Translations under genes and position numbers: made by a program
The notes under the pieces: model-generated
The model's input: the letters and a program-made list of their open reading frames with translations, nothing else
The model's database searches: none
Told to the model about the DNA's origin: nothing
DNA from: Patescibacteria group bacterium
GTDB lineage: Bacteria > Patescibacteriota > JACPGU01
Length of the DNA: 64,000 bases
Assembly (NCBI GenBank): GCA_022703645.1
Contig: JAKLDG010000001.1
Location: forward strand, 338,814 to 402,813
Reading direction: 5' to 3'
In this document: piece after piece, positions 1 through 64,000 of the stretch
How the letters are laid out: each line of letters opens with the position of its first letter
Position numbering within the stretch: the first letter of the stretch is position 1

Positions 1-181
1 AAGGTAAAATTGAGTTATATTTAAAAATTTAGGGAGGGCGAGAATTAAAAATAACTAACAAAGGAATCTATACAATAAAATATATAGTAGGATTTCTTTG
101 TAAAGGAGAAATTTACGAAGTACTTGTAGGGAAATCTTCTAACGAAGATTTTGCGAAAAGTACGTAGTGAATTTAGACGCC

Positions 182-601
182 ATGAATGAATTAGCAAAAA
201 GTCTTATGCTACCACAACAGTATTTTATCGCGTTTAATGTACTCTTGATTATTGCGCTTGTAATAATCCTTTTATTAAAGGGTTTAGCTCTTTGGAGATC
301 AGCAAGAAAAGGGCAAGTCGTTTGGTTCTGGATATTACTATTTGTTAACACATTGGGAATTTTAGAAATAATTTATCTTTTAATCAGCAAAGAAAAAGTT
401 GAAACGATTGATAGTGTTGAAGAATTGGATCAATTAAGCAAGAAAACAAAGAATCAAGAAATCAAAGAAGAAAAGACGGAGAAGGAAGAGAAAAAGGATG
501 GGAAAGTAGTTGAAGAGCCAAAGAAAGAAGAGATAAAAGAGAGTATAATGATTGAGCACGAAACTATTGAAGCACCACAAGAAGAGATAAAAAGCGAATA
601 A
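182..601 (+). CDS. hypothetical membrane protein with lysine/glutamate-rich C-terminal tail
   Basis: ORF track 167..601; hydrophobic TM segments followed by a charged KE-rich tail. ATG at 182 aligns with the start position of the conserved leader motif seen at two other genes. Intrinsic terminator follows. Confidence 0.5.
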   Translation: MNELAKSLMLPQQYFIAFNVLLIIALVIILLLKGLALWRSARKGQVVWFWILLFVNTLGILEIIYLLISKEKVETIDSVEELDQLSKKTKNQEIKEEKTEKEEKKDGKVVEEPKKEEIKESIMIEHETIEAPQEEIKSE

Positions 602-620
602 GATTTAAAAGAATATAGAA

Positions 621-656
621 AAAACTGCTTTCATAAAAAGCAGTTTTTTTATTTTT
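621..656 (+). terminator. intrinsic terminator (aaaactgcttt / aaagcagtttt) plus T-run
   Basis: 11-bp stem, 5-nt loop, T7 run, right after the stop at 601. Confidence 0.65.
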
Positions 657-669
657 TAAAAATGATACA

Positions 670-1221
670 ATGAAATCAAGAAAACAAAAAATCAATAAAA
701 CAACAAATCAAATGAGCATGCAAAAATTCTTTCCAAAAGGAAACCCAAAACCAATTTATGGTAAGATTGCAGATTATGTAAAACAAGAGAAAGAAGAAAG
801 AGGCCAAAAATTTCTTACGGTTTGTCCTAAATGTGGCGCTATCCGCGAGAAGAAAAGATGGTTTTGGGATTCTGAGATAAAAGAAAGTAAACGGGTAGAG
901 CATACCGAGGTACTATGCCCTGGTTGTGAAGCGATTGAAAATGAGTGGATTGAAGGTGAAATAACCCTAAAAAACAAGGTTTTACAAGTAGTCCCTTGGC
1001 AAATTGAGGAAATGATAAATGATATCGAGGAAAAAGAAAGGCATGTAGATACAAAGAATCGGGTTGTAAAAATTAGAAAATCCAAGACCTTTTGGAAAGT
1101 GTATACTGCGAGTGTTTTTTTGGCTGAGAGAATAGGAAAGGAACTTGATCATTCTTATAATGGCAAAACTCATTTTAAGTGGTCAAAAGGGGATAAATCC
1201 CTAAATGTTATCTGGGAATAG
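670..1221 (+). CDS. hypothetical zinc-ribbon protein (CPKCG...CPGCE)
   Basis: 183-aa ORF with two CxxC pairs; no confident family assignment. Start could be an internal Met. Confidence 0.4.
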   Translation: MKSRKQKINKTTNQMSMQKFFPKGNPKPIYGKIADYVKQEKEERGQKFLTVCPKCGAIREKKRWFWDSEIKESKRVEHTEVLCPGCEAIENEWIEGEITLKNKVLQVVPWQIEEMINDIEEKERHVDTKNRVVKIRKSKTFWKVYTASVFLAERIGKELDHSYNGKTHFKWSKGDKSLNVIWE

Positions 1222-1288
1222 CGAAAACCAGCAATAAATAGAGGCTCAATATACTCAGCTTTGAGTCTTTTTTTTTATGAAAAAAGTA

Positions 1289-1317
1289 TTGACATATTAT
1301 AATATTTATGATAAAAT
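1289..1317 (+). promoter_or_regulatory. sigma70-like promoter (TTGACA - 17 nt - TAAAAT)
   Basis: TTGACA at 1289-1294, 17-nt spacer, TAAAAT at 1312-1317, about 55 nt upstream of the ATG at 1373. Confidence 0.5.
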
Positions 1318-1372
1318 TAAAGTATAAAAATAAATACCCTAAATATATATTTTGGGGATAGGAGGAATAAAT

Positions 1373-2254
1373 ATGAAAAGAAGCAACATAACAAAAAAAG
1401 TCGTTATTTTACTGGTTGCGATATCGGTCCTTTTTACTGTTTTTGGTACTTTTCCAAGTTATGCTGGAGCCGCAACTATATTGCCAAGCGATACTTTCAC
1501 GGTCGGGATATTAAATAAAGGTACTTACGGGTACCTTGGCGGAATTTCAAAGAACAGTTCAAAGTCGCTTTCTGCGCGAGTTTATAACTTTTCAACGGGT
1601 AAGATAGCTGATGACAGAAACATTACTTATAAATGGACTGCGGTTGCTCAAGACGCGTCATACAATGGAAGATTAATTTTTAATTTTACAAACCCAAATT
1701 CTCGTAATACAACTTTAAAGATCGTTGATGCCAGCAATATTGGAACAAACGCCAAAATAATCGTAACCGTTAAAGCATATAATTCAGGTGGTTTAATTGG
1801 TTCAGATAGTGGATATTTTGGTGTTTCAAAATTTACGGATAGTTATGACAAAACCCCAAAAACAATTGCCGTTCAAGTAAACAACATTGCTTATGCAAAG
1901 AATATGGTTGTGAATGTAGGTTATAAAGGAGATATCTTGATTGACGCAAGAGTTTTGAATGGTAGCTATAAAGATATGAGTTCCAACTATGACTATAGAG
2001 TTGAGATAACTAATAACCCAAAAGGGCTTGATCTCGATCCAAGAGATACAAAAACTTATGATGCAAAATTCCGAGTATATTCCGCAAATGTTCAAGACGC
2101 GCCGCTGACACTAAAAATTTATGCAGTTAGCAAGGTTGATCCATATCTATCAAAAACCAGTTATGCGTATATAAAAGTAAATGTATCTGGAGATGCTGAT
2201 ACTAAAAGAAGCATACCAAGTAAAATCAGTAAATGGTTTAAGAAAGTATTCTAA
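1373..2254 (+). CDS. secreted hypothetical protein (signal peptide, beta-rich)
   Basis: GGAGG RBS before ATG 1373. N-terminal MKRSNITKKVVILLVAISVLF...SYAGAAT looks like a signal peptide. Terminator hairpin follows. Confidence 0.55.
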   Translation: MKRSNITKKVVILLVAISVLFTVFGTFPSYAGAATILPSDTFTVGILNKGTYGYLGGISKNSSKSLSARVYNFSTGKIADDRNITYKWTAVAQDASYNGRLIFNFTNPNSRNTTLKIVDASNIGTNAKIIVTVKAYNSGGLIGSDSGYFGVSKFTDSYDKTPKTIAVQVNNIAYAKNMVVNVGYKGDILIDARVLNGSYKDMSSNYDYRVEITNNPKGLDLDPRDTKTYDAKFRVYSANVQDAPLTLKIYAVSKVDPYLSKTSYAYIKVNVSGDADTKRSIPSKISKWFKKVF

Positions 2255-2287
2255 GATCTAGAAAAACAAGTTATATTGAAATATAAC

Positions 2288-2320
2288 AAAAAGAGTTCTA
2301 TAAGAACTCTTTTTGTTTTG
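2288..2320 (+). terminator. intrinsic terminator (agagttct-ataa-gaactct + TTTTGTTTTG)
   Basis: Hairpin with T-run after the secreted-protein gene. Confidence 0.6.
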
Positions 2321-2382
2321 TGTAGATTCTGTTATAATAAGAACAATTAAACAAGAAAGAAAAAAAACAATAAAACAAGGAT

Positions 2383-3129
2383 ATGAATGAATGTAATCCG
2401 GGTTTGGTTAGATTAAATAAATTTTTATCAAAGAATAGTTTGATTTCAAGGAGAACTGCTGATAAGCTGATAATACAAGGTAAAATTACGGTAAATGGTG
2501 AAAAGATTAAAGAGCTGGGAATAAAGATTAATCCTGAAAAGGACAGTGTTTTTATTGACGGAAAAAAGATTAAAATTCAAGACGATAAAGTTTATTATAT
2601 TCTCAATAAACCTGTTGGGTATATCACAACTATGAGCGACCCAAGAGGAAGAAAAAAGGTAGTTGATCTAGTGCCGAAATACCCAAAAGTATACCCCGTA
2701 GGACGTCTTGACTATGATTCCAGTGGTCTGCTGATTCTTACAAACGATGGCGACCTAACATATAGACTAACTCATCCAAAGTTTGAAAAAGAAAAGTCTT
2801 ATGAGGTTAAATGCAGAATTATGAATTATGAATCAGGGATTATGAACGATAAAATAATTGTGGGGAAATTTTTAAAGGGAATAAGATTGAAAGAAGGGGT
2901 TGCGAAAGCAGATAATGTAAAAGTTTTAAGCCAGAAAGGCGATATAATAACATTTAATATAACACTTCATCAAGGCTGGAATAGGCAAATTAGACGCATG
3001 TGCGCTACTGTAGGTTTGGACGTGATTTCACTGAAAAGAGTAAGGATTGGTAAATTACTATTAGGAAATATAAAAGAGGGAATGTGGCAAAAAATAAATC
3101 CAAAAGACACAAAAAAGTATTTCGAATAA
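2383..3129 (+). CDS. pseudouridine synthase, RsuA/RluB family (S4 domain + PseudoU synthase)
   Basis: S4-like N-terminus (LNKFLSKNSLISRRTADKLI), catalytic region PVGRLDYDSSGLLILTNDG, and C-terminal NRQIRRM motif typical of the RsuA family. Confidence 0.85.
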   Translation: MNECNPGLVRLNKFLSKNSLISRRTADKLIIQGKITVNGEKIKELGIKINPEKDSVFIDGKKIKIQDDKVYYILNKPVGYITTMSDPRGRKKVVDLVPKYPKVYPVGRLDYDSSGLLILTNDGDLTYRLTHPKFEKEKSYEVKCRIMNYESGIMNDKIIVGKFLKGIRLKEGVAKADNVKVLSQKGDIITFNITLHQGWNRQIRRMCATVGLDVISLKRVRIGKLLLGNIKEGMWQKINPKDTKKYFE

Positions 3130-4070
3130 GAAAAAGATATCTGCTACTATTAACATTATTAATAGTAGGTGGTTTTTGTATTTTTTCACGCGATAAAGCT
3201 TATTCCAGCGCTTCCGCCAAGATTTTTTATGGTGAAAGTTTTATGAAAGAAAACGGTTCCGAAACAAAACTATCGTCTGTCGATAGCGTCGAAATACCAT
3301 TTCAAAAAGAGGGCGCAAATGAACATGTTGCTATAAAAGCGCAAACTTATATTGCAGCTGATCGCGCGACTATGACGCCATTACTTGAAAAAGATGCTGG
3401 AAAAAAGGTCCAAATTGCCAGTATCACAAAATTGATGACCGCCGTTATCACGGTTGAAAACTCAAAACTGGATGATGTGGTTACGATTAACAGCACATTT
3501 AAAGACGCTCCGGATGGCAGAATGGGGCTTTACGTGACAGAAAAAATTACAGTTGAGAATATTCTCAATGGTTTGCTTATCTCTTCTTCAAATGATGCTG
3601 CTGAAGCTCTCGCATATTATATCGGGAAAGGTAATTATAAGTCTTTTATTCAAATGATGAATACAAAAGCGGCTGAAATTGGGATGAGTAATACGCGTTT
3701 TTCGAACGCTATGGGACTTGATAATGGCGAAAACTACTCAACTCCACAAGACCTGGTATATCTAGCAAATTATGCTTTAAAGAATGAATTTATTGCTAAA
3801 ACAGTTAAAACTCAAGAAAAGAGAGTAAAGAATATTGAAGGAACAAGCACTCATTACCTGAAAACTACCGACGAATTGCTCGCTGATAAAGACTTTGAAT
3901 TTTTGGGTTTGAAAACCGGTTCTACACCTGAAGCGGGGGAGTGCCTTCTATCTTTTGCGAAAACAAAAAACGGTCATGAAATCATAACCGTTGTGCTTGG
4001 TTCTATGGATAGGTTCGGTGAAACCAAAGAAATTGTAAAATGGGTAGATGCAAACATTACTTGGGAATAA
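3084..4070 (+). CDS. D-alanyl-D-alanine carboxypeptidase (peptidase S11, PBP5-like)
   Basis: SxxK (SITKLMTA), SxN (SSSND) and KTG (KTGST) motifs. N-terminal TM anchor. Overlaps the upstream gene by 46 nt, so the start is uncertain. Confidence 0.8.
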   Translation: MAKNKSKRHKKVFRIRKRYLLLLTLLIVGGFCIFSRDKAYSSASAKIFYGESFMKENGSETKLSSVDSVEIPFQKEGANEHVAIKAQTYIAADRATMTPLLEKDAGKKVQIASITKLMTAVITVENSKLDDVVTINSTFKDAPDGRMGLYVTEKITVENILNGLLISSSNDAAEALAYYIGKGNYKSFIQMMNTKAAEIGMSNTRFSNAMGLDNGENYSTPQDLVYLANYALKNEFIAKTVKTQEKRVKNIEGTSTHYLKTTDELLADKDFEFLGLKTGSTPEAGECLLSFAKTKNGHEIITVVLGSMDRFGETKEIVKWVDANITWE

Positions 4071-4434
4071 GGTTTTTCCGCAAGTTTTTCAGTATTCCTT
4101 TTATTGTCGCGGGGAGTGTAGTTTTGGTACAAGTATAGTCACAGTATCCTAATTTAAGTAGTTCTCCCCCCTTCTTTTCAAAGGATGTGGGTATAATAAT
4201 TCTTACTTTAGGGTTTTTTTCGCGGATTTTTTCAACTAATTCTTTATAACGAAATCCGCGAATAGCGTCCTTTGAGGTGTACTTCAAAACGATAATGTCA
4301 TACTTAAATTCTTCCAAAACGCTTATATCCTTATTACTTCTTTTGAAAAAGATATCATGTTCCTTTAGTGAGATTGCATAGTGGGCTCGATAATAGTCCT
4401 CTCGTTCAACAATCAAAATCCCTTTCTTTCTCAT
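4057..4434 (-). CDS. pseudo-receiver (REC-like) domain protein lacking the phospho-acceptor Asp
   Basis: CheY-like layout (ILIVERED ... IIVLKYTSKD ... RIIIPTS ... KLGY), but Lys sits where the phosphorylated Asp is expected. Confidence 0.4.
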   Translation of the reverse strand: MRKKGILIVEREDYYRAHYAISLKEHDIFFKRSNKDISVLEEFKYDIIVLKYTSKDAIRGFRYKELVEKIREKNPKVRIIIPTSFEKKGGELLKLGYCDYTCTKTTLPATIKGILKNLRKNLIPK

Positions 4435-4526
4435 AGATATTATACCCCCCTTGTTTTTTTTAAATGAGCATCAAATAAAAAATAAAAAACCAGCATTTTG
4501 GTTTTATTTGTGTTATGTAATTTATA

Positions 4527-5219
4527 TTACAGGTTTTCTTGCCAAATGTCAAGAGCAATCCTTGCTGCCTCCTGTTCCGCAGCTTGTTTTGAAGACCCGG
4601 TTCCATCGGCAATCTTTTTATCTTCAAGATAAACACCCATTACAAAAACTTTTGCATGGTCTGGGCCCGATTCTTTTTCAACCTTATAGATTGGTGTAAT
4701 ACCTACTTTTTCCTGGGCTATTTCCTGAAACTTCGATTTTGGATCATAGTAAAGTTCCTTTGAAATAATCTCCGGTAAATAGGGAATTAAATACTTTTTA
4801 ATAAATTTACCCGCTGCCTCATACCCTTGATCAAGATATATTGCGCCAAGTACTGCCTCAAAGGTATTAGCAAGTATTAACTCTCTTGCTTTTCCAGTAG
4901 ACCTTGATTCTCCGCGCGATAGGAGTAGGTGGCTTTCATAACCAAGTTCCTTTGCTATTTTTGAAATCATAGTTCCTCTTACCAATGCCGCGCGCCAGTT
5001 TGTCAATTCTCCTTCAGGATTTGGGTAATTATTGTATAAATAGTCTGTAACAATTAATTCCATACATGCATCGCCAAGAAATTCAAGCCTTTCATTATGA
5101 TCAAGCTTGAAATCTTTATTTTCATTCAAATAGGATCTATGTACAAAAGCCTGCTGGAGTAAATCTTGATTCTTAAATTTTATACCTATTTTCTTTTCTA
5201 TTTCATTTAAATTGCTCAT
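4527..5219 (-). CDS. rnc: ribonuclease III
   Basis: ERLEFLGDA signature and a C-terminal dsRBD. Terminator hairpin with T-run downstream on the minus strand (about 4478-4506). Confidence 0.9.
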   Translation of the reverse strand: MSNLNEIEKKIGIKFKNQDLLQQAFVHRSYLNENKDFKLDHNERLEFLGDACMELIVTDYLYNNYPNPEGELTNWRAALVRGTMISKIAKELGYESHLLLSRGESRSTGKARELILANTFEAVLGAIYLDQGYEAAGKFIKKYLIPYLPEIISKELYYDPKSKFQEIAQEKVGITPIYKVEKESGPDHAKVFVMGVYLEDKKIADGTGSSKQAAEQEAARIALDIWQENL

Positions 5220-5306
5220 TTGAAATTCGCTTTGCTGAAATTCTAAGAAATTGAGGAAATTCTAATATCTAATTTCTCCAATTTCTTTTAATTTCTATTA
5301 ATTTTA

Positions 5307-6152
5307 TTATTTTAGTCTGCCGATATCTTCTACTGCCTTTTTGAATAAATCTACTAAGTTTGGATAATCTAGGTGATTCAAAACCTCTCCTTCTTCCACC
5401 CATTTAATTTCTTTAATATGAGCTTCCGGATTAATTATAGTATTTACCTGAGTAGTTCGTATAAGATAGAAGTGCACGCTTTTTTTGATAACCTCTTCGC
5501 CGCTTTTATCAGTAAATTTAATTTCGCCAACTTCACCAAGAATTTCAGCCTCAGTTATACCTGTTTCTTCTTGAATTTCTCTTACAGCTGCTTCTTGCCA
5601 AGTTTCTCCTTCTTCAACTTTACCTTTTGGAAAAGTCCATTTATCATAAGGGTTTTTGACAATTATAAAAAAGTTTTTCCCATTTTCTACGCGGTATATT
5701 ATTCCACCAGCGCTAATTATCAAGTTTTCTTCTTCATACTTACTACTTGCGCGGTAAATTGTTCCCAATACACCATTAATGAACTTACCACTGTTTTCTC
5801 CGCCAAATTCCTTACCAAGCTCCACAGCCTCATTAATAACCGCTTTTGGAGGCACTTCTGCATCATAAATCAACTCATAAATACCAATTCGCAATATAGA
5901 GCGGTCAATAGTGGCAATCTGTTCAAGAGGCCATTCGGGAGCAGTCTTTTTGATTAAGTCATTGATCTCTGATATTTTTTCCACCGTTCCTTTTATAATC
6001 TTACGGCAAAATTCCTCATCAACCTTAAAACCGGAATTTTCAATATTCCGTTTTAAAATTTCAGCAATATCTCTTTCTTCATCAAAATCCCACTCGTAAA
6101 GAGATTGTAAAACAACCATTCTTGACTGATGTCTAATAGATAGGTGAGACAT
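5307..6152 (-). CDS. nusB: NusB antitermination factor fused to a C-terminal Nudix hydrolase domain
   Basis: N-terminal 135 aa match NusB (VDRSILRIGIYEL..., INEAVELGKEFGG, FINGVL). The C-terminal 140 aa carry the Nudix box GKVEEGETWQEAAVREIQEETG. Confidence 0.85.
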   Translation of the reverse strand: MSHLSIRHQSRMVVLQSLYEWDFDEERDIAEILKRNIENSGFKVDEEFCRKIIKGTVEKISEINDLIKKTAPEWPLEQIATIDRSILRIGIYELIYDAEVPPKAVINEAVELGKEFGGENSGKFINGVLGTIYRASSKYEEENLIISAGGIIYRVENGKNFFIIVKNPYDKWTFPKGKVEEGETWQEAAVREIQEETGITEAEILGEVGEIKFTDKSGEEVIKKSVHFYLIRTTQVNTIINPEAHIKEIKWVEEGEVLNHLDYPNLVDLFKKAVEDIGRLK

Positions 6153-6160
6153 TTTATTAA

Positions 6161-6373
6161 TTATTTAGTTTTTGTTTTTACTTTACCGCTAGCAATACCG
6201 GGTTTCTTCATTTGTCTGCCATTATAAGTACCGCAAACTTTACACACTTGGTGTGATATTTTTGGTGACTTACATTTTGAACAAATAGAAACGCCTGCTA
6301 ATTTTACTTTGATATTCTGCCCTCTGCGACTCGCAGTACGGGACTTACTCATACGTTTTTTGGGTTCTGCCAT
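6161..6373 (-). CDS. rpmF: 50S ribosomal protein L32
   Basis: MAEPKKRMSKSRTASRRGQN... with CxxC...CxxC, typical of L32. Confidence 0.8.
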   Translation of the reverse strand: MAEPKKRMSKSRTASRRGQNIKVKLAGVSICSKCKSPKISHQVCKVCGTYNGRQMKKPGIASGKVKTKTK

Positions 6374-6511
6374 AGCGTCAGGATCGCGTTAAACATTTCC
6401 AGCGATCTTATTCTCCTTGATTAAATTAATATTCTGTTAACTAATACATTTTACAATAAAATAAAACTTAAGTAAACCCCTTAGAATCCATTTGTATTTT
6501 ACGCTTTTAGT

Positions 6512-6546
6512 AAAAAAACCGCCTTTTGGGGCGGTTGGGGTTTTTA
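6512..6546. terminator. bidirectional intrinsic terminator
   Basis: Hairpin aaccgcc-ttttgg-ggcggtt with an A-run upstream and a T-run downstream. Confidence 0.5.
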
Positions 6547-6578
6547 ATTCCAATTTTCTCAAAACTATTTTACGTTTT

Positions 6579-7145
6579 CTAAGCTCTTTTTGCAATATTC
6601 TTAGGGTTATTCATATCCCGACCCCACGTTGATGGATTTGATTCTATATAAGAATAAATTTCATCGTAAGATTTTTCATTGCGGATAATGTGTTCATAAT
6701 AGTTGCGTTGCCAGATACGATTTTCAAATGGTATTAATATATTTTGTTTAACCCCATCAATGCATTTTTTCGTTGTTAGTGATTTAAAACGTTGAATTAT
6801 TTGCGGCAATGACAGTTGTTTTTCTGTAGGGGCAAACCCCCGTGTTTGCCCGTTTTTAATTGGGCGGACACAGGGGTCCGCCCCTACGATACAGATAATC
6901 AAATGTATATGATTTGGCATAACAGAAAATATATCTACCTCGATATTTGAATAATACTTTGGGATTTCTTCTATCGTTTGGAAAATTATTATCCCAATAT
7001 CATTCAATCTCATCCCTCCATCAACAATTTCTCCGAACAAACACCCTCTATCTTGTGTACATATTGTAATAAAATAATCTCCGGGTTCGGAATAATCATA
7101 ACCTTTTATTCGTATTGACCTTCTGTTTTTGTTTTCTTTTTACAT
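6579..7145 (-). mobile_element. IS200-like Y1 HuH transposase of the REP-associated (RAYT) type, probably inactivated
   Basis: NHIHLII HuH motif and C-terminal YY catalytic region. The N-terminus (YDYSEPGDYFITICT...LFGEIVDG) matches its paralog at 20.9 kb. The ancestral ATG (7145-7143) is followed immediately by an in-frame TAA; the intact ORF only restarts at TTG 7040. A 66-bp GC-rich palindromic element sits in frame at 6824-6889. Confidence 0.65.
6824..6889. repeat. REPIN-like GC-rich palindromic element (two inverted REP hairpins with GTAG-containing termini), in frame inside the RAYT gene
   Basis: CTGTAGGGGC-[gggcaaac/gtttgccc hairpin]-gtttttaatt-[gggcggac/gtccgccc hairpin]-GCCCCTACGA. 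Far GC-richer than the flanks. On the minus strand it encodes VGADPCVRPIKNGQTRGFAPT. Confidence 0.7.
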
Positions 7146-7160
7146 TAGAACAATTGAGAA

Positions 7161-10070
7161 CTATCTCACAAAATTTACCAATCGATTTTTGACGTAAATT
7201 ATTTTTTTATAGTTTGTTGAAATTTCCTTGAATTTCTCCGTATCTTGAATGACTTTCAATGCGTCTTCCTCGCTCGCATCAAAAGGCATCAGAATATTAC
7301 CGCGGTGTTTGCCGTTTTCTTGAATTACTATTTCAATCATATCTTCTTTTATTTTTTCCGGGTCGTGTTTTGGCCAAGTAAATTTTCCGCTAAAAATACT
7401 TTCTTCAAATCCGAATTGTTGCCAGATTTCCTCCGCGATATGAGGGCAAATAGGAGATAGAAGCAGAATCAAAACCATGTATGGCTGCGGGTAATTATAT
7501 AACAGATCTTTTTTGCTAATTAAAAAGTTGGTAAATTCCATTAATGTCGATACGAGAGTGTTTAAGTGCAGGCGATCCAGATCTTCATTAAATTTCTTGA
7601 TTGTTTTATGTGTCATCACTTCCAGTTCCGTTTCTCCAATTTCAAAAGAATCGGTAATTATTTTTGCCGGATCTTTTTCTTCAACCCGAGGCGCAATTTC
7701 TTGGCCAAGATTCCAGACTTTATTTAGAAATCTCGAAACACCCTCTATTCCTTGGCTGCTCCATGCCGCATCTTGCTCGAAAGGACCGATGAACATTTCA
7801 TAAGCGCGGGCGGTATCAGCACCGTATTTTTCGACAATTTCATTCGGGTTTACTACATTTCCAAGGGATTTACTCATCTTTTTCCCATCTTCTGCTAATA
7901 TCATTCCATGATTAATTCTTTTGGCATAAGGCTCAGAAGTTGGCACAAGCCCAAGATCATGAAAGAAAATATTCCAAAATCTAGAATAAAGCAGATGAAG
8001 CGTGGTATGTTCCGGTCCGCCCTCGTAAATATCCACCGGCATCCAATATTTCAACTTTTCAAAATCAGCGAACTGTTTGTCATTATGAGGATCGATGTAG
8101 CGCAAGAAATACCATGACGAACCTGCCCAGTTCGGCATAGTATCTGTCTCTCTTACAGCAGGTCCATTGCACTTTGGGCAAGTCGTATTTACCCAGTCTG
8201 TAATCTTTGCAAGAGGGGATTGCCCGTCCTCGGTTGGTTCGTAATTTTCCACTTCAGGCAATAGCACAGGCAATTGATCTTCCGGTACAGCAACTTCACC
8301 GCAATTAGGACAATATACAATTGGGATAGGCTCGCCCCAATAATGTTGGCGTGAAAATATCCAGTCGCGCAGATGGTAGGTGGTTATAAAATCACCAAGC
8401 TTCTCATCTTTTAATTTTTGGGTAATCTTTTTTCGAGCTTCCTCAGAGCTTAATCCGGTAAAATCTTGCGAATTGATTAGTACACCATCTCTGGTATACG
8501 CCGGGATTTTCGCGCTCATTTTTTCCTGCCAGATGCCAACCTCGGCATGCGTCATATTAGCATAATTCAATTGCGATTCATCAAGCCAAATCACATCGTG
8601 GTCATCTTTTTCTTTTTGCGAAATATCTTCTTGTGTGTGGTCGACTAATTCAAATAGCACAGCAGTGGTATAAGAAATTCGATTTAAATCTTTGTGATTA
8701 GCAAAATACTCGGTTCGCGTTTGACCGAAAAGAACCCTGTCTAATTTTAAGTTTGTAAACCCAGTTTCTTCGGCAACTTCTCTTTTTGCAGCAGTTACCA
8801 CGTCTTCGCCTTCTTCAATGCCACCCATTGGAAAAGTCGTCCAATCAAAGTTTTTCCATTTAAGTCCAAGATATTTTCCAGTTTTTGGATCGCGAACTAT
8901 GGCATGAATATTTTTTCTTTCAACGGTCTTTTTACCCTCAACTGGCGGGTTTCTTTCATCAATAATATTTGGTACGACTACTTCTTCGATTTTAATTCCA
9001 TATTTAACGGCAAAAGCATAGTCGCGTGTATCGTGAGCGGGAACTGCCATGATAGCGCCTGTACCATAATCTGCAAGCACATAATCAGCAACCCAGACCT
9101 CTACTTTGCGTCCATTTATAGGGTTTATAGCAGTAATACCTTCTAATTTTACGCCCGTCTTTTCCTTATCCTCAACCATTCTTTCAATATTTGACTTTTT
9201 CTTTGATTCATTAATGTATTCCTTGACCTCTTCTAAATTCGAGATTCTATCTTCTAAATTCTTTATGTATCCCGATTCCGGTGCCAAGACAATATATGTA
9301 CAACCAAACAACGTGTCTACCCTAGTAGTGAAAACCTTTATACTAGATTCTAAATTCTTTATTCTAAATTCTATTTCGCTTCCTTCAGATTTTCCTATCC
9401 AGTTTTCCTGCATGAGTTTTACTCTTTCCGGATAATCAACATTTTTTAGCCCTTCGAGTAACTTATCTGCATAAGCTGTAATACGCAACATCCATTGATC
9501 AAGTTCTTTTTTACTTGCGGCAGTTCCGCATCTTTCACATTTTTCATCGATTACTTCTTCATTGGCTAGCCCTATTTTGCAGCTTGGACACCAGTTAATC
9601 GCCATTTTCTTTTTGTAAGCAAGGCCATTTTCATAAAATTTTAGAAAAAACCACTGTGTCCATTCGTAATAAGCCGGATCAGTAGTATCGATTTCGCGAG
9701 ACCAATCAAAAGAATAACCAAGACTTTTTTGTTGTTTCGTAAAATTTGCAATGTTTTGAGCGGTAGCAACCGACGGGTGGATTTTATGCTTTATTGCGTA
9801 GTTTTCAGTGGGCAGACCAAAAGCGTCCCATCCAACCGGAAGCATCACGTTGTAACCCTCGAGCCTTTTCTTGCGCGCAATAATATCAGAAGTAGTCTGA
9901 CCTCGAAGATGCCCCATATGCAGACCATCTCCGGATGGATAATTGAACTCAAACAACATATAGAACTTTGGTTTTTTATCAAAGTCTTTCGCATGATATA
10001 GATCGGGAATCTTTTCCCAGATATCCTGCCATTTTTTTTCGATTTCGTGAGGATTGTAGTTGGTTGACAT
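7161..10070 (-). CDS. leuS: leucyl-tRNA synthetase with an inserted Nudix hydrolase domain
   Basis: HMGH and KMSKS class-I motifs, CP1 editing-domain signatures (TTRVDTLFG, AHDTRDYAF), LeuRS-like termini. About aa 383-515 carry a Nudix box, GGIEEGEDVVTAAKREVAEETG. Confidence 0.9.
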   Translation of the reverse strand: MSTNYNPHEIEKKWQDIWEKIPDLYHAKDFDKKPKFYMLFEFNYPSGDGLHMGHLRGQTTSDIIARKKRLEGYNVMLPVGWDAFGLPTENYAIKHKIHPSVATAQNIANFTKQQKSLGYSFDWSREIDTTDPAYYEWTQWFFLKFYENGLAYKKKMAINWCPSCKIGLANEEVIDEKCERCGTAASKKELDQWMLRITAYADKLLEGLKNVDYPERVKLMQENWIGKSEGSEIEFRIKNLESSIKVFTTRVDTLFGCTYIVLAPESGYIKNLEDRISNLEEVKEYINESKKKSNIERMVEDKEKTGVKLEGITAINPINGRKVEVWVADYVLADYGTGAIMAVPAHDTRDYAFAVKYGIKIEEVVVPNIIDERNPPVEGKKTVERKNIHAIVRDPKTGKYLGLKWKNFDWTTFPMGGIEEGEDVVTAAKREVAEETGFTNLKLDRVLFGQTRTEYFANHKDLNRISYTTAVLFELVDHTQEDISQKEKDDHDVIWLDESQLNYANMTHAEVGIWQEKMSAKIPAYTRDGVLINSQDFTGLSSEEARKKITQKLKDEKLGDFITTYHLRDWIFSRQHYWGEPIPIVYCPNCGEVAVPEDQLPVLLPEVENYEPTEDGQSPLAKITDWVNTTCPKCNGPAVRETDTMPNWAGSSWYFLRYIDPHNDKQFADFEKLKYWMPVDIYEGGPEHTTLHLLYSRFWNIFFHDLGLVPTSEPYAKRINHGMILAEDGKKMSKSLGNVVNPNEIVEKYGADTARAYEMFIGPFEQDAAWSSQGIEGVSRFLNKVWNLGQEIAPRVEEKDPAKIITDSFEIGETELEVMTHKTIKKFNEDLDRLHLNTLVSTLMEFTNFLISKKDLLYNYPQPYMVLILLLSPICPHIAEEIWQQFGFEESIFSGKFTWPKHDPEKIKEDMIEIVIQENGKHRGNILMPFDASEEDALKVIQDTEKFKEISTNYKKIIYVKNRLVNFVR

Positions 10071-10109
10071 GGTCTATATTTACTTAATAATTATTTCGCA
10101 GCTAACAAA

Positions 10110-10197
10110 AATATCCAATACTCAATATCCAATATCCAATCAATAACCAATAAATTAAATATCCAATTGGGTATTGGGTGTTGGATATTGGTCATTC
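10110..10197. repeat. array of CCAATA/TATTGG palindromic repeats (ATATCCAAT ... ATTGGATAT) in the leuS upstream region
   Basis: Direct and inverted ATATCCAAT units. Shares the 17-mer GGATATTGGTCATTSSA with the sites at 15.8 kb and 61.25 kb. Confidence 0.6.
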
Positions 10198-10252
10198 CAT
10201 CGTATTATACTACAAAAACTTATTTTTAGAACAGACTTTTGAGAACAAAAAA

Positions 10253-10483
10253 TTATTGAGAAATTATAAGCGCCGGGTTTTGATTTGATGCAAGGTAGAA
10301 GGCAATAAAGGAAACTACAATAATTAGAAATGCCCAGATCCAAACCGGAATCTTTTTCTTTTTTTCCAGGAATTCGATTTCCTCATCAACTGTATCGATC
10401 TCTCCTTCGATATTTGGAACATCATAGTTCTCTGGTTTATCTTCTACATCGTCATCTTCTTGTAAATTGTTTTCAGTTTCCAT
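10253..10483 (-). CDS. small hypothetical membrane protein (acidic N-terminus, C-terminal TM)
   Basis: 76-aa ORF with one hydrophobic helix; weak support. Confidence 0.35.
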   Translation of the reverse strand: METENNLQEDDDVEDKPENYDVPNIEGEIDTVDEEIEFLEKKKKIPVWIWAFLIIVVSFIAFYLASNQNPALIISQ

Positions 10484-10613
10484 AAATATTAATTAATTTT
10501 CAATTTTACAATTCTCAATTTCCAATCAATTCTCAATGATTCAATTTCTAAATGCTATCGCAAAGCGATACCTACAATGAAAATTGCAAAATTGAGAATT
10601 GAAAATTTCCTTA

Positions 10614-11561
10614 TCATTCTACTCTAAAATCATACACGCCGTCAACGATAGGATAAGTTTTTTCGCATTCTTTACATCGTACTTCGGGTTTGAGAAAAAT
10701 CAAATTTTGGCAACCGCACTTTGGGCATTTTAAAATATCTTGGATAGTCAACTCAGTTGGAATTACTTCCGGAATATTCGGATGCTTTTCGGCAAAAATA
10801 TAAATACTTGGCCCAAATTTCAATAAACTAAAGATTGGTTGAAAGAGTTTATCAATGCCAACCATTATAGGCACTGGAAGAATTTTTTTAACCAAAGTAC
10901 TTCTTAAATTCGATACCGAAACCTCTTTGTTGATTTGAAGTTCTTTATTCTTAACTTCATTTCGCATGAATTTTGGATGAAAACCATAAAAAAGATCGCC
11001 CCGCTGTGAAGGTTCGAGTGAAAAAGGCTTCATTTTCGATCTGCCAAATAAAGCGCGGATGACTTCAAAGAAATGCTTTTTATTTGCAAATTCGAGCAGT
11101 AATTTTCCTTTTGGCTTTAGAACTCTTGAAATCTCACTTATCACGCTTGGCACATCCTCCATGTGGTGCATCATACGGATAGAAAGCAGATAGTCCAAAA
11201 CATCGGATTTAAAAGGCGTATGGTACGCATTCATCGCGATAAAAAAAACATTCGGATTAGGATTGCCCTTATCCATAATTCCTAACTCGTGATTCATTAT
11301 TCTATTATGCGCTTTTTTCAAACTGTCGAGTGAATAATCGGCAATAATTGTATTGGTATAAGAGTTCTTATAAACATCATAGAGCCGTCCAAACCCACCG
11401 CCAAGGTCACAGAACCAGCCATCAGTAGTTTCTTTTGGCAGAAACTTTCGGATCGTTGAGCTCTCAATGCGATTTTCATAACCACGCGCTACTTTTTCGT
11501 CCTGCCAATATTTTTCATAGTCATACCCGGCTTTATCATAGTCTGCAATGTTTTGGTTCAT
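10614..11561 (-). CDS. class I SAM-dependent methyltransferase with C-terminal Trm112-like zinc ribbon
   Basis: Motif I DLGGGFGR; C-terminal CPKCG...CKEC. Confidence 0.7.
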   Translation of the reverse strand: MNQNIADYDKAGYDYEKYWQDEKVARGYENRIESSTIRKFLPKETTDGWFCDLGGGFGRLYDVYKNSYTNTIIADYSLDSLKKAHNRIMNHELGIMDKGNPNPNVFFIAMNAYHTPFKSDVLDYLLSIRMMHHMEDVPSVISEISRVLKPKGKLLLEFANKKHFFEVIRALFGRSKMKPFSLEPSQRGDLFYGFHPKFMRNEVKNKELQINKEVSVSNLRSTLVKKILPVPIMVGIDKLFQPIFSLLKFGPSIYIFAEKHPNIPEVIPTELTIQDILKCPKCGCQNLIFLKPEVRCKECEKTYPIVDGVYDFRVE

Positions 11562-11702
11562 AGTGATAAATTTAAAATTTCTAAATTATAAATTATAATA
11601 TCTAATAAAATGTCCAAAGAAAAATTCTAAATATTTTGATTTTTTGTCATTAAGATTTTTATTAGAAATTATAATTTAGATATTATGGGAAAATTATTAT
11701 TT

Positions 11703-12260
11703 TTATGGGCAAATAATCTCATTAATCTTCCATTGGTTATCTTGAAGGATCAACTCTAATTTTATTTTCCTGGATTTTATATAATTCAGATTCATTTCTA
11801 CTGTAGCTGCATCATTTTTAACAGTAATATCACCAAAAGCTACTGTGTCTGGCATCCCAACACCGCAAATAACGGGGTCTATTTTTTTATCAGACTCTTT
11901 TTGCTCAGCTACGTTTTTTTCGATTTTGGCAATTAAATCCGGAGTCAATGTGCCGCGATCTTTGTAGCTAACATCTGAAAATACATCGGTATTACCATGA
12001 ATATACCAGTTATAAAAACTATTTACTGCCACTTCCACAGTCATTTTCTTATCCTGCAGCATGGCAGCTTCTTGATTGGCTTTTTTTGTATTGTTTTTTG
12101 TGCTTGCCATACCTGCAATAGCTATGACCACCGCAGCAATAAACAATATCGCTGCTAGAGAAAACATAGATAAAAGTATATAGAACTTTTTATCCCGACC
12201 AAAAAGTCTTTTTATCTTTGGAAACATTTGAGTGGTTTTCTGAATAATTTGCTTTATCAT
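11703..12260 (-). CDS. membrane-anchored hypothetical protein
   Basis: N-terminal TM (YILLSMFSLAAILFIAAVVIAIAG) followed by a soluble domain. Confidence 0.5.
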   Translation of the reverse strand: MIKQIIQKTTQMFPKIKRLFGRDKKFYILLSMFSLAAILFIAAVVIAIAGMASTKNNTKKANQEAAMLQDKKMTVEVAVNSFYNWYIHGNTDVFSDVSYKDRGTLTPDLIAKIEKNVAEQKESDKKIDPVICGVGMPDTVAFGDITVKNDAATVEMNLNYIKSRKIKLELILQDNQWKINEIICP

Positions 12261-12454
12261 GCTAATATTATAACTTATATTTCAGTAATTAGTCAATTTA
12301 TTTACGAATTATTTTTTTGTCATGTGAAGTTAAGTCTATAATCTGCGAAGGATCCCCATTCCCAGACTTTTTGATGAGTACATCTATGAGCCTGCCTGCC
12401 GGTAGGCTGGTTCTGGGATGACAGCTCTAAGACGATTATATCTTAAATCCCGGT

Positions 12455-12492
12455 ATAAAAAAAGTTCCGCTTTTGGAGCGGAACTTTTGAAG
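12455..12492. terminator. intrinsic terminator (agttccgc/gcggaact hairpin) after the CapA-family gene
   Basis: Perfect 8-bp stem with a T-run on the minus-strand reading. Confidence 0.6.
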
Positions 12493-12510
12493 TTTGTAAA
12501 TAAACCGTGT

Positions 12511-13542
12511 TTAAGGAAGTTTGACTGTCAGTGAATACTTATTAGAATCAAACTTGGTCCCGAAACCCTTACTGATTGATGTGATTCGGTTGATAAGTCT
12601 TGGGTCGTATTCCGGAATCGGACGGCCGTTTTTATCCCAAGCCGGAATAATCTCAATCTTATTGAGTTTATAATCTTCGTATACAACGCGCAGAATCATA
12701 CTTTCAATAATCGAAGACTTGCCGGTAAAAAGGAAATTTCCGAGAGAATAGGCGATAACCTTGCCTTTGTAGATTTCAATTCCCTGAATCCGATGTGGAT
12801 GGTGGCCGATGACGATATCGGCCCCGGCGTCGATAAGCTTGTGAGCGACCACCTTATGATATGCATTTGGATAGTACATGCATTCCGTGCCCCAGTGAAG
12901 CGTGACGACCACTATATCTGCTTTCGTTTTGAGGCTTTTTATCGCATCAGCCATTTCAGGGGAAAAGCCCTTCATCGCGGTATTTAAACCGGGTGAATTT
13001 ATACCGGCCTTTGAATATCCCGGAACTACCATGGTGTAACCGAGATACCCGACGCGGTAGCCTTTCTCAGTAATTATTGCAGGCGCAGCTGCTTCGGCGG
13101 CATTCTTCCCAGCTCCGACATATAGTATCTTGTGCGCTTTCAGAGCTGCCATAGTATCCAGCAGCCCCTGCGCACGATAATCCATCATGTGGTTATTCGC
13201 CAGTGTCATTATATCGAATCTGGCGTTGGGAAGTATCTCAGCGTATTTCGGCGGGGCTTTAAAAATAAAATTTCTTCCGGCCCGCAGCGATGCGGCTGAC
13301 TTTCCCAGCGTTGCATGCGGGTATTCAGTCAGCGGACATTCGAGGTTCCCGAAAGAAATATCGGAATCCTGAAGTGTTAAGCTCGCGAACTCGTACGGGA
13401 AATCATATCCGTTTTTCGCTATGTAACCCGCCATCCGCGCGCCGAGCAGATTGTCGCCCGTAAAAACGAGTTTTAATTTTTCGGCTCTGACGTTCGACGC
13501 AATCACAATGAATATTACGACAAATAGAAAAATTTTTTTCAA
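12511..13542 (-). CDS. CapA/PgsA-family metallophosphoesterase, secreted
   Basis: Signal peptide; motifs GNLECP, ANNHMMD, GHHPHRIQG, YSLGNF typical of the CapA (poly-gamma-glutamate synthesis protein) family. GC-richer than neighbouring genes. Confidence 0.75.
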   Translation of the reverse strand: MKKIFLFVVIFIVIASNVRAEKLKLVFTGDNLLGARMAGYIAKNGYDFPYEFASLTLQDSDISFGNLECPLTEYPHATLGKSAASLRAGRNFIFKAPPKYAEILPNARFDIMTLANNHMMDYRAQGLLDTMAALKAHKILYVGAGKNAAEAAAPAIITEKGYRVGYLGYTMVVPGYSKAGINSPGLNTAMKGFSPEMADAIKSLKTKADIVVVTLHWGTECMYYPNAYHKVVAHKLIDAGADIVIGHHPHRIQGIEIYKGKVIAYSLGNFLFTGKSSIIESMILRVVYEDYKLNKIEIIPAWDKNGRPIPEYDPRLINRITSISKGFGTKFDSNKYSLTVKLP

Positions 13543-13603
13543 AGAACTTTACCTCTCTTTTCTTTAGATTTTGGCTAACTAAAGAGATATTATCACGTTA
13601 GAA

Positions 13604-14923
13604 CTATTTTGTCAACTCGAGTACTACTAAAGCCTCAATATGCGGAGTGCGGGGAAAAAAATTATAGAGCTTCATAAATTTTATATCGTATTTATCTTTG
13701 AGAATACTGATATCGCGGGCTTGTGTGGCGATATTGCATGACAGATAAATTATTTTTTTGGGGGTTACTTCAATCAGTCGATCTAATACTTTATCATGGA
13801 GTCCAGCTCGAGGCGGATCAAATATGATGGTTTTATCTTTTTCAATATAATCAAGAGCTTTTTCAGCAGGGGATAGAGTGGCTTCGCAATTACCGATTTT
13901 ATTTAATCCAATATTTTCTTGCGCAAAACTAACTGCCTCCATATTAGATTCAACTAGTTGGTTCGCGCCTATGGATAAACCAATAGCGCCAACGCCGGAG
14001 TAAAAATCGATAATACGCGAATTACTCGAATTTTGCGAATTTTCGCGAATTGAATCGGAAATGTCTTTTAATGCCATTTCAAAAACGGGAATATTTACTT
14101 GGAAAAATGAATTTATCCCATATTTGAATTGTTTGCCCGCGATTTCCTCTATTAGAAAATCTTGTCCTTTCTGGTATAAAACTTCCGTAATCACAGAAGC
14201 AGGGGACTTGTGTGTCGAATAGTACAGATTAAATCCGATAAATTTTTTATCGAGCATAGGATAGTTATCGAAAGTAAGTTTATCTTTTATAAATAACCCT
14301 GCGACAGTTTCGCCCTTCATATTCGAACGAACGATCAAAGCCTTCATATTGCGCATGGTTAGCGATGTAGAGTTAACCCAATCCAATATCTTTTTTGCGG
14401 TATCGTTTATCGCGTCTGTTGCAAGCTCACAACTTTCGATAGGAATTCTAACCTTTTGTCCGCGTTTGAAAAATGCAAGTGAAATTTTTTCATCCACCCC
14501 TTCAACAAAAGAAAATTCCATTTTATTGCGATAACCGGATTCAACATTGTTGGTTTCGATCTGTAGGGGCAACCCTTGCGGTTGCCCTTTTTTGGCAGGG
14601 GCAAGCCCTGCCCCTACGGATATCCCTCCAATTCGTCGGTATGTTTCGTTCGCGGCTTCTTTCTTCATTTCGTTTTCATAATCAATGTCCATCATTGCCC
14701 AAGCAGAGCATGATAGAAAATGATCTTCATTTGGTTTAATTCGATGGGGCGAAGGTTTGACAAAGTTTACCGCAAGACATTCGTAAATTCCTTTTCGTTT
14801 GTTAATAATTTCCGCTTCAACTTCTTCTCCCGGTAAAGCATTCCAAATAAAATAAGTGTAATCATTCTCATGCGCAATACCCTGGCCGCCATCAACTAAT
14901 TTTTCAATTTTGAGTTTAACCAT
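13604..14923 (-). CDS. RNA (uracil-C5)-methyltransferase, RlmD/TrmA family, carrying an in-frame REPIN-like insertion
   Basis: N-terminal TRAM-like domain; SAM MTase motifs DFYSGVGAIG, FDPPRAG, YLSCNIAT. The element at 14561-14619 encodes VGAGLAPAKKGQPQGLPLQ in frame. Confidence 0.8.
   Translation of the reverse strand: MVKLKIEKLVDGGQGIAHENDYTYFIWNALPGEEVEAEIINKRKGIYECLAVNFVKPSPHRIKPNEDHFLSCSAWAMMDIDYENEMKKEAANETYRRIGGISVGAGLAPAKKGQPQGLPLQIETNNVESGYRNKMEFSFVEGVDEKISLAFFKRGQKVRIPIESCELATDAINDTAKKILDWVNSTSLTMRNMKALIVRSNMKGETVAGLFIKDKLTFDNYPMLDKKFIGFNLYYSTHKSPASVITEVLYQKGQDFLIEEIAGKQFKYGINSFFQVNIPVFEMALKDISDSIRENSQNSSNSRIIDFYSGVGAIGLSIGANQLVESNMEAVSFAQENIGLNKIGNCEATLSPAEKALDYIEKDKTIIFDPPRAGLHDKVLDRLIEVTPKKIIYLSCNIATQARDISILKDKYDIKFMKLYNFFPRTPHIEALVVLELTK
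14561..14619. repeat. REPIN-like GC-rich palindromic element, in frame inside the RNA methyltransferase gene
   Basis: CTGTAGGGGC-[gggcaacc/ggttgccc hairpin]-tttttt-[gcagggg...cccctgc hairpin]-GCCCCTACGG. Same termini and two-hairpin architecture as the element at 6824-6889. Confidence 0.7.
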
Positions 14924-14949
14924 ATGTATAGTTTATCAGAAAATTGGTA

Positions 14950-14990
14950 AAAATAAAAACGGTTCCTTTTTTAAAGGAACCGTTTCGTTG
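14950..14990 (-). terminator. intrinsic terminator (aaacggttccttt/aaaggaaccgttt)
   Basis: 13-bp perfect stem followed by a T-run on the minus strand, downstream of the L,D-transpeptidase gene. Confidence 0.6.
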
Positions 14991-14999
14991 TAAAGATTT

Positions 15000-15620
15000 T
15001 TAATAGATATAAACTTGGGGATAGCTTTTCCCTGATTTGAGAAGCGCTACAACCCAGTTATAAACCACTTCTGCATTCGGCCGTGAGAGACGAATGCATC
15101 CGTGAGATGCGGGGCGTCCGAGTAATCTTTCATACCCAGACATGAAAAGTCCATGGATACCGACTTTTCCGTCCGGAGTTACCGCAAGCCATCGATATAA
15201 GTGACATTTATACATTCTCGAGATAGGATTTGGTGCATGATTATAAACTCTTGAAACACCTTTTGGAGTAGATCCTTTGTACCTTCCCGTAGAAGTTTTG
15301 AATTCGTGGATAATCCGGTAATTCTCAATGACCCGCAGTCTCTGCTCCTTTATGGAAATATCTATGCGAATGCCATCCAGAAGCATTCCGCCCGGTGTTG
15401 CAGTGGCTACTTCGGGAGGCAGAGCTTTTTCGGCTTTTTTGGGTGGCTCGATAATGCCGTCCAAAATTGGCGTTCCCGTTGCGTCAGTTGCCGGCACCGG
15501 TGTAAAAAGAATGGTTCCCGGCACAGCTTTTTCCGTGTCGTTTTCAGCCGCGAAGGCTGGCGCATTATTCAAGATGAGTAACATCAAGAATACGACACAA
15601 TATAGCTTCATACGCATCAC
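15000..15620 (-). CDS. L,D-transpeptidase (YkuD domain), secreted
   Basis: Signal peptide; catalytic HGCIRLS motif. Confidence 0.8.
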   Translation of the reverse strand: MMRMKLYCVVFLMLLILNNAPAFAAENDTEKAVPGTILFTPVPATDATGTPILDGIIEPPKKAEKALPPEVATATPGGMLLDGIRIDISIKEQRLRVIENYRIIHEFKTSTGRYKGSTPKGVSRVYNHAPNPISRMYKCHLYRWLAVTPDGKVGIHGLFMSGYERLLGRPASHGCIRLSRPNAEVVYNWVVALLKSGKSYPQVYIY

Positions 15621-15730
15621 CCCTTTCTGTTTTTAAAATAACGCGCAACAAGTGCGACTTGCATATTATACTACTAATTTTTTGACTTAACAAGAAGGTT
15701 TTTGTAAAAAAAGCGCAGAGGAGGTATAAT

Positions 15731-15838
15731 AAATATCCAATACCCAATACGCAATACTCAATCAATTTTATAATACTCAATACCCATTGGATATTAAATT
15801 ATTGGATATTTATTGGTCATTGGACATTGGAAATTGGG
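15731..15838. repeat. array of CCAATA/TATTGG palindromic repeats between divergent genes, overlapping a candidate promoter
   Basis: aaatatccaatacccaatacgcaatactcaat ... attggatattaaattattggatatttattggtcattggacattggaaattgggtat. A candidate TTGGAC ... TATAAT promoter pair sits at about 15817-15845. Confidence 0.6.
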
Positions 15839-15864
15839 TATTATAATTTTTGCATAAAAATACT

Positions 15865-16347
15865 ATGTATAAAAAAGAAAAAAAAGAGGTTGACAAAAAA
15901 TTACTTGCCGAAGATAGGGCTGGTGGTTTTAAATGTATTAACTGCGGACAGTGGGTAAACTTGGCCGACAGCATCGGCACGGCGCATCGCAACCACTGTC
16001 CATTTTGTTTTTGCTCCTGTCATGTTGACCGCGATAAAAGCGGGGATCGCAGATCTGATTGTTTTGGAAAAATGAAACCAATCGGATTAACTTTCAAAAA
16101 TGAAGGTTTTGATAAATATGGCAAAAAACGCCAAGGCGAGCTGATGTTTATTCATCAATGTACCAATTGCGGTAAAATATCAATTAACCGCATAGCGGGG
16201 GATGACGATGAGAAAGGGATTATGAGATTATTTGAAGAGTCGCAAAAAATAGATCCAAAGATTATTGGTGAAATAGAGAAGGAGGGGATTGTGGTTTTAC
16301 GCGAAAAAGATCGGCAAGCATTAATAAAACAATTGCCAAGTATATAA
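15865..16347 (+). CDS. RNHCP domain-containing zinc-binding protein
   Basis: Literal HRNHCPFC motif with multiple Cys pairs. Start taken at the MYKKEKK Met. Confidence 0.7.
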   Translation: MYKKEKKEVDKKLLAEDRAGGFKCINCGQWVNLADSIGTAHRNHCPFCFCSCHVDRDKSGDRRSDCFGKMKPIGLTFKNEGFDKYGKKRQGELMFIHQCTNCGKISINRIAGDDDEKGIMRLFEESQKIDPKIIGEIEKEGIVVLREKDRQALIKQLPSI

Positions 16348-16380
16348 AAACCCTCGTAGTAATCCCACGAGGGTTTTTGA
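16346..16380. terminator. bidirectional intrinsic terminator between convergent genes
   Basis: aaaccctcgt ... acgagggttt hairpin, flanked by an A-run and a T-run. Confidence 0.6.
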
Positions 16381-16391
16381 AACTTTATAGT

Positions 16392-17141
16392 TTAATTATT
16401 TAATCTGGTTCCTCCGACGACCCCATCAGAGTTAATTGTGGCTGAAGAAACTATTCTTGCAGTAGCGGTGTTAATAAGAAGGGCTGTGCTTGTTACATAT
16501 TTAGTTCCAACAATATAATCCCAGCCATCATTCTCATCGACTGTGTCGGTATTTCTGATGTAAACAATGCAATCATAATCTTTCTCTCTGACCGACTTTC
16601 GCGCGTAAGCGTAAGCTCTCGAAAAGGAATCGCTGTTGGAAGTTTTTGCTCTCTGATCCGCATTGGCCATAATCAAATAGATCTCATATTTTGAGTCAAA
16701 AACTACGGCATGATCTGCCCCTCTGATTTCAGCCTTGGTGGAAGCGGAAAAAGTTATAGCTCCGCTAGAGAGAAAAAATGGCGCCCTTCCCACAACATTA
16801 ACCCCGATTATTTTTGAATACTTGCCGGTGGTATAGTTGAGATAATAGACGCTAATTTGATCGTCCCAACTGGGAGACCCTGATTCGCGAAAGACGAAAA
16901 GCGCGTTTTTGCTCCCTGAAATCTTTAAGTCCGTTACTCCAAAACTACTCAGTCTTTCTTTTTCTGTTTCTTCAACAAATTGCGTATAAGGCTTGATAAA
17001 AGTTATTTGTTTCGCGCCATCGAACAGCTGCCAGAAACCGTTTCCGTCGCGTTTGCGTTCAAGCTTCGCTGATGAGCTGGTTGCGCAAGTGGTGATGAGC
17101 ACGATGACTGTAAGGACTGCAAATAACCATTTGCTTTTCAT
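16392..17141 (-). CDS. putative lipoprotein or secreted hypothetical protein
   Basis: Signal peptide ending in a lipobox-like LITTC. Confidence 0.5.
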   Translation of the reverse strand: MKSKWLFAVLTVIVLITTCATSSSAKLERKRDGNGFWQLFDGAKQITFIKPYTQFVEETEKERLSSFGVTDLKISGSKNALFVFRESGSPSWDDQISVYYLNYTTGKYSKIIGVNVVGRAPFFLSSGAITFSASTKAEIRGADHAVVFDSKYEIYLIMANADQRAKTSNSDSFSRAYAYARKSVREKDYDCIVYIRNTDTVDENDGWDYIVGTKYVTSTALLINTATARIVSSATINSDGVVGGTRLNN

Positions 17142-17292
17142 TATTATTGTCTCCTTTTTTAAGATTGCACGGGCTTTCCCGAATACATAAATATTAGCAA
17201 AAAATGGCTATAAATGCAAGTAAATTATAAAATTAAAAGTGGCTTGACGTTTTGGCGTCAAGCCACCTAAGAACCGTGATAAAAAAATAAAT

Positions 17293-17886
17293 TTATTTTT
17301 CAAGATCATCAATCATTTTGTCGCATTCTTTTCTAATTAATTTGATACCATTATTGCCCTTAGTATTAAGGCAACGTGTGTCAACTTTGTAGGATGATTC
17401 GCAAATTGTAGCTGCACAACCAGAACCGAGTAAGTCGAAGGTCGGTTCTTCTTTGGAATTAAGGCAAAGGTCTATCTTTTTCATAAGCATATAAGCATTC
17501 TTGCAAGATGGCTCTACTCTGTACGCTATCGACACTGGCTTTTTTGCATTATTGCTCAAGTTTCTCAACATTTTAATGCTTTTATCTTGAGAATTCTTAA
17601 TCTGTTTTACCTTTCCGTTAATTTCTTTCGTAGTATTATATAATTCATCAATTTTCTGCGACTGTTCAGGCGTAAAACCTATGCCGAACATGCCCGTGCT
17701 AATGATATCATTACCATTATGCGTGATCCTGTTCATAATTTTACTATGCGCAATAAATGGTATCGCCGGAATCATCAAAATAAAAGCGATAATGACAATC
17801 AATGCTCCGATAGGAAACTTATTCATTTTCACCTCATTCACCTCTATGAGTAGAATTGTATCCTCCAACTGGAGGAGGCCAAACAT
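17293..17886 (-). CDS. membrane-anchored hypothetical protein with a Cys-containing ectodomain
   Basis: N-terminal TM (FPIGALIVIIAFILMIPAIPFIA). Terminator hairpin at 17232-17268 downstream. Confidence 0.5.
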   Translation of the reverse strand: MFGLLQLEDTILLIEVNEVKMNKFPIGALIVIIAFILMIPAIPFIAHSKIMNRITHNGNDIISTGMFGIGFTPEQSQKIDELYNTTKEINGKVKQIKNSQDKSIKMLRNLSNNAKKPVSIAYRVEPSCKNAYMLMKKIDLCLNSKEEPTFDLLGSGCAATICESSYKVDTRCLNTKGNNGIKLIRKECDKMIDDLEK

Positions 17887-18087
17887 TTATATAAGCGAAA
17901 AAATCTTCGCGTTGAACTGATTGTTAGGGTACAAATGTTACACTCGTAATATTATCATTTTTATTTAACATTGTCAAGCCTTTCGTATAATATTCTCGAT
18001 CATATTGCATTATTCACTTATAATCCGCTTTTTGCTTGCGAACCGAACAGAAATATGAGATGATAAAAAGAAAACAAAAATTATAAA

Positions 18088-18507
18088 ATGAAATTCCACA
18101 GAACAAAATTAAACAAATTAGTTGGTAGCACATACCCTGAAGTTTACAGAAATTCACAAACCTTTTATAAGAAAATAGTAAGTAAATCAAAACGAAGACC
18201 TTATATTCGCTCAATATATTTTAATAAGGAGAAAATATTTTTAGGAATATTCTGGCCGCATTTATTTCAAAAAGTCGGATGGGGAGATAGAGAAAGACGG
18301 CTAAAATTATTCCCATGCGCAATAGATCTAATGCAAAATACAAAATTCAATCCAGAATCGAAAGATAACCCAAATAAAAAGTCTGAAATTTTACATCGAT
18401 TTTATGGAATCACTCCGGATGATGAAAAATTTTGTGTACAAGTCAAGGAGGATAAGAAAACCGATGAAAAATTTTTTGTTTCGGTATTCCCATACGATGA
18501 CAAATAA
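18088..18507 (+). CDS. hypothetical protein
   Basis: 139-aa basic protein; no confident family. A perfect terminator hairpin (18612-18646) follows. Confidence 0.4.
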   Translation: MKFHRTKLNKLVGSTYPEVYRNSQTFYKKIVSKSKRRPYIRSIYFNKEKIFLGIFWPHLFQKVGWGDRERRLKLFPCAIDLMQNTKFNPESKDNPNKKSEILHRFYGITPDDEKFCVQVKEDKKTDEKFFVSVFPYDDK

Positions 18508-18611
18508 AAAAGAATCTCCGCCCAAAAGTGTAGTGTATAAACTACGGCTGAAATTCTCTTTATGCGATAAGTATATATCAAATCTCAATTTTTGTCAACA
18601 ACTTTTTGTCA

Positions 18612-18646
18612 AATAAAAAAGCATCGGATTTCTCCGATGCTTTTTA
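18612..18646. terminator. bidirectional intrinsic terminator (aaaaagcatcgga/tccgatgcttttt)
   Basis: 13-bp perfect stem, 3-nt loop, flanking A and T runs. Confidence 0.65.
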
Positions 18647-18665
18647 AAATTTAAAAAAATTAAAT

Positions 18666-19361
18666 CTATTTCGTCGGGATCACGCCGACCATGAAACCTG
18701 TTTCCAACGAATCGCCCTTCCTTTTCTGGAAATACGGTCCGACGTTGAAAATAAATCCGTCGGTTACGATAGCCCCTGTCATGCGGATATCCGTCGTATG
18801 ATTCTTGCTCCGGGATACTTCCACCAACGGCAATTTTTTGCCGGCATAGGAGAATCCGATAATCGAATCGTTCGCGCTTTTTTTCACGTCCATCGTGGAA
18901 AAAACTGTGAGACTGGTCAGAGCTTTCGGCGAATATCTACCCGTCACTCTTACCGTACCGCCTTTTTGCAGCGGCATCAAAACGCCGATACCCGCGCCGT
19001 TCGCGTGGTAATCAACCGCGGTCGTGTGTGTAATCACGGTCGGACCGCCCGTCACCTGCAGAGACATCGTGTAAATCGTCGCGTCCACGCGGCTTCCGAG
19101 CTTCGCGCTCAAAGAGATGTGGTTGCCGGAAAGCATGTCGCGGAAAACGTACTGTTTCACACCGACGCATGCTTTACCATTGAGTACATTCAGGTTCCCG
19201 AAGACGATTTTGCTGCCTCCGTCAGGAATCGAGTAGTACTGCACCAGCGAGGGCATTACTCTGTAGAAAGCCGTGGCGTCCGCTTCGTTGTAGGCGAACG
19301 CTTTCGCTGAAACGAAGAGCAATCCGAACACAAACAACATAAACAGCTTTTTCATAACCAA
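18666..19361 (-). CDS. secreted beta-rich hypothetical protein
   Basis: Signal peptide MKKLFMLFVFGLLFVSAKAFA. GC-richer than the genome background. Confidence 0.55.
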   Translation of the reverse strand: MVMKKLFMLFVFGLLFVSAKAFAYNEADATAFYRVMPSLVQYYSIPDGGSKIVFGNLNVLNGKACVGVKQYVFRDMLSGNHISLSAKLGSRVDATIYTMSLQVTGGPTVITHTTAVDYHANGAGIGVLMPLQKGGTVRVTGRYSPKALTSLTVFSTMDVKKSANDSIIGFSYAGKKLPLVEVSRSKNHTTDIRMTGAIVTDGFIFNVGPYFQKRKGDSLETGFMVGVIPTK

Positions 19362-19513
19362 TCTCCTTTGAAAGGTATTTTGTTAAACAACTTTGTTTGT
19401 CCTTGTGGACACCATAATAATAGCACATTTTTGGCTCTATGTCCAGACTTTTCCTCTCTTGCGCGGATTGTTGAAATGTTGTATATTACAAAAACAATAA
19501 ATAATAAATTCAT

Positions 19514-19837
19514 ATGGGAAATACAGACGAACAAAAAGATAGTATTATGGATGATGAAAAATTCATTAATTTCATGGAATCAAGAGATGAAAAACTTGTA
19601 GATTTTTTAACTACTAAATTCGGCGCAATCGATGGTAGATTTGAGAAAATCGAAGGACGTCTCGATAGAATCGAAACAACTATGGTTACAAAATCCTTTC
19701 TTACTGATGTAATGGCAAATTTCAGAGTTGAAACAAACGAAAAAGTATATAAAACCGTAGAGATTTTGAAAGAGAAGAAAGTTTTTGATGATAAAGATAT
19801 AAAGAGGGTAAAAGAGGCGGGCGTTGCAGTAAAATAG
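19514..19837 (+). CDS. hypothetical coiled-coil protein
   Basis: 107-aa charged, helical protein. Strong terminator hairpin at 19867-19890. Confidence 0.4.
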   Translation: MGNTDEQKDSIMDDEKFINFMESRDEKLVDFLTTKFGAIDGRFEKIEGRLDRIETTMVTKSFLTDVMANFRVETNEKVYKTVEILKEKKVFDDKDIKRVKEAGVAVK

Positions 19838-19854
19838 ATTTTTGGGATATTTTT

Positions 19855-19900
19855 ATTAAAAAAACAACCGCGAAGGCTAAAGCCTTCGCGGCGTTGTGTT
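19855..19900. terminator. bidirectional intrinsic terminator (ccgcgaaggc-taaa-gccttcgcgg)
   Basis: Perfect 10-bp GC-rich stem between convergent genes. Confidence 0.65.
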
Positions 19901-19911
19901 TCAAGAGAAAT

Positions 19912-20508
19912 TTAGGGTTGATTCTGCTCGGGGTGGTCCCAATCCTTTCCGTAGATTTCCGCATTGGGAATGTTTGCGAAATTCTGCCCCTTGGGATAGC
20001 GGCGCGCCGCCATGAACTGCGAAATAGTCATCTTTGTGTTTATCGGTGTGGCATTTGATGACTTTCTCCAACGGTCCATCTCCGAAAAGTACTGCATTTG
20101 GACGCCAGAGAATTCCTCACTGTCGCCGGATCGCCATTTGCAGGTTACTCTGCCGTCTGGGATGGTTTCGCAGTCGTACGCGAGACCAACGGCAGTGAAA
20201 AGATCGTCTTTTGACAGAGATACTGTGAAATGGTGACCGCTCTCGATATCCTCTGCGCTGAGCGTGCGGGTCTTGCAGTGTTTGTTAAGTCCTATCCATT
20301 CGGGATCTTTCAGCCCGCAGTCAGACCCGACCAGAGTGTAGTAGTAGCGGCCGGTCTTGGGTGAATCCGTGCGTTCCATGGACTTTTCCGTTCTAATGAG
20401 CATCAGGACAACTAAAATTAAAATACCCGTAGCAAGCATGGAAAATAGCACTATTCGTTTCATTTCTTTCACCTCGATTTTTCCCATTTTTGGGAGATTT
20501 GCCCGCAT
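19912..20508 (-). CDS. membrane-anchored hypothetical protein
   Basis: TM helix (IVLFSMLATGILILVVLMLI) and a Cys-containing ectodomain. Start may be the internal Met at about 20463. Confidence 0.45.
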   Translation of the reverse strand: MRANLPKMGKIEVKEMKRIVLFSMLATGILILVVLMLIRTEKSMERTDSPKTGRYYYTLVGSDCGLKDPEWIGLNKHCKTRTLSAEDIESGHHFTVSLSKDDLFTAVGLAYDCETIPDGRVTCKWRSGDSEEFSGVQMQYFSEMDRWRKSSNATPINTKMTISQFMAARRYPKGQNFANIPNAEIYGKDWDHPEQNQP

Positions 20509-20599
20509 AAATGCGGGGGATATTGCAGATTGTTATGGTGCAAAATAATACATTTATAATTATATCATAGATAACGCGATGTGTCAAGTACTTTTGTAG

Positions 20600-21183
20600 G
20601 TGTTGGCAATTATAAATTCATGGTATTTTTCCTTAAAATATTCTTAGGATTATTGCTGTCTCGTTCCCACATTTGCGGATTGGATTCTATGTAACTATAA
20701 ATTTCATCGTACGATTTTTCATTGCGAATGATGTGTTCGTAATAGCCGCGTTGAAAAATGGGGTTGCCTGTTTTGTCTAAGATAATATTTATCTTTTTCG
20801 TTGATTGATATTTAAAATACCCAATTATTTGTCCTAATGTTGGTTTTTTATCCCGTAGGGGCGGGGTCTCCCCGCCCTGAATTAAATTGTTTTTGTTACC
20901 TACAAATATCGTTTTTCTCTTCTAATATCCGCAATATAAAATGAATATGATTTGGCATTATCTGAAAAATATCTAATTTTGTATTTGGGAAATGATTCGG
21001 AATTTCGTACCAACATTTTTCTGCAACATTTCCAATCTTATTTAATTCCATTTTCCCATCCACAATTTCCCCAAACAAACATTCTCTGTCTTTTGTGCAG
21101 ATCGTAACAAAATAATCTCCAGGTTCGGAATAATCATATTCTTTAATCCGTATCGATTTTCTATTTCGTTCGATTTTTGACAT
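20600..21183 (-). pseudogene. degraded IS200-like RAYT transposase paralog (N-terminal 95 aa intact, C-terminal part out of frame)
   Basis: MSKIERNRKSIRIKEYDYSEPGDYFVTICT...MPNHIHFIL aligns with the 6.6-7.1 kb copy. DNA downstream (20600-20850) is highly similar to 6579-6830 but no longer in frame. A GC-rich REP-like hairpin sits at the equivalent position. Confidence 0.6.
20851..20903. repeat. truncated REPIN-like element (single GC hairpin plus GCCCCTACGG terminus) inside the RAYT pseudogene
   Basis: On the minus strand: tgtaggtaac-aaaaacaatttaattc-agggcgggg-aga-ccccgccc-ctacggg. Lacks hairpin 1 and carries the stop codon that ends the ORF. Confidence 0.55.
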
Positions 21184-21352
21184 TTTTATTTTGATTATAG
21201 CATATTTTCATTTCCCTCTTGACAAACACTATGATTTTGTAGTAAAATAATGGCTATGTAGGCTATTTTTCGTTTACATGCACGACCCTTAAAAACATAT
21301 TGAGTCAAATACTGTCCTCCTTGAGGGGACTATCAAACAAGGAGGCAACACA

Positions 21353-22270
21353 ATGTCTGAAAACGGAAGGAAGGAAAGATTCGAGGAACTGATGGAAATG
21401 TACGTTGATTACTCAAATGTAGAATGTTTCCCAGAAAGGATAAGGCGGGAGCTTTCATCTACGGAACCTTATGACGAGGATCTTATAAAGTTTTTTAAAC
21501 AAAACTCGCCTGTGGCTGGAGAGATCGCAACAAACCCTGCAAGCGATTTCATAACTCGAACTGTTTACGCTTCTACTCTGCCACAGATGCCGCCTCGTTA
21601 TTCAATTGACGACCTGCTTGTTTATAGCCCTGGCGGCCGCGCACTATTTAACCGGTTGCCAGCCGCAAGTAAAATACTCGCAAAATGGATAACCGAACAC
21701 GAATCGTGCGACATAGTAGACCTCGGAGGCGGTTCCGGTTCTTACGCATTTAAGACAATAGAAATATTGTCAAAAATGAAAGGGTTCAATTCGATCGTCA
21801 AAAGGATTTCATGGACAAGCGTAGATATTGACTCCGGCGCAATCGAACTCGGTAAGGCACGGTCTAAAGCTGATGGACTTACGGGACAAGTTTTTTTCGA
21901 GGAAGGAAATTTTATGTCAAAAAAGTTTCCCACTATCGACGCAGACCTCGTAGTATTAATCGGTGTTCTATGTGGTATGACACCGGAGGTTGCGGTAACA
22001 TGCCTCGAAAAAGTGAGACGCTTTATCGAAACGCGTAACGGCGAAATTTACGCTGCTACACTTCTGACTAGGAGTTTTGAAGAGGATCCGATATGCTTCA
22101 GAATCTTCGCGAAACTCGGCTGGCATCTCAAACCGAAAACCGAGGAAGAGGTCAGAAAGGTCTTTAATGATGCCGGATACGAAATTATCGACATCCACAG
22201 TGAGCGCGACACGGAGACAGAAAGAGTCCCCGGGCAGTACGCAATTGTCAGAGCGCGTTTAAAAGCTTAA
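21353..22270 (+). CDS. class I SAM-dependent methyltransferase
   Basis: Motif I VDLGGGSGSYAF; GC-richer region. Confidence 0.7.
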   Translation: MSENGRKERFEELMEMYVDYSNVECFPERIRRELSSTEPYDEDLIKFFKQNSPVAGEIATNPASDFITRTVYASTLPQMPPRYSIDDLLVYSPGGRALFNRLPAASKILAKWITEHESCDIVDLGGGSGSYAFKTIEILSKMKGFNSIVKRISWTSVDIDSGAIELGKARSKADGLTGQVFFEEGNFMSKKFPTIDADLVVLIGVLCGMTPEVAVTCLEKVRRFIETRNGEIYAATLLTRSFEEDPICFRIFAKLGWHLKPKTEEEVRKVFNDAGYEIIDIHSERDTETERVPGQYAIVRARLKA

Positions 22271-22343
22271 TACTAAAAAAACATCTTTTATTACAATCCC
22301 AACTTTGTTATAATTCTATTATAACTTAGGAGGGATTGTTTTT

Positions 22344-24521
22344 ATGTATTTGTATTTTGCATTTACAGGATTATTTAATGCTATAGTTAGCACTTTATTA
22401 GGTATTTTTGTATTTTTCAATAATTCAAAAAACAATATTAATCGCTCGTTTGCTCTTTTCTGTTTATTTTTTACGATGTGGTCTGCCGCATATATATTTT
22501 GGCCATTATCGCAAAACGCTGAAGGTACACTTTTGTCTTTTAGATTACTGCATATTGGCGCTGCTTATGTTTCTGTTGCTTATTTACATTTTGTTTGTAA
22601 TTTCCTGGATGTATATAAGCAAAAAAAAGTAATAGTTATAATTGGATATATTTTAGCATCTATACTAGTTCCATTTATTTTCACTCCATATTTTATTGCT
22701 GATATGGTTCCAATATTCTCAATGCGCTTTTGGGCAGTTCCTGGGATATTGTACCATTTTTATCTTGTGCACTTTTTTGGATATTTTGCATATTCGTCTT
22801 ATTTGTTATTTAAAAGTTATAAAAAATTATTGGGAGTAAAAAAGGTCCAAATTCTATATATTTTAGTTGGTTTTGTTTTGGCTTTTTTCGGGGGATCAAC
22901 AAACTATTTTTTATGGTATAAAATTAATATACCTCCTTATCTCAATATTCTTGCTTGTTCATTTGTAGTATTTACTGCCTACGCGATTGTAAAGACGCGG
23001 TTTTTAGACATCAAATTCGTTCTTCGTTCCTCTTTTGTTTACATTTCATCTCTTATTACAATTATTATCCCTGCAGTATTAATTAAGTTTATTGTTGGTG
23101 GGGAATCAGTTTTTAAAGCAACTGGATGGATTGATCTAATCATTGTTATTTTTGCCATTGCTGTATTTCCAAAAGTTAAAGAATATTTTTACAAAATCGC
23201 GAATAAGTATTTTTTCTCATCACTCTATGATAGCGCCGAAGTGATTGCAGACCTGTCTGATAAACTGCGATCAACCCTTGATATAAATAAAATTGATGAC
23301 TATATTACGAATGCTTTAATCCAAGCATTTCATTGCAAAGCGATTGGAATTTTGAATTATTCCAGAAGAACCGGGGACTACAACCTTGTCCATAATAAAG
23401 GGTTTGCGTTCAAGGGAAGAAAGAGATTTCTCGGCGATAAGGGATTGCACAAAAAATATGTTATGAAAGATGAACCTTTCCTGACATCCGAAATTAGAGA
23501 TAATCGCAAATATAAAAAGACGGTTTCTGTATTGGAAAAATTTGACGTAGAAGTTTTAACGCCGTTAAACGTTAAAGATAAGACAATCGGCCTTATCGCA
23601 ATCGGAGCAAAAGAATCCGGTGATTCATATAATCAACAGGATATTGAGCTTTTGGGAATTGTCAGCGCGCAGTCGGCAATTGCTATTGAAAACGCTATTT
23701 TATATGAAAAAACACGCAGATTTACAAAAACTCTGCAAGTAAAGGTTGATAATGCAACGGCTCAAATTCGCCACAAGAATGAAGAATTGAAAAAACTCGA
23801 TAAGCTCAAAGACGAATTTATTTCCGTCGCCAGCCATCAGCTGCGAACTCCGCTGACCGCCACGCGCTGGGCGCTGGAATTTCTGATTAAAGATAATAAA
23901 GGAAAACTCAACCGCAAACAGCTTGAGAGCGTTCATGAGCTGGAAGACACAAATTCAAAACTTATAAAACTCGTCAATTCACTTCTGAATGTCTCCCGTA
24001 TTGACGAGGGACGCCTTTCTATCACGCCAGTACCAACTGACATAGTTGCCGTGATGAAAGAAATCATGCATGAATTTGAACCGATTGCGCGCCACAAGAA
24101 TTTGAAAGTTATCACACACTATGATAAATTGCCAAAAATCAAATTTGATCCTGTTGTTATTAATAAAGCGATACATAACTTCGTTTCAAACGCGATAAAA
24201 TATAATAAAGACGAAGGCCGTCTTTGGATAAATGTCGAGAAATATGATAAAGATAATCTGGTTATCAAGGTTCGCGACGAGGGAATCGGAATACCAAAAG
24301 CCGAGCAGGCAAATCTATTTGCGAAATTTTACAGAGCATCTAATGCTGCTACTTCAAATACCGAAGGAACCGGACTTGGACTTTATATTGCCAAAAGCGC
24401 CGTAGAAAGCTCCGGAGGAAAGGTTTGGTTCGAATCAAAAGAAAATGAAGGGACAACTTTCTTTGTGACATTACCACTGAAAGGCAGTAGGGCGAAGAGA
24501 GGAGAAAAGAGCCTGGTCTAA
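22344..24521 (+). CDS. membrane sensor histidine kinase (multi-TM sensor + GAF + HisKA + HATPase)
   Basis: AGGAGGG RBS. About seven N-terminal TM helices, a GAF-like region, H-box SVASHQLRTPLTA, and G-boxes GTGLGLYIAKS. Confidence 0.85.
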   Translation: MYLYFAFTGLFNAIVSTLLGIFVFFNNSKNNINRSFALFCLFFTMWSAAYIFWPLSQNAEGTLLSFRLLHIGAAYVSVAYLHFVCNFLDVYKQKKVIVIIGYILASILVPFIFTPYFIADMVPIFSMRFWAVPGILYHFYLVHFFGYFAYSSYLLFKSYKKLLGVKKVQILYILVGFVLAFFGGSTNYFLWYKINIPPYLNILACSFVVFTAYAIVKTRFLDIKFVLRSSFVYISSLITIIIPAVLIKFIVGGESVFKATGWIDLIIVIFAIAVFPKVKEYFYKIANKYFFSSLYDSAEVIADLSDKLRSTLDINKIDDYITNALIQAFHCKAIGILNYSRRTGDYNLVHNKGFAFKGRKRFLGDKGLHKKYVMKDEPFLTSEIRDNRKYKKTVSVLEKFDVEVLTPLNVKDKTIGLIAIGAKESGDSYNQQDIELLGIVSAQSAIAIENAILYEKTRRFTKTLQVKVDNATAQIRHKNEELKKLDKLKDEFISVASHQLRTPLTATRWALEFLIKDNKGKLNRKQLESVHELEDTNSKLIKLVNSLLNVSRIDEGRLSITPVPTDIVAVMKEIMHEFEPIARHKNLKVITHYDKLPKIKFDPVVINKAIHNFVSNAIKYNKDEGRLWINVEKYDKDNLVIKVRDEGIGIPKAEQANLFAKFYRASNAATSNTEGTGLGLYIAKSAVESSGGKVWFESKENEGTTFFVTLPLKGSRAKRGEKSLV

Positions 24522-24525
24522 AGTA

Positions 24526-24560
24526 AATTAAAAATTAAAAATCAAAATGTAAAATGACAG
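24526..24560. repeat. AT-rich repeat (AAATTAAAAATTAAAAATCAAAATGTAAAATGACA family), left flank of the 4HB gene
   Basis: Matches inverted copies at 24921-24985, 26872-26985, 28725-28765 and 30576-30685. Confidence 0.55.
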
Positions 24561-24919
24561 ATGCAAATTTTAAAAATGAATTTAAGAAAAGATTGTACTC
24601 GTTCGTTTTACGATTAATTAAATATATAAATAGTCTCCCAAGATCACAATCAAACGATGTTATAGGAAAACAACTGTTAAGAAGTGGTACGAGTATATTG
24701 GCTAATTTTATAGAAGCTAATTCAGCCAGCAGTAAAAAAGATTTTACGAACTTTTTTAATCATAGCTTAAAATCTGCCAATGAATCAAAGGTTTGGTTAA
24801 CACTTTTCCGCGATACAAACCCTATAAACAATGAGAATGTTTTTTTGATAAAAGAACTTTGCGAGATTGCAAACATCTTAGCATCAAGTATATTAACTTT
24901 AAAAGGAAAAAAGAAATAA
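24554..24919 (+). CDS. four-helix-bundle protein (23S rRNA intervening-sequence protein family)
   Basis: Family-like helices (GKQLLRSGTSILANFIEANSASSKKDF ... SANESKVWL). Bracketed by inverted AAAATGTAAAATGACA-type repeats; the start codon lies inside the left repeat. Confidence 0.65.
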   Translation: MTDANFKNEFKKRLYSFVLRLIKYINSLPRSQSNDVIGKQLLRSGTSILANFIEANSASSKKDFTNFFNHSLKSANESKVWLTLFRDTNPINNENVFLIKELCEIANILASSILTLKGKKK

Positions 24920-24920
24920 T

Positions 24921-24985
24921 TTTACATTTATTATATGTCATTTTGATTTTTGACATTTACATTTTACATTACATATTTTAACCTT
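24921..24985. repeat. AT-rich repeat (TGTCATTTTGATTTTTGACATTTACATTTTACATT), right flank of the 4HB gene, upstream of cysS
   Basis: Near-identical to 26941-26985. Confidence 0.55.
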
Positions 24986-25047
24986 TAAATTATCGATAAA
25001 TTATGCTAATATTACTATAATTTACAAAAACTAAGCAAACCGACACT

Positions 25048-26397
25048 ATGATTAAAGTATATAATACACTTTCAAGGTCTAAAGAAGAATTCAAACCTAT
25101 CGAAGAAGGTGAAGTTGGCATCTATTCTTGTGGACCTACGGTTTACAACTTTGTTCACATTGGGAACTTAAGAGCATATATTTTTGCTGATATATTGCAC
25201 AGAACTTTCCTTTACAACGGATATAAGGTGAAACACATAATGAATATTACTGATGTTGATGATAAAACGATTCGTGATTCTCGATCCAATGGGTTGACAC
25301 TAAAAGATTTTACAGACAGATATACTACGAGTTTCTTTGAAGATTTAGAAAAATTAAATATTAATAAAGAAGAATATATCTTTCCACGCGCAACTGAAAA
25401 TATTGATGGTATGGTGAAACTAATCAAGAAGCTTTTGGATAAAGGGTTTGCTTATAAAGCAGAAGATGGATCAATATATTTTGCTATTTCGAAATTCAAA
25501 GACTATGGTAAACTGTCCGGTGTCGATTTTGAACGCGACACTAAATCGAGAATATCAAATGATGAATATGCAAAAGATGAGGCGCATGATTTTGCTCTTT
25601 GGAAGGCTTGGGACGAGAAAGATGGGGATGTTTTTTGGGAAACAGATATTGGTAAAGGTAGGCCCGGTTGGCACATAGAGTGTTCAGTAATGTCTGAGGA
25701 TAACCTTGGACAGCCCTTTGATATTCATACTGGTGGAATTGATCTTATATTCCCTCATCATGAGAATGAGATTGCGCAATCTGAAGCTGCTAATGAAAAA
25801 ACTTTTGTAAATTATTGGATGCACAATGAAATGTTAATGGTTGATGGACAAAAGATGAGCAAGTCACTAAAAAACGATTACCGACTGAATGATATTATTG
25901 AAAAAGGTTATGAACCCTTAGTTTTTCGCTATTTAATGCTTTTTACGGGATATAATCAGAAACTTAACTTTACCTGGGATGCTCTAGAAGCGGCAAAAAA
26001 TGGTCTGGGCAATCTAAAAAATAAGATTTTATTATTAGGAAATGATATAGGGGAGGTTAGCGCAAGTCTTGTTGATGATTTCAAAAATGAGATTAACGAT
26101 GATCTTAATACTCCGAAGGCTCTCGCAGTCCTACAGGAAGTCTTGAAATCAGATATTACAAATGCGGATAAGCTCGCAACGGTTCTTGATTTTGATAAAG
26201 TTTTAGGATTACGGCTCGATGAAGTAAAATCAGAAACCATCGATATTCCGGAGGATGTGATTAAATTTGCAGAAGATAGAAAAAATGCTAAACAGGAAAA
26301 AAACTTTGAGCTTGCAGATAGTCTTCGCGCAAAGATAAGCGAAGCCGGATATGAGGTAGAAGATACGAAAGATGGTTATAGGGTTGTGAGAAGATAG
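25048..26397 (+). CDS. cysS: cysteinyl-tRNA synthetase
   Basis: HIGN and KMSKS motifs; CysRS-specific GRPGWHIECS zinc/cysteine-binding region. Confidence 0.9.
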   Translation: MIKVYNTLSRSKEEFKPIEEGEVGIYSCGPTVYNFVHIGNLRAYIFADILHRTFLYNGYKVKHIMNITDVDDKTIRDSRSNGLTLKDFTDRYTTSFFEDLEKLNINKEEYIFPRATENIDGMVKLIKKLLDKGFAYKAEDGSIYFAISKFKDYGKLSGVDFERDTKSRISNDEYAKDEAHDFALWKAWDEKDGDVFWETDIGKGRPGWHIECSVMSEDNLGQPFDIHTGGIDLIFPHHENEIAQSEAANEKTFVNYWMHNEMLMVDGQKMSKSLKNDYRLNDIIEKGYEPLVFRYLMLFTGYNQKLNFTWDALEAAKNGLGNLKNKILLLGNDIGEVSASLVDDFKNEINDDLNTPKALAVLQEVLKSDITNADKLATVLDFDKVLGLRLDEVKSETIDIPEDVIKFAEDRKNAKQEKNFELADSLRAKISEAGYEVEDTKDGYRVVRR

Positions 26398-26464
26398 ATA
26401 CATTTGTAATTTGTCATTCAAATCCATTATGCTATAATCAAGCTATTAGAAATAAACAAAAACT

Positions 26465-26857
26465 ATGCCAACAAAAACCATAAAGAAAAAAAAGAAAGTC
26501 GCCATACTTGAAGATGATAAAATGCTGAATAAATATCTTGCGGCGAGTTTTGCGAAAGAGGGGACTTATGATGTTTGCGCGGCGCTAAATGGGGAAGAGG
26601 GGATAGCGATGATAAAAAAAGAAATGCCTGATCTAGTGCTTTGTGATATCATAATGCCAAAGAAAAACGGTTTTGAGGTTCTTGAAGCGGCAAAAAAAGA
26701 CGCGAAAACGAAAAAAATAATTTTTATAATGTTATCAAATCTTTCCCAAGAATCTGACGTGAAACAAGCAAAAAAAATGGGGGCAAAAGATTTTTGGCTG
26801 AAAGTAGATTTCGATACGGAGGCGATAGTAAAAAAAGTTAAAGATATTTTAAAATAA
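26465..26857 (+). CDS. stand-alone response regulator receiver (CheY-like)
   Basis: EDD acidic pocket, phospho-acceptor LVLCDIIMP, conserved Ser and Lys positions; no output domain. Confidence 0.8.
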   Translation: MPTKTIKKKKKVAILEDDKMLNKYLAASFAKEGTYDVCAALNGEEGIAMIKKEMPDLVLCDIIMPKKNGFEVLEAAKKDAKTKKIIFIMLSNLSQESDVKQAKKMGAKDFWLKVDFDTEAIVKKVKDILK

Positions 26858-26871
26858 CTTTTTTAACTTAA

Positions 26872-26985
26872 ATAAAAAATTAAAAATCAAAGTGCAAAAA
26901 ATTGGGGTTCCTGCGGAATGATATCTAATTTTTAATTTTACATCTGTCATTTTACATTTTGATATTTACATTTTACATTGCATGG
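26872..26985. repeat. AT-rich repeat cluster (AAATTAAAAATCAAAGTG ... TGTCATTTTACATTTTGATATTTACATTTTACATT) upstream of pilB
   Basis: Same family as 24526-24560 and 24921-24985. Confidence 0.55.
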
Positions 26986-27020
26986 GATAATTATTAAAAT
27001 AAAAACAAAACTTTTTAATC

Positions 27021-28724
27021 ATGTTAATTGACGAGAAAAAACTAAAATCTATTCTAATAGACGCTGGAATAGTTGACGAGGCTGCTTGGGAAGATGTGAT
27101 AAAAAACGCTCACAGATTGGAGGTCTCTCCTGAAGATATACTCCGTCAGAAAGACATTATTTCCGGTCATCTTTATTATGAAATATTGGCGAAAGGCTTG
27201 GGAGTAAAATACGTAAACTTGAAGCGCCTCGAGGTTGATGAAGGAGTTCTCGATATTTTCAATGGCGACACTGTTAATAAGTACGGCGCTATTCCATTCG
27301 AGATTTCAAAAGAAAAAGGCTTGGGCAGAGCAAAACTGAAGGTTGCTTTTACCAAACAATGGGACAAGCAGATCTTAAGAACTTTGCAAATTAAAGCAAA
27401 AAGAAAAATCGAGCCTTATTTGACAGACGATATCAGTTTCCGCTCAATATTTGTTTATTACAAAAAAGAAGTCGCCGAAAAACTGAAAGTTCTTATTGAT
27501 AAAAAATCTCACGATCATACACAGTGCGAGGACTGTTTTGATCTTCTTATGGAATACTGCTACTACACCAGACCTTCCGACATTCATGTCGAAGAATTTG
27601 CAAATAGCGGTGTGGTAAAATTCCGTATCGACGGTTTTCTCCATGATGAATTTGAAATGGCGCCGCAATTGATTCAAAAGCTGGTTGAGATAATCAAAAA
27701 ATCTTCTGAAACCACTACCGACGAAGACAATCAAACTGACGACGGAAGATTTAGCGTAGAGGTATTCGATGAAGAATTAGCTTTCCGTGTTTCAATAATA
27801 CCGACTTATTTTGGTGAAAAAGTTTGTCTCAGAGTTCTTGATGATTCCAAACAAAAATTATCTTTGCACGATCTGGGTTTCAACGACTCGGATATTGTGA
27901 TGCTGAAAAAAGAATTCGAAAAACCTTATGGACTAATATTAATCAATGGTCCAACCGGCAGCGGCAAATCTACGACACTTTATTCTGTTTTGAAATTTTT
28001 GAATATTGAAGGCACCAGTATTGCGACAATCGAGGATCCGGTGGAATATCCGATCAAGCATATTAATCAAAGCCAAGTGGATGAGGAAAATGGGTTTACC
28101 TTTTCGCGAGGGTTGAAAGAGCTTCTACGCCAAGATCCTGATATTGTGGTGATTGGCGAAATACGCGACAATGAGACTGCTAGCATCGCCGTAAACGCCG
28201 CTCTGACGGGTCATATAGTGCTATCAACTATTCATTCGAATACTGCCGTAGGGACGATTTCAAGACTGGAGAATATGGGAATTCCAAACTATCTTCTATC
28301 CCCAACGCTCGACTTGGCGATTTCGCAAAGATTGATAAAGAAAATGTGTATTTATTGCCGGGAAAGTTTCACACCGGAGAAAAAATACCTTGATAAATTG
28401 GATCGCGATGTTGGGGTTTACGCATCTCTCGCAAAACTGAAAAAAATGGGGCTGATTAGTTATAAAACCTACAAAGACATTATTTTATTCAAAAACCATG
28501 GCTGTCCAAGATGCGGGGGCAAAGGTTTTACCGGTAGAATCGGTGTATTTGAAATTTTGAATAGCAACAAAGACATTCAAGAAATGATTTTGACCGGTAA
28601 AAGTGAATCACAGATCGCAAAACATGCCGAAAGCCAAGGAATGCTGACGATGTTTGAAGATGGACTTTTGAAGGCTCTAAACGGCATGACAACGATTGAA
28701 GCAGTAATAGATGTGGTCAGGTAA
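27021..28724 (+). CDS. type IV pilus / type II secretion assembly ATPase (PilB/GspE family)
   Basis: Walker A GPTGSGKST; GEIRD; His-box LSTIHSN; tetracysteine CPRCGGKGFTGRIGVFE; N-terminal GSPII_E_N-like domain. Confidence 0.9.
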   Translation: MLIDEKKLKSILIDAGIVDEAAWEDVIKNAHRLEVSPEDILRQKDIISGHLYYEILAKGLGVKYVNLKRLEVDEGVLDIFNGDTVNKYGAIPFEISKEKGLGRAKLKVAFTKQWDKQILRTLQIKAKRKIEPYLTDDISFRSIFVYYKKEVAEKLKVLIDKKSHDHTQCEDCFDLLMEYCYYTRPSDIHVEEFANSGVVKFRIDGFLHDEFEMAPQLIQKLVEIIKKSSETTTDEDNQTDDGRFSVEVFDEELAFRVSIIPTYFGEKVCLRVLDDSKQKLSLHDLGFNDSDIVMLKKEFEKPYGLILINGPTGSGKSTTLYSVLKFLNIEGTSIATIEDPVEYPIKHINQSQVDEENGFTFSRGLKELLRQDPDIVVIGEIRDNETASIAVNAALTGHIVLSTIHSNTAVGTISRLENMGIPNYLLSPTLDLAISQRLIKKMCIYCRESFTPEKKYLDKLDRDVGVYASLAKLKKMGLISYKTYKDIILFKNHGCPRCGGKGFTGRIGVFEILNSNKDIQEMILTGKSESQIAKHAESQGMLTMFEDGLLKALNGMTTIEAVIDVVR

Positions 28725-28897
28725 GGGTCCAATTTTTAATTTTATAATTTTTAATTTTTAAAATTGTCTAAAAAAACACGTACCAAAACCAAAACTTCAA
28801 CCATAACTGGTGTTCAAATGGGGCTTCTCATTTCGACTATTTTTATTATAGTTGGACTTTTTTATGCTGTTTTTAGCTTTTTTCAATAAAATAACAG

Positions 28898-29383
28898 CTA
28901 ATTTAGAAATATTAGAGCTATATTAATCATGATCTCGTAAATAATAACTATCAGATAGGGGACTAAAAGCAGTTCTGCTATTTCTGATATTTTTGAAAAT
29001 TTATATATAGTTAACGCGATAAAAACCAATAAAAGAATTAGGATAATTAAGCTCGCTCCCAAGGATCCTGCGACAAATAGTGATAGCGCAACCATCATAT
29101 TCAGAACGAACTGAGCTATGAAATATGGCATTGCATGAGAAATCTCTTTTGATTTATGATTTTGAACTAAAACAAAAAACAGAGACAGTCCCATCATTAT
29201 GTATATCACAACCCAGATGGAACTCAACGCCCAAGCAGGAGGCATAAAAAATGGCGTATTAGTCTCAGCATACCAGGCGGCTCTATGCGGAATAGCAAAG
29301 ACCGCGCCAAAAAAGGCTGGTATTTGGCATATCAGCATGCTCGAGAGTAATTTTGTACCAATCATTAGCCGGCTATTTTCCAT
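28898..29383 (-). CDS. TspO/MBR family tryptophan-rich sensory protein
   Basis: Five-TM protein with PPAWALSSIWVVIYIMMG; TspO-like. Confidence 0.7.
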   Translation of the reverse strand: MENSRLMIGTKLLSSMLICQIPAFFGAVFAIPHRAAWYAETNTPFFMPPAWALSSIWVVIYIMMGLSLFFVLVQNHKSKEISHAMPYFIAQFVLNMMVALSLFVAGSLGASLIILILLLVFIALTIYKFSKISEIAELLLVPYLIVIIYEIMINIALIFLN

Positions 29384-29422
29384 GTTCTGAAATATTACTG
29401 CTAATTAAACGAAAAGAAGACC

Positions 29423-29647
29423 TCATAAATCGAGGTCTTCTTCGTTGAATTTTAGTTGGAATGAACCTTCTTTTATAATTCTGCCACCGCCGTTTATGCC
29501 ACGAACTAATGTCGCATCATTTAGTTCGATATCGAATTGTTTGGGAGTCCAAGGATGATCTTCCCCAGTTAATTCAAGCGCAGCCTTCTTAATTGCTTCC
29601 CACCCAGGTTGAAATTCATCTTCTTTTTGGGTGTTAGTGTTTTTCAT
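29423..29647 (-). CDS. small hypothetical protein
   Basis: 74 aa; sits downstream of the PspC/LiaF-like pair. Confidence 0.35.
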   Translation of the reverse strand: MKNTNTQKEDEFQPGWEAIKKAALELTGEDHPWTPKQFDIELNDATLVRGINGGGRIIKEGSFQLKFNEEDLDL

Positions 29648-29668
29648 AGGCGTTCCTCCTAATTTTTT

Positions 29669-30085
29669 TTAACTCTTTGTTACCGGTCCATTTTGCAACT
29701 CAAATGGTAAAAATTCCTGTCCAAAAGGATCATTGTTACCAACTGATCCATTCAACCTCATATCTTGATTAATAGGCTTTTGCTCTCCAATAGTTACAGC
29801 GCCGCTTTTGATAACCATAAAGGCTATTGCGGCAATAACCATCAGAAGCACTACAAAACTTGCGATATTCGCCAAGATATTTTTGAATTTCAGCATTGAT
29901 AATCCCAAAAAAACGATCAGAATTGGCCAGAGCTTCCACCATTGGATATCGATATTGAGACTTAGCAAACCGGTGTTTTGTCCTAAAAGTATTAAACCGA
30001 TACCAATAATTAGGATACCGATCAACCATCTATTTGGTGAAAACCCACGATCATGATTACAATTTTCGTTGCATTGATGAGTCAT
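29669..30085 (-). CDS. LiaF/LiaI-like transmembrane protein
   Basis: TM pattern RWLIGILIIGIGLILLGQNTGLL ... WPILIVFLGLSML, as in PspC-associated LiaF-family proteins. Confidence 0.5.
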   Translation of the reverse strand: MTHQCNENCNHDRGFSPNRWLIGILIIGIGLILLGQNTGLLSLNIDIQWWKLWPILIVFLGLSMLKFKNILANIASFVVLLMVIAAIAFMVIKSGAVTIGEQKPINQDMRLNGSVGNNDPFGQEFLPFELQNGPVTKS

Positions 30086-30089
30086 TTTT

Positions 30090-30548
30090 TTATTTTTTAA
30101 AAATAATTGCTACGCCTAATAAAATAATAATCAATGGAAGGAAGATATCCCAAATATTCCAATTAAGAAATTGCTGAAGGAGCAATCCCACACCAATAAA
30201 AATCAGTATAACTGCCACAATATTGCGAGTCTTGGAATAATCTATCTCGCGGTTTTGGGTTTTGATTTCTTTTGCTATATCATTCACTTTGTCTTTTACA
30301 TCCTGCCCAAAATCCTTCAGCTTTTCTTTGATTTCCGGTTCTTTCGCATCAACAGCATCTTCTTCCGGTACAAAAATCGCTAAAAGAATATAAATAATAA
30401 TTCCAACGCCACTAAATAATATTAATAAAACAAAAATGACACGAACCAAAGTTGAGTCCATGTCAAAAAATTCGGCTAATCCTCCGCAAACGCCTAAAAA
30501 AATTCGGTCTTTTTTACTGCGAAATAAAGTTTTCGATTCTTTTTTCAT
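30090..30548 (-). CDS. PspC-domain membrane protein
   Basis: RIFLGVCGGLAEFFDMDSTLVRVIFVL matches the PspC domain consensus. Confidence 0.75.
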   Translation of the reverse strand: MKKESKTLFRSKKDRIFLGVCGGLAEFFDMDSTLVRVIFVLLILFSGVGIIIYILLAIFVPEEDAVDAKEPEIKEKLKDFGQDVKDKVNDIAKEIKTQNREIDYSKTRNIVAVILIFIGVGLLLQQFLNWNIWDIFLPLIIILLGVAIIFKK

Positions 30549-30575
30549 AGTTTTATTATTATATCATAAAAACAT

Positions 30576-30685
30576 ATCAAAATGCAAATATCAAAGTGTA
30601 AAATGACAAATTAAAATTAAAAATGTATAATATGCCAAAGGCATACCAAAATTTTACATTTTGATTTTTAAATTTTAAATTTATC
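30576..30685. repeat. palindromic AT-rich repeat unit (GTGTAAAATGACAAATTAAAATTAAAAATG ... CAAAATTTTACATTTTGATTTTTAAATTTT) with a central tatgcc-aaa-ggcata hairpin
   Basis: Both arms match the AAAATGTAAAATGACA family. Lies between divergent genes (the PspC-domain gene and xth). Confidence 0.55.
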
Positions 30686-31450
30686 ATGAAGATTATTTCT
30701 TTCAATATTAACGGCATCAACTCGGCCATCAAATATGGTTTGCGGGATTTTATATCTCTAGAAAATGCCGATATCTACTTGTTCCAAGAAGTAAAAAATT
30801 CCTGGGATACTATTGATGACTCTTTGCGGAAAATTCCGGGTTACGAAACATATTTTTACCAAGCAGCAAAAAAAGGATATTCCGGACTTCTTGCATACGT
30901 GAAAACGAAGAACAAACCAATCGGATACAAGGAGGGTATAGGGTTTAGGGTTATAGACGAACAAGCGAGAGTGCAGACATTAGAATTCCAGGATTATTAT
31001 TTAGTTAATACCTATCTACCACATTCAGGAAGGGAACTTGAGAAACTTCCATTCAAACGTGAAGTAAACGAAAAATTCCTCGAATACTGTGAGTCTTTGA
31101 AAAAGAAAAAGCCACTTATAATTGCAGGGGATCTGAATGTTGCGCACAAAGATATTGATCTCGCCAATCCTCGCGCCAATATGGGAAACGCCGGATTTAC
31201 GACGGATGAGAGAGATTTTTTCGATAAATTCTTATCCCACGGATATATCGATACATTCCGCGAATTTGTAAAAGAAAATGGCCACTATACCTGGTGGAGC
31301 TGGCGGACAGGGGTACGCGAAAGAAATATCGGTTGGCGCATTGATTATTTTCTCGTCTCTGAAAATATTTCAAAACGAGTGAAAAAGAGTTGGATTCTGA
31401 AAGACATTCTCGGATCCGATCATTGCCCGATAGGATTAGAAATCCTGTAG
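30686..31450 (+). CDS. xth: exodeoxyribonuclease III (AP endonuclease)
   Basis: ISFNINGI; YTWWSWRTG ... WRIDYFLVS; GSDHCPI. The stop codon TAG lies inside a CTGTAGGGGC REP-like terminus. Confidence 0.9.
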   Translation: MKIISFNINGINSAIKYGLRDFISLENADIYLFQEVKNSWDTIDDSLRKIPGYETYFYQAAKKGYSGLLAYVKTKNKPIGYKEGIGFRVIDEQARVQTLEFQDYYLVNTYLPHSGRELEKLPFKREVNEKFLEYCESLKKKKPLIIAGDLNVAHKDIDLANPRANMGNAGFTTDERDFFDKFLSHGYIDTFREFVKENGHYTWWSWRTGVRERNIGWRIDYFLVSENISKRVKKSWILKDILGSDHCPIGLEIL

Positions 31451-31500
31451 GGGCGCAAAATTTTAAGCCCTTTTTTTGGGGCGTTATGTGTAGCATTCCT
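31445..31500. repeat. degenerate REPIN-like element (CTGTAGGGGC-gcaaaattttaa-gccc-ttttttt-ggggcg...) at the 3' end of xth
   Basis: Shares the 10-bp 5' terminus and T-rich spacer with the elements at 6824 and 14561; the 3' half has decayed. Confidence 0.45.
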
Positions 31501-31626
31501 ACAAAACCGTTCTTTCTTTGGCTTTTATAACGTAAAATTAACCATGCGCTTTATATTGGACTTTTTTTAAATTTAGCATAGAATAGGAGATAAGAAAACA
31601 AAAAAGCAATAAATCAATAAATCAAA

Positions 31627-33006
31627 ATGTCTATGCCTAAAACGAATTTGAAATTTGTTTGTAATAATTGCGGGGCGGAGTTCCTTCGCTGGCAGGGGAA
31701 ATGCTCAGCATGTAATGAATGGGAAACCCTCGAAGAAATTAAAATTTCTTCTCGAGTTCAAAGTTCAAAGTTAAAAGTTCAAAGTGGCGGTGTTGCTGCG
31801 CAACTTATTTCTTTAGATAAAGTTGATAGTAAAAATTTTGAAAGAATCAAAACTAATATAAGTGAATTTGACCGCGTGCTTGGCGGGGGGATCGTACTCG
31901 GTTCGCTGGTTCTCTTAGGTGGAGATCCGGGGATAGGAAAGAGTACTTTGCTTCTCCAATCTCTCGTTGGAATTTCACAAAATAAAAGTCTGACGAAAAT
32001 TCTTTACGTCAGCGGCGAAGAATCAGCGCAACAAATAAAGCTTCGCGCGGAAAGACTGAAAATTAAAAATGAAAAGATATTTCTGCTTGCTGAAAGCGAT
32101 CTGGAATCAATCCTTGCAACTATTGAAATGGAAAAACCAAACCTGGTTATTATTGATTCTATTCAAACCGTATATTCCGATCAAATTGCTTCCGCGTCAG
32201 GCAGTATAGTACAGGTGAAAAACGCTACCGAGTCCCTGATGCGCGTTGCAAAAGCCACGAATGTGCCGATTTTTATTATCGGACATGTGACAAAAGATGG
32301 GGGGATAGCGGGTCCAAAAACGCTTGAGCATCTTGTTGATGTTGTTCTTTACCTCGAAGGAGACCGCTATCAATCTTTCCGAATCCTGCGCGGGATAAAA
32401 AATAGATTTGGCAAAACTTCCGAGGTTGGAATATTTGAAATGGAAGAAAATGGCATGACTGAAGTTGCAAATCCTTCAAAGGTTTTTCTCGAAGAACGTC
32501 TTGAAGGGGCGAGCGGTGTTGCAGTTAGTTCGATTATCGAGGGTAACCGTCCGTTTCTGGTTGAAATTCAAGCATTGTGTTCCAAGAGTTATTTTGGTTA
32601 TCCAAAAAGAACGTCTTCAGGAATCGATTTAAATAGATTGAATTTGTTAATTGCAATTATTGAAAAACGCGTGGGTGTGGATATGAGTCAATTTGATTGC
32701 TATCTCAATGTTGTTGGAGGCATCAGAATTCGTGAAAATTCAGTTGACTTGGCAGCTGCTTTATCGATAATTTCGGCGGCAAAAAACAAGCCAATAGACG
32801 ACCACACAGCCATTTTCGGAGAACTCGGGCTTTCGGGCGAAATTCGCTCTATTCCAAATCTGGAAAAAAGAATCGAGGAGGCAATCCGCATGGGGTTTGA
32901 CAAAATAGTCATTCCGAAGCAAAATAGTCAAAGCAAATTGAAGCCTGTGGGAAAAGTGAAATTTATTGAAGTAAGAACGCTAAAAGAGTCAATGGGAAGG
33001 GTATAG
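31627..33006 (+). CDS. radA: DNA repair protein RadA/Sms
   Basis: N-terminal C4 zinc finger; Walker A GDPGIGKST; KNRFG motif; C-terminal Lon-like domain. Confidence 0.9.
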   Translation: MSMPKTNLKFVCNNCGAEFLRWQGKCSACNEWETLEEIKISSRVQSSKLKVQSGGVAAQLISLDKVDSKNFERIKTNISEFDRVLGGGIVLGSLVLLGGDPGIGKSTLLLQSLVGISQNKSLTKILYVSGEESAQQIKLRAERLKIKNEKIFLLAESDLESILATIEMEKPNLVIIDSIQTVYSDQIASASGSIVQVKNATESLMRVAKATNVPIFIIGHVTKDGGIAGPKTLEHLVDVVLYLEGDRYQSFRILRGIKNRFGKTSEVGIFEMEENGMTEVANPSKVFLEERLEGASGVAVSSIIEGNRPFLVEIQALCSKSYFGYPKRTSSGIDLNRLNLLIAIIEKRVGVDMSQFDCYLNVVGGIRIRENSVDLAAALSIISAAKNKPIDDHTAIFGELGLSGEIRSIPNLEKRIEEAIRMGFDKIVIPKQNSQSKLKPVGKVKFIEVRTLKESMGRV

Positions 33007-33025
33007 GGGATAGGGTTTAGAAAAT

Positions 33026-33343
33026 ATGGACAAAATTAGTTTTCCAATAATAATTATTATTACAACGATAGTTTCCTATATATTTATTAGGAAATATTTT
33101 AAGATGAACCCAAAATACCTTACTTACGCTGTAATTGGAATTTTCTTCGGGCTCATCTTTGGCCTGACTGTCGGCTGGCCTGCTCCCGCAATACTTGGCG
33201 CTTATGGAATGGTGATAGCGCCATATATAATGGGGATTGTTTTGATGGGTTTTGTAGAATTTTTTATAATTGATGGTGGTGGAATATTAAAATATCTTAA
33301 AAAGAAAATAGCTTCAAATGATCACAATTCTTTAATAGTTTAA
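33026..33343 (+). CDS. small hypothetical membrane protein
   Basis: Three predicted TM helices. Confidence 0.4.
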   Translation: MDKISFPIIIIITTIVSYIFIRKYFKMNPKYLTYAVIGIFFGLIFGLTVGWPAPAILGAYGMVIAPYIMGIVLMGFVEFFIIDGGGILKYLKKKIASNDHNSLIV

Positions 33344-33361
33344 TAATAATAAATATAAAAA

Positions 33362-33838
33362 ATGAAAACAAAAACACATTATTGGGCGGTTCCTTTGGCT
33401 GTCATAGCCGTAGCAGTGCTGGGCTCACTGGCAACGAATGTTGGAATGAGCTGGTATTATTCACTAAATACTCCGGACTTAACGCCACCGGGAAGCTTTA
33501 TCGGCACAATGTGGACGATAATTTTTACGCTTTCCACTATCGCGCTGATTCTTTTTTATAACTCCAAAACGCTATCCAAAGACAAAAACAAAGCATTATA
33601 TTCGGATGCCTTTATTACCAATGCCGTTTTGAATGTATTATGGAGTGTGCTTTTCTTTGGTCTTAATTCACCATTCATGGGGCTGGTTTGTATCCTGTTA
33701 TTAGAAGCTTCAAATATTTGGATAGAGGTGATATTATGGAAAAAGAATAAAATTGCTTTCGCGCTTTGGTTGGTTTATACCGCATGGGTGTTAGTAGCGA
33801 CTTATTTCAATTTTATGATATGGATACTAAATAAATAA
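33362..33838 (+). CDS. TspO/MBR family protein (second paralog)
   Basis: [25 protein letters not shown] ... [11 protein letters not shown]; same family as 28898-29383. Confidence 0.7.
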
Positions 33839-33857
33839 TACCATTAAATTTAACTGT

Positions 33858-34400
33858 ATGTCTAAAACTCTCGCAATCATTTTCGTGCTAATAATTGGCG
33901 CCGGAATTATCATCGGCTACTTAGCTCTGAATAGTAAAAAAGTTCCTGAAGTAAAAAAAGAAGCAGTAAACAATACTGTTGCTTTGAACCCTGTTGAAGA
34001 AGAGGAACCAACTGATGATACTACAGTAGAAGAAGAGACTGCAACGACTGATTCTGATACCGCAGCAGAAGCAACGGAATTAAAAATCGAGGTGTTGAAA
34101 CAAGGGACAGGGGATGAAGTTACAAAGGTTGGCGACGGTGTCAGCGTTAATTATACCGGCACACTGGTTGATGGAACAAAATTCGATTCTTCTTATGATC
34201 GTGGAACGCCATTCAAATTCGATCTTGGGGCTGGACAGGTAATAAAAGGCTGGGACCAAGGGTTGATCGGTATGAAAGTAGGGGAGATAAGAAAACTTAC
34301 AATACCGCCTTCACTTGGTTATGGTGCAACTGGAGCAGGAAGCAAAATCCCACCAAACGCCACTTTAATATTCGAAGTTGAATTGATGGAGATAATTTAG
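33858..34400 (+). CDS. FKBP-type peptidyl-prolyl cis-trans isomerase, membrane-anchored
   Basis: [38 protein letters not shown] ... LIFEVEL; N-terminal TM and acidic linker. Terminator at 34424-34460. Confidence 0.85.
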
Positions 34401-34524
34401 GAAAGAATTATATAAATATACCGGAGAAAGTCAATATTTCTATTGACTTTCTTTTTAATTTATGTTAGAATTATTCTATTCGCATATTGTGCGCGAACAT
34501 TAAATTTTATAGAAAAAGGAGAAA

Positions 34525-35982
34525 TTGAAAATGCCACTTTCTAAACTTAGAAAACACTTTGCGCAGTTTTGGCCGCATGAGGTGGTTATAGCGATTTTTC
34601 TGCTTGCGATTCTTATGGTTATCACTTTTCGTGACAAAGGATGCAATCAGTCTCCTCGGGAGCAAAAAGTGATTCTACCGCGGTATTTTACCTCGGACTA
34701 TCCGGTTAAGTTCAGCAAAGAGAATTTGATTGCCGGGGCTATCAAAACTTACGATCCGATTATTTTCAATGTAAAAAGAAATGGCGGGCCGCAGGCAATG
34801 ATGGAACGAATCGATCAATACGACTTGGCTATTAATGCTGCAGCCAACAAACACGGCGTCGATGCGCTGACGCTTAAAGGAATTATTTATCTTGAAAGCG
34901 GCGGGGATATTTACGCGCTTTCCGGGTCATCTTGCGCAGGAATTGCGCAGTTTTCTCCCTCCACGGCACGCGGATACGGACTGAAAGTGGCGGGAAACTG
35001 GTATCGATTTTACCTCCGGTTTAAAAAAAGCGGCGCAGATAAGGACGCCATCACGCTTTCACGCATCGATGAACGCTTTGATCCCATAAAAGCAATTGGT
35101 GCTCAAGCCGCGTACATAGCTTCCTTACAGCAAAAATATGGCGAGGTCGATTTCGCGGTTGCGGGATACCATATGGGTGGAAGCAATTTGAGTAATGTTA
35201 TCAGAGAATATCGAGCCGGTTGGCAATCACCCGAAAAAATTACTTGGGAAGATATCGTTTTTGACGCTTCTCCTTCAAAACACCCCAAGACCCATCGGCT
35301 GCTTTTCCATGAGTTGGAAGATTACTCGTGGTCCTACTATTTTCGCGTCCGCTCAGCTATGAAGGCTAGATCTCTTTGGAAAATGGACAAGGCTGTCTTT
35401 GCGCAAAAAGTAGAGCAGCTAAATAATCCAATTCGCAGAACTCAACTGGTAACTGAAACCATCTGGTATCCGGAAGAAAAAATGCCACAATATACAATGG
35501 CGCAGGTAGAGAGGTGGGCTCAGTCGGGACTTTTTGCAAAAATAGAACCCAGTGATTTTCTAAACATCCAGCTTAATAAAGTCAGCGCGCCATATCTGTC
35601 CCAGAATGCTGCCGGCGTGCTTTACCATCTTGCTGGTCAGATGAGGCAAGTAACCGGACACGGAATTACGGTAAATTCTGCTCTGCGCACATACGAAAAG
35701 CAGATACAGTTAGTTCGCCAGGGACTTTCTCCTTCGGTCTATTCATCGCATCTCTGGGGAGAAGGTATTGATATCGATCCTTACAATTCCGACAAGTTGA
35801 ACGATCAGTTGTCATGGTTTCTTGATCAGCTGAAATGGCGCGGCGATATCGTCTGGTATAGAGAAGGCAATCATTTTCACATTACTGTCGCGCCAAATGA
35901 GAAATTCGTTACCCTCGCTAGCAGAGCGATCTTGAACCTTCATGTAAAACAAGCGGAGGAATCTCGTTTCGCCAGCAAGTAA
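34525..35982 (+). CDS. peptidoglycan hydrolase with a lytic transglycosylase (SLT-like) domain and a C-terminal LAS/M15 metallopeptidase domain
   Basis: Glu-containing SLT-like motif (YLESGGD ... CAGIAQF); M15 signatures SSHLWGEGIDID and EGNHFH. N-terminal TM. Terminator at 36003-36034. Confidence 0.6.
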   Translation: MKMPLSKLRKHFAQFWPHEVVIAIFLLAILMVITFRDKGCNQSPREQKVILPRYFTSDYPVKFSKENLIAGAIKTYDPIIFNVKRNGGPQAMMERIDQYDLAINAAANKHGVDALTLKGIIYLESGGDIYALSGSSCAGIAQFSPSTARGYGLKVAGNWYRFYLRFKKSGADKDAITLSRIDERFDPIKAIGAQAAYIASLQQKYGEVDFAVAGYHMGGSNLSNVIREYRAGWQSPEKITWEDIVFDASPSKHPKTHRLLFHELEDYSWSYYFRVRSAMKARSLWKMDKAVFAQKVEQLNNPIRRTQLVTETIWYPEEKMPQYTMAQVERWAQSGLFAKIEPSDFLNIQLNKVSAPYLSQNAAGVLYHLAGQMRQVTGHGITVNSALRTYEKQIQLVRQGLSPSVYSSHLWGEGIDIDPYNSDKLNDQLSWFLDQLKWRGDIVWYREGNHFHITVAPNEKFVTLASRAILNLHVKQAEESRFASK

Positions 35983-36029
35983 CCAATTCAAATTAACTCT
36001 TCAAGCCGTTCTGGTAAAGAACGGCTTTT

Positions 36030-36707
36030 TTGTTTATAATTATATCCATGAAATTAAAAAGATCATTTTTTAATCGCGATACAAATATAGTTGCGCAAGA
36101 GCTTCTCGGCAAAAAAATTGTCCGGGTTCTGCCTGATGGCAGTAGAATTGAGGCTATTATAACCGAAACCGAAGCTTATCATGGATTTGATGATAAAGCC
36201 TCTCACGCAAGCCGCGGTAAAACTGAAAGGAATAAAGTGATGTTCGATAAGGCAGGGTTGGTTTATGTTTATTTAATCTATGGAATGCACTATTGTTTGA
36301 ACTTTACAACAATGGGAAAAGGGTTTCCAGCAGCAGTACTGATTCGAGCTGTTGCTCTCAAAATCCCAAATCATAAATCCCAATGTCCAAACAAATCTCA
36401 AACCCGAAATTCCAAGTTTAAAAATTTAGATTTTGAAAATTATTTAAAAATTACAAAATTAAAAATTAAAAACTTAACTCAAATAAACGGTCCTGGCAGA
36501 ACCTGTAAAGCGCTCCAAATTGATAAATCTCTTTATGGCGAAGATTTGGTTGCCAGTAATCATATTTGGATCGAACCTGTAGAAACACAGATTCGTGTGT
36601 CTAAAAAAATTATCTCATCAAAACGTATAGGAGTTGATTATGCGGGTGAATGTAAGAACTGGGAATGGAATTATAAAGTAGATGCGAAAGCGATAATATT
36701 GTGCTAA
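36030..36707 (+). CDS. mpg: DNA-3-methyladenine glycosylase (Mpg/AAG family) with an AT-rich in-frame insertion
   Basis: ETEAYHG, ASHASRG, NKVMFDKAGLVYVYLIYGMHYCLN, AVLIRA. A low-complexity insert of about 40 aa (NHKSQCPNKSQTRNSKFKNLDFENYLKITKLKIKNLTQI) lies between conserved blocks. Confidence 0.85.
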   Translation: MFIIISMKLKRSFFNRDTNIVAQELLGKKIVRVLPDGSRIEAIITETEAYHGFDDKASHASRGKTERNKVMFDKAGLVYVYLIYGMHYCLNFTTMGKGFPAAVLIRAVALKIPNHKSQCPNKSQTRNSKFKNLDFENYLKITKLKIKNLTQINGPGRTCKALQIDKSLYGEDLVASNHIWIEPVETQIRVSKKIISSKRIGVDYAGECKNWEWNYKVDAKAIILC

Positions 36708-36739
36708 AATAAAATTATAAAAAGTAATATATTTCAAAT

Positions 36740-37165
36740 ATGAATAATGAACAAAATAATATGTCAAAACTGAATGTTTCGGAAATAAAAAAGAGGATGG
36801 CTTCAAGAGAAGGCTTTACTGAAGTTTCGGATAAGATCAAGAAATTTGGTGAGCTCGGGCTGAATATAAGAGAACATCATAGTATTTATAGTACGCCACC
36901 TGGCGATCTGATTCGTAGAATAAAATGCAAAGAAGACGAGGATAAGACTCTTGGGGAGCTAATGAGCGATGAGGAGATATTGGAACGTTTGGATTATTCG
37001 ATAAAATTTTATAATTATTTTAAAGATGATATAATTGATAACCTGCCTGATGATGTAGCTAAAGATACGGTAATGGGCGTCAGAGAAAATCTACCAAAAG
37101 ATATAGCCTACCTTCGCTCAATAGGGCGTCTTCCGGAAAAATACCGTGATTTTCTAAAAGAATAA
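36740..37165 (+). CDS. hypothetical protein
   Basis: 141 aa, no recognisable family. Confidence 0.4.
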   Translation: MNNEQNNMSKLNVSEIKKRMASREGFTEVSDKIKKFGELGLNIREHHSIYSTPPGDLIRRIKCKEDEDKTLGELMSDEEILERLDYSIKFYNYFKDDIIDNLPDDVAKDTVMGVRENLPKDIAYLRSIGRLPEKYRDFLKE

Positions 37166-37193
37166 TATTGTTAATGTAAAAAAGGAGGGGATT

Positions 37194-37613
37194 TTGAAGA
37201 AACTTTGGAAGTGTCCGAAATGCAAAAGGGAGTTCAAAAACCAGAATCAATCACATTCTTGTGTTAAATTTCCTTTGGAAAAACATTTTAAAAATAAAGA
37301 ACTTGCCAAAGAACTATTTTTACACCTGAAAGATGAAATAGAAAAAAATATTGGCAAAGTAAAGATTGAATCTCCGCCTTGCTGCATTCACTTTGTTAGT
37401 AATTACACTTTTGGCGCGGTTTTTCCGATGAAAGATCGGATTAGAATTGATTTTAGAACTGATTTTGAAATCAAAAGTAAAAAAACATGGAAGATGGTAA
37501 AGATCTCAAAAAACCGCTATCTTTATTACCTAGATATTAAGGATAAAAAAGAAATTGACAAAGAACTTATTGGCTGGATCAAAAAAGCTTACTGGATGAA
37601 TAAAGATGAATAA
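37194..37613 (+). CDS. hypothetical protein with an N-terminal zinc ribbon (DUF5655/DUF4287-like)
   Basis: WKCPKCKREF ... HSC, then a conserved-looking alpha/beta region. AGGAGGGG RBS with a TTG start. Terminator at 37611-37640. Confidence 0.45.
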   Translation: MKKLWKCPKCKREFKNQNQSHSCVKFPLEKHFKNKELAKELFLHLKDEIEKNIGKVKIESPPCCIHFVSNYTFGAVFPMKDRIRIDFRTDFEIKSKKTWKMVKISKNRYLYYLDIKDKKEIDKELIGWIKKAYWMNKDE

Positions 37614-37713
37614 AATCCGCAAAAGCGGATTTTATTGTCTCATTGAATATTTTTTTAATTTGACGGGATAAATGCTATAATGGATTTGATTTTAATATTA
37701 ATAAAATTTTTCT

Positions 37714-38025
37714 ATGAAAAAAATGAGCCTGTATCTGCAAGGTCTTATCAACGCGGTTTTGGCAGCGGCCTATGTCTCTCTTATAGCATTAATTATGTCT
37801 CATGGTGAGAACATTTTTGGCAAAGAGGATGGTTTTTTGGTGCCATTTATCATGCTACTTATTTTCGTTCTTTCCGCTGCTGTTATGGGAATTCTAGTCT
37901 TTGCTAAACCGATAATGTTATACATCGACGGACAGAAAAAAGATGCTGTCAAATTACTTGGTTATACTGTTGGATGGATTTCTGTAGTTATCATTATTAC
38001 TATCCTACTAAAAATTGCGATATAA
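37714..38025 (+). CDS. small hypothetical membrane protein
   Basis: Three TM helices. Confidence 0.4.
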   Translation: MKKMSLYLQGLINAVLAAAYVSLIALIMSHGENIFGKEDGFLVPFIMLLIFVLSAAVMGILVFAKPIMLYIDGQKKDAVKLLGYTVGWISVVIIITILLKIAI

Positions 38026-38126
38026 ATATGCGCTATTAATGTTTGCAGGGTGGTTCAATATGAAAATTTCAATAGAGTTGTATGATGCCTCTCGACAAGG
38101 TTTTCGACAAGTGATATTATGCGTTT

Positions 38127-38657
38127 ATGGAAAATAAATCAAATAAATTCGTAATTCTTTTCGCTGGCGCAGTAGGCAGTTCCAAAAGCCCGATTGCGAC
38201 TTATCTCAGTTTCAAACTTGATCTGCCGATTTTTATTCATGACGTCATCCGCACGGAAGTGAAGGAAGACTTGGGGAAAATGGACGTGAATGAATATGCA
38301 AAGCGCAGAGATGAGAGGCTGCGAGAGATTATTGCAAAAGGAGATTCTTTTATTTATGATGCGAGCGTGGATCGGTCTTGGGAGATGAGAAAAGCGCAGC
38401 TGTTGGCTGCCGGGTATAAATATTGCATTGTCAGTCTTGATCTTTCTATTTCATTTCTAGAACAATTATGTAAGATAAAAAACTATACCGAAACATTGAC
38501 AGTCATTGATAATTTTGTTTTGGAACACAATACTTTTTTGAATAGGTTTAAAGACGACGTCATAGTGCATATTACGGATGAAACTTTTCCCAGCCGTCTG
38601 AATATCGCTTATAACGCAGTGAAAAAATGGATTGACGAAAATAGTAAATTAATATAG
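38127..38657 (+). CDS. P-loop NTPase / predicted kinase (AAA_33-like)
   Basis: Walker A GAVGSSKS near the N-terminus. Confidence 0.5.
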   Translation: MENKSNKFVILFAGAVGSSKSPIATYLSFKLDLPIFIHDVIRTEVKEDLGKMDVNEYAKRRDERLREIIAKGDSFIYDASVDRSWEMRKAQLLAAGYKYCIVSLDLSISFLEQLCKIKNYTETLTVIDNFVLEHNTFLNRFKDDVIVHITDETFPSRLNIAYNAVKKWIDENSKLI

Positions 38658-38680
38658 TAATATTATTAACATAAAAACAA

Positions 38681-38890
38681 ATGGTAAAAAAAGACGAAAA
38701 ATGTGAATGCCGCTGTCATCATAAAAAGATGGGCGGTGGATGGAGTGTTTACAGTTTAGGATTTATAGGCGCAGCGGTTTATTACATTGGAACCGCGGCA
38801 ACTTTTTGGATTGGAGTTTTGGGATTTTTGAAAGCGGTTGTTTGGCCGGCACTTCTGGTTTATACATTGATGCAATATATTGGAATGTAG
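38681..38890 (+). CDS. small hypothetical membrane protein
   Basis: 69 aa; N-terminal CECRCHH plus two TM helices. Confidence 0.3.
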   Translation: MVKKDEKCECRCHHKKMGGGWSVYSLGFIGAAVYYIGTAATFWIGVLGFLKAVVWPALLVYTLMQYIGM

Positions 38891-38931
38891 AAGACTAATA
38901 TTATATTAGAAATATTAGTAAAAATAAAAAT

Positions 38932-39333
38932 ATGGCAAAAGGATTTAACGCAAACATCGAGAAGGATACTCTCGAGAACTCTAATTTTCGCAAAGTGCTT
39001 TATACGGCAAAGCATTCACAATTGGTTTTGATGGCTTTAAAACCAAGCGAAGACATCGGGATGGAAGTGCATCCTGATAATGATCAGTTTTTTCGTTTTG
39101 AAGCAGGCGTAGGCAAAGCAATTATTGATGGCAATGAATATGAATTGGCAAACGGATCTGTGATCATCGTTCCAGCCGGAGCGCAGCACAATATTATAAA
39201 TACTTCTGCAACCGATGAATTGAAATTGTACACTATTTACTCTCCAGCTCACCACAAAGATAGGGTGGTCAGAGCTACAAAAGCAGAAGCTGAGGCTGAC
39301 AGTCCTGAATTTGACGGGGCAACAACCGAGTAA
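38932..39333 (+). CDS. cupin domain protein
   Basis: GMEVHPDNDQFFRFEAG ... IIVPAGAQHNIIN, a cupin_2 pattern. Bidirectional terminator at 39349-39382. Confidence 0.7.
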   Translation: MAKGFNANIEKDTLENSNFRKVLYTAKHSQLVLMALKPSEDIGMEVHPDNDQFFRFEAGVGKAIIDGNEYELANGSVIIVPAGAQHNIINTSATDELKLYTIYSPAHHKDRVVRATKAEAEADSPEFDGATTE

Positions 39334-39396
39334 AAAAATCATGAAAAATAAAACCTCCGGAAATTTCGGAGGTTTTTCAATTTGTAAATTGAAGTT

Positions 39397-40479
39397 TTAA
39401 AGTAAATTGAGTACAGAATTGAGCGTTGATCCGATAACCAGCGACATATCAACATCTTTTATCAATCCGCCCGTACTTTTCTCGTATGAACGATAGATAG
39501 TATTGCCGCCGAAAATATGAGTGTACGGAGAATTATCAGTGATATTTCGGCGCCAGCCGGGCGAGAGTACCAAGTGTGTAACTGCGAGGTAGAGTTCCGC
39601 TACGCCCATTTCACGATACCAACGCCCGCGCATTGCTGCTGTTCCGCCGGTATCCAGCTCATCTTCCCGTGAAATTACGACGCTTCCGGAAACCAAATCC
39701 GGCTTCATTAATACTGATTCAACGCCATAATCCTGTTTGACTTTTTTAATTAATGACAGAATCTGTTCGTCAGCCTCTTTATCCATAGTGATTTTGCCTG
39801 TTTGGGATCGTGTCTTAAATTTCTTTAAGTCGAACAATATCGGCAAATTCAGCTCTTTCGCCAAGCTTGCCGCGCGCGGTATAGAACCTTTATCTGGAGC
39901 ATCAATAAATGTCGGGATCAATTCGCCCCGCAGCCGAGAAACCAGATCAAACATTGCCTTTGCGTAAGCTGGAGTCGGATCTACATTGAAAAAAACCAGA
40001 TCGATTTTTTCGGCATTTTTTCTGGTCTGATCCGAATGAACATCGCAAACTATTAGACGGTCAACCCCATTTGCTTTTAGCATCTCCATAAACCAGAGAT
40101 TGCGGTGAATCTCATGTGTTACTTCAGGATGGTCCTGTCTGCGGTAGGACATGAAAGGCATCACGACCGTGAGGCTCTCCGCTTTATATTGGCGCTTGAT
40201 AGCCCACATCAGTTGCAGCGCTTGGGTTACTAAAGGAGTGGTAGAACAGTTGACAAAAAGAACCGCGTGTCTGCCGCTAATTTTAGCCGGAGTGGCAATG
40301 CGGTCGTCCGGCTCGCCATCGCTCCAAAAACCAAAATTAATATTAGAAAGATTAAGGTCTTTTTCTCCGGGACGCGAATTATTGACATTGCGCAACACCA
40401 GATTTGCGAGGCGATTGACCCTGCCCGCGCCGCAAAAAACCACGATTTTTTCCGATCCAGCCATTTTTATACCCTCCAT
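39397..40479 (-). CDS. ribose-phosphate pyrophosphokinase (Prs)-family protein, divergent
   Basis: Aligns with Prs blocks: WSDGEP, VVMPFMSYRRQDH (vs IPYFGYARQDR), CDVHSDQ, REDELDTGGT. GC-richer than flanking genes. Confidence 0.6.
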   Translation of the reverse strand: MEGIKMAGSEKIVVFCGAGRVNRLANLVLRNVNNSRPGEKDLNLSNINFGFWSDGEPDDRIATPAKISGRHAVLFVNCSTTPLVTQALQLMWAIKRQYKAESLTVVMPFMSYRRQDHPEVTHEIHRNLWFMEMLKANGVDRLIVCDVHSDQTRKNAEKIDLVFFNVDPTPAYAKAMFDLVSRLRGELIPTFIDAPDKGSIPRAASLAKELNLPILFDLKKFKTRSQTGKITMDKEADEQILSLIKKVKQDYGVESVLMKPDLVSGSVVISREDELDTGGTAAMRGRWYREMGVAELYLAVTHLVLSPGWRRNITDNSPYTHIFGGNTIYRSYEKSTGGLIKDVDMSLVIGSTLNSVLNLL

Positions 40480-40665
40480 TTTGATTTTTTAAAAAACACG
40501 CAGAATATTCAGATTTAATAATTAAATAATAGTACAAATAAGAGTTTTTTTCAATGCCTTTTGCATTTTATTATTTATGCTATAATGAAAAAATAGATGT
40601 ATTTCTTAAAATATTATTTAACCAAGAAAAAATTTATGCCAGATTATTTGGTATGATTTTTTCTT

Positions 40666-40747
40666 AAAAGGAGGATTTTCACGAAAGCTTACGGAGAATA
40701 AAACTGAAATTTTTTTCTCAAAAGTGGGAGTGGAATTACGACGGGTG
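40666..40747 (+). promoter_or_regulatory. conserved leader motif (GATTTTTTCTTAAAAGGAGGATTTTCACGAAAGCT ... AAAGTGGGAGTGGAATTACGACGG) ending at the mscL start
   Basis: Near-identical over the first 37 nt to 59305-59340 (nusA) and related to 101-184. The GTG start at 40745 aligns with the ATGs of the other two copies. Confidence 0.5.
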
Positions 40748-41056
40748 GAAGGTTTTATTAATTTTATTAAAGAGCAGGGGGTTGTCGGGTTAGCTGTTGG
40801 TTTTATTCTCGGCGGCGCAGTATCAAAAGTTGTTTCGGCTCTCGTAACAGATATTATTAATCCATTTATTGGGTTAGGGCTCGGTGCGGTAGGGGATATT
40901 AAATCCGCTTCTTTTTCCGTAGGTTCGGCTACGATTCTTTATGGAGATATGATTGGCGTGGTTATTGATTTTCTTGTAATCGCGCTCGTTGTGTATTTTG
41001 GAGTTAAGATATTTCGCTTTGACAAGCATGATAAAAAGCCGGTTAAGGCAAAGTAA
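40745..41056 (+). CDS. mscL: large-conductance mechanosensitive channel
   Basis: (M)EGFINFIKEQGVVGLAVGFILGGAVSKVVSALVTDIINPFIG fits the MscL consensus. The track ORF starts at GTG 40724; the biological start is more likely GTG 40745. Confidence 0.8.
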   Translation: MEGFINFIKEQGVVGLAVGFILGGAVSKVVSALVTDIINPFIGLGLGAVGDIKSASFSVGSATILYGDMIGVVIDFLVIALVVYFGVKIFRFDKHDKKPVKAK

Positions 41057-41084
41057 TTTTGTGTTATACTTATTATATTAAACC

Positions 41085-42788
41085 ATGACTCAAGCTGATG
41101 CTCTCAAAATTTTGAAATCCGGAGCTAATGTTTTTATTACCGGAGAACCGGGATCTGGGAAGACTTACACGATTAACCAATATGTGGCATATCTGCGTTC
41201 TCACGGAATTGAACCGGCGATCACTGCTTCAACCGGAATTGCTGCTACGCATATTGGTGGGATGACAATTCATTCCTGGTCTGGTATTGGAATCAAAAAT
41301 CATCTAAGCAAATCGGATTTTCATAACATTATCACGAACGATTATATCGAGAAAAGAGTGGGGGAGGCCAAAGTCTTGATTATTGATGAGATATCCATGC
41401 TCCCTCCCGAAACTTTACAAATGGTAGACGCGATTTGTCGTGGGGTTAAGAAAAACCAAGCTCCATTTGGCGGTATGCAGGTGGTTCTGGTAGGAGATTT
41501 TTTTCAGCTTCCGCCTATCAAAAAAAATGAGTTTAGTGGATATTTACAGGATAACCTTTTTGACGAAGGAGCGCCCGCGCGCTTTGCATATGATTCACGC
41601 ACCTGGCGCGATATGGAATTTATCGCTTGCTATATTGATGAGCAGTACCGTCAGGATGATTTTGAACTTGTTAATCTTTTATCGAAAATCCGTTCCAATT
41701 CTTTTGGAGTTAATGAGTTAGCTCTTATTCAAAGACGACGGGTAGATGCGGTAAAGGCTCCTGATCATGCGCCAAAACTATTTTCGCATAATATCGATGT
41801 GGACACTGTTAATAATCAGATGTTAGAAAAAATTCGCGAGCCAAAACAGAGCTTTCCCATGATTACAAAAGGTCATGAAGCGCTGGTTGCCATAATGAAA
41901 AAAGGTTGTTTATCACCGGAAAATCTGGAATTAAAAATCGGCGCTGCCGTCATGTTTACCAGAAATAATCCGAAAGACGGATATGTAAATGGAACTTTGG
42001 GAGTAGTTGATTCATTCAACCATGATAATGGAATGCCGATTGTAAAATTGAGAAACGGACGTAAAATCGAAGTTTCTTACGCGGATTGGACGGTTGAGGA
42101 AGATGGTAAAGTGAAAGGACGCCTCACACAGATTCCTCTAAGGTTAGCTTGGGCGATAACGGTGCATAAAAGCCAGGGGATTTCGCTCGATGAAGCGGTT
42201 ATTGATCTTTCGAGCGTATTTGAATTCGGCCAAGGGTATGTGGCATTATCACGTGTGCGCAGATTACGCGGAATCTACATTCTAGGATGGAATGATAAAT
42301 CCTTTCAAGTTGACCCTGAAGTACTGAAAAAAGATCAAGAGTTTCGACGCGACTCAAAAGAAGCCGAAGCTTTTTTCTCGCGTTTTTCCGAGCAAGAGTT
42401 AGTAAAAACACAGAATGATTTCATTATATTTTGTGGCGGTGCAATAAATACCGAAGACGTCATTCCAAAGAAAAAAGGTAAAAAAACGCATACGATTAAC
42501 GAAACATTGAAGCTTTGGAAGGAAGGGAAGGGGATTACCCAAATTGCCGAAATCCGCGCCTTGAGTGAAAATACTGTTTTTTCACATATTGAAAGATTGG
42601 TTGAGAAAGGAAAAGTGGAACGCAAGGAACTAATGCGTCTTGCAAGCACAGACCTGAAACGCGCGCTGCCAAAAATTGAAAAGGCTTTTAAAGATTTAAA
42701 AACTAGAAAGCTAACTCCGGTTTTTGAGTATTTTAAGGGCAGACATTCTTATGACGATTTGAGATTAGCACGAATGATAAATAGTTAA
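41085..42788 (+). CDS. Pif1/RecD-family ATP-dependent DNA helicase with a C-terminal HTH domain
   Basis: Walker A GEPGSGKT, DEISML, VVLVGDFFQLPPI, HKSQG. Confidence 0.8.
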   Translation: MTQADALKILKSGANVFITGEPGSGKTYTINQYVAYLRSHGIEPAITASTGIAATHIGGMTIHSWSGIGIKNHLSKSDFHNIITNDYIEKRVGEAKVLIIDEISMLPPETLQMVDAICRGVKKNQAPFGGMQVVLVGDFFQLPPIKKNEFSGYLQDNLFDEGAPARFAYDSRTWRDMEFIACYIDEQYRQDDFELVNLLSKIRSNSFGVNELALIQRRRVDAVKAPDHAPKLFSHNIDVDTVNNQMLEKIREPKQSFPMITKGHEALVAIMKKGCLSPENLELKIGAAVMFTRNNPKDGYVNGTLGVVDSFNHDNGMPIVKLRNGRKIEVSYADWTVEEDGKVKGRLTQIPLRLAWAITVHKSQGISLDEAVIDLSSVFEFGQGYVALSRVRRLRGIYILGWNDKSFQVDPEVLKKDQEFRRDSKEAEAFFSRFSEQELVKTQNDFIIFCGGAINTEDVIPKKKGKKTHTINETLKLWKEGKGITQIAEIRALSENTVFSHIERLVEKGKVERKELMRLASTDLKRALPKIEKAFKDLKTRKLTPVFEYFKGRHSYDDLRLARMINS

Positions 42789-42919
42789 TATTTTATCGAA
42801 CTGAAAAAAACAAAAAATAAGATATAAAGTACCTTGTTTATATTTCAATTTATAGTATATTTTAATAGACCGATATTTAACTGTGGATATCTTTATTTTC
42901 GTATAGATAAAAAGCCCTC

Positions 42920-45001
42920 ATGATAATAAAAAAGAAAGTAAAAAATGAATTTTTCTTCGGATTTATTTCTGTTGCTGTTCTTGTTCTTTTTTTGGGAATG
43001 CTTTCCATGTTTGCCGCCAGTAATGTCGATACCACGGTTAATATAATTTCAGCTGCTCCGGCAATTACTTTTTTTACTGCGACGCCAACATCTGTGAATT
43101 CGGGGGATTCATCGCTATTAACATGGAATTCTACTAATACAACATCTTGCAATAGTAGTGATTTTGCAACAGGCGGCGCGATTAGCAACTTGATCGGTGT
43201 TCCAACTGGCGCGTTAACCACTGCAACTACCTTTACTATTACTTGTTCTGGTCCTGGAGGTCCTGACGCAACTAGTAGCGTTACGGTAACAATCTCCGCG
43301 GGTGGCGGACCATCTTATACTTCTACCCCCCCAACTCCAACTGTTCCAAAAATTACTTCTTTTATTGCGACGCCAGCTCTAGTTGATTCTGGCGGATCAT
43401 CCGTGCTTTCGTGGACTTCGCAGGATGCCACTTCTTGTAGCAGTCCTGATTTTTCAGTTGGATCAAGCTCAAATACAAACGGTTCTATTACATTAAATAA
43501 TATTACTTCAAATAAAATATTTAATCTAATTTGCACTGACGGAATCAGCTCAGACATGGCTAGCGTGGAGGTAAAGATTAATGTGGTTCCAATATTAATC
43601 GCAAATAAGACTTTGGTTGCCCCAGGTGATAGCATTTCTTTGAGCTGGACTGCGGCCGGGGCTGCAGTATGTACCGCTTCGGGAGTTGCTGGTTGGTCCG
43701 GTAGCAAATTTGTTCCAAGCGGAGCGCAAGATGTGGTTTTACCAAGTTCCCCGGGTATTTATGTTTATACACTAACTTGCGATGAAAGTTCAACTTTTGT
43801 AACGATAAACGTTGGATTGCCGCCGGTTTTTATCAGTTTTAATTCAAATAAAACTACTACTGCTCCCAGTGATACCGCATCACTCGCTTGGGATGTAACC
43901 GGAGCTGACACCTGCGAGGCTTCCGGAGCATCTGATTGGAGCGGAAACAAATCTTTATCTGGTACAAGTAGTATAACTTTACCAGACACTATTGGGTTTT
44001 TCTCATATAAATTAAGCTGTTCAAATGTATTTGGCTCTATCAGCCGTACGATCAATATCAATGTTTCAACTGCTGAAAAACCTCCAATTGAAGAACAACC
44101 TCCAATGCCAATTACTAACCCAATAGAAGTTACTAAACCAACTGAAGAAACATTTGGCGGCGCAGGCGGCGGTATTGAAGTAACGATGACAACCGAAAAT
44201 CCTCAGATAGAAATTGGGGCATTGGGAACAACCAAAATATCCTGGACTTCCAAAGGAGCTGATAGCTGCAGCGCTTCGGGTGTTGACGGCTGGGCAGGAA
44301 ACAAGCCAGTTAATGGAAGTGAAACTGTTACAGTTCCGGCTGAAACCGGAATCTATACTTATGTATTGACTTGTGAAAATCAAAAAGGACAAAAAACAGT
44401 TGCTTATGCTAAGATTACCGTAACCGAACCAAATAAAATTGAGGGTTTTTTCAACATCATAGAATCAGAAATCATTCCGGAAGCAGCGGTAACGTCTGGT
44501 GAAGTTTTGCAATATGTTCCAACCCCATCTGAAATAATAGACAAGCTAGGCCTGACGGAAGCTTTTTTGATTTCTGGTCCGCCAAAAACATTTGCGCAGA
44601 ATGTTTTATCCACTATCATTGCCGCTTTGTTGTTGTTGATGGTCCTTTACTTATCGATTTTATACTATAAAAATTCCAAAAACTGGGGTTATATCTTTGA
44701 TGCAGATTCAGGTCGCGCCATATCGGACGCAAAAATTGAAATCCGCAAAGCGTCCAATGGCGAGATACTCCAAACGACTTTATCCGACCATAAAGGAAAG
44801 TTCAGATTTATTTTAAAGAATCTTAAAGATGGGGATTATATTGTTGCGGTTGAAAAAAGAGGGTATCTTTTTCCATCCAAAGTTTTTGGAAGAAAGACTA
44901 CAATACCAAAATTAGTCTATCTCGGAAGAAAAACTAAATTGATTATTAAAAAAGGATTTAAGATGAAAATTCCTATCGACCCAATATCAAAACAAATATG
45001 A
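42920..45001 (+). CDS. surface protein with five tandem Cys-pair Ig-like repeats, a TM anchor and a carboxypeptidase-regulatory-like domain
   Basis: Signal/anchor; five modules of about 90 aa, each with two conserved Cys and W; C-terminal TM; DADSGRAISDAKIE ... KGKFRF ... DYIV CarbopepD_reg-like domain. Confidence 0.6.
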   Translation: MIIKKKVKNEFFFGFISVAVLVLFLGMLSMFAASNVDTTVNIISAAPAITFFTATPTSVNSGDSSLLTWNSTNTTSCNSSDFATGGAISNLIGVPTGALTTATTFTITCSGPGGPDATSSVTVTISAGGGPSYTSTPPTPTVPKITSFIATPALVDSGGSSVLSWTSQDATSCSSPDFSVGSSSNTNGSITLNNITSNKIFNLICTDGISSDMASVEVKINVVPILIANKTLVAPGDSISLSWTAAGAAVCTASGVAGWSGSKFVPSGAQDVVLPSSPGIYVYTLTCDESSTFVTINVGLPPVFISFNSNKTTTAPSDTASLAWDVTGADTCEASGASDWSGNKSLSGTSSITLPDTIGFFSYKLSCSNVFGSISRTININVSTAEKPPIEEQPPMPITNPIEVTKPTEETFGGAGGGIEVTMTTENPQIEIGALGTTKISWTSKGADSCSASGVDGWAGNKPVNGSETVTVPAETGIYTYVLTCENQKGQKTVAYAKITVTEPNKIEGFFNIIESEIIPEAAVTSGEVLQYVPTPSEIIDKLGLTEAFLISGPPKTFAQNVLSTIIAALLLLMVLYLSILYYKNSKNWGYIFDADSGRAISDAKIEIRKASNGEILQTTLSDHKGKFRFILKNLKDGDYIVAVEKRGYLFPSKVFGRKTTIPKLVYLGRKTKLIIKKGFKMKIPIDPISKQI

Positions 45002-46476
45002 AAAAAACAACGTTTAAAAAAATAGCCTACTTATTTTTGTCCACATTGATTTTTTGCGCTCTGATGACGCCTTTTAGCAGCTATGCGGCTGATTTGGCCA
45101 AAAAAAGCGGCAACAATTTTGGTATTACAAGAATTTCTATCGCGGATACTGATTATCCTTTAACTATTTCTATTTCTTCGGATAAAAATATAGTATTTAA
45201 TAATGGTTTAGACATAGCAAATTTAAAAGTTAGAATCGCAAATAGTAAAAAACAAGGCATTTCTGGAATTAATATTAAATTCAGTTCAGGCGGTAGGGAT
45301 ATAATTAATCCACCGGAAAATACCACAGACAATAATGGCATTGCATATTTCAAAGTCAGTTCTACCCAAGAGCATATCTCCAATTTTCAATTTAGCCTTA
45401 GAGACCCTACCAGCGGTGAGATTTATTCAAGTAATGTGGTAGCAATAAAGTTTTTGAGCCAAAGCCGCTTTAGTATGACCGTTAACTCTATCGCGGATTT
45501 CAAAAATAATACCGCCACAAAAGAGGCTGCTGCTTATGTTGTCGCTCCTGCGGCTACAGCTGTAATCGCCGTAAGCGCCTTTTCTCCAATTATTAATTTA
45601 TTAAGTTCTATTTTCCCATATTTGAATTACCTATTTAACGTAATATTACAGTTTTTTGGTATCAGAAGAAAACAAAAACCTTGGGGAATACTTTATGACA
45701 GCATGACAAAAGAGCCGATTGATCTTGGCACTGTCAGATTATTTGACGCAAAAACAAAAAATATCGTTCAAACCGCAACAACCGATAAGTCCGGAAGGTT
45801 TGGTTTTCCACCTTTATCAGGCAAATACTATTTAACAGCTGCTAAATACCAGTTTGGGTTTCCTTCAAAATTACTAAAAGGAGCGGTAGTTGACGGTAAA
45901 TATCACGGTTTATATTTCGGAGATAAGTTTAATTTAAAAAAGAATCAAAAACTTACTATTTCTGTACCAATTGACTTAGCAACCGCGGTAACTGCTCGGT
46001 TAAGATTGATAGACAGACTAAAAGCATTTTCAGAAAAGATATCGCGTCCTTTTTTGGTGGTAAGTCTGATGGTCACGTTGGTTATGCTTTGGATAAATAC
46101 AACCCTATATAATGAAATATTGATCATACTATATATATTGATGATTCTTACTATGAGGCGCATTCGCACATCAGCCATTATTCCATGGGGTATTATTTAT
46201 GATTCAAAGACTAAAAAACCGCTCAAGAGTATGCCGATTAAAGTATTTGATAAAAAATACAATAAATTGTTGGAAACGCGCGTCAGCGATGAAGCTGGCA
46301 GATTTACTTTCATATTACCGAAAGGGGAGTATTATTTCAAAATTGCTGATTTTCATTATCAGATAGATTTAAAAGCAAAAGAGTTAGGCGGCAATAAAAA
46401 CTATCATGGCGAGATTTTCAAGGTAGAAGAGAATGAGGTTTTAAGGTTTAATATTCCATTAAAAAGTTTAAAATAG
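44998..46476 (+). CDS. surface protein with a Big_1-like Ig domain and two carboxypeptidase-regulatory-like domains
   Basis: Signal peptide; invasin-like Big_1 segment; TM segments; two YDS.TK.P ... GRF.F repeats. 4-nt overlap (ATGA) with the upstream gene suggests translational coupling. Confidence 0.55.
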   Translation: MKKTTFKKIAYLFLSTLIFCALMTPFSSYAADLAKKSGNNFGITRISIADTDYPLTISISSDKNIVFNNGLDIANLKVRIANSKKQGISGINIKFSSGGRDIINPPENTTDNNGIAYFKVSSTQEHISNFQFSLRDPTSGEIYSSNVVAIKFLSQSRFSMTVNSIADFKNNTATKEAAAYVVAPAATAVIAVSAFSPIINLLSSIFPYLNYLFNVILQFFGIRRKQKPWGILYDSMTKEPIDLGTVRLFDAKTKNIVQTATTDKSGRFGFPPLSGKYYLTAAKYQFGFPSKLLKGAVVDGKYHGLYFGDKFNLKKNQKLTISVPIDLATAVTARLRLIDRLKAFSEKISRPFLVVSLMVTLVMLWINTTLYNEILIILYILMILTMRRIRTSAIIPWGIIYDSKTKKPLKSMPIKVFDKKYNKLLETRVSDEAGRFTFILPKGEYYFKIADFHYQIDLKAKELGGNKNYHGEIFKVEENEVLRFNIPLKSLK

Positions 46477-46500
46477 CATGAGCAATAAAAACAAAAAAAT

Positions 46501-49500
46501 ATGATTGTGGTAAAGAAAAAGAAAATACCTTTAAGACCGTTTTTAATCCTCTTAGTGTTAATAGCTGGGTTTACTTTGAGTTTGGGTTTAAAACCAAATG
46601 AAAAAATAAAAGCGGCTTATTCTAATCCTTGCAAGACAGCTGGCACGTATGCTGGTTATGTAGTTGACGCGAATCTTAATGTTATTATTCCGGCTTACAA
46701 TAATGCTGTGTTTGGTGACACTTTCTATGATAGTACCAGCAAAGAAATTCATTGTAAAAGCATAACGATAGAAACGGGAGCGACTTTAGATATATCGCCA
46801 AAAACTACCGGTGCAAGTAAAACAGGCGGCACAAATTATAGAAGATTGGTTCTTGATGGTGATTTGAATATCGCAAGCGGTGGAACGCTAAATCTATATG
46901 GCGGCAATATATATAATACCGGCGGACTCAATGGCACTGGGATAACAAATGATGGAAAAGGATATGGTATGAATGTTATGGTTGGTGGAAATGTTTTGGT
47001 TGAATCCGGCGGATGGATATCAGCTGATGGCAAAGGGTATGAACATAGTAAGGGGCCGGGAGCAGGTGTGGCTGAACCCGGTTCACAAGGCGCTGCATAT
47101 GGTGGGGCTGGTCCGGATGGAACCAATTGTTATGGGAAATATTACGGTTCGGTTTCTGACCCGATAGAACTCGGCAGCGGCAGTAGTTTGGGAGTAGGAG
47201 GCGGAGTAGTTGATATAACTGCCGCGGGAACAATATTAATTCGCGGCGTAGGCAAAATTACGGCAAACAGCATTGGAGAGGGATCGGGCGGTTCAGTAAG
47301 ACTCAGCGCCAATACTATTAGTAGTACAATTGACGGCGTAAATATACCTTCTATTACAGCAAATGGCGGTAGTGGGTCTTATTACAGTGGCGGCGGCAGA
47401 ATCGCGCTTTTTTATAATTCATCAAATTTTGGCGGTGATATCAAAGCTATTGCTAACGCCTATGGAGGAGCTGGCACTGTATTCAAGAAAAAAAATATCG
47501 AGGCTTATGGTGATTTAATTATTACAAATAATTATCAGGATCATACCGATAACCCTCCGGACTATACTCCATATGCATATACAAAAATTGGCAAAACAAA
47601 AATCGATTCTGGCACATATAAGAATATCACAGTTAATAAAAGAGCAAACGCTATTATTGAATCTAGTAATATAGTAAACATCAATGGTGGTACTTTTGAA
47701 GTAAATAATTCCAAACTTGAAAATAAAGGCACTTTAGCTTCACAGACTTCCGCAGAAAAATTTCTGGCGAAAAATACCGCTCGGATACTTAATAGCGGTA
47801 CAGGGTTATTTAGCCTGTCCGCGAACTCAAACGCTATATTTGACGGCATAGACACTTATTTTGAGAACCAAAATAATATTATCCAAAATTTCGCCAATTT
47901 AACTATCTCTAACGGGGCTGTCATGAGCCATGCCGTCAATGATGCTACCGGTGTGACAAATTGTCTTAGGAATTCAATTGATAATCCAGTTGGCGGCGCG
48001 ATCCCTCCTTGCGAATATAAGGATTGGGGTGATGGCTATGGGAAACATTGGAATCAAAAATATACCTTAAGGATAAATGCCACAAGTGTTAATATTGATA
48101 ACAAAAGTTCGATAGATGTTTCACAAAAGGGATTTCAAACATTACCTGGAACATCAGGTTTTGGGCCGGGAGGGTCAAGTACGGCTTACTCAATCGGTGG
48201 TTACGCGGGAGGTTCTTATGGTGGCAGAGGTGGTAACGATAATACTGGGGGAGTAAGCGCAGATATTTATGGCGACTCGGATGGAGACCTGAATAATCCA
48301 AATGATCTGGGAAGCAGCGGTGATACCGGCTATACTGCCGGAGGATTAGTAAGAATAACAGTTTTGGGCGATATTGTTAATAATGGCTCTATATTATCAA
48401 ATTCAGGTACGGTTTCAAATGGTTTTGCCGGTGGGTCAGGAGGAGGCATAAGATTGGATGCAGACCGGATTCTCGGAGCTGGAAAAATTTCTGCCAACGG
48501 CATGCCCGGAACGATAGATCTTGCGAAAGGCGGCGGAGGAGGCGGAAGGATCGCGATCACATACAAAACCACAAAAGATTTTTATGGTCCAATTACCGCT
48601 TATGGAGGGTCTACTGATGGGGGACCCGGTACGATACTTTTTGCAAACAATAGCTCGGGAGCCTTAATTGATAAAGAACTTGTTATTTCTAATTCAGTTT
48701 TAAACGACAATCCAACCAAAATAGGAGGCGGTACGTATAAAAATATTACCGTAAAGAATACCTCGCCAACTCTTACTGACCTGACTTTAGCCGCAATCGT
48801 TTCTGGACAATCCGTTGTCATGCAAGATGGTGGGAATTTTGAAGTTAACCAAACTAATTTAACTAATAGCGGAACTATTTCTTTATTAGCCGGAACGTCA
48901 AATTTAGTTATAAAGGGAAAATCAAATTTTATTAATATCGGACCTACCGCCTCTCCTGGCATTAACGCGAATAGTACTTCTAAAGTTATTTTGGACAATG
49001 CCAATTTTGAAAATAAGAATAATATTGAACAGAATTTTGGCAATCTTTATATCCAGAATGGAGCAATATTAACGCATACTCAAAATGATTACTTAACGGT
49101 AAATTGCGTGAATACTTCCTGTACCAACCAAGACCTGGGTGATGGCAATGGAATGCATTACAATCAGGCTTATACATTAAGAATACATGCAAACAATGCT
49201 TTAATTGATAAATTTAGCGCTATTAATGTTGATGGCAAGGGCTATGACATGGGTAGAGGACCGGGTAATAATGGGTCTGCTAATTCTGCCGGAAGTTATG
49301 GCGGAGCTGCGTCAAGCGGCGACAGTACCTATGGTTTAGCGGATAACCCTAATGATTTGGGCAGTGGAGGTTATTCCGGTAGTTATGGTGATAATACCGG
49401 CGGCGGTTTAGTAAGAGTTAGGGCAGACGGTAATATAACAGTTGATGGCTTTATTTCTTCGGATACAACATCTGCCGGATCTTTTGACGGCGCTTCAGGA

Positions 49501-52500
49501 GGCGGTATAAAATTAATAGCAAATAGTATTCTTGGCTCCGGTTCTATTTCCGCTAGTTCTAATTTGACAAGCGGGAATATTGGCGGAGGTGGCAGAATAT
49601 CTCTCATAGCTACGCAAAAAAATTACAGCGGCACCGTCTCTGTGAATAGAGGTGGAACTGGAGCGAATTACGGTACTATTTATGATTCTCTGGCTATCCC
49701 TACGACTTATGGTCCGAGCGCAACACCATTAACTTATAATACAAAATTAAGTAATAATACTCCATATATAAAAGCCGATAGTTCAGCAACAACGATAGGT
49801 GTTGATGAAGGCAATGCAGTTAGCACTGGATATACTCCAGATTCTGATACCTCACTTCTTTTGAAAATGGATAACTGGGGAGATGGTCTTATTTATGATT
49901 CTTCCGCAAAATCAATACCTGTTATTAAATATGGCACAACTTCCTTCTCTGATACTGTTTTGAAAACTGGAACGCATTCACTATTATTTAATGGTTCCAC
50001 AGGTCGTTTAATACCTGATGGTACTTTTACATCAAATTTCCAGTATGGCACCGGAGCTTTTACTATTGATACTTGGATTTATCCAAAATCTGTTACGACA
50101 CTTCAAACAATTTATTCTCAAAAAAATAGCGCGACACCAACAACTAATGCATCATCATTACAAATTACTACTACCGGTCAGCTAAAATATACTGAAAATG
50201 GAGTTTCTATTATTTCTCCTGTCAGTACTATAAAACTAGGCAGTGATGTCGGATGGCAACATGTTGCTTTAGTTAGAGATAATTTAGGGGTTGAAAGATT
50301 ATTTTATAATGGTTCCGTAGTAGGAACACAGTCGTCTACATACTCCAAATTCAGCGATGTCGGTATCGGATGTTTATACCAGTCTACTAATACATTATTT
50401 TATAATGGCTATATGGATGAGTTCCGTATCAGTAAAGGAGTGGCGCGCTGGACCTCTGATTTTATTCCATTATCTGATGATGGCAACTGGGAAAAATTAA
50501 ATTTGAGAGCAACAAGGACTAACCCTAGCTCCGATACTAAGCTTTTGCTTCATCTCGATGGAACAAATGGATCAACTACCTATACTGACAGTTCTCCTTC
50601 AAACCATACAATATTGCGTTACAACACACCAACAATTTCCACTAACACTAGTAAATTTGGCGGCGCGTCAGGCGCTTTCCCGAGAGTAACCTCTCCATAC
50701 TTTGATTATATTTATGCTAATGATAATGTTAATGATTGGACTTTTGGCGCGGGTGATTTTACGATAGATTTTTGGGCTAACTTTTCAGATAATGTCAGGC
50801 AAGGTGTTCTTGCCATCGGCTCCGGCGCTTATGCTCCAATTGCTTTTGAAGTAGTAAGCAACAATCTTAACGTCTACATGACTAGTAATGGTAGCAGTTG
50901 GGATATCGCTAGCGGTCAACCAGTTGGCCAAACATTTGGTCCGGTAACACCAGGCGTTTGGGTACATTATGCGCTAACAAGGAATGGAAATACTTTTTAT
51001 CTTTTTGTTAATGGTACTACTGTAAACTCTTTTATGTCATCATTAAGTTTATGGAATAATAGCGGCGCTTTATATATAGGGCAATATTTTGGGTCTGTTA
51101 CAGCCTTTAAGGGCTATCTGGATGAATTTAGAATTATAAAGGGAAGAGCGGCTTGGAGTAATAATTTTACTCCTTCTACAACTCCCTATGAAATTTATGA
51201 TGACCCGTCTTTCAATGGAACGGTAGATATTGGCATAATAGATAATCTTGCAGGTGAATATGTTTTTTCCGGCTGCAACGGAGCGAACTGTACTTTTTCA
51301 GATTCAAAAGTTACAGCGAGATTCATAAATGGTATTGCTAATTTAGCAGTAAAAGTAAAAGACAAAAGAGATGGGCAGATAAAGCATCACGGTTTTTCAG
51401 GGCTAAAAATTAACTCCGTTTCAAATGTATCTTATATAAATAATAATCAAATAACCGGAGCTATCGAAATTCAAGATAGAACCCCAGAAAGATCAATACC
51501 ATCAGGTCCTGCCCCCGCAGGAAGTATTACTAAAGGAACTGCTGGCGCTACTATTTTTCCAATGGGAGCCGGTTTTAGTATTATAAATAATTCCAAAGGA
51601 ACCAGTCAGAGCCAACAAGATTTGGGTGGTAATTTAGTGGTTCGAGGTCCATTAGCATCCGCGCCATATCGTCTTTACCTTGATAAAAACATAATGTATA
51701 AAAGAGGTGATTATTTGAATAGCGACGGAACTATTAGCAGCGTGGCAACAGATTATCAAGTGGTTTGTGTTAATACAGCGGACTATACCCAAACAAAAAT
51801 AAGATGTAATGATGATCTGAGCACCAGCGCTATTCCATCAGGATTGCGAAATTATGGTATATATACATTTAATAAAACTTATAATTTCTATACCCAGAAC
51901 GAAACCTCTAATTATTCAGCGCCTTCAATATCTCAAGTTCTTATACCAGCTAGCAACCCAACTGTGCCTGTTATTTCTCCTTTAACAATAACTCCGACTA
52001 ACGGAAAATTAAATCTCAGCTGGAATAATCCAATTGATAATATCGGGCAAACAAAAACTTTGATCGTTAGAGGTATCGATAGTATTCCTACTTTCGTTCC
52101 AAGTGATGGGACGGATTATAATACCTGGTCAAATACTACTGTAACCGGAGAAGAGATGATCTATGACAGCACTAATGTCGGGGCGGGAAGTGAAGTAAAA
52201 AACTTTGACGATGCCAATGTATTTTTTGGAACCAGATACTGCTATACAATCTATGCTCAATATATTGGTTATATTTATTCGGTAGGGACTTCTGCTTGCA
52301 GCACTCTAACATCAATTATTGATCCGCCAGTCAACCCAACTATCACGATTCAAGGAATGATGATAAATATCGGATGGACAGCGCCACCTTCCGGCAATCC
52401 TGATAATTACCTGATTGTTAGAAAAAAAGGCACAACAGAACCAAACTGGAATCCAACCGGGGAAACTGCTGACTATAATATTGGTGATACGGTTGGCGAT

Positions 52501-55500
52501 GGTGTTGTTGTCTGTAAAGGATTTTCATGCACTGATCAAAATGTAAATGTAAATACTTTGCCAACCCAGTATTATTATAAAATTTATGCTCAGTATGGAA
52601 CCGCGGCTCCCTTCAGTTATTCTGTCGGTTCAACGGCAGTAAGCGGAAATCCTAACCCGGAAAACCCCCAAAAGTTTGATAATACCAATGAAGCAACACC
52701 AAGTGTAACACTGGACAATCTATCAGGACCTTACACGCCTCTTAATACATTTAAGATTGCAAATTATCTTGTCTGGAAAGCAACAACTCCGGCTGATTGC
52801 TCAGGGGCTTGGACGCCAACCAATGGAGCTGACTATTCAGGAGTGCAAGGAACTGGAAATATCATTTACAAAAACCCAGCAGCGCCAATATCATATATTG
52901 ATACTGCAGTTACAAATGGCGTTGGTTATTGTTACAAAATCTTTGTCCAATATAATGGTGAAACAATCAATACTACTGATCTAATGTATTCTTCTGGATT
53001 AAGTCTTTGGACTCAACCGCCAAATCATAATCCAACAATTAGCGTAAATAGCATCACCCAAACGATCGGCACGGATAATGTGGTAATTAACTTTAATGTA
53101 AATGATATTGATCCATCTGATAATGGCAAGCTTTCTGTTGGCTTTGCTGTTACAAATCCGGTTTCAGGATGCAGTATTAGCACTTTAACCGGACCAATAA
53201 CTAACCTCGGTGTCGGAGCTCATAGCGTTACTTGGACCGCCACTACCACTAATGGAACCGCGGGGGATTGTCCAGGCGTAGAAATGTTAGCCGGTTCTGC
53301 TCAACTGACAGCCACTGTTTCCGATTTTATCGGAGCCACCGGTACCGCTAGTCCAACTTTCTCTCTTGACACCAAAGCTCCCATTGCAAGTTCCAGCCTT
53401 ATTTTGTCCTCCAAAAACAGCAACTCCATTACTGTCGCTACCGGAGCTACCGGGGCTACTGATGGAAACATAAAAACTACCGCTGCCTATAAAGTCTATT
53501 ACAAGCAAGGATCAACGGTAGACGAAGTAAGCGGTACGCAAATACTACCAAATATTAATAGTTATGTTGCGGGACAGATATTTACTGCTTCCTCGCTAAT
53601 AACTAACCAGCAATATTCATTTAATATCTGGGCTTATGATAACTATGGACATAAAACTGCTGCTACGGTATTAAATGTCAGCACAAAAGGAAAATCTGTT
53701 ACAGGATTTACAGCTATAGTTCAAGGTATGAGAGTCCATCTGAGTTGGGACGCAATGCTGCCGGCGCCAGATAAGCATCTGGTTATTCGTAAGAAAGGAA
53801 CATCCGCGTCTACTTGGACGCCAACAGATGGTATTGGAATATATGCTGCTGGCAACACGGTAGATGCAGATACGATAGTAGTTTACCATGGCACAGGCGT
53901 CACTCTGGATGATGATGCAGTTGATGGAGCAGCCTATACCTATACTATCTTTGCCAACTATTCTGGAAATCTATATTCAGAGGGGGTTTCAGCTCCATCG
54001 ATAACACCGAATGCTCTGAACGCGTCGTTATCTGCTCCTGCCTATATACCAAATGGATCAAATTATGATATCGCACTCAACTGGGTAGCCCCCACACCAA
54101 GTTACAGTTTACAAAAATATGTAGTAGTTAGAGAAGTTGGGTCTCCTACTTGTTTAATCGAATGGACGCCAACCAAGGATAATAACTATAATGCATTAGA
54201 TCCAACCGGCTTTACTAATGAAGAAATTATCTATTCCGGAACCGGAACCACTACTACTGATAATATGGGAGGAACGGGAGTTTCTTCTGGTACAAATGTT
54301 TGCTATAAGATCTTTACTCAATATCTGGGAGATGATTTAGCGGTTCCAACAAACTTAGTTTATTCCGCTGGAATTGCCGCTACCTATGTACCGCCAAATC
54401 TGCCTCCAGAGATAGAGATTGGTTCAGTCACAGCGCTACAAACTACCGGAACTGAAAATATTGTTATAGCTTACCGTGTTAGAGATTCCGACTCAACCAA
54501 TTTGAATATTACATTTAGCATGATTGATCCGGGAGGCTCCACTTGCCAAATGAATTTAACTGATAATTTGGCGGGGATTGATGGCACTTACTATACTCAT
54601 ACCGCTACTTGGAATGCAGGGCTGGCAGGAGAGTGCCCGGGATTTGAAGTAACAAATGCTGTTATCCAAGTAACTGCCAGCGATAGTCTTAATTCTGTTT
54701 CGCAAAACTCCGCTCCATTTCTGCTTGATACTCTATCCCCAAGGCTTCCAACTCCAACTGTTTCTAACTTTAATTTAACTAATTTTTCATCAACAGGAGA
54801 TAAGATATTCTTCAATCTAGGATCTAATTCAACAACTGATACTAATGCGCTTAACTACAAGATATACTATGCTTCTGGGGGAAGTGTTGATGAAACAGGA
54901 ATACTCATAACAGGAGCTCCTATAGCATTTACTCCTGGAGCTGCATATTCGGTAACCGGATTAACACCGGGACAAAACTATACATTTAATATTTGGGCTT
55001 ATGATAAATATGGGCATAAAACTTCTGCGACTTCCGTAACATATTCAACTATTGTGCCTGCTCCGGCAAGCTTCTCTGTAACTCCGCATGGAATGAGATT
55101 ATCACTTACTTGGACGGCTCCTGTCGGTGGAACCCCAGACTATTATCTGATAGTTAGAAAAGCTAATTCAGATCCAATAATAGCTCCCGCTAATGGTTCT
55201 ACATACAACCTGGGGGATATTTTGAGCGGGGGAATGGTAGTCTACAATTCAACCGGGACAAGCCTTGACGATGATAATATTGATGACGGTCCTTACTATT
55301 ACCGAATTTATGCGCATTATTCAAATGGCAATTTCTCACCAGCCTTGGCTGGCAATGCGATTGCAGTGGCGGAAGGACCAAATACATTCAGCGCAACCTC
55401 AAGCCCAGCGCCAGTAGTCACATACATAGACACTCCACCAACAAATAATTTCAGTTTCGAGAACTATCTTATTTGGAAGAAAGAACAACCTAGCTGTACT

Positions 55501-57534
55501 ACTGATGGCAATCTGGTAGACGGTACGGTATATAATTATCTTGATTCAGTAGATGGGGGAACGATTATTTATAAATCAAACATTGATCCTAATGGTATGT
55601 CTGATATCTCAACTACAATAACTGGCCATACTTACTGCTACAAGATGTTCGTAGAGTATAATGGAGAAACTACTAATACTATCTATTCTAATGAAATGTA
55701 CTTTCAAATCACTCCTCCAAATAATCCTCCGACTCTTTCCGCTCTTTCTGTTGTTCAAACAATAGGTAGTGACGATGTTGTAATCGGATTTACTATTAAT
55801 GATCCGGATGGAATTGACGCTGGCAATCTCTCAGTCGCTTTATCAATTGTTAACCCTCCAGAAGGATGCAGTATCGGTACAATATCTGGTTCTTTGACTG
55901 GTTTATCAAATGGTAGTTATTCGGTTACTTGGACTGATGCCGATACTACTTGCCCTGGGCTTGAATTATCTAATGCTGGTTTAGAGTTTATTGCTCACGA
56001 CCTGATAGATTATTCATCTGCGCAGATAAGCAGTTTTTTACTCGACACTAAAGCGCCTACACTAATAGAGGGGCTAACATATGACCCACCAACCGCAGAT
56101 ACTATTGTAGTACGCCTAAGCACCAATACATTCTTCTTAAATCCTTTGAGTGTTGATCAAAATCTAAAAGGAGGAGGAAATAGCTTTAAGATTTACTACA
56201 AACAAGACAGTACCGTTTCAGAATCCGATACACAATTAGCTGCCTTTGATAATTATATCTTAGGGCAAGACTATACGGCCACACCATTAGGATCTAATTC
56301 ACAATATTCATTTAATATCTGGGCTTATGATAACTATGGACATAAGACAGCATATACTGATCCAGTCAAGCCAACTACCAGCGGTCTCAACGGACCACCA
56401 GTAGTACAATATGTTGCTCAACCAGTCCAAGCTGCTGGTACTGGTAATATCAATTTCAGTTTTGAAGTAAAAGATCCAGACTCGGATGGTTTAACTATCA
56501 CATTCTCACTAATTAATAATCCAGTCGGTTGCAGTATCTCTGGCGTTACTGGGTTTACCAATCCTGTATCCTCCACCAGTACTTTTGCAACAATTATCTC
56601 CAGCTGGAATGCGAAATTAACTTGTGATGGAGCGGATCAGTCTGACCTCAAGATCAGAATTAGCGCGGATGATGGAAACGGACATACAGCAACTATTGAT
56701 TCAGATCCATTTACTATCGATACGAAAAATCCTGTCTCTCCAGGAAACCTATCATTCCCAGCAGGAACTACTTTTGCGAATCAGGTTAGTGTAAAGACAA
56801 ATACTATTTCCGGTAGCGATACTAATGCCGATGATTGGCATGTATATAGGGTTGATGGAAATACTTTCCCAACGGATCCATTCTCTCCTGCTCTAACTCC
56901 AATTAAATTATATGATCCTTATATACCAGATGACGTATTTATTGATTCGGGGTTAACGCCAGATTCTGATTATACTTATAATATCTGCCTGCATGATACT
57001 TTTATGAACTTTACCTGCGCAACATCGCAAACTATTCATACACCAGCTTCAATATTAAGCTTTAATATTCTTGGTATTGCCAGTGGAATATCGGTTGGAG
57101 TTGAAACAACTAATATCACTACTACTTCTACAACAATTCCTTTTGGCAGTACTACAGTAGGGGATACAAAGGTTGGAGCGCTTGATCTACAAGGCACAAC
57201 AAATCTGGTTAATGGATATACTATTGATATCAGACAAGACCAAGATTTAACATCAGGAGGCAACACTATTCCTGCCCTTACCTCTACTAACGCTAGTCCG
57301 CAAGTATGGCCACCAACTCCAATTAGTTCTTTCTTTGGATATTCATCAATCAATCTTTCCAGATTTTCAAATGGCGTTAATTGGGCAGGATTAACTTTGT
57401 CTGACCTACCGATAGTAACACAGATAAACGGGACTCATGATGATGATGTTTTATTCAAATTATCCACCAAGAGTCCTCAACCAGCAGGAACTTATCAAAA
57501 CACCATTACTTTCTCAATAATGGCGAATCCGTAG
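46501..57534 (+). CDS. giant surface/adhesin-like protein (3677 aa): signal-anchor, Gly-rich beta-helix-like repeats, two LamG (Laminin_G_3) domains, tandem Ig/FN3-like modules
   Basis: Single uninterrupted ORF. N-terminal TM; duplicated ~400-aa Gly-rich module; LamG motifs (LLLHLDGTNGSTTYTDSS ... DFTIDFWANF; AFTIDTWIYP); four ~120-aa modules plus three FN3-like modules ending ...NIWAYD.YGHKT. Confidence 0.7.
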   Translation: MIVVKKKKIPLRPFLILLVLIAGFTLSLGLKPNEKIKAAYSNPCKTAGTYAGYVVDANLNVIIPAYNNAVFGDTFYDSTSKEIHCKSITIETGATLDISPKTTGASKTGGTNYRRLVLDGDLNIASGGTLNLYGGNIYNTGGLNGTGITNDGKGYGMNVMVGGNVLVESGGWISADGKGYEHSKGPGAGVAEPGSQGAAYGGAGPDGTNCYGKYYGSVSDPIELGSGSSLGVGGGVVDITAAGTILIRGVGKITANSIGEGSGGSVRLSANTISSTIDGVNIPSITANGGSGSYYSGGGRIALFYNSSNFGGDIKAIANAYGGAGTVFKKKNIEAYGDLIITNNYQDHTDNPPDYTPYAYTKIGKTKIDSGTYKNITVNKRANAIIESSNIVNINGGTFEVNNSKLENKGTLASQTSAEKFLAKNTARILNSGTGLFSLSANSNAIFDGIDTYFENQNNIIQNFANLTISNGAVMSHAVNDATGVTNCLRNSIDNPVGGAIPPCEYKDWGDGYGKHWNQKYTLRINATSVNIDNKSSIDVSQKGFQTLPGTSGFGPGGSSTAYSIGGYAGGSYGGRGGNDNTGGVSADIYGDSDGDLNNPNDLGSSGDTGYTAGGLVRITVLGDIVNNGSILSNSGTVSNGFAGGSGGGIRLDADRILGAGKISANGMPGTIDLAKGGGGGGRIAITYKTTKDFYGPITAYGGSTDGGPGTILFANNSSGALIDKELVISNSVLNDNPTKIGGGTYKNITVKNTSPTLTDLTLAAIVSGQSVVMQDGGNFEVNQTNLTNSGTISLLAGTSNLVIKGKSNFINIGPTASPGINANSTSKVILDNANFENKNNIEQNFGNLYIQNGAILTHTQNDYLTVNCVNTSCTNQDLGDGNGMHYNQAYTLRIHANNALIDKFSAINVDGKGYDMGRGPGNNGSANSAGSYGGAASSGDSTYGLADNPNDLGSGGYSGSYGDNTGGGLVRVRADGNITVDGFISSDTTSAGSFDGASGGGIKLIANSILGSGSISASSNLTSGNIGGGGRISLIATQKNYSGTVSVNRGGTGANYGTIYDSLAIPTTYGPSATPLTYNTKLSNNTPYIKADSSATTIGVDEGNAVSTGYTPDSDTSLLLKMDNWGDGLIYDSSAKSIPVIKYGTTSFSDTVLKTGTHSLLFNGSTGRLIPDGTFTSNFQYGTGAFTIDTWIYPKSVTTLQTIYSQKNSATPTTNASSLQITTTGQLKYTENGVSIISPVSTIKLGSDVGWQHVALVRDNLGVERLFYNGSVVGTQSSTYSKFSDVGIGCLYQSTNTLFYNGYMDEFRISKGVARWTSDFIPLSDDGNWEKLNLRATRTNPSSDTKLLLHLDGTNGSTTYTDSSPSNHTILRYNTPTISTNTSKFGGASGAFPRVTSPYFDYIYANDNVNDWTFGAGDFTIDFWANFSDNVRQGVLAIGSGAYAPIAFEVVSNNLNVYMTSNGSSWDIASGQPVGQTFGPVTPGVWVHYALTRNGNTFYLFVNGTTVNSFMSSLSLWNNSGALYIGQYFGSVTAFKGYLDEFRIIKGRAAWSNNFTPSTTPYEIYDDPSFNGTVDIGIIDNLAGEYVFSGCNGANCTFSDSKVTARFINGIANLAVKVKDKRDGQIKHHGFSGLKINSVSNVSYINNNQITGAIEIQDRTPERSIPSGPAPAGSITKGTAGATIFPMGAGFSIINNSKGTSQSQQDLGGNLVVRGPLASAPYRLYLDKNIMYKRGDYLNSDGTISSVATDYQVVCVNTADYTQTKIRCNDDLSTSAIPSGLRNYGIYTFNKTYNFYTQNETSNYSAPSISQVLIPASNPTVPVISPLTITPTNGKLNLSWNNPIDNIGQTKTLIVRGIDSIPTFVPSDGTDYNTWSNTTVTGEEMIYDSTNVGAGSEVKNFDDANVFFGTRYCYTIYAQYIGYIYSVGTSACSTLTSIIDPPVNPTITIQGMMINIGWTAPPSGNPDNYLIVRKKGTTEPNWNPTGETADYNIGDTVGDGVVVCKGFSCTDQNVNVNTLPTQYYYKIYAQYGTAAPFSYSVGSTAVSGNPNPENPQKFDNTNEATPSVTLDNLSGPYTPLNTFKIANYLVWKATTPADCSGAWTPTNGADYSGVQGTGNIIYKNPAAPISYIDTAVTNGVGYCYKIFVQYNGETINTTDLMYSSGLSLWTQPPNHNPTISVNSITQTIGTDNVVINFNVNDIDPSDNGKLSVGFAVTNPVSGCSISTLTGPITNLGVGAHSVTWTATTTNGTAGDCPGVEMLAGSAQLTATVSDFIGATGTASPTFSLDTKAPIASSSLILSSKNSNSITVATGATGATDGNIKTTAAYKVYYKQGSTVDEVSGTQILPNINSYVAGQIFTASSLITNQQYSFNIWAYDNYGHKTAATVLNVSTKGKSVTGFTAIVQGMRVHLSWDAMLPAPDKHLVIRKKGTSASTWTPTDGIGIYAAGNTVDADTIVVYHGTGVTLDDDAVDGAAYTYTIFANYSGNLYSEGVSAPSITPNALNASLSAPAYIPNGSNYDIALNWVAPTPSYSLQKYVVVREVGSPTCLIEWTPTKDNNYNALDPTGFTNEEIIYSGTGTTTTDNMGGTGVSSGTNVCYKIFTQYLGDDLAVPTNLVYSAGIAATYVPPNLPPEIEIGSVTALQTTGTENIVIAYRVRDSDSTNLNITFSMIDPGGSTCQMNLTDNLAGIDGTYYTHTATWNAGLAGECPGFEVTNAVIQVTASDSLNSVSQNSAPFLLDTLSPRLPTPTVSNFNLTNFSSTGDKIFFNLGSNSTTDTNALNYKIYYASGGSVDETGILITGAPIAFTPGAAYSVTGLTPGQNYTFNIWAYDKYGHKTSATSVTYSTIVPAPASFSVTPHGMRLSLTWTAPVGGTPDYYLIVRKANSDPIIAPANGSTYNLGDILSGGMVVYNSTGTSLDDDNIDDGPYYYRIYAHYSNGNFSPALAGNAIAVAEGPNTFSATSSPAPVVTYIDTPPTNNFSFENYLIWKKEQPSCTTDGNLVDGTVYNYLDSVDGGTIIYKSNIDPNGMSDISTTITGHTYCYKMFVEYNGETTNTIYSNEMYFQITPPNNPPTLSALSVVQTIGSDDVVIGFTINDPDGIDAGNLSVALSIVNPPEGCSIGTISGSLTGLSNGSYSVTWTDADTTCPGLELSNAGLEFIAHDLIDYSSAQISSFLLDTKAPTLIEGLTYDPPTADTIVVRLSTNTFFLNPLSVDQNLKGGGNSFKIYYKQDSTVSESDTQLAAFDNYILGQDYTATPLGSNSQYSFNIWAYDNYGHKTAYTDPVKPTTSGLNGPPVVQYVAQPVQAAGTGNINFSFEVKDPDSDGLTITFSLINNPVGCSISGVTGFTNPVSSTSTFATIISSWNAKLTCDGADQSDLKIRISADDGNGHTATIDSDPFTIDTKNPVSPGNLSFPAGTTFANQVSVKTNTISGSDTNADDWHVYRVDGNTFPTDPFSPALTPIKLYDPYIPDDVFIDSGLTPDSDYTYNICLHDTFMNFTCATSQTIHTPASILSFNILGIASGISVGVETTNITTTSTTIPFGSTTVGDTKVGALDLQGTTNLVNGYTIDIRQDQDLTSGGNTIPALTSTNASPQVWPPTPISSFFGYSSINLSRFSNGVNWAGLTLSDLPIVTQINGTHDDDVLFKLSTKSPQPAGTYQNTITFSIMANP

Positions 57535-57575
57535 AAACAATTAATCAAGAAAACAAAAAAAACAACAAATCAAAT

Positions 57576-58289
57576 ATGCTAAAAAAAATATCTACAACCC
57601 TTCTCATTACTGCTTCCATATTAATATTCTCCAACCAAGCCTTGGCGCAAGAAACTACTAACACTATCAGCTCTTCTGTTTCTCCAGCGTTAATTAGTCT
57701 CAAATTAGATAAAGGAGAAACTAAAAGCTCTTCTTATGAGTATGTCAATGGTACTGATGATAATCTTATAATTACTATTAGCACTAGAGCCTTTGCTCCT
57801 AGTAATGGGGAACATGGAACCCCGCTATTTATAGACAAAGATGGAAAAAAGGTTACTTCACCCTTAACCAGTTGGATTAAATTAAATGAGAGTAGTATGA
57901 GTGTTAAGAAAGGGGAGAAAGCAACTGTAAACTTTCAGATTAATGTTCCTTCTGATGCAAAAGAAGGCAAATACTTTGCAGCTATATTTAATACAGAAAC
58001 TGATGGGGGGTCAGATAGCGGTTCATTAGTAAAGAAAGAGTTGGGAGTTACTCTGGTTGTTGAAGTTCTCGCCCCCAAACCAATACCAGGCACTACTACA
58101 ACCACATGGCAGAAAGACAATCTTCTTTCCTATATTATTTTTGGTGCTGCGTTATTGGCATTACTATTATTAATTGCTGCGATATTTAAGAGGAAAAAGA
58201 AAACTCCAAAATTCTTCCCGGAAGAGGAAAGGAAAGAGTTAGTAAAGAAAGTAAAACGAAAAGTAAAAATCACCAAAAATAAAAAATAG
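57576..58289 (+). CDS. secreted protein with a C-terminal TM anchor and basic tail
   Basis: Signal peptide, beta-rich body, C-terminal hydrophobic helix plus KRKKKTPKFF. Confidence 0.5.
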   Translation: MLKKISTTLLITASILIFSNQALAQETTNTISSSVSPALISLKLDKGETKSSSYEYVNGTDDNLIITISTRAFAPSNGEHGTPLFIDKDGKKVTSPLTSWIKLNESSMSVKKGEKATVNFQINVPSDAKEGKYFAAIFNTETDGGSDSGSLVKKELGVTLVVEVLAPKPIPGTTTTTWQKDNLLSYIIFGAALLALLLLIAAIFKRKKKTPKFFPEEERKELVKKVKRKVKITKNKK

Positions 58290-58321
58290 CTCTAATTCGC
58301 TCTAAATGATATAATATAGCA

Positions 58322-59179
58322 ATGAGCAATCAAGACGATGTCCGCATAAATATTTTAGGAATTCCTATCGATCGGGTAGGTTATATTGATGTTTTAGATA
58401 AGATTGAATACTATATAAAAAAAGGCGGGTATCACTATATCGCAACGGTTAATCCAGAGTTTATTATGCACGCGGCGCAAGATAGCGAGTTTAAAAAAGC
58501 ACTACAAAATTCGAACTTAAATACAGCTGATGGCGTCGGAATCGTATGGGCAAGTAAATATCTTGCGAAAACTCAAAAATCAAATCTCAAATCTCAAAAT
58601 TTAAGCATCACTTCGCGATTTATTTATAAAATCAAAAAGATATTCTGGTTGAAAATTTCTTTGTTCTCAATTTTATTTAACCGTCGTTGGCTCTATTCTG
58701 AAATTCCGGAGCGTGTTACCGGAGCAGACCTGATCTGGAAAATAGCAAAAAAAGCGCAAGATGAAGGCTGGAAAATTTTCCTACTTGGAGCAGGGGAGGG
58801 AGTCGCGGGAAACGTTGCGGGAAAATTGAAATCAAAATTCCCGAAAATTAATATTGTCGGTACTTATTCAGGCCGCCCGGAAGAAGAGGGGATTGCTGAT
58901 AGAGTTGCCGGATATGAACCGGATATTTTGTTTGTTGCTTTTGGCTCTCCTCGACAGGAAAAATTCATTTATAACAATTTGGATAAGCTCAATGCAAAAG
59001 TTGTTATTGGAGTCGGTGGAACATTTGATTTTATTGCTGGGCTAGCAAGAAGAGCGCCAAGATTTATGAGGAGATTCGGAATTGAATGGTTATGGAGACT
59101 TGTCTGCCAACCATTTCGAATCGGCAGAATTATCAACGCTTTTCCAAAATTTGTCTGGAAAGTTTGGAGGGGTAAATAA
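58322..59179 (+). CDS. WecB/TagA/CpsF-family glycosyltransferase with an AT-rich in-frame insertion
   Basis: ILGIPID, ATVNPEF, ADGVGIVWASKY, ILFVAFGSPRQEKF, GVGGTFDF, GIEWLWRL. An insert of about 45 aa (KTQKSNLKSQNLSITSRFIYKIKKIFWL...) lies between conserved blocks. Confidence 0.85.
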   Translation: MSNQDDVRINILGIPIDRVGYIDVLDKIEYYIKKGGYHYIATVNPEFIMHAAQDSEFKKALQNSNLNTADGVGIVWASKYLAKTQKSNLKSQNLSITSRFIYKIKKIFWLKISLFSILFNRRWLYSEIPERVTGADLIWKIAKKAQDEGWKIFLLGAGEGVAGNVAGKLKSKFPKINIVGTYSGRPEEEGIADRVAGYEPDILFVAFGSPRQEKFIYNNLDKLNAKVVIGVGGTFDFIAGLARRAPRFMRRFGIEWLWRLVCQPFRIGRIINAFPKFVWKVWRGK

Positions 59180-59310
59180 TTTGACAAGTAAATTTGGATG
59201 TTGTAAAATAGAAATATAATAGAGTAGAAATACTCTGTTTTTTTGTTTTTAAAATTAATACGAAGAAAAAATCTATACCAATAATTAATATACTATAATA
59301 GGATTTTTTC

Positions 59311-59396
59311 TTAAGAGGAGGAATTTTACGAAAGCTGGAGCAAACAAAATTTTTTAAATTTTGGATGCGAAAGTGAGAGTAAAATTGTGACGAATG
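59311..59396 (+). promoter_or_regulatory. conserved leader motif (GATTTTTTCTTAAGAGGAGGAATTTTACGAAAGCT ... AAAGTGAGAGTAAAATTGTGACGA-ATG) in front of nusA
   Basis: TATAAT at 59294-59299 places a likely transcription start at the conserved GATTTTTTC. Internal AT hairpin caaaattt/aaattttg. Matches 40666-40747 and 101-184. Confidence 0.5.
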
Positions 59397-60602
59397 AACG
59401 AAGAATTTATTTCCGCTCTCGAACAAATCGCTGAAGAGAAAAAAATTAGCAAAGAATCTATTCTGGAGGCTACTGAATCAGCCCTAGCGGCAGCATACCG
59501 TAAAGATTATGCAAAGCCGTCCCAGACAATCAGATGTAAAATCGACCCCGTAAAAGGTACTACAGAATTCTGGTTGGAGAAGAAGATTGTCGAAGAAGTT
59601 GCCGACGAAAACGCAGAAATATTGCTTGCTGACGCGCTAAAAGAAGACAAAGATGCGGTTATCGATGGTGTTATCAAATACCCGCTGCCAACCAAAGAAG
59701 ATTTTGGCAGAATAGCAGCGCAGACTGCAAAGCAGGTTATTATCCAGAAGCTTAAGGAGGTTGAGCGCGAAGTTGTATTTGATGAATACAAAACACTTGA
59801 AGGCAAACTTTTAAATGGAGTTGTCCAACAGATTGAAGGCGGAAATATTATTGTTGATTTGGGAAGAGCAAATGGCGTTATGTTTCCATCAGAACAAATC
59901 ACCGGTGAAAATTACCGGGTGGGACAAAGAATAAAAGTACTACTTCTACGAGTTGAACAAACAAACAAGGGTCCGCAAATTATGGTTAGCCGCGCGGCTG
60001 ATGATGTTATTAAATATTTATTTATGATTGAAGTTCCAGAAATTGAAGCTGGGTCAGTCGCTATAATGGGAATCGCAAGAGAAGCGGGGGTAAGAACAAA
60101 AATGTCAGTGCGAGCGCTTCAGGAAGGTGTTGACCCAGTTGGATCTTGCGTTGGACAACGTGGCACACGCGTACAAGCAGTTCTTGGTGAAATTGGCAAC
60201 GAAAAAATAGACATTGTGCTCTGGAATGAAGAACCGGAAACATATATTGCAAATGCATTATCTCCGGCCAAAATAGATAGTGTTAAATTAAATAAGAGAG
60301 CAAAAGAAGCTTTAGTTATTGTAAACCCAGACCAATTATCTTTAGCAATCGGTAAAAACGGACAAAACGTTCGCCTTGCCGCTAGATTAACTGATTGGAA
60401 AATAGATGTTATTGAAGTTGGTTCTGAGGCGGCAAAAAGTTTTAAAGAAGATAAAGATGAAGAACAAGAAAAGAAGAAAGTAAAAAAAGAAGAAAGTAAA
60501 AAGAAAAAGAAAAATATAAAGGAGGGAAAAGAGAAAGAACCGGAGAAAAATAAGAAAGAGAAAAAGTCTGCAACAAAGAAAAAAGAAACTGAGAAAAAAT
60601 AA
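59394..60602 (+). CDS. nusA: transcription termination/antitermination factor NusA
   Basis: N-terminal domain, S1 and tandem KH domains (GSCVGQRGTRVQAV ... ALSPA); Lys/Glu-rich C-terminal tail. Confidence 0.9.
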   Translation: MNEEFISALEQIAEEKKISKESILEATESALAAAYRKDYAKPSQTIRCKIDPVKGTTEFWLEKKIVEEVADENAEILLADALKEDKDAVIDGVIKYPLPTKEDFGRIAAQTAKQVIIQKLKEVEREVVFDEYKTLEGKLLNGVVQQIEGGNIIVDLGRANGVMFPSEQITGENYRVGQRIKVLLLRVEQTNKGPQIMVSRAADDVIKYLFMIEVPEIEAGSVAIMGIAREAGVRTKMSVRALQEGVDPVGSCVGQRGTRVQAVLGEIGNEKIDIVLWNEEPETYIANALSPAKIDSVKLNKRAKEALVIVNPDQLSLAIGKNGQNVRLAARLTDWKIDVIEVGSEAAKSFKEDKDEEQEKKKVKKEESKKKKKNIKEGKEKEPEKNKKEKKSATKKKETEKK

Positions 60603-60629
60603 AACACTATAAAAGGAGGTTACCTTTTA

Positions 60630-60851
60630 ATGGCGTATTTTAACATCGCGCTATTTTTGAAAGCATTTGTACCTGCGTGTGTGATTGCCAGTGCTTATGA
60701 TTTTTTATTTATATGGATATATAGAAAAAAGGAAAAAGATGTAAAATATCTGAGGTCATACATCTATGTAATCCTAATCTTCGCAGCGGTTTTTCTTGTT
60801 AGTTATTGGGTTAATTCCGACATAACGGTTTTTACGGATAGTTTAAAATAA
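60630..60851 (+). CDS. small hypothetical membrane protein
   Basis: AAGGAGG RBS; two TM helices. Confidence 0.4.
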   Translation: MAYFNIALFLKAFVPACVIASAYDFLFIWIYRKKEKDVKYLRSYIYVILIFAAVFLVSYWVNSDITVFTDSLK

Positions 60852-60872
60852 ACCGAAAAATTAGAATAGGAG

Positions 60873-61091
60873 GTGGTTGCTATCGATATCAATCTATATC
60901 TTATATTTATTTTTATTGCCGCCTTTCCCGCCTCATATATCGGATTATTAATTAAGAATTATATAGATTATAAAGAAAAAAGAGGGTGGCAGTGGAAGGC
61001 AGCACACCTTCTAATTGATCTTACTGTCTGGGCGCTATTTTTCTTGATTATTCAATTTATTGCAATCCATATTTTTAAATTAAAAGTCTGA
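60873..61091 (+). CDS. small hypothetical membrane protein
   Basis: Two TM helices; no internal Met, so a non-ATG start; terminator at 61110-61140. Confidence 0.35.
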   Translation: MVAIDINLYLIFIFIAAFPASYIGLLIKNYIDYKEKRGWQWKAAHLLIDLTVWALFFLIIQFIAIHIFKLKV

Positions 61092-61151
61092 GATTCAAAG
61101 ATATAATTTCCTTAGCCGCTTTAAAGCGGCTTTTTATTTTTCAATGAAATA

Positions 61152-61180
61152 TTGACAAATATTTTGCGTATTTATATAAT
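61152..61180 (+). promoter_or_regulatory. sigma70-like promoter (TTGACA - 17 nt - TATAAT) for clpC
   Basis: TTGACA 61152-61157, spacer 17 nt, TATAAT 61175-61180; immediately followed by CIRCE. Confidence 0.6.
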
Positions 61181-61184
61181 AGAG

Positions 61185-61211
61185 TTAGCACTCAACAGGA
61201 CAGAGTGCTAA
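61185..61211 (+). promoter_or_regulatory. CIRCE element (HrcA operator) TTAGCACTC-N9-GAGTGCTAA
   Basis: Perfect match to the CIRCE consensus inverted repeat with a 9-nt spacer, 4 nt downstream of the -10 box. Confidence 0.75.
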
Positions 61212-61221
61212 AGCACTCTAA

Positions 61222-61286
61222 ATAACCAATACCCAATTGAATATTGAAAAATTGGATATTGATTGGATATTGGTCATTGGATATTA
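61222..61286. repeat. CCAATA/TATTGG palindromic repeat array in the clpC 5' UTR
   Basis: ataaccaatacccaattgaatattgaaaaattggatattgattggatattggtcattggatatt; shares GGATATTGGTCATTGGA with 10.18 kb and 15.8 kb. Confidence 0.6.
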
Positions 61287-61362
61287 AACATTTTTATTCA
61301 AACAAAGTATTACTTAAATAAAATTTATATAGTAAGATTATAACTACAGGAGGATTAATTAT

Positions 61363-63876
61363 ATGAATATTTTTGGTTTTGATCGATTTAGCTCAAACGC
61401 TCGCAATATCCTTACTGAAGCGCAAGGCATCGCGGGAAACAACTCTGGAGTCATCGGAACAGAGCATATTCTGCTTGCAATATTAATGAACAAAAACTGT
61501 CTAGCAAATTCTATGCTGGAAAGTTTTGGCGTTGACCATGACAGAGCTGAACTCGCGATGAATTTTATGCCACAGTTTAATAATATCTATACGAATAAGA
61601 AAAGTGTCAATATTAATGAAGAAGTAAAAAAAGCTCTCGAAGCCGCGATTTTGACTGCAAAAAGATTTAACCATTTTTATCTTGGATCTGAACACTTGCT
61701 TTTGGGAATATTAGCAGACCCGAGCTTCAAAGCATTTCAAATCATTCAAAACATCGATGTTAATCCTGATAGCATAAAAAAACAATTAATTGAATTATTG
61801 CAAAATGCACCTCAACAGGACATTGAAATGATGGGTGAAACATCAGGAATGGGACCGGATAACCAGAATAAGAAAAAATCAATGCTCGCCCAATATTCAA
61901 TTGATCTGACAGCTGAAGCAGAAAATAATAGATTTGACCCTGTAATTGGTAGAACAACTGAAATCGAAAGAATAATTCATATACTTTCGCGCAGAACCAA
62001 GAACAATCCTGTGCTAATCGGCGATCCAGGCGTTGGAAAAACTGCTATTGTCGAAGGGTTAGCTTTGAAAATTATAAAAGGCGAAGTACCAATAAAACTA
62101 AAAAATAAAAAGATTTATTCGCTCGACTTGGGGAGTATGATAGCCGGTACGAAATTCCGCGGTGAATTTGAAGACCGCTTAAAAAAATTAATTAATGAAG
62201 TAGAGAAAGACCGCGATGCGATTCTTTTTATCGATGAAATTCACACGATAATTGGTGCTGGAGCAGCTGAGGGTTCAATGGATGCGAGTAATATGTTAAA
62301 GCCTGCTCTTTCTCGCGGTAAGATTACTTGCATTGGCGCGACTACGATTGAAGAATACCGCAAAAATATTGAAAAAGATGCGGCATTCGAAAGAAGATTT
62401 CAGCCTGTTGTAATTGAAGAACCGACAGTAGCTGACACCATTGAAATTTTGAAAGGTATTGCGCAAAACTACGAAGATTTTCACCAAGTTGTGATTGAAC
62501 CGGAAGCTGTCATGATCGCAGCAAAACTATCGCATAGATATATTGCCGATAGGTTCCTTCCTGATAAGGCAATTGACTTGATTGATGAAGCTGCGTCTGG
62601 TGTAGTAATAAAAGAAAAGATAGGGGAGAGCGCTGAAATTAAAAAGCTTGAAATAAAACTCAAAACAACTATCGAAGGGAAAAACAAAGCGATAGCTGAA
62701 CAAGCATACGAATTGGCTGCTCAGCTACGCGATCAAGAAAATTTCATAATAGAGGAAATTGAAAAAAAGCGAAAAGAAAAAAATGACATCCCAAGAGAAA
62801 AAAGAAAAATAGTTACTAAAGAAGATATTGCTAGGGTTGTAAATACTTGGACTGGAATTCCAGTTTCGAAATTAATTGAATCAGATTATGATAAATTTTC
62901 AAATATTGAAAATATCCTGAAAAAGAAAATTATCGGACAAGATGAAGCTATTGAAGTTATCGCCAAAGCGATAAAAAGAAGCCGTGCTGGAATTGGCAAT
63001 CCTAGAAGACCGATCGGATCTTTTATATTTCTTGGACCGACTGGGGTAGGAAAAACAGAATTGGCAAAAGTCTTGGCATCTGAAGTTTATGAGAGTGATA
63101 ATGCATTGATTAAGATTGATATGAGTGAATTTATGGAAAAGCATAATGTTAGCCGCCTTGTTGGCGCGCCGGCAGGTTACGTTGGTTATGAAGATGGCGG
63201 AAAGCTGACTGAAGCTGTGCGCAAAAAACCATATTCAATAATTCTTTTTGATGAAATCGAGAAAGCGCATCCGGAAGTTTTCAATCTTTTATTGCAAATT
63301 CTGGAAGATGGGGTTCTAACGGATGCTAAAGGAAGAAAGGTTGATTTTCGTAATACAATAATAATTATGACTTCGAATATTGGCGCGAATGAGCTAACAC
63401 GTTCCGCCGCGCTTGGATTTAAGATTGAAGATAATGATTCCGTAGAGATACAAAATCTTGCGTCTAACAATACCGATTATGAGAAAATGAAAGACATTGT
63501 TCTTGAACAGGTAAAGAGAAAATTTAATCCAGAGTTCCTAAATCGTATTGATAAAGTCGTTGTTTTTAAACCTCTTGGTAAAAAAGAGATCGCAAAAATT
63601 GTTGAAATAAATCTTGCTGAGTTAAAGTTACGATTGAAAAACGAAAAGGGAATAACTCTTGAAATCACAAAAAAAGCGATTGATTGGATCTCAAAAAACG
63701 GTTTTGATGCGGAATTTGGCGCGCGTCCAATCAGACGCTTGATCGAAAATGAAGTCGAAAATCAAATAGCAGAAAAAATCGTGAGTGGCGAGATAGAGGA
63801 GGGAGAGAAGGTTTCTATGGATCTGAAAAACGATAAAATAGTTTTTGTAGAAAAGAAAGTTTCGGTTCGTAAATAA
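61363..63876 (+). CDS. clpC: ATP-dependent Clp protease ATP-binding subunit ClpC (class III heat-shock AAA+ chaperone)
   Basis: Two Clp_N repeats; two AAA+ modules ([15 protein letters not shown]; [17 protein letters not shown]); short linker between D1 and D2 (ClpC-like rather than ClpB). Confidence 0.85.
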
Positions 63877-64000
63877 AAATACCTCCCCTTAAGTAATTAA
63901 AGAGGAGGATTTCTAAGAAAATCGAAAAAGGGTCCATTATCCCTTTTCATCAAATTTTGAAAAAGGGGCGCGCAATGAGCAATCATCACGCGCCAAATCC

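Follow-up and report, generated by a model that had tools for sequence, protein, structure and literature searches.

Two small minus-strand genes of a Patescibacteria genome, denoted copy A and copy B, are very probably RAYTs of subclass 2.4 (Group 4) that carry an ancestral in-frame REP and are each disabled by a single lesion, and a third paralog, denoted C, is intact. Copy A would have been lost through a nonsense codon at position 2, and copy B through the insertion of 1 nt on the 5′ border of its REP module. Both lie in the window, the whole 64-kb stretch of DNA that was analyzed, and the positions of their features are collected in Table 1. The occurrence of a REP inside the gene is a published hallmark of the family and is already known; copies A, B, and C add Patescibacteria members to it, and the published subclass now reaches a reduced genome of that group. 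The RAYT/REP system there appears partly decayed, with one intact copy, two putative single-hit pseudogenes, and heterogeneous REPs that are seen only inside ORFs.

The subclass was described by Quentin, Siguier, Chandler and Fichant 2018 (BMC Genomics 19:475, PMC6006769), who found that REPs within tnpAREP genes are unique to TnpA-Y1 subclass 2.4. Its REPs come in two types, “long canonical”, whose stem base consists of three G-C pairs, and “double foot”, GT[AG]G...C[TC]AC. The motif signatures of the proteins are NH[IFV]H, WQ, and YIxNNP (PMC6006769, Table 1), their mean length is about 194 aa, they have 8 aa inserted where αB ends, and they lack a conserved C-terminal extension. Subclass 2.4 equals RAYT Group 4 of Bertels, Gallie and Rainey 2017 (GBE 9:2110, PMC5581495), a group frequent among Cyanobacteria and dispersed across 17 classes.

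The initial annotation had read both copies as RAYT, IS200-like Y1 HuH genes, and profile and structure comparisons bear out that identity. Pfam PF01797 scores copy A at 28 bits and C at 26.9 bits, above the cut-off of 23, and copy B, once its frame is repaired, at 19.8 bits, below it. By far the best family is NCBIfam NF047646 REP_Tyr_transpos, with 59.2 bits for A and 53.0 bits for B, both below the curated equivalog cut-off of 80; NCBIfam transpos_IS200 reaches 21.2 bits, below its cut-off of 55. A profile of A, B, C, and eight homologs has as its best PDB match 4ER8, the E. coli TnpAREP. An AF2 model of copy A, made with 52 sequences, reached a pLDDT of 87 and a pTM of 0.81, and its top 30 Foldseek matches in the PDB are all Y1 transposases. 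In the alignment of the 52 sequences (A3), the HuH and tyrosine residues listed in Table 1 are invariant and the Y-motif consensus is YIxxNP. The model places NHIH in strand 77-84 and Y164/N168 in helix 155-174. The REP-coded residues, ~85-110, form a low-pLDDT coil between strand 77-84 and helix 111-131.

Most of the traits that define subclass 2.4 recur in the three genes. NHIH is found in A, B, and C, WQ in A and C (FQ in B), and the tyrosine motif is of the YI..NP form, with YIESNP in place of the published YIxNNP. The full-length translation of A has 188 aa, repaired B has 190 aa, and C has 175 aa, in keeping with the ~175-200 aa of the subclass. The three proteins (B as repaired) end ~14-24 residues past YIESNP, without a C-terminal extension domain. 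A variable-length insertion of in-frame REP sequence occupies the β3-αC position, and each of A, B, and C contains canonical GTAGGGGC-foot REPs; their units are all GTAG-GGGC...GCCC, with the GT[AG]G foot and the three G-C base pairs of the subclass, and C has the double-foot form. The patchy distribution over many phyla is shared as well. The copies differ from the published subclass in their Patescibacteria (CPR) host, the YIESNP motif, the lack of flanking REPs, and the putative pseudogene state of two copies out of three.

TnpAREP enzymes recognize and cleave ssDNA REP hairpins under the guidance of GTAG (PDB 4ER8). The E. coli enzyme (YafM, 4ER8; subclass 2.2/Group 2) has the same Y1 HuH fold as the copies and the highest TMq (0.54) among the structure matches, and it shares with them the WQ...EH region, the Y-x3-N catalytic motif, and an association with GTAG-footed REP hairpins. 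Unlike the copies, it has DHLH for NHIH and a short β3-αC loop without an internal REP, and REPs flank its gene in a REPtron and are plentiful outside of genes. No REP was found in the flanks of A and B within the window or of C within ±3 kb (L001), and the REPtron arrangement is absent there. The TnpA proteins of IS200/IS605 elements (IS608, ISDra2) share the fold (Foldseek E about 1e-7) and the HuH plus Tyr chemistry that acts on ssDNA hairpins, but the Y motif of A, B, and C is of the RAYT type (YI..NP) and not Y...Q. Direct reading of the flanks of A and B revealed no subterminal LE/RE hairpins, and no tnpB-like gene was called beside A, B, or C. The adjoining genes are housekeeping or small uncharacterized genes, and the intergenic gaps around the copies are short.

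Table 1. Positions in the window of the two RAYT copies, their motifs and lesions, and the associated hairpins
Feature	Position	Strand	Remarks
RAYT copy A	6579..7145	-	subclass 2.4-type Y1 HuH gene
Nonsense codon TAA, codon 2 of copy A	7140..7142	-	B has TCA, C has CAA (Gln)
HuH motif NHIH of copy A	6903..6914	-	N76, H77, H79 invariant in alignment A3
REP dimer (REPIN-like), in-frame in copy A	6826..6887	.	sequence, ssDNA fold
Conserved WQRN of copy A	6702-6713	-	sequence
Catalytic Tyr motif YSYIESNP of copy A	6633..6656	-	Y164, N168 invariant in alignment A3
Terminator-like hairpin downstream of copy A	6516..6549	-	CCGCC...GGCGG then T-run; not a GTAG REP; read directly
REP dimer, GTAGGGGC type	14563..14617	.	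in-frame in rlmD/rumA-like methyltransferase ORF (13604-14923, -)
RAYT copy B	20610..21183	-	two frames
HuH motif NHIH of copy B	20941-20952	-	sequence
Copy B frameshift site	20904..20906	-	coding TTT run (plus-strand AAA) abutting GTAGG on its 5′ side
AT-decayed left REP arm of copy B	20878..20903	-	coding strand GTAGGTAACAAAAACAATTTAATTCA
REP unit in copy B	20855..20877	+	GTAG-GGGCGGGG-TCT-CCCCGCCC; GTAG foot on template strand
Possible decayed REP remnant	31447..31510	+	GTAGGGGC...CCTAC; weak

In every canonical REP unit of the window, a GTAG foot leads directly into a perfectly paired stem of 7-8 bp, which begins with GGGC and closes with GCCC. The inner stem pairs vary with pairing kept intact (AAAC/GTTT, GGAC/GTCC, AACC/GGTT, AGGG/CCCT, and GGGG/CCCC). 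GC-rich stems with a GT[AG]G foot number five in the 64-kb window, against 0.84 expected from shuffles, among which the maximum was three. Four of these five, together with one arm of the copy A dimer (62.5% stem GC), make up the canonical GTAGGGGC units, and all five of these units are intragenic. The remaining GC-rich stem, at 19273, was set aside as an unrelated chance-type match.

The initial annotation had noted a REP-like hairpin immediately after the HuH motif in both copies, and these hairpins are genuine GTAG-footed REPs that lie a few codons past NHIH. The one in copy A is a dimer. On the coding strand its first arm reads GTAG-GGGCGGAC-CCCTGT-GTCCGCCC, and after a 10-nt spacer the second arm reads GGGCAAAC-ACGGGG-GTTTGCCC-CTAC. 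The encoded peptide is VGADPCVRPIKNGQTRGFAPT, and the two REPs can pair with each other into one long hairpin (ssDNA fold of -23.9 kcal/mol, z = -6.0). Copy B has a single unit with an 8-bp stem (z = -3.6), which the C-terminal frame reads as GGETPPLR. The internal REP of paralog C is a perfect double-foot hairpin, GTAGGGGCGGGTTTGAAACCCGCCCCTAC. Three REP types are thereby represented: the A dimer with its CCCTGT/ACGGGG loops, the single GGGCGGGG stem of B, and the double-foot GGGCGGGTT stem of C.

The internal REP is widespread among homologs. With copy A as the query, at least 7,972 database proteins matched, and among the 120 best listed, of which 116 were parsed, a VGx...APT module stands at the same site in 110, a share that may be inflated because the homologs were ranked with a query containing the REP peptide. 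The module is 31-119 aa long, with frequent tandem expansions. At the DNA level, 80 GTDB representative loci from many phyla, which did not include the window's own species, were retrieved and 72 were parsed. A GT[AG]G-footed GC hairpin lies between the HuH and WQ codons in 57 of the 72. The other 15 have no detectable hairpin and an open ORF, and often keep remnant peptides (...SPLH or APT). A REP is present within 300 nt of the gene in 34 of the 72 loci.

Reading frames at these loci set the DNA element apart from the peptide. The GTAG foot is in frame 0 (GTA-G) in 49 of 55 cases, and for the CTAC foot two readings occur, APT in 34 cases and PL[QRPH] in 18. What is conserved at the internal site is therefore the DNA palindrome and not the peptide. 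The foot and stem of the internal REP are identical to those of another REP of the same locus in 15 of 42 loci, one of them (L012) possibly an artefact of an unparsed gene end. The internal copy thus seems to be part of one evolving REP population with the other REPs of its locus. A parallel lies nearer to copy B. Its REP 23-mer is identical to a REP that flanks a Planktothrix homolog (L060:2590), and in that gene, which is intact, the internal REP is translated as VGGKTPPLR, a reading like the one of B in the C-terminal frame. A full-text literature search for the REP-coded peptides (GQPQGVAPT and others) found no papers.

These features can be joined into a scheme in which a subclass 2.4 gene holds, between the HuH β-strand β3 and helix αC, a REP of the type that its own enzyme uses as substrate. 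Such a REP comprises a GTAG foot and a GC-rich stem with a GGGC/GCCC base, and occurs as a single unit, an inverted dimer, or a double-foot form. It stays in frame and is translated into a surface loop that is disordered and variable (VGAxPxxxP...GQxxGxAPT in one frame and ...PL[QRPH] in the second), so that its presence does not inactivate the protein, and the β3-αC loop is presumably functionally neutral. The site has probably been occupied since the origin of the subclass, its content turning over in step with the extragenic REPs of the respective genome. The view of the hairpin as an inactivating insertion does not hold, as the hairpin is in-frame and translated in intact homologs. Annotators should accordingly not take GC-rich hairpins in such small “transposase” ORFs for disruptive insertions, nor the encoded VGA...APT peptides for real domains.

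For the shared position of the hairpin, either a preferred target within RAYT genes or an ancestral feature of the clade had been proposed. The ancestral option is borne out by the 110 of 116 homologs, by the 57 of 72 loci, and by the published description; a preferred target can be separated from it only in part. That the β3-αC site attracts REPs, and that each copy or lineage gained its own independently instead of inheriting it from the clade ancestor, is unlikely. Such recurrent gain would fit the three different REP types of A, B, and C, the frequent identity of internal and flanking REPs in homologs, and the tandem expansions. It would also fit the rlmD orthologs, where differing REPs at a shared site show that REP-occupied sites are re-used. 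However, the codon boundaries are the same throughout (I/V-VGA ... APT-LSLP), occupancy is 80-95% across many phyla, and the remnant peptides at REP-free loci also argue for earlier occupancy. Ancestral occupancy followed by turnover through exchange with the genomic REP pool is the simpler account. The two explanations are not mutually exclusive, and turnover of REPs at a fixed site is evident.

It is likewise doubtful that the internal REP is a selected cis element, whether as an autoregulatory mRNA/ssDNA hairpin that limits RAYT expression or as a “seed” that links the enzyme to its substrate. Its retention across phyla is very high, the palindrome is conserved at the DNA level with a varying peptide frame, and it evolves in concert with extragenic REPs. 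Moreover, REP hairpins may down-regulate RAYT expression (Di Nocera et al. 2013, BMC Genomics 14:522). Against selection stand, though, the open ORFs of the 15 loci without a detectable hairpin, and unrelated genes such as rlmD tolerate these REPs as well. Quentin et al. (PMC6006769) view the loop as peripheral and of little impact on activity. If autoregulation or enzyme-substrate linkage nevertheless gave the internal REP a function, this would matter for the persistence of REP/RAYT systems and their spread between phyla. A more speculative extension, to which only a small chance is given, is that the internal REP is selected and that in-frame ORF loops of ultra-compact CPR genomes, such as the β3-αC loop of RAYTs and the linker in rlmD, are perhaps the only refuges of REPs. 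The observation that the REPs of a compact genome are seen only within ORFs adds modest interest.

In-frame palindromes are also found outside of RAYT genes. The Rickettsia palindromic elements (RPE), reportedly described by Ogata and colleagues in 2000, offer a comparison with in-frame palindromic repeats. Like these elements and the intragenic GTAG REPs, the REPs considered here are palindromes tolerated in-frame, usually in loops or linkers, where they encode 20-30 aa. As with intragenic GTAG REPs, for which Di Nocera et al. 2013 (BMC Genomics 14:522) described GTAG feet providing TAG stops, the foot may supply a TAG stop codon. Unlike in those cases, the host gene of the RAYT-internal REP is that of the putative mobilizing enzyme, and throughout the subclass the REP occupies one fixed site.

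The window itself holds a REP dimer in an unrelated gene, the rlmD-like methyltransferase ORF. The encoded peptide is VGAGLAPAKKGQPQGLPLQ, which in a close-homolog comparison amounts to an insertion of 13-15 aa relative to most homologs. CPR orthologs of rlmD have differing REPs at one common site. A PDB alignment of the rlmD-like protein left the insertion unresolved.

Preference is given to an ancestral, in-frame REP with separate lesions in the two genes, and the lesions are simple ones. Copy A is separated on its 5′ side from the upstream leuS stop by 15 nt. Its start codon is the ATG at 7143-7145, followed directly by the in-frame TAA, as the initial annotation had correctly recorded along with the TCA of copy B. 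There are then 186 open codons up to the stop at 6579-6581. In reading order the gene encodes YDYSEPGDYFITICT, LFGEIVDG, MPNHIH, the GC-rich segment, WQRNYYEH, and YSYIESNP before the stop. The TAA at codon 2 is the sole ORF-breaking lesion.

Copy B is divided between two frames. The N-terminal frame has 95 codons (20896-21183) and is closed by a TAA at 20896-20898, which sits within the decayed left REP arm, 5′ of the hairpin in the coding direction. The C-terminal part lies in the +1 frame. This frame is open from 20921, spans the hairpin, and leads to a normal C-terminus and a stop at 20610-20612. Deletion of one T from the TTT run restores an uninterrupted ORF of 190 aa, and at this site B reads GAT ATT T GTA GGT, with the extra T, versus CAT ATT GTA GGG in C. 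The frame had been thought to be lost right after the hairpin, which is wrong, as the extra T lies 5′ of it. Apart from this single ORF-breaking lesion, copy B has FQ replacing the conserved WQ and the AT-decayed left REP. Both copies appear inactivated and are putatively non-functional, and established knowledge of TnpAREP suggests that they are recent pseudogenes. The earlier description of the two as decayed is right in so far as both appear inactivated, but it is overstated for genes with one ORF-breaking lesion each.

Expression of A, B, or both by recoding is quite improbable. It would take a programmed +1 frameshift in B, for which the candidate window is GAG-AAA-AAC...ATT-TGT-AGG-TAA, and stop readthrough or a non-canonical start in A. 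The single lesion per copy and the stability of the lesions across assemblies would fit this, as would the ~25-nt overlap of the B frames, in which an A5 run is found together with a rare AGG that directly precedes a stop. Yet A5 is short for slippage, and the W-to-F change at a conserved W together with the decayed REP arm of B suggests relaxed constraint. In A, no ATG, GTG, or TTG occurs ahead of codon 36, and a canonical downstream start would delete β1. To our knowledge, no recoding has been described for Y1 transposases.

The lesions recur outside of the present assembly. The region of copy B, reached in other assemblies via the neighboring L32 and methyltransferase proteins, is 100% identical over 747-801 nt in five of them (ENA ERZ27257455, ERZ795055, and ERZ27257480; JGI 3300009776 and 3300009771), and the gene callers of these assemblies give the same 95-aa and 153-aa fragments. 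An exact-sequence look-up of the 153-aa fragment (P0001) gave no match. The region of copy A is 100% identical in ENA ERZ27257455 (contig k141_216223). Since both regions are identical elsewhere, the lesions are not errors of one single assembly. It is very unlikely that both genes are intact and owe the TAA and the frameshift to faulty assembly or sequencing, as the initial annotation had itself considered and as the short TTT homopolymer at the frameshift might invite. The samples behind the matching assemblies may be the same or related, and the lesions may be fixed in one population only.

The host genome, of ~0.87 Mb, has three paralogous RAYT genes, all on one 206.8-kb contig. The intact RAYT for which a genome search had been proposed is paralog C (P0063), which lies ~55 kb beyond A and outside of the window, between an xerC-like gene and an obg gene. 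Its codon 2 is CAA, and NHIH, WQ, and YSYIESNP are all present. From established knowledge of TnpAREP, C is likely an active enzyme. The idea of a decaying REP/RAYT system is thus apt for the two single-hit putative pseudogenes, but the system is not wholly decayed, with an intact gene on the same contig.

When the REP segment is left out, A, B, and C are pairwise 63-70% identical. Their identity to homologs from other phyla is similar or slightly lower, and the three are old paralogs carrying three different REP types. The shared N-terminus claimed for A and B is evident in the sequences of these two homologous minus-strand remnants, (R/K)SIRIK.YDYSEPGDYF(I/V)TICT...CLFGEIVDG...MPNHIH. The similarity of their 3′ DNA was likewise recovered upon alignment, with 83% nucleotide identity and 92% protein identity in the Y-motif region. 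Recent gene conversion was considered as its source and rejected, as identical codons are used at ~60% of conserved residues throughout and no block approaches 100%. The 3′ similarity reflects protein conservation combined with codon bias.

Other palindromes and ORFs of the window complete the survey. The GTGG...CCAC palindrome at 17239-17266 was tried as a double-foot REP and rejected. It lies between two minus-strand ORFs, and the T-run behind it on the minus strand marks it as an intergenic intrinsic terminator. Neither Rfam at gathering thresholds nor a tRNA scan gave a match in the window. The possible REP remnant folds no better than shuffles (z = -0.5). Its GTAG foot would supply the TAG stop of an xth-like ORF (30686-31450), a weak observation. 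Translation table 11 gives a normal reading of the other long ORFs that were inspected in the window, which also speaks against recoding in A and B.

The rlmD/rumA-like gene, which encodes a 23S rRNA U-C5 methyltransferase, carries a REP dimer that is translated as the peptide VGAGLAPAKKGQPQGLPLQ. The insert comprises 13-15 residues that are absent from most homologs, and several related orthologs from the CPR (Patescibacteria; P0122, P0124, P0152) have differing REP-coded peptides at the same site. Such variation at one position makes it a REP "hot spot" that is used repeatedly within a housekeeping gene.

Features described here (L001, locus sequence of copy C).
Feature	Coordinates	Context
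REP dimer, GTAGGGGC type as in the RAYT copies	14563-14617	In-frame inside rlmD/rumA-like ORF 13604-14923 (-)
Copy C (P0063), intact RAYT paralog, 175 aa	L001 3001-3528	Window's contig, ~55 kb past copy A
Perfect palindrome GTGGCTTGACG-TTTTGG-CGTCAAGCCAC	17239-17266	Between two minus-strand ORFs
GTAGGGGC...CCTAC stretch	31447-31510	Starts at TAG stop codon of xth-like exonuclease III ORF (30686-31450)

Copy C, the third RAYT paralog, is flanked by a xerC-like integrase gene on one side and obg on the other. The REP inside it forms a perfect double-foot hairpin, GTAGGGGCGGGTTTGAAACCCGCCCCTAC, translated as VGAGLKPAPT. The 23-mer REP inside copy B (20855-20877), GTAGGGGCGGGGTCTCCCCGCCC, is identical to nucleotides 2590-2612 of L060, the locus of a RAYT homolog in a cyanobacterial MAG (Planktothrix sp.). 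This identity is consistent with REP types moving between phyla along with RAYT sub-lineages.

Two further elements were considered. The stretch at the xth-like stop codon could be a REP dimer that has decayed towards AT, although shuffled sequence folds just as well. The palindrome between the minus-strand ORFs resembles a double-foot element but was set aside as one because a T-run comes next on the minus strand; an intrinsic terminator is the simplest reading.

In the precomputed Pfam matches of the window's contig, a NUDIX domain falls within the LeuRS ORF (7161-10070, -) and another is fused C-terminally to the nusB ORF (5307-6152, -), domain combinations that appear unusual.

Follow-up and report, generated by a model that had tools for sequence, protein, structure and literature searches.

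A four-helix-bundle gene between inverted AT-rich arms belongs to a cross-phylum family of palindromic elements found between ordinary genes and at 23S rRNA hairpin tips

The four-helix-bundle (4HB) gene located between a histidine kinase gene and cysS in the stretch of Patescibacteria DNA analyzed here (the window, 64 kb in all) is carried by one member of a defined and conserved family of palindromic elements, which is found in several phyla and is usually at home between ordinary genes. Members of this family, to which elements of the window belong, lie between cistrons, co-oriented with them where a 4HB gene is present; they also occupy hairpin tips in rRNA, and they are under purifying selection. 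We consider it rather likely that they are selfish elements of the intervening-sequence type, which spread anciently and are tolerated by virtue of a transcript hairpin that can be processed. Neither the palindrome family nor its intergenic copies were described in the literature searched, a limited collection.

The window has a G+C content of 38% and AT-rich spacers. In it, the 4HB gene follows the histidine kinase gene (stop at 24521) and precedes cysS (start at 25048), and further on come a response-regulator gene, pilB, tspO, a liaF-like gene, pspC, xth and radA. No rRNA was found in the 64 kb, and the element copies of the window sit between protein genes. [quoted passage not shown] Avd of the diversity-generating retroelements has a homologous 4HB fold; its profile NF033474 matched the window protein weakly (17.7 bits against a cutoff of 80) and, unlike in such a retroelement, no reverse transcriptase domain was present among the genes listed within ~10 kb of the 4HB gene. 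There were 4138 homologues of the protein at E<=1e-10. The best 120 of these 4138, from many CPR classes, were at least 69% identical to it, whereas cysS homologues in the same lineages were about 55% identical.

Element A, which bears the gene, takes up the greater part of the stretch from the histidine kinase stop to cysS (Table 1). Its inverted arms (24523-24575 and 24920-24972) are 72% complementary over 53 nt and pair in the minimum-free-energy fold of 24515-24990. Together with the profile scores, this bears out the original prediction of a 4HB gene bracketed by inverted AT-rich repeats. The start codon had also been said to be part of the repeat, and indeed the conserved core AATCAAAATGTAAAATGACAGATG includes the ATG, with the start codon and about the first 10 codons falling within the left arm. 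Comparison with L205-L210 gave AAAATGGAAAATGACA as the canonical start of the family. In the window, TAA comes directly after the canonical ATG (24547), and the gene starts from the ATG at 24554 instead: a 1-nt insertion in this copy brought the next ATG, in ATGACA, into frame, and the protein begins with MTDANFKNE where others have MENDNVNFKNE.

Table 1. Elements and related features of the window
Feature	Position	Strand	Description
4HB gene	24554-24919	+	121 aa, PF05635/TIGR02436
Element A	24519-24985	+	gene-bearing: left arm, 4HB ORF, right arm
Element A, left arm	24523-24575	+	7-nt units and core ATCAAAATGTAAAATGACAGATG; family HMM E=5.5e-8
Element A, right arm	24917-24975	-	degenerate; exactly one 7-nt unit fewer than left arm
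Element B	26864-26985	-	gene-less palindrome separating the response-regulator gene from pilB; orientation opposite to that of A and D
Element B, long and short arms	26927-26981, 26868-26899		family HMM E=1.1e-8
Element B, mini hairpin	26908-26918		TTCC-TGC-GGAA
Element D	30568-30685	+	gene-less palindrome between divergent pspC and xth
Element D, long and short arms	30577-30626, 30651-30682		HMM E=5.6e-9 and 0.0045
Element D, central G+C hairpin	30631-30645		TATGCC-AAA-GGCATA
Weak half-arm (membership doubtful)	28725-28775	-	AT-rich 7-nt units directly 3' of the pilB stop
Diverged relative	10484-10613	-	7-nt-unit arms, central TATCGC-AAA-GCGATA hairpin
Insert in mpg (gene 36030-36707)	36360-36487	+	in-frame, AT-rich

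The repeats share a conserved core and are not simple low-complexity AT runs. A 20-mer holding the start codon, AATCAAAATGTAAAATGACA, occurs again with at most 2 mismatches at 26945 (minus strand) and 30589 (plus strand), making 3 matches in the window versus 0.04 expected; none of 100 shuffles reached 3. An arm HMM built from other genomes matched 24525-24574, 26927-26980 and 30577-30626 with E-values of 5e-8 to 6e-9. Palindromes B and D are therefore real copies, which brings the window to at least three, one with a gene and two empty, but calling them near-identical, as was done initially, overstated the case, since arm-to-arm identity among the window elements is 71-94%. In B and D, the inner segment of the arm (AAATTAAAATTAAAAAT) shares homology with ORF codons 5-9. 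Element D ends 3-4 nt before the xth ATG (30686) and folds with z-scores of -3.0 and -2.7 on the two strands; B also folds, with z-scores of only -0.6 and -1.25. The further copy announced at 28725-28765, after pilB, was not upheld. The half-arm there is devoid of the conserved TGACA core, was detected by the window-trained HMM only (E=0.029), and gave no match to the family HMM and no fold (z=+0.16), so that its membership in the family is doubtful. Beyond this 6-kb cluster, an HMM search yielded no further copy in the other 58 kb. The diverged relative, which exactly fills the spacer between two minus-strand genes and folds with z-scores of -4.1 and -4.2, had arm HMM matches below threshold only. 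No Rfam family matched the palindromes of the window and of 37 loci.

The arm, about 54 nt long, surrounds the core ATCAAAATG(G/T)AAAATGACA with phased 7-nt units of the form AAAATNN. Its consensus, AAATTtAAAATTTAAAAATCAAAATGTAAAATGACAATGTAAAATTTAAAAATT, was derived from 124 distinct copies, and the information content drops sharply to zero outside it. Arm lengths vary in whole 7-nt units, and a one-unit deletion like that of A's right arm was present in about 10 of 51 partner arms elsewhere. An exact scan for ATCAAARTGTAAAATGACA in one genome per GTDB species returned at least 119 stretches. The pattern required TGT, with which the canonical start becomes ATG-TAA, and was thus biased toward empty elements; for this reason, an early low estimate of 4HB association was an artifact. 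Most of the matches listed came from Patescibacteria of many classes, and some 30 matches came from records labeled Omnitrophota, Planctomycetota, Nitrospirota, Nitrospinae, WOR-3, Chloroflexi and Bdellovibrionales, from "Gammaproteobacteria" bins and from a Pacearchaeota bin (labels as in the records). The Planctomycetota matches include a 1.17-Mb Phycisphaerales contig, and the Chloroflexi-labeled match has flanks of 60% G+C. Full palindromes were also present in records labeled Planctomycetota, Omnitrophota and Nitrospirota. The ordinary GGAGG ribosome-binding sites of the downstream genes in the non-CPR records argue against mis-binned CPR DNA.

The arm HMM detected 236 arms, including 69 convergent pairs, in 928 kb of carrier loci from the matches listed, with E-values down to 1e-12. 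The paired arms were mostly separated by loops of 0-40 nt, a typical element measuring 110-150 nt. By contrast, no arm was detected in 853 kb from 80 CPR loci chosen only for their cysS homologue, indicating that carriage is sporadic but that copies are numerous where the element is carried. A search for the core in 2.9 million viral contigs (IMG/VR) found nothing and so gave no sign of phage carriage.

That 23S rRNA intervening sequences can harbor 4HB ORFs has been known since about 1990, and the original prediction had linked the window gene to them. This link was substantiated by the presence of arm-family palindromes inside the 23S rRNA gene of four CPR genomes. In the Zambryskibacteria genome (L100), inserts occupy no fewer than four sites, at LSU model positions ~141, ~286, ~583 and 1218. 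These four insertion points are tips of consensus hairpins, and three of them are what we take to be helices 9, 25 and 45, classical intervening-sequence sites. The other 23S-resident copies are from Moraniibacteriota (L059), Saccharibacteria (L011) and Brennerbacteria (L023). The intergenic elements and the 23S hairpin-tip inserts are the same kind of element. In the window's 4HB subfamily, none of ten contexts was a 4HB-bearing copy in rRNA.

According to a 2024 survey, many uncharacterized short (<200 bp) non-intron inserts occur at known sites of CPR 23S genes, and PF05635 ORFs have been reported in CPR 16S and 23S inserts (PMC11270868). In Coxiella, RNase III excises the intervening sequence of helix 45, tandem heptamers GACAGAT are found just upstream of the S23p ATG, and S23p is left without a usable ribosome-binding site after cleavage (PMC4990558). 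The window arm has AAAATGACAGATG at the place corresponding to these heptamers. Element A resembles the 23S intervening sequences with an S23p ORF (those of Coxiella and Leptospira; those of Salmonella are ORF-less) in having a PF05635 ORF in the loop of a long inverted-repeat stem, and it resembles the Coxiella one further in the heptamers directly before the ATG and the poor or absent ribosome-binding site. The arm family shares with these sequences a sporadic distribution and a presumed horizontal transfer. It differs from them in that the window copies lie between protein genes, placement at rRNA helix tips being a trait of other members only, in that most copies are gene-less palindromes of ~120 nt, and in that the arm sequence is conserved across phyla. 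Excision by RNase III was shown for the Coxiella sequence and is proposed for the arm family by analogy; rnc is retained by CPR bacteria (PMC12641178). The origin, the mobility and the role of the protein of 23S intervening sequences are still open questions (PMC4990558).

Close homologues of the 4HB gene occur in ten unrelated gene contexts, and we compared these ten independent contexts (the window, L054, L205, L206, L207, L210, L211, L217/L231, L223 and L228). Without exception, the left arm extends over the ATG, and the 4HB gene is co-oriented with both neighbors and wedged between the stop of one and the start of the other. Beyond the stop, a right arm scored E<0.1 in 7 of 10 scanned loci, and one contig ends before reaching it. 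The proposed association with 4HB paralogs held for the window's subfamily in all ten contexts; it did not hold in the other direction, as most palindromes found are gene-less. Empty elements also occur in 8-kb pieces that contain no 4HB gene. In L103/L051 (Kuenenbacteria), normal arms flank a remnant of the gene in which some 27 nt from the 5' coding end (NKFKKKLY) are fused to some 12 nt from the 3' end, and which is an intermediate of internal deletion. The empty forms come at least partly from internal deletion. Identical 4HB proteins were never found at two different loci, each exact protein having one context, and the contigs that encode the exact window protein all had the window's context, giving no sign of strain variation. 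The nearest (69-79% identity) of the 80 cysS-homologue loci were not syntenic with the window, which precluded an empty-site comparison.

The placement of 147 classifiable elements and half-elements was determined with crude ORF calls (first ATG, at least 90 aa): 128 were between tandem genes, 9 between convergent and 7 between divergent ones, and 3 were inside ORFs. For roughly half of them, the outer edge was -3 to +4 nt from the upstream stop, often the element's own TAA, and 0-7 nt, with a mode of 5-6 nt, from the downstream ATG. Element-free spacers in the same loci had a median length of 82 nt, and only 7 of 472 were 5-7 nt long. In L054, an 8-kb operon carries one element in nearly all of its spacers. 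Genes downstream of the Planctomycetota copies still have a normal, normally spaced Shine-Dalgarno site. We saw no transposase or reverse transcriptase adjoining an element and no target-site duplication, direct repeats of 2-5 nt at any offset showing a match rate of at most 16% in 62 elements. The orientation of empty elements relative to transcription was weakly biased (26 versus 12, p=0.03). Intrinsic termination was rejected as a general explanation, since the arms contain no G+C stems and D separates the starts of two divergent genes.

Purifying selection acts on the 4HB protein and on the arm nucleotides alike. Between elements, the 4HB genes had pS values of 0.69-0.90, i.e., saturated, and pN values of 0.10-0.23, with dN/dS of about 0.1 where computable. 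Low pN in the face of saturated pS indicates that the protein is functional and under purifying selection. The noncoding parts of the arms were 74-78% identical, compared with 32% for the adjacent flanks of the same elements, showing that the arms are constrained at the nucleotide level. At variable positions, the two arms of one element agreed less (0.388) than arms across elements (0.480), and 0 of 3000 shuffles gave a value as low. At the first variable base of the unit, the two arms differed as G versus T in 148 cases and agreed in 55, a pattern that places G-A or U-C mismatches every 7 nt. The paired arms showed no covariation, being anti-correlated, and G-U-compatible changes on the transcribed strand were not in excess (77 versus 106; 75 versus 73). 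The lack of bias for G-U over C-A and the disagreement between arms indicate that selection is not simply for an RNA hairpin. From these patterns we infer that the AAAAT blocks are conserved while a perfect long palindrome is avoided.

In the reading that we favor, the element would have spread as selfish DNA, anciently, within and across phyla, and would survive where its transcript is tolerated, namely at rRNA hairpin tips and in intercistronic spacers. The arms of a read-through transcript would pair into an imperfect A-U hairpin, which RNase III might cut out, or cut at, as in the classical intervening sequences, and it is this processability that would make the element tolerable. Neither a promoter nor a ribosome-binding site is evident for the 4HB gene itself, and its orientation always matches that of its neighbors, so that it would be expressed from read-through; its protein may act on the arms, in maintenance or spread. 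The original prediction of a mobile cassette was supported in part, in the evolutionary sense, and the alternative given with it, a shared regulatory module, is conceivable. The sporadic and bursty carriage, the ten contexts, the occurrence in several phyla and the deletion intermediate all fit a mobile cassette. Recent mobility, however, is not supported, given the saturated synonymous sites and the lack of target duplication, to which are added the lack of a transposase and of identical proteins at two loci. Compatible with a regulatory module are the purifying selection on the arms, the outward sigma-70-like hexamers that they carry, and the distance of 5-6 nt to the ATG; a host-useful cis-element would fit the conserved arms and the fixed distance as well as a parasite would. 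We entertain, tentatively, a related view in which the intercistronic spacer is the main habitat and the rRNA-resident face only part of the picture, and in which the arms are a selected cis-signal, kept as an imperfect hairpin on purpose, that marks processing sites or leaderless starts. This signal would be read by a pentameric 4HB protein (homologues are reported to be pentamers), and the two would make up a new protein/repeat system for spread or for transcript processing.

The tight fit of arm edges to stops and starts, the rarity of spacers of similar length without an element, the L054 operon and the selection on the arms might also mean that the elements have been domesticated as intercistronic "punctuation", i.e., host-selected sites at which polycistronic transcripts are cut, immediately behind the upstream stop and a few bases ahead of the next ATG. 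In organisms that rely little on Shine-Dalgarno sites, this would give rise to near-leaderless mRNAs, with the 4HB protein as a trans-acting partner. CPR bacteria keep both rnc and YchF, the latter reported to promote leaderless translation, and the window genes next to elements have no Shine-Dalgarno sequences. We nevertheless regard this as rather unlikely: the 0 matches in 853 kb of CPR loci indicate that there is no general requirement for such signals, the Planctomycetota genes have retained their normal Shine-Dalgarno sites, the same element is also present in rRNA, and the supporting distances derive from the crude ORF calls. Quite unlikely, in our opinion, is a portable cassette of outward promoters, in which the phased TTTTACA units would form sigma-70-like promoters (TTGTCA/TTTACA-17 nt-TACATT) at both ends and start transcription at or close to the neighboring ATG. 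The 7-nt period sets TTTACA and TACATT exactly 17 nt apart. Examples are TTTACA-17-TACATT at 26951-26979, TTTACA-17-TAAAAT at 26972-27000, upstream of pilB, TTTACA-17-TAAATT at 30653-30681, ending 5 nt short of the xth ATG, and TTGACA-16/18 at 24950. Moreover, 43 promoter-like sites were counted versus 25.5 +/- 5.9 expected, arm edges are most often 5-6 nt from the ATG, and the conserved TGTCA core is like the -35 of a clear promoter, TTGTCA-16-TGCTATAAT, at 26411. However, any AT-rich repeat yields promoter-like matches, in roughly half of the terminal units the second base of the -10-like hexamer is G (TGAATT, TGCATT, TGATTT), and cysS has a better promoter of its own at 24993-25021, downstream of A. 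Promoters are not expected in rRNA helices or between most cistrons of one operon, as in L054, and they would leave the conservation of the whole 54-nt arm across phyla unexplained.

The pattern of arm variation could alternatively reflect an array of binding sites in DNA, the AAAAT units being bound by a 4HB oligomer or another factor and the hairpin being irrelevant. As this would predict, the AAAAT blocks keep both their primary sequence and their phase, variation falls between the blocks and is anti-correlated in the two arms, no strand-specific wobble bias was found, and arm length changes in whole 7-nt steps. We hold it to be very unlikely, because placement at rRNA hairpin tips implies that transcript structure matters and because empty elements occur without a 4HB gene, albeit in 8-kb pieces rather than whole genomes. 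Chance low-complexity sequence without common origin could be invoked for a genome of 38% G+C with AT-rich spacers, in which the short motif AAAATGTAAA alone is barely enriched (37 occurrences versus 27 expected). The matches to the 20-mer core, the HMM E-values and the sharp-edged 54-nt consensus in more than 120 copies, including in a genome of 60% G+C, leave this explanation with virtually no credibility.

If the assignment to this family holds, the short non-intron inserts of CPR gain a searchable sequence definition, the same element is present in intercistronic spacers, and possibly in coding loops, of several phyla, and matched gene-bearing and empty forms with conserved arms are available. 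When CPR genomes are annotated, such spacers would count as elements and not as ordinary promoters or terminators, and assemblies may break at them.

Other families of small palindromes share some of these traits. Rickettsia palindromic elements are palindromes of ~100-150 nt in reduced genomes, located in intergenic regions, RNA genes and, in frame, protein genes; to our knowledge, they have no transposase, are restricted to one genus and are without an associated protein gene. By description, the arm family is like them in kind, and it differs in its gene-bearing form and cross-phylum distribution. The Correia elements of Neisseria and the enterobacterial REP/BIME/ERIC sequences are small intergenic inverted repeats co-transcribed with neighboring genes, and these families are lineage-specific. 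Correia elements carry promoters, their hairpin RNA is cut by RNase III, and they have a TA target duplication, unlike the arm family. REPs have RAYT transposases and a GTAG/CGTC tag; the arm consensus has no such tag and is AT-rich and 54 nt long, not G+C-rich and 20-40 nt. Terminal inverted repeats and many dispersed copies make the arm family MITE-like, but no target-site duplication flanks its members. There is a longer, gene-bearing form with the same ends, whose only gene is that of the 4HB protein, and we know of no transposase activity of this protein.

The AT-rich segment within mpg that had been considered related to the repeats is real and in frame, but it is not a member of the arm family, with no match to the arm HMM and no fold (z=+0.5). 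It occupies a site that is hypervariable in an alignment of 14 Mpg proteins, with inserts ranging from none to several tens of residues. An exact 16-mer is common to this insert and the start of a second 4HB/inverted-repeat family in L021, suggesting that it is possibly a remnant of a sister element family; it would then be the counterpart of the in-frame Rickettsia palindromic elements.

A diverged palindrome, built to the same design as the family, occupies exactly the spacer between two genes of the window. Its arms consist of TGAAAAT/TGAGAAT units, with a TATCGC-AAA-GCGATA hairpin in the centre, and its fold z was about -4.1 on each strand. This palindrome was not picked up by the arm HMM, the profile of family arms used for the census of copies, indicating that the element family is broader than that census. 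Among the genome stretches fetched outside the window (L-numbers), a Terrybacteria operon contains six consecutive intergenic spacers, each filled by one element, and one of the six elements carries a gene for the four-helix-bundle (4HB) protein.

A second 4HB subfamily (MSNSKNYKYDLEDR...) is flanked by an inverted repeat, AATTATTCT / AATTGACCT, whose period is 9 nt and which differs from the arms of the main family. This suggests a separate arm type for each of several 4HB subfamilies. The start of this L021 element and the DNA of the insert in mpg have an identical 16-mer, AAATCCCAATGTCCAA, in common. At this one site, 14 Mpg homologues either lack an insert or carry one of up to several tens of residues, low in complexity and made of PNxKSQ-type peptides. 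The mpg insert looks like an element-derived insertion in a coding loop.

Several palindromes have in common a loop cargo of structured appearance (GGGAATT..., ...GGTAAATTCCC, with internal G+C hairpins). It had no match in Rfam and may represent a novel small RNA carried by the element. A motif resembling this cargo was noticed by eye in L091. Short G+C hairpins capped by a loop of just 3-5 nt are frequent at loop centres (CCCGCGAAGCGGG, TCCCGCGTTAGCGGGA, GTTCCGCTGAAAGCGGAAC), which was taken as a hint that the RNA form is important.

Coordinates of elements and associated features
Feature	Stretch	Position	Remark
Diverged palindrome	window	10484-10613	between two minus-strand genes
In-frame AT-rich insert	window	36360-36487	within mpg (36030-36707)
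Second 4HB subfamily	L021	3900-4400	flanked by own inverted repeat
Element-filled operon	L054	1221-7813	Terrybacteria
Shared loop cargo	L077	3977-4057	
Shared loop cargo	L110	5360-5484	
Shared loop cargo	L039	1606-1745	
Shared loop cargo	L056	4680-4784	
Shared loop cargo	L061	1996-2086	
Shared loop cargo	L049	2963-3054	
G+C hairpin at loop centre	window	30631-30645	example
G+C hairpin at loop centre	L067, L105, L006, L037		examples
Group I introns	L100	137-508, 1779-2052	in 23S rRNA gene
Group I intron	L023	1108-1402	in 23S rRNA gene

No Shine-Dalgarno sequence was recognisable at the element-adjoining genes of the window (25040-25050, 26455-26467, 27010-27023 and 30676-30688). The sole clear promoter is TTGTCA-16-TGCTATAAT (26411-26438). 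In three unrelated genomes (L010, L024, L112), a G+C-rich repeat, CCTTCGAC..GCTCAGG...GAGCAAAGTCGAA, adjoins truncated arms on their upstream side; it may belong to another repeat family that nests with the palindromic elements. Group I introns are also present in the 23S rRNA genes that hold palindromes in Zambryskibacteria (L100) and Brennerbacteria (L023).

Follow-up and report, generated by a model that had tools for sequence, protein, structure and literature searches.

A Patescibacteria surface-protein locus pairing a giant LamG protein with a homolog of the WxL-interacting protein

Introduction

The published WxL cluster consists of a small WxL protein, a large WxL protein and a TM-anchored WxL-interacting protein (WxLIP; DUF916-DUF3324-TM), the large protein having adhesin domains of beta-helix/Ig type at its N-terminus and an anchor domain at its C-terminus; for WxLIP two Ig-like domains standing perpendicular to each other are described, a WxLIP strand is predicted by AF2 to complete the WxL sandwich, and Firmicutes account for more than 91% of the WxL proteins known (PMC9772566, PMC10599100). 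A role in carbohydrate utilisation was proposed for Lactobacillus csc/WxL clusters by Siezen et al. 2006 (PMC1534035). Giant LamG/ConA-like surface proteins of CPR bacteria are discussed as attachment factors (bioRxiv 10.1101/2025.02.25.640227). In the CPR literature searched, DUF916 or WxL terms were never paired with CPR terms, and thus no description was found of the C-terminal domain (CTD), the WxLIP-type partner or the conserved cassette reported below.

The locus lies in a window, meaning the whole stretch of 64,000 nucleotides that was analysed, of a Patescibacteria MAG (a reduced-genome CPR bacterium), in line with the surface-protein locus of such a bacterium that was originally predicted. 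Its nature is defined by two elements together, the WxLIP homology of g4 and the conserved CTD of g3.

Results

Locus layout and integrity

Four co-directional, tightly packed genes, g1 to g4, occupy 42920-58289 of the + strand and all encode secreted or membrane proteins. The features, numbered from the first letter of the window or by residue, are as follows.

42920..45001, +, g1, ORF of 693 aa
aa 7-38, +, g1 signal/anchor (hydropathy)
Cys 77/109, 173/205, 251/287, 332/367 and 450/485, +, g1 ectodomain with five Cys-pair repeats
44588-44674 (aa 557-585), +, g1 TM helix (hydropathy)
44687-44866 (aa 590-649), +, g1 CarboxypepD_reg/transthyretin-like domain (Pfam)
44998..46476, +, g2, ORF of 492 aa starting with a signal peptide
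45166-45414 (aa 57-139), +, g2 Big_1 domain (Pfam, 38.5 bits against a cutoff of 34.9)
aa 177-225, +, g2 hydrophobic region (hydropathy), followed by RRKQK
45685-45852 (aa 230-285), +, g2 CarboxypepD_reg domain 1 (Pfam, 43.2 bits against 32.3)
aa 348-388, +, g2 TM hairpin (hydropathy), followed by RRIRTS
46198-46341 (aa 401-448), +, g2 prealbumin/CarboxypepD_reg-like domain 2
46501..57534, +, g3, ORF of 3,677 aa, giant secreted protein
aa 1-40, +, g3 Sec signal
46621-49800 (aa 41-1100), +, g3 Gly-rich region (composition, 17% Gly)
49813-50475 (aa ~1105-1325), +, g3 LamG 1 (Laminin_G_3)
50500-51180 (aa ~1334-1560), +, g3 LamG 2 (Laminin_G_3)
aa 1561-1904, +, g3 unassigned all-beta region
52213-56286 (aa 1905-3262), +, g3 ~455-aa super-repeat, three copies (self-similarity map, repeat alignment)
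aa 3263-3516, +, g3 partial fourth super-repeat copy
57049..57531 (last ~160 aa, aa 3517-3677), +, g3 CTD, conserved beta-sandwich
57576..58289, +, g4, ORF of 237 aa
57699-57986 (aa 42-137), +, g4 WxLIP-PGBD (DUF916)-like Ig-fold domain (Pfam)
58131-58196 (aa 186-207), +, g4 C-terminal TM helix (hydropathy)
58322..59179, +, WecG/TagA-family glycosyltransferase (Pfam Glyco_tran_WecG, 186 bits)

The original prediction of four consecutive genes for signal-peptide or TM proteins was borne out with exact coordinates on the + strand and by a hydropathy scan, which marked N-terminal signal or anchor segments in g1, g2 and g3; the Sec signal of g4 (ALA|QE) was recognised by eye and not flagged by the scan. 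The predicted 4-nt overlap of g1 and g2 reads ATGA, which suggests translational coupling, and the gaps that follow are 24 nt and 41 nt. The LPXTG sortase motif is absent from g1, g2, g3 and g4. A gene for exactly this 3,677-aa g3 protein is present on 7 contigs, each of 0.2-1 Mb, with the same neighbours at the one place displayed and the other six grouped as similar places; a one-off frameshift or an assembly artefact is thereby ruled out as the origin of the giant ORF.

The WecG/TagA gene starts 32 nt past the end of g4, no terminator was found between the two, and a strong promoter-like site is first met behind it, at 59181-59209; it is possibly a fifth operon member. The family acts in the linkage of wall teichoic acid and cell-wall glycopolymers. 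The gene is not kept beside the homologous locus L001.

The giant protein and its C-terminal domain

The Gly-rich N-terminal 1,100 aa of g3 gave no HMM match, leaving the predicted beta-helix-like repeats without HMM support, and the Gly-rich unit, each copy of which ends in GGGRI[AS]L, occurs three times and not twice. Two LamG domains were recovered as predicted, Laminin_G_3 matching in two stretches with 91 bits (Pfam); this family is part of the ConA-like lectin/glucanase superfamily. The ~455-aa super-repeat amounts to 3.5 copies, and by our reading each unit holds about five beta modules, giving roughly 17 or more in total where about 12 Ig/FN3-like modules had been proposed. Pfam fn3 matches are partial and marginal (24-27 bits), an AF2 model is all-beta at low confidence (pLDDT 56), and the PDB matches of that model in Foldseek are all tandem FN3 arrays, so that the modules may be FN3-like. 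With its Sec signal, two LamG domains and long arrays of predicted all-beta modules g3 is built like an adhesin, and a function in host attachment would be consistent with it.

The last ~160 residues, overlooked in the original prediction, carry the motifs ...TTN-ITTTSTTIPFG...NGYTIDI...TNASP...FGY...RF...WAG...PAGTYQNTITFSIMANP. Homologs of this CTD are CPR proteins of ~350 aa, and the carriers further include giants of 1.7-3.3 kaa bearing 1-4 LamG domains. The family counts 2,928 cluster representatives (50% identity, E<=1e-3), and in 166 of 168 proteins no more than 5 residues separate the end of the CTD from the C-terminus; it is a real, dedicated C-terminal module of a large family. The passenger domains of the giants differ among genomes (LamG, Kelch, DUF2341, Big_3). 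The only LIP-CTD fusion seen (LIPs being the g4-type proteins of CPR genomes) looks like a read-through.

No Pfam model matched any of the 22 CTD members scanned. The AF2 model has a pLDDT of ~90 over the domain, and its best PDB matches in Foldseek are FimA, CfaB, CsuA/B, PapA and TasA with a probability of ~1.0, which are globally weak at TM 0.3-0.5, rmsd 6-17 A and 8-16% identity. That the CTD is a recognisable WxL domain was rejected: PF13731, which gives 184-196 bits with genuine WxL proteins as positive control, matched none of the CTD proteins scanned, and W-x-L motifs are absent from them. Comparison with WxL by hhalign aligned the last strand only (P=0.009-0.07), no better than the negative control (P=0.016).

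The WxLIP/DUF916 homolog g4

The original prediction treated g4 as an incidental small anchored protein; the anchor stood, a C-terminal TM helix preceded by a Thr-rich linker and followed by a Lys-rich (basic) cytoplasmic tail, and the protein proved to be a WxLIP/DUF916 homolog. It has one WxLIP-PGBD-like domain and no second (DUF3324/HBD) domain. The g4 score for WxLIP_PGBD is 25.1 bits (E=2e-5), below the Pfam cutoff of 27.3, and its relatives score 26.1 (P0003), 24.7 (a 309-aa protein of L006) and 35.3 bits (LIP2 of L012); one Saccharibacteria protein passes the cutoff (35.3 vs 27.3 bits), and five independent CPR proteins are matched across positions ~17-121 of the profile. The CPR LIP family aligned with Firmicute WxLIP by hhalign at 96.9% and later, using 59 CPR LIPs and 9 annotated Firmicute DUF916-DUF3324 proteins, at 98.9% (E=1.5e-17) over 295 columns and both domains, the negative controls giving P=0.2-0.6. 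On these profile comparisons g4 is homologous to WxLIP/DUF916.

The TM and CarboxypepD_reg proteins g1 and g2

Exactly 10 Cys, evenly spaced as five pairs, are present in g1, in agreement with the five Cys-pair repeats predicted; their assignment as Ig-like was not supported, the ectodomain being without any Pfam/HMM match. The CarboxypepD_reg domain of g1 lies at threshold (32.4 bits vs cutoff 32.3), and a local HMM of the TM and CarboxypepD_reg module matches g1 with E=8e-53. For g2 the Big_1 domain and both carboxypeptidase-regulatory-like domains were found as expected, the second being prealbumin-like, together with a SpaA match of 35.9 bits (Pfam). By the positive-inside rule the CarboxypepD_reg domains of g1 and g2 would be cytoplasmic, an unusual placement. 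Proteins with the g2 architecture are also encoded in L006/L011 (571 aa) and in L032 (859 aa).

A conserved cassette across CPR genomes

Among 30 genome loci retrieved via the small CTD family, a LIP gene adjoins a CTD gene in all 30, on the same strand in 29, and the order large CTD, LIP, small CTD, LIP is present in 19-20. A LIP gene lies <=500 nt downstream of 50 of the 64 CTD genes. This adjacency was found in Saccharibacteria, WWE3, Dojkabacteria, Woesebacteria and others. The LIPs encoded after giants and those encoded after small CTD proteins form distinct lineages, with identities of 29% and 32% within the classes and 23% between them. The closest relative, L001, has a g2-like gene, whose product is an ortholog of the g2 C-terminal module, directly upstream of a LamG/Big giant one third of the size of g3 with the same CTD (...IFSIIANP), followed by a g4 homolog. 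In the reciprocal test on 44 metagenome loci retrieved via the g2 module, a LIP gene was upstream of the g2-like gene in 16, directly adjacent in 14, and the triad small CTD, LIP, g2-like was present in 13. The CTD, LIP and g2-type genes are thus conserved neighbours, and proteins of the g1/g2 type, which combine TM and CarboxypepD_reg, recur as a third partner of the CTD-LIP pairs. In the window no small CTD protein is encoded, and the CTD of g3 is the sole copy.

Discussion

Proposed mechanism and alternatives

We consider it reasonably probable that the locus is the Patescibacteria (CPR) version of the Gram-positive WxL/Csc-type surface display cluster, in which the giant docks onto g4. In this model g3 would be exported by Sec, and its Gly-rich region, two LamG domains and ~17 beta-sandwich modules would form a long stalk that projects from the cell and binds a glycan or surface ligand; for an episymbiont the host cell is the most plausible bearer of this ligand. 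The last ~160 residues would fold as a pilin-like beta-sandwich and dock non-covalently onto the ectodomain of g4, a putative membrane protein of type I whose homology is to the first domain (DUF916/PGBD) of WxLIP; a g4 strand would probably complete the CTD sandwich, by analogy with the AF2-predicted WxLIP-WxL complex. The g1 and g2 proteins, with presumed Ig-like ectodomains joined to one or two modules of TM and transthyretin-like (CarboxypepD_reg) domain, may be accessory membrane proteins and are probably part of a membrane platform.

Less likely, the CTDs polymerise as a donor-strand-exchange fibre resembling a monoderm pilus, with small CTD proteins as shaft, the giant as tip adhesin and the two-Ig-domain LIPs as membrane-tethered chaperones or terminators, of which the tip adhesin and the base (g4) alone would remain in the window. 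Of the 50 highest-ranking PDB matches to the CTD model, almost all are subunits assembled by donor-strand exchange (pilins of type 1, P, CFA/I and Csu; the TasA fibre), and in canonical cassettes a single giant CTD protein is accompanied by at least one small one, with a separate LIP for each. The two perpendicular Ig-like domains of WxLIP, donating a strand to the WxL sandwich, are in geometry reminiscent of PapD-type chaperones. The TM-scores are however low, the AF2 monomer is modelled with confidence and seems to need no donor strand for completion, and g3 has no evident free N-terminal extension to serve as one, the CTD being fused to the upstream FN3-like modules. The small subunit is absent from the window, the loci contain no usher or assembly ATPase, and polymerisation is not known for WxL proteins, which are the nearest analogues in function. 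Similarly improbable is that the proteins form an S-layer-like envelope structure or a glycan-harvesting complex instead of a host-attachment adhesin, the LamG/ConA-like domains binding or processing polysaccharide for nutrition or wall organisation. The superfamily of Laminin_G_3, a weak GH16 match in one related giant, the wall-glycopolymer transferase gene next to g4 and the carbohydrate-utilisation proposal for csc/WxL clusters favour it, but none of g1-g4 has a catalytic glycoside hydrolase domain above threshold, the transferase is missing beside L001, and the passengers of CTD giants vary among genomes. A conserved structural layer would less typically show such variability than adhesins or variable surface proteins do. 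Very unlikely is the coincidental adjacency of four independent surface-protein genes, with the DUF916 likeness of g4 reflecting a generic Ig-like fold: CPR genomes encode many surface proteins and the Pfam score of g4 is under the gathering cutoff, but the profile homology extends over both domains with clean negative controls, the gene order is kept in L001, and the remaining ~49 kb of the window has no other CTD, LIP or g2-type match. This reading is largely refuted by the synteny counts, CTD-LIP adjacency being found in every one of the 30 loci across several CPR groups.

Comparison with known systems

The preferred display-cluster reading draws on several likenesses to WxL/Csc clusters of Bacilli: a TM-anchored DUF916-family gene adjoins that of a secreted multidomain protein with a strictly C-terminal anchoring domain, adhesin-like modules (beta-helix-like, lectin, Ig/FN3 arrays) make up the N-terminal passengers, the LIP component is homologous, and related CPR loci hold the full triad of large protein, small domain-only protein and two-domain LIP. 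Unlike in those clusters, the CTD has no PF13731 match, W-x-L motif or significant hhalign match; since the window lacks a small CTD protein and g4 lacks DUF3324/HBD, the locus falls outside the WxL cluster as operationally defined in the literature. Furthermore, g3 exceeds typical large WxL proteins (500-1000 aa) 4-7 times in length, the WxL clusters retrieved or described hold nothing equivalent to the g1/g2 TM-CarboxypepD_reg proteins, no LPXTG protein is encoded at this locus and the host phylum is Patescibacteria. The Firmicute clusters retrieved have the order small WxL, DUF916/DUF3324, large WxL.

Among solved structures, chaperone-usher pilins and the TasA fibre match the CTD model best and have in common with the WxL system an Ig-like-domain partner predicted to donate a strand, but no usher, periplasm or PapD-family chaperone is present here; the likeness is a structural analogy only, and polymerisation is not implied. 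The CPR LamG giants are likewise large and secreted, carry concanavalin A-like lectin domains and come from episymbiotic bacteria with reduced genomes; a role in host-cell attachment is speculated for them, and the WxLIP relative beside a CTD giant suggests how CPR bacteria display such giant attachment proteins.

Organisation of the locus

The four consecutive genes g1 to g4 were found as open reading frames at exactly the coordinates of the original prediction, all on the plus strand, and the predicted overlap of g1 and g2 is an ATGA shared by both genes. The remaining intergenic gaps are 24 and 41 nt.

Features of the locus (positions in the window)
42920-45001, +, g1, ORF of 693 aa
44998-46476, +, g2, ORF of 492 aa
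46501-57534, +, g3, ORF of 3,677 aa
46621-49800, Gly-rich region of g3 (aa 41-1100), by composition and repeat motif
57576-58289, +, g4, ORF of 237 aa
58322-59179, WecG/TagA-family glycosyltransferase gene (tagA), starting 32 nt after g4
59181-59209, promoter-like site TTGACA-17-TAAAAT, the first strong one, just past tagA and before nusA

The exact 3,677-aa g3 protein was found on 7 contigs of 0.2-1 Mb, with identical neighbours at the one place displayed and the other six collapsed as similar places. The giant ORF is thus no one-off artefact, which answers the concern raised with the original prediction that frameshifts might interrupt it. The g4 protein is 100% identical to one from a Patescibacteria group bacterium MAG (867-kb contig), so that the organism belongs to the CPR, in line with the original guess. 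In Pfam the flanks are ordinary chromosomal genes: MscL and the Pif1-type helicase lie upstream, and downstream of g4 come TagA, NusA and ClpC. The Pif1-like helicase (41085-42788), directly upstream of the locus, carries a C-terminal HTH_40 and has no apparent tie to the surface genes. Since the gap between g4 and tagA holds no intergenic terminator and the first strong promoter-like site follows only after tagA, tagA may be part of the same transcript as the surface-protein genes. At the homologous locus L001, the closest relative of the window locus, no tagA neighbour is kept.

Domains of g1, g2 and g3

In Pfam, Laminin_G_3 (PF13385) matched g3 in two stretches with 91.1 bits against a cutoff of 27.6, and self-BLAST placed the LamG internal duplication at aa 1105-1325 and 1334-1560, in agreement with the two LamG domains predicted. 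The g2 protein matched Big_1 (38.5 bits, cutoff 34.9), CarboxypepD_reg (43.2 bits, cutoff 32.3) and, as a second prealbumin-like domain, SpaA/prealbumin (35.9 bits, cutoff 23.1), which bears out its description as a Big_1 protein with two carboxypeptidase-regulatory-like domains. For g1 the CarboxypepD_reg match is borderline (32.4 bits, cutoff 32.3). By the positive-inside rule the transthyretin-like domains of g1 and g2 would be cytoplasmic, an unusual placement. The ten cysteines of g1 make up the five regular pairs expected, but the Ig-like nature proposed for these repeats found no backing in Pfam, where the ectodomain had zero HMM matches. No LPXTG or LPXTG-like motif was present in g1-g4.

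The Gly-rich N-terminal part of g3 (aa 1-1100) is without a Pfam match. It is 17% Gly and contains three units rather than two, each reading ...DGKGY...GPG...YGG...DLGSG...GGGxxxL...GGGRI[AS]L, with GGGRI at aa 297, 680 and 1029 and Asn-rich stretches parting the units; a beta-helix fold is plausible here. The C-terminal half holds a super-repeat of ~455 aa in 3.5 copies. The fn3 scores of g3 in Pfam are marginal: the whole protein reached 24.0 bits, and a single segment 27.1 bits with a match of only 28 residues. The AF2 model of one repeat unit, with an MSA of internal g3 copies only, was all-beta at a poor pLDDT of 56, and its Foldseek matches in the PDB were exclusively tandem FN3 arrays. 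This model hints at FN3-like modules, as had been proposed, and their number is probably 17 or more, against the 12 or so first estimated.

The C-terminal domain of g3 and its putative membrane-anchored partner

The original prediction overlooked what g4 and the C-terminal end of g3 appear to be, namely a homolog of the WxL-interacting protein (WxLIP) and a conserved, putative docking domain of ~160 aa (aa 3517-3677), here called CTD. In g4 a Sec signal precedes a single Ig-like domain, which a Thr-rich linker joins to a TM helix (aa 186-207) and a Lys-rich tail. Against Pfam WxLIP_PGBD (DUF916) it scored 25.1 bits (E=2e-5), just under the GA of 27.3, and its relatives, referred to as LIPs, scored 24.7-35.3 bits, one Saccharibacteria LIP exceeding the cutoff (35.3 vs 27.3). 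When 59 CPR LIPs were compared with nine Firmicute WxLIPs by hhalign, the profiles aligned over 295 columns and both domains with a probability of 98.9% (E=1.5e-17). Related CPR LIPs of 300-440 aa align across both the PGBD and the HBD domain, and the alignment of g4 stops where the second domain, HBD (DUF3324), starts.

The CTD behaved differently from the LIPs in the same searches. Neither g3 nor any of 22 CTD proteins matched the WxL domain PF13731 at E<=1, where genuine WxL proteins scored 184-196 bits and genuine WxL and WxLIP proteins together 136-196 bits. The reference set consisted of nine annotated WxL clusters from Listeria, Enterococcus, Bacillus, Lactococcus, Melissococcus and Lactiplantibacillus plasmids. 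In hhalign, 61 CPR CTDs against 22 WxL domains gave a probability of at most 4.6% with the final strand alone aligned, no better than the negative control (P=0.016), while the positive controls reached E=1e-32 (small vs large CTD) and E=2e-19 (small vs large WxL). At positions analogous to the W-x-L motifs the CTD reads GYTI and TFSI. Because the profile-profile and Pfam results split in this way, the LIP partner is, by sequence comparison, a true WxLIP homolog and the CTD is not a recognisable WxL domain.

An exhaustive HMMER scan (E<=1e-3) collected 2,928 CTD representatives at 50% identity. Homologs make up the C-terminal part of ~350-aa proteins in Parcubacteria, Dojkabacteria and Saccharimonadales, none of them with Pfam annotation, and giants of 1.7-3.3 kaa with an additional 1-4 LamG domains are among the carriers. 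In 166/168 retrieved proteins no more than 5 residues separate the end of the CTD from the C-terminus. The AF2 model of the CTD is confident (pLDDT ~90), and Foldseek matched it in the PDB almost solely to donor-strand-complemented subunits (FimA, CfaB, CsuA/B, PapA, FimG and the TasA fibre), with probability near 1.0 but low TM-scores of 0.3-0.5.

Conservation of gene order

Thirty genome loci were retrieved via the small-CTD family from Saccharibacteria, WWE3, Dojkabacteria, Woesebacteria, other Patescibacteria and a few MAGs labelled otherwise. All 30 have small CTD proteins, and a LIP gene adjoins a CTD gene in 30/30. In 19-20 of the 30 the cassette reads [giant/large CTD protein][LIP1][small CTD protein][LIP2], and 50 of 64 CTD genes are followed by a LIP gene within 500 nt. 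The LIPs after giants form a lineage separate from those after small CTD proteins, which fits cognate CTD-LIP pairs. In L001 a g2-like gene is followed by a LamG/Big_12 protein of 1,326 aa that has the same CTD (...IFSIIANP) at its end, and then by a g4 homolog. Profile searches of the 64-kb window found no further CTD, LIP or g2-type gene and no small CTD protein, g3 alone being found with the CTD profile (hmmsearch). The window version of the cassette is reduced, with no small CTD protein and a g4 that lacks DUF3324.

In twelve of the 30 CPR cassettes the second LIP gene is followed, ~1 kb further downstream, by an extra TM-anchored surface protein (L014:12949-14625, plus L015-L017, L021-L024, L027, L030, L037 and L038). 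By eye it has a cohesin-like N-terminus, Ig-like domains, a C-terminal TM helix and a charged tail, and it is absent from the window. CPR-type cassettes also occur in MAGs labelled Gammaproteobacteria, Pseudomonadales, Clostridia or Acidimicrobiales (L017, L022, L024, L027, L031, L034); mislabelling, bin contamination or genuine horizontal transfer could account for the labels. In L017 (9092-11053) LIP1 and the small CTD protein share a single ORF (P0026, 642 aa), in which the LIP TM helix is directly followed by an apparent signal peptide of the next protein, so that it looks like a read-through fusion and not a designed one.

In the reciprocal test the TM-CarboxypepD_reg module of g2 was the query and 44 metagenome loci were retrieved. 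A LIP gene lay upstream of the g2-like gene in 16/44, directly adjacent in 14, and the triad [small CTD][LIP][g2-like] was found in 13/44; many of the other loci are cut off at the g2-like gene. The same module also anchors giants of 2,100-3,000 aa (L053, L055, L061, L068, L076, L077, L088), sometimes with two giant genes in tandem, and these represent a predicted second class of giant surface proteins in CPR, anchored in a manner of their own. One g2-like protein of 859 aa (L032:9850-12426) has its ectodomain modules linked by ~35 consecutive prolines.

Interpretation of the locus

On balance we favour reading the locus as the CPR form of a WxL/Csc surface-display cluster. The giant g3 would be Sec-exported with its lectin and beta-sandwich modules pointing outward, acting presumably in adhesion, and its pilin-like CTD would fasten it to the cell by docking non-covalently onto the membrane-anchored g4, probably through strand complementation. 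The g1 and g2 proteins are members of a membrane-protein family that is repeatedly found with CTD-LIP pairs. That the four genes are coincidental neighbours is very improbable, being largely excluded by synteny.

The pilin-type Foldseek matches bring to mind a donor-strand-exchange fibre that carries the giant as an adhesin at its tip, an unlikely arrangement given the weak similarity of the fold. Laminin_G_3 belongs to the ConA-like lectin/glucanase superfamily, and a structural or glycan-harvesting role of g3 instead of host adhesion has a similarly small chance of being correct. Somewhat less improbable, and still doubtful, is that CTD and LIP together form a monoderm system of donor-strand complementation that has so far gone unrecognised and is widespread in Patescibacteria. 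The membrane-tethered two-Ig-domain LIPs, as distant WxLIP relatives, would then act like anchored chaperones, and the CTD proteins would either bind to the LIPs or polymerise, giving fibres with giant LamG adhesins at the tip. If true, this would be the principal way in which CPR episymbionts display and exchange host-binding proteins, and Gram-positive WxL clusters and the CPR system would trace back to one ancient surface-display machine whose ancestral anchor domain has diverged beyond sequence recognition.

The CPR/Patescibacteria account for much of bacterial diversity, and they live attached to other microbes. Returning to the favoured display-cluster reading, the locus suggests how they may hold giant, fast-evolving surface proteins on the cell: by a putative docking domain that is strictly C-terminal, lacks a Pfam model and comprises ~2,900 sequence clusters. 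Each gene for this domain would be matched with one for a membrane-anchored homolog of the Gram-positive WxLIP, and TM-CarboxypepD_reg proteins would be the third recurrent component, also in the membrane. WxLIP/DUF916 biology would reach well beyond Firmicutes, and the CTD offers a sequence handle to catalogue proteins of CPR genomes that are candidates for host binding. Among the carriers of the cassette, which may act in epibiotic attachment, are Saccharibacteria, a group with some genetically tractable members by now (PMC10633639).

Comparison with known display systems

The operational definition of a WxL gene cluster (PMC10599100) asks for one or more WxLIPs together with two or more WxL proteins in a span of four genes. 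Such a cluster has two kinds of WxL protein, a small one and a large one in which adhesin-type domains at the N-terminus are combined with the WxL domain at the C-terminus. The third part is the WxLIP, built as DUF916-DUF3324-TM, a strand of which is predicted by AF2 to complete the WxL sandwich, and the anchor domain is characterised by non-covalent binding to peptidoglycan or WxLIP; Firmicutes hold >91% of known members (PMC9772566, PMC10599100). The window locus likewise encodes a WxLIP-family protein with a C-terminal TM helix, but g4 has no HBD (DUF3324) where WxLIP has PGBD and HBD, g3 has no C-terminal PF13731 domain with two Trp-x-Leu motifs, and the small domain-only partner is missing. 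Unlike sortase-anchored LPXTG surface proteins, g1-g4 carry no C-terminal LPXTG-type sorting signal. The locus differs from chaperone-usher pili in that no Pfam families of PapD-type chaperones or outer-membrane ushers occur in g1-g4 or the flanking genes, and in the weak fold similarity of the CTD to pilins.

Giant ConA-like/LamG proteins have already been discussed as CPR attachment factors (e.g. bioRxiv 10.1101/2025.02.25.640227), but among the papers listed in the searchable literature none pairs DUF916 or WxL with CPR terms, and a Cell 2023 study of Saccharibacteria makes no mention of DUF916. On these grounds the novelty lies in a predicted WxLIP-based display module outside Firmicutes, a very large unannotated CTD family and an extra membrane component.

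Follow-up and report, generated by a model that had tools for sequence, protein, structure and literature searches.

A new RNA family, supported by covariation and absent from Rfam 15, is present in the 5' leaders of three genes in a 64-kb stretch of Patescibacteria DNA (the window, meaning the whole stretch analyzed) and in relatives of its host. Counting window and relatives, the family has at least about 34 distinct copies with scores of 31–130 bits. Each full copy is a module of about 125–135 nt made of two hairpins, H1 and H2, with an AGGAG sequence between them and a GACG sequence at the 3' end. The reading that we favor, with slightly less than an even chance of being correct, is that of a portable leader or intercistronic module in which AGGAG would serve as the Shine-Dalgarno sequence (SD), H2 would bridge the two parts of a split ribosome-binding site, H1 would insulate or protect the leader, and the GA-rich rod of H2 would also be read by a shared factor.

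The three copies in the window lie on the forward (+) strand at positions 59–181 (copy A), 40624–40744 (copy B) and 59263–59393 (copy C). All have the same order of parts, namely H1, A(A/G)AGGAG, a long irregular H2, NNGACG, 0–2 nt and the start codon. A preliminary description had reported conserved blocks in three intergenic regions. All three regions contain them, and the two-block pattern AGGAGRWWTT..CGAAR...AAAGT..G...GACG has exactly three matches in the 64-kb window and none in 100 shuffles. With a covariance model the window copies score 90–106 bits (E = 1e-17 to 1e-20); no fourth copy in the window rose above noise with filters off, the hits on the reverse strand being echoes of the palindrome. 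The leader of about 85 nt described earlier is real but represents only the 3' two-thirds of a larger unit. Similarity in the alignment of the three copies reaches about 45 nt further upstream and takes in H1, whose arms AAGAAAAAATC and GATTTTTTCTT flank an AT-rich loop. The two blocks are likewise present, as the 5' and 3' strands of the lower helices of H2 (P1 and P2) with their internal loops rather than as separate elements, and the variable hairpin noted between them exists but is merely the P3 tip of H2, which spans the whole distance from AGGAG to GACG.

Copy A precedes a gene for a DUF5652 membrane protein (Pfam) with an ATG at 182. Its H1 (59–100) has the arms CAAAGGAATC and GATTTCTTTG, which carry compensatory changes relative to copies B and C, and is followed within 104–184 by AGGAG (104–108), H2 (105–178), GACG (176–179), CC and the ATG (182–184). 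The minimum free energy (MFE) of this H2 is -27.5 kcal/mol (z = -4.6). Copy B precedes mscL (Pfam MscL domain), which starts with GTG at 40745. Its H1 (40624–40665) has the arms AAGAAAAAATT and GATTTTTTCTT, and AGGAGG (40669–40674), H2 (40670–40742), GACG (40740–40743), G and the GTG follow within 40669–40747. An extended -10 promoter-like TGcTATAAT is found about 40 nt 5' of H1 at 40578–40586. Copy C precedes nusA (59394–60602, with NusA_N, KH and S1 domains), and GACG, A and the ATG of this gene, at 59394, occupy 59389–59396. RNAalifold and MFE folds place its H1 at 59263–59312 with the arms AAGAAAAAATC (59263–59273) and GATTTTTTCTT (59302–59312). The SD-like AGGAGG is at 59316–59321, as indicated by the invariant AGGAG column and a register test, and its GGA(G) also stands opposite GAC at the base of H2. 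This H2 (59317–59391; MFE -21.6 kcal/mol, z = -3.1) consists of a base motif with GGA (59317–59319) opposite GAC (59389–59391), P1 (59322–59329 with 59379–59386), internal loop 1 with GAAA opposite GAGA, P2 with GCT (59334–59336) pairing with AGT (59372–59374), internal loop 2 with GGA opposite GAA, and the variable hairpin P3 (59340–59368).

The module is transcribed and is not a promoter. A promoter upstream of copy C, TTGACA-17-TAAAAT at 59181–59209 on the + strand (11 of 12 promoter positions match), implies transcription of this copy; a short hairpin, AGAGTA/TACTCT with a T-run, follows at 59221–59246, and the region from promoter to hairpin is conserved in 9 of 9 nusA orthologue loci. 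Good sigma-70-type promoters lie 5' of H1 in stand-alone copies, the nusA promoter TTGACA-17-TAAAAT being seen in three genomes, and the -10 boxes end 5–20 nt before H1 in the copies of tRNA-Lys, tRNA-Ala, rpoD and locus L103. No promoter was found at operon-internal copies. The preliminary description had placed the start of transcription at GATTTTTTC, just after a -10-like hexamer. Neither assignment is supported, as GATTTTTTC is the 3' arm of H1 and pairs with the upstream AAGAAAAAATC with compensatory changes, and the hexamer (TATAAT-like, 59293–59298 in copy C) sits within the AT-rich loop of this covarying hairpin, with good promoters further upstream and several copies located between cistrons of ribosomal-protein operons. 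It is scarcely credible that the H1 block is a DNA promoter (TTTATA/TCTATA ... TAGRAT) with a leader starting at GATTTTTTC, or that AGGAG drives a small upstream ORF. In six copies TTTATA-16/17-TAGAAT does match sigma-70 spacing, but both halves of this supposed promoter are covarying hairpin arms, the spacer that it implies is 13–35 nt (the H1 loop measures 18–40 nt across copies) and not a fixed 16–18 bp, better promoters are available 5' of H1, and a copy inside an operon requires none. A promoter within H1 was rejected as a general feature. Similarly, an ATG occurs 4–10 nt 3' of AGGAG in 7 of 35 copies, but the copies share neither a start codon nor a frame or peptide at this place, which lies in P1, a helix that covaries as RNA. 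A leader peptide, with a uORF starting at the ACG or ATG behind AGGAG, was rejected on the same count, with a TTG at +4 inside P1 in 12 copies and neither frame nor length conserved. Leaderless transcription of tRNAs and mRNAs with the 3' strand of P1 as the -10 box, in the manner of Nanoarchaeum, was also discarded, since the hexamers proposed as -10 boxes lack consistency and the covariation marks this region as RNA.

The covariance model was built from five copies (R1) and rebuilt from 32 (R2), and further copies were sought near nusA orthologues and in metagenome contigs; the latter were picked out by a pattern whose only anchors were the 3' arm of H1 and GGAG. A scan of this kind for additional copies had been proposed in the preliminary description, with the lack of any as a point against its claim, and the scan yielded at least about 31 more in relatives. 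Among the copies listed, 27 are full modules scoring at least 61 bits, truncated copies score 54–76 bits and partial forms 31–66 bits. Both hairpins are real RNA structures. In the 32-sequence alignment, which was fitted to the model so that pairing is somewhat inflated, standard pairs fill 90.7% of cells, as opposed to 34–55% when the partners are slid by 1–3 columns; compensatory double changes occur in 29 of 38 pairs, and none of 500 shuffles reaches any of the observed pairing or covariation measures. H1 is a 12-bp A/U-rich stem with a loop of 18–23 nt, longer in some copies, and its arms pair in 96.4% of cells, with compensatory changes at seven pairs (32 copies). H2, a rod with about 30 base pairs, contains three purine-rich tandem G·A motifs and shows covariation in P1, P2 and P3. 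Compensatory variants can be seen directly in the unaligned sequences, including CAAAGGAAUC/GAUUUCUUUG, AAGAGAAAAUC/GAUUUUCUCUU, AACAGAAAAUU/AAUUUUCUGUU and AAGUAAAAAUC/GAUUUUUACUU in H1 and AAUUUUAC/GUAAAAUU, AAAUAUCGC/GUGAUAUUU and GCAGUU/AACUGC in P1. Within predicted pairs, G·U outnumbers A·C by 69 to 18, which indicates a structure of the sense strand that acts in the transcript. The earlier proposal of a shared cis element in the leaders of unrelated genes, structured and not due to chance, is borne out by the covariation and by the further copies.

Searches with Rfam 15 at gathering thresholds gave no hits on the window and only tRNA and LSU rRNA in 17 relatives' loci, and at E ≤10 no meaningful match overlapped the module in two module regions. 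Literature searches found no earlier description in CPR/Patescibacteria. The genome-contig pattern scan returned a single two-block match, in a Desulfobacterales MAG, which the covariance model does not recognize and which is attributed to chance. Viral contigs gave 37 matches to the H1 pattern, none with the fold, and no match to the H2 pattern; this indicates no link with phages and doubles as a negative control for the pattern. The best explanation has the family confined to a subclade of CPR/Patescibacteria. It offers a clean target, supported by covariation, for structure probing, protein pull-down and metatranscriptomic mapping of 5' ends.

At the base of H2 the invariant AGGAG and GACG face each other. 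In nearly every full copy the register test places the 5' GGA of AGGAG exactly opposite the 3' GAC of GACG, and the 0–2 spacer nt are equal in number on both sides; in copies of the tRNA type Watson-Crick pairs follow immediately. Beneath P1 the base is a stack of A·G, G-C, G·A, A·G and G-Y, and AGGAG and GACG are predicted to be held by weak pairing, with one G-C pair in addition to G·A and A·G. Internal loop 1, with 5' CGA(A) opposite 3' (N)GAG, repeats this type of motif, in which tandem G·A/A·G comes after a Watson-Crick pair, and so does internal loop 2, with GGA or GUA opposite GAA or GUA. The alignment columns of AGGAG and GACG are invariant even where there is no protein product, because the two are opposed at the base of H2, and pairing with YGACG alone can account for all five nucleotides of AGGAG. 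The loop of H1 is also conserved and reads UAUACC...UAUAGUAG or AUCAAUAG. A kink-turn, as bound by L7Ae, YbxF or YlxQ, was considered and rejected: tandem G·A is present, but the loops in the alignments are symmetric (3x3, 4x4 and 5x5) and have no 3-nt bulge. A hairpin-type or other self-cleaving ribozyme was rejected as well, the element being a rod with loops only 3–6 bp apart, no conserved N*GUC-type site and no Rfam hit.

The position of AGGAG relative to the start codon is the main evidence for a split ribosome-binding site. In full copies AGGAG lies 71–86 nt from the start in the linear sequence, with 62–77 nt from GGA to GAC, and with H2 looped out the distance is 5–8 nt (1–2 nt, GACG and 0–2 nt). 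The start codon is found 0–2 nt 3' of GAC(G/A) in all mRNA copies listed but one, and no other SD is present near the start in the mRNA copies, with one exception. The preliminary description had considered AGGAGG too far from the start to be the ribosome-binding site. This objection loses its force, as the intervening 62–77 nt are one covarying hairpin and as orthologues that lack H2 have AGGAGG 4–5 nt from the start. We regard the orthologous nusA loci as the key evidence for AGGAG as the putative SD in mRNAs. Two relatives, L004 (79% NusA identity) and L007 (74%), have the module before nusA with different stem sequences. Two others have no H2 at this site, and their nusA leaders read ...TTTAGGAGGACGAATG in L005 (80% NusA identity; AGGAGG-ACGA-ATG) and ...AGGAGGATATCATG in L006 (71%; AGGAGG-ATATC-ATG). 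The L005 site is the window sequence minus H2, AGGAG-GACGA-ATG. Similarly, hisS has H1, AGAGGGGAC, TAT and ATG without H2 in L004 and a full module in L007, and the L17 gene in locus L030 is preceded by the H2-deleted remnant AGGAGAAAGCUCGGACGC-AUG.

In mRNAs the module would act as a translation initiation region (TIR) with AGGAG as the working SD, and H2 would be a structured insertion between SD and start codon whose base brings both to an effective spacing of 5–8 nt. H1, which in operons separates cistrons and in stand-alone transcripts is found at the 5' end or close to it, may insulate or protect the leader. H2, possibly together with H1, may also be recognized by a common trans-acting factor, be it a protein, an RNase or the ribosome, and the module as a whole would be a shared post-transcriptional expression or processing signal and not a passive spacer. 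Such a factor is suggested by the weak pairing of AGGAG with GACG, by the conserved internal loops and by the presence of the same module before tRNAs and genes mostly of the translation machinery. The conserved internal loops, the conserved H1 loop and the tRNA association, none of which a passive spacer would need, point to a common factor or to a role in RNA processing or stability. The copies, their fold and geometry, the gene context and the patchy distribution are direct observations, whereas the use of the SD, an effect on translation and the factor itself are inferred. Where SDs are present in genes of the window they are mostly 8–9 nt from the start, and about 70% of the long ORFs in the window have no recognizable SD, so that the genes behind the module might not need one.

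Split TIRs have been described in phage T4, where a hairpin shortens the spacing from 22 to 5 nt in gene 38 and from 27 to 11 nt in gene 25 (PMC3014915). Such a region is defined by an SD more than about 15 nt from the start in the linear sequence, by an intervening hairpin that restores a spacing of about 5–11 nt, and by ribosomal use of the SD with a loss of translation when the hairpin is destabilized. The module has the first two features, with a covarying H2 and a restored spacing of 5–8 nt, and the third would be predicted for it. As in T4 genes 38 and 25 and in the thrS operator of E. coli, a stable hairpin between SD and start restores functional spacing, and the arrangement occurs in close relatives and is absent in more distant ones (PMC3014915, PMC7297116). 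The differences are also considerable. The H2 of the module, with 62–77 nt, is about three times longer than the hairpins of T4 (about 16–20 nt), and a rod of 65–70 nt between SD and AUG is much larger than in any proven split TIR, which counts against this reading. H2 has three conserved tandem G·A internal motifs, with the SD forming part of the helix base, unlike in T4 and thrS, and the module is a multi-copy family found before dozens of unrelated genes and before tRNAs. If the favored reading is true, this would be the first cellular, multi-gene split ribosome-binding site.

The genes downstream of the module are dominated by the translation and transcription apparatus. Among the copies listed, 12 precede ribosomal-protein genes (S19, S3, two copies of S14, S8, L6, S13, S4, S7, S18, L11 and L32). 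Other genes of translation and transcription in the same set are those for EF-P, RpoD, NusA and HisRS, and the remaining genes code for CTP synthase, a PPIase, MscL, DUF5652, a TrmB-like regulator and unknown products. Locus L027 has intercistronic modules in its S10/spc operon, with one copy between L2 and S19, one between L22 and S3, and SD and H2 alone between L5 and S14; the neighboring cistrons of this operon have short AT-rich spacers and often no SD. At least four copies precede tRNAs, with the mature 5' end of the tRNA 1–3 nt 3' of GACG. These include a copy before tRNA-Lys (L092), one before tRNA-Thr followed by tRNA-Tyr (L008), and modules before tRNA-Ile and tRNA-Ala inside the rRNA spacer upstream of the 23S gene (L119). 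A probable fifth case, in L043, is a module before a probable tRNA that is cut by the end of the locus. Copies of the tRNA type keep AAAAGGAGC, and the retention of AGGAG before tRNAs means that its conservation does not need translation. The L103 copy has an H2 that is 87% identical to that of the tRNA-Ala copy, a promoter upstream, and after the module a second SD of its own for a membrane protein (GACGC-AAGGAGGG-UAUUU-UUG). The tRNA copies and the second SD in L103 argue against a split ribosome-binding site as the sole role of the module.

Two further readings concern what may recognize the module. The first is that a single trans-acting factor dedicated to this task, either an RNase or an RNA-binding protein, recognizes the periodic tandem G·A motifs of H2 and the conserved H1 loop and coordinately controls or matures the RNAs of the translation apparatus. 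This is unlikely. The targets would be ribosomal-protein cistrons, tRNAs within and outside the rRNA operon, EF-P, NusA, RpoD and one aminoacyl-tRNA synthetase, and the system would correspond, in bacteria, to the 5'TOP regulon of eukaryotes, or else would amount to a universal 5'-end cassette for mRNAs and tRNAs, spreading between genes by copying. The second is that of a riboswitch-like sensor or an operator for a single protein, as in classical ribosomal-protein leaders, where a ligand or protein bound at the GA-rich loops would fix AGGAG and GACG in their paired state and so repress initiation. The conserved purine-rich internal loops, the SD in weak pairing beside the start codon and the predominance of the translation apparatus would fit such a device. 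We consider it very unlikely, as the element has the shape of a rod and offers neither a junction nor a pseudoknot pocket, is not a K-turn (the 3-nt bulge is missing), has no Rfam match even at E ≤10, also precedes tRNAs, mscL, PPIase and CTP synthase genes, and is missing from close relatives, which would be odd for a core regulon. Of the possibilities raised in the preliminary description, the riboswitch-like element is improbable, given a rod without junction, diverse downstream genes and copies before tRNAs, and a protein-binding leader is viable. Leader RNAs of ribosomal proteins resemble the module in being structured RNAs located directly 5' of ribosomal-protein cistrons and overlapping the ribosome-binding site. 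They differ in that a single module fold precedes at least 11 different ribosomal-protein genes, tRNAs and others, instead of one mimic per operon, and the Rfam models of ribosomal-protein leaders did not match the module in the window, in the relatives' loci or in two module regions. If the favored reading of a bridged SD in a factor-read module is true, the module would be the first RNA fold common to the leaders of many ribosomal-protein cistrons, other housekeeping genes and tRNAs. To our knowledge, CPR/Patescibacteria are uncultured and have very few known regulators. The module would then be one of few handles on their gene expression and on the translation or processing of ribosomal-protein and rRNA/tRNA transcripts.

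Among the known 5' stabilizers of mRNA are the STAB-SD of cry3A and the 5'-terminal hairpins of the ompA 5' UTR, a 133-nt leader with two hairpins. The main rival of the favored reading, possible if somewhat doubtful, is that the module is a generic cassette for RNA stability or processing in which AGGAG is purely structural or similar to a STAB-SD. H1 and H2 would stabilize 5' ends or be cut by an endonuclease, RNase III-like or of another type, so as to divide polycistronic, rRNA-spacer and tRNA precursors into segments whose new 5' ends are protected. AGGAG as a STAB-SD would bind the 30S subunit and block 5'-3' exonuclease, and translation downstream would be independent of the SD, perhaps starting on a very short leader left by a cut near GACG. 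The modules before tRNAs, with the mature 5' end 1–3 nt after GACG, and in the rRNA spacer are in favor of this explanation, as are those between S10/spc cistrons, the start of H1 5–20 nt after the -10 box in stand-alone copies, the separate SD used in L103, the many SD-less genes of this genome (most of them) and the H2 rod of about 30 pairs with internal loops, which resembles substrates of RNase III. Precedents exist in STAB-SD with RNase J1 (PMC4113751) and in Correia elements, which are bound and cleaved by RNase III (PMC2649163). However, AGGAG stays at the canonical SD distance in orthologous sites without H2, the mRNA-type copies carry AGGAG(A/G), which is a good SD, the GTG of mscL would be a poor start for leaderless initiation, and the distance from GACG to the start varies by 0–3 nt, so that a ruler-type cleavage would not give exact ends. 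[quoted passage not shown] That trait is confined to L103 and the tRNA copies, and elsewhere AGGAG is the only SD. In contrast to STAB-SD and ompA, most copies of the module have no other SD, the AUG abuts the element, the copies form a family with a conserved fold, and stabilization is putative.

The distribution of the module is patchy. The window genome has three copies in 64 kb, L004 three in 21 kb, L007 two and L006 one, and the module is absent from L005 (21 kb), L160 (82% NusA identity), L161, L162 and L163, which together cover about 95 kb. Such a pattern raises the question of whether the module is a dispersed repeat like MITE, REP or BOX, selfish or neutral and almost without function of its own, that has colonized 5' leaders and is maintained by copying or gene conversion. 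Consistent with it are the several copies per 20 kb in some genomes against none in 75 kb of four close relatives or in 21 kb of L005, the differing presence at orthologous sites, the modular parts and deletion remnants, the near-identical unlinked paralogues, and the existence of bacterial repeat families of 100–200 bp with long stem-loops in transcripts (PMC2229807). This explanation is nevertheless distinctly unlikely. All copies listed are in sense orientation with the 3' end 0–3 nt from a start codon or tRNA 5' end. The whole unit has no terminal inverted repeats, its ends being AAAGAAAAAATC ... GGACG with only the H1 arms inverted, and no target-site duplication (often TA) was found on comparing filled (window, L004, L007) with empty (L005, L160) nusA sites. 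Selection for the folded RNA can be read from the compensatory changes and from the bias towards G·U, the downstream genes are strongly enriched in translation machinery, and viral contigs have no copies.

BOX repeats are modular (A-B-C), as is the module. The Correia elements (CREE) of Neisseria, the ERIC of enterobacteria and the BOX of pneumococci are similar to it in having about 100–150 nt, many copies per genome, a patchy presence between strains and long stem-loops in transcripts, and they can alter the stability or expression of neighboring genes (PMC2649163, PMC2229807). Unlike them, the module has no terminal inverted repeats of the whole unit or TA target duplication, is strictly in sense orientation with strong base-pair covariation, always ends 0–3 nt from a start codon or tRNA 5' end, and carries an SD. 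'Putative mobile promoters' are another comparable case, with highly similar upstream regions before unrelated genes within and between genomes (PMC3575422). The module differs from these in being a transcribed structured RNA whose own upstream promoters differ between copies. Even as a stabilizer or a domesticated repeat it would be a well-defined RNA family missing from Rfam 15.

H1 and H2 are separable. H1 alone is found at hisS in L004, at L116 11720 and in L063, and H2 alone before S4 in L030 and S14 in L027. Some unlinked paralogues are near-identical, with 97% identity between the H2 of S3 and that of L11 and 100% identity between the H1 of nusA and PPIase in L004 and between the H1 of an unknown gene and that of rpoD. 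By contrast, the H2s of nusA orthologues share only about 70–78% identity. The greater likeness of these unlinked paralogues indicates that copies are still being copied or are homogenized by gene conversion, and the module shows that a regulatory 5' region can propagate within a genome and yet keep its precise position.

Upstream of clpB (61363-63876 in the window), a perfect sigma-70 promoter, TTGACA-17-TATAAT, is located at 61152-61180 and is followed by a perfect CIRCE operator, TTAGCACTC-N9-GAGTGCTAA, at 61185-61211. As judged from the sequence, this arrangement implies heat-shock control of the HrcA type in this CPR genome.

Upstream of nusA, a second promoter, TTGACA-17-TAAAAT, precedes a short hairpin (AGAGTA/TACTCT) with a T-run; together these elements occupy 59181-59246 of the window. 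Nine nusA orthologue loci were examined, and eight of them (the window, L004-L007, and L160-L162) clearly have the promoter, hairpin and T-run at the same position; these include loci that lack the two-hairpin module, the leader RNA composed of hairpin H1, A(A/G)AGGAG, hairpin H2, and GACG. In the ninth locus, L163, the 260 nt read upstream of nusA contained TTGACA only, and a hairpin with a T-run was not evident. The arrangement looks like a leader terminator or attenuator, with NusA autoregulation as its possible role.

Of the 49 long ORFs across the whole window, GGAG or GAGG precedes a candidate start by 4-12 nt in only about 15, and initiation without a Shine-Dalgarno (SD) sequence therefore seems to be common in this genome. 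In relatives, many operon-internal cistrons are preceded by short AT-rich spacers with no SD.

A partial form of the module was also observed. In L116, a contig of a relative, an orphan H1 with AGGAGG, followed by a small hairpin (GGAAU-UCU-AUUCC) that pairs the SD with UUCCU, occupies 11720-11796, about 30 nt upstream of a full module preceding rpmF (L32). With no intervening ORF, the two form a tandem partial module. Just beyond the window, in the hisS start region of the window genome (AACAAGAAAAAATTTATGCC, L002 16290-16330), 17 nt are identical to the 5' arm and the beginning of the loop of H1 in the copy preceding mscL (copy B, 40624-40640); here, however, the ATG is the hisS start codon. 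This identity could be due to chance or could mark a relic of the module.

In the rRNA operon spacer of another relative (L119), a duplicate of the tRNA-Ile 3' end (GAGTCCTCCCACGCCCATTT, 281-304) occurs about 145 nt downstream, at 448-467. A GC-rich insert separates the two copies, and an ORF for a small membrane protein (478-720) lies within the same spacer. Taken together, these features suggest an insertion at the tRNA-Ile 3' end.

Short AT-rich words, such as TTGGATATTG, ATTTGACATT, and AATACTATAATAC, are stuttered three to five times in intergenic spacers of the window (61225-61290), L002 (17720-17800), L103 (upstream of its module), and L027 (351-545 and 2255-2380). The window also contains a single ORF of 3677 aa with a Laminin_G_3 domain (46501-57534, gene table of L002), which resembles the giant surface proteins of other CPR genomes.
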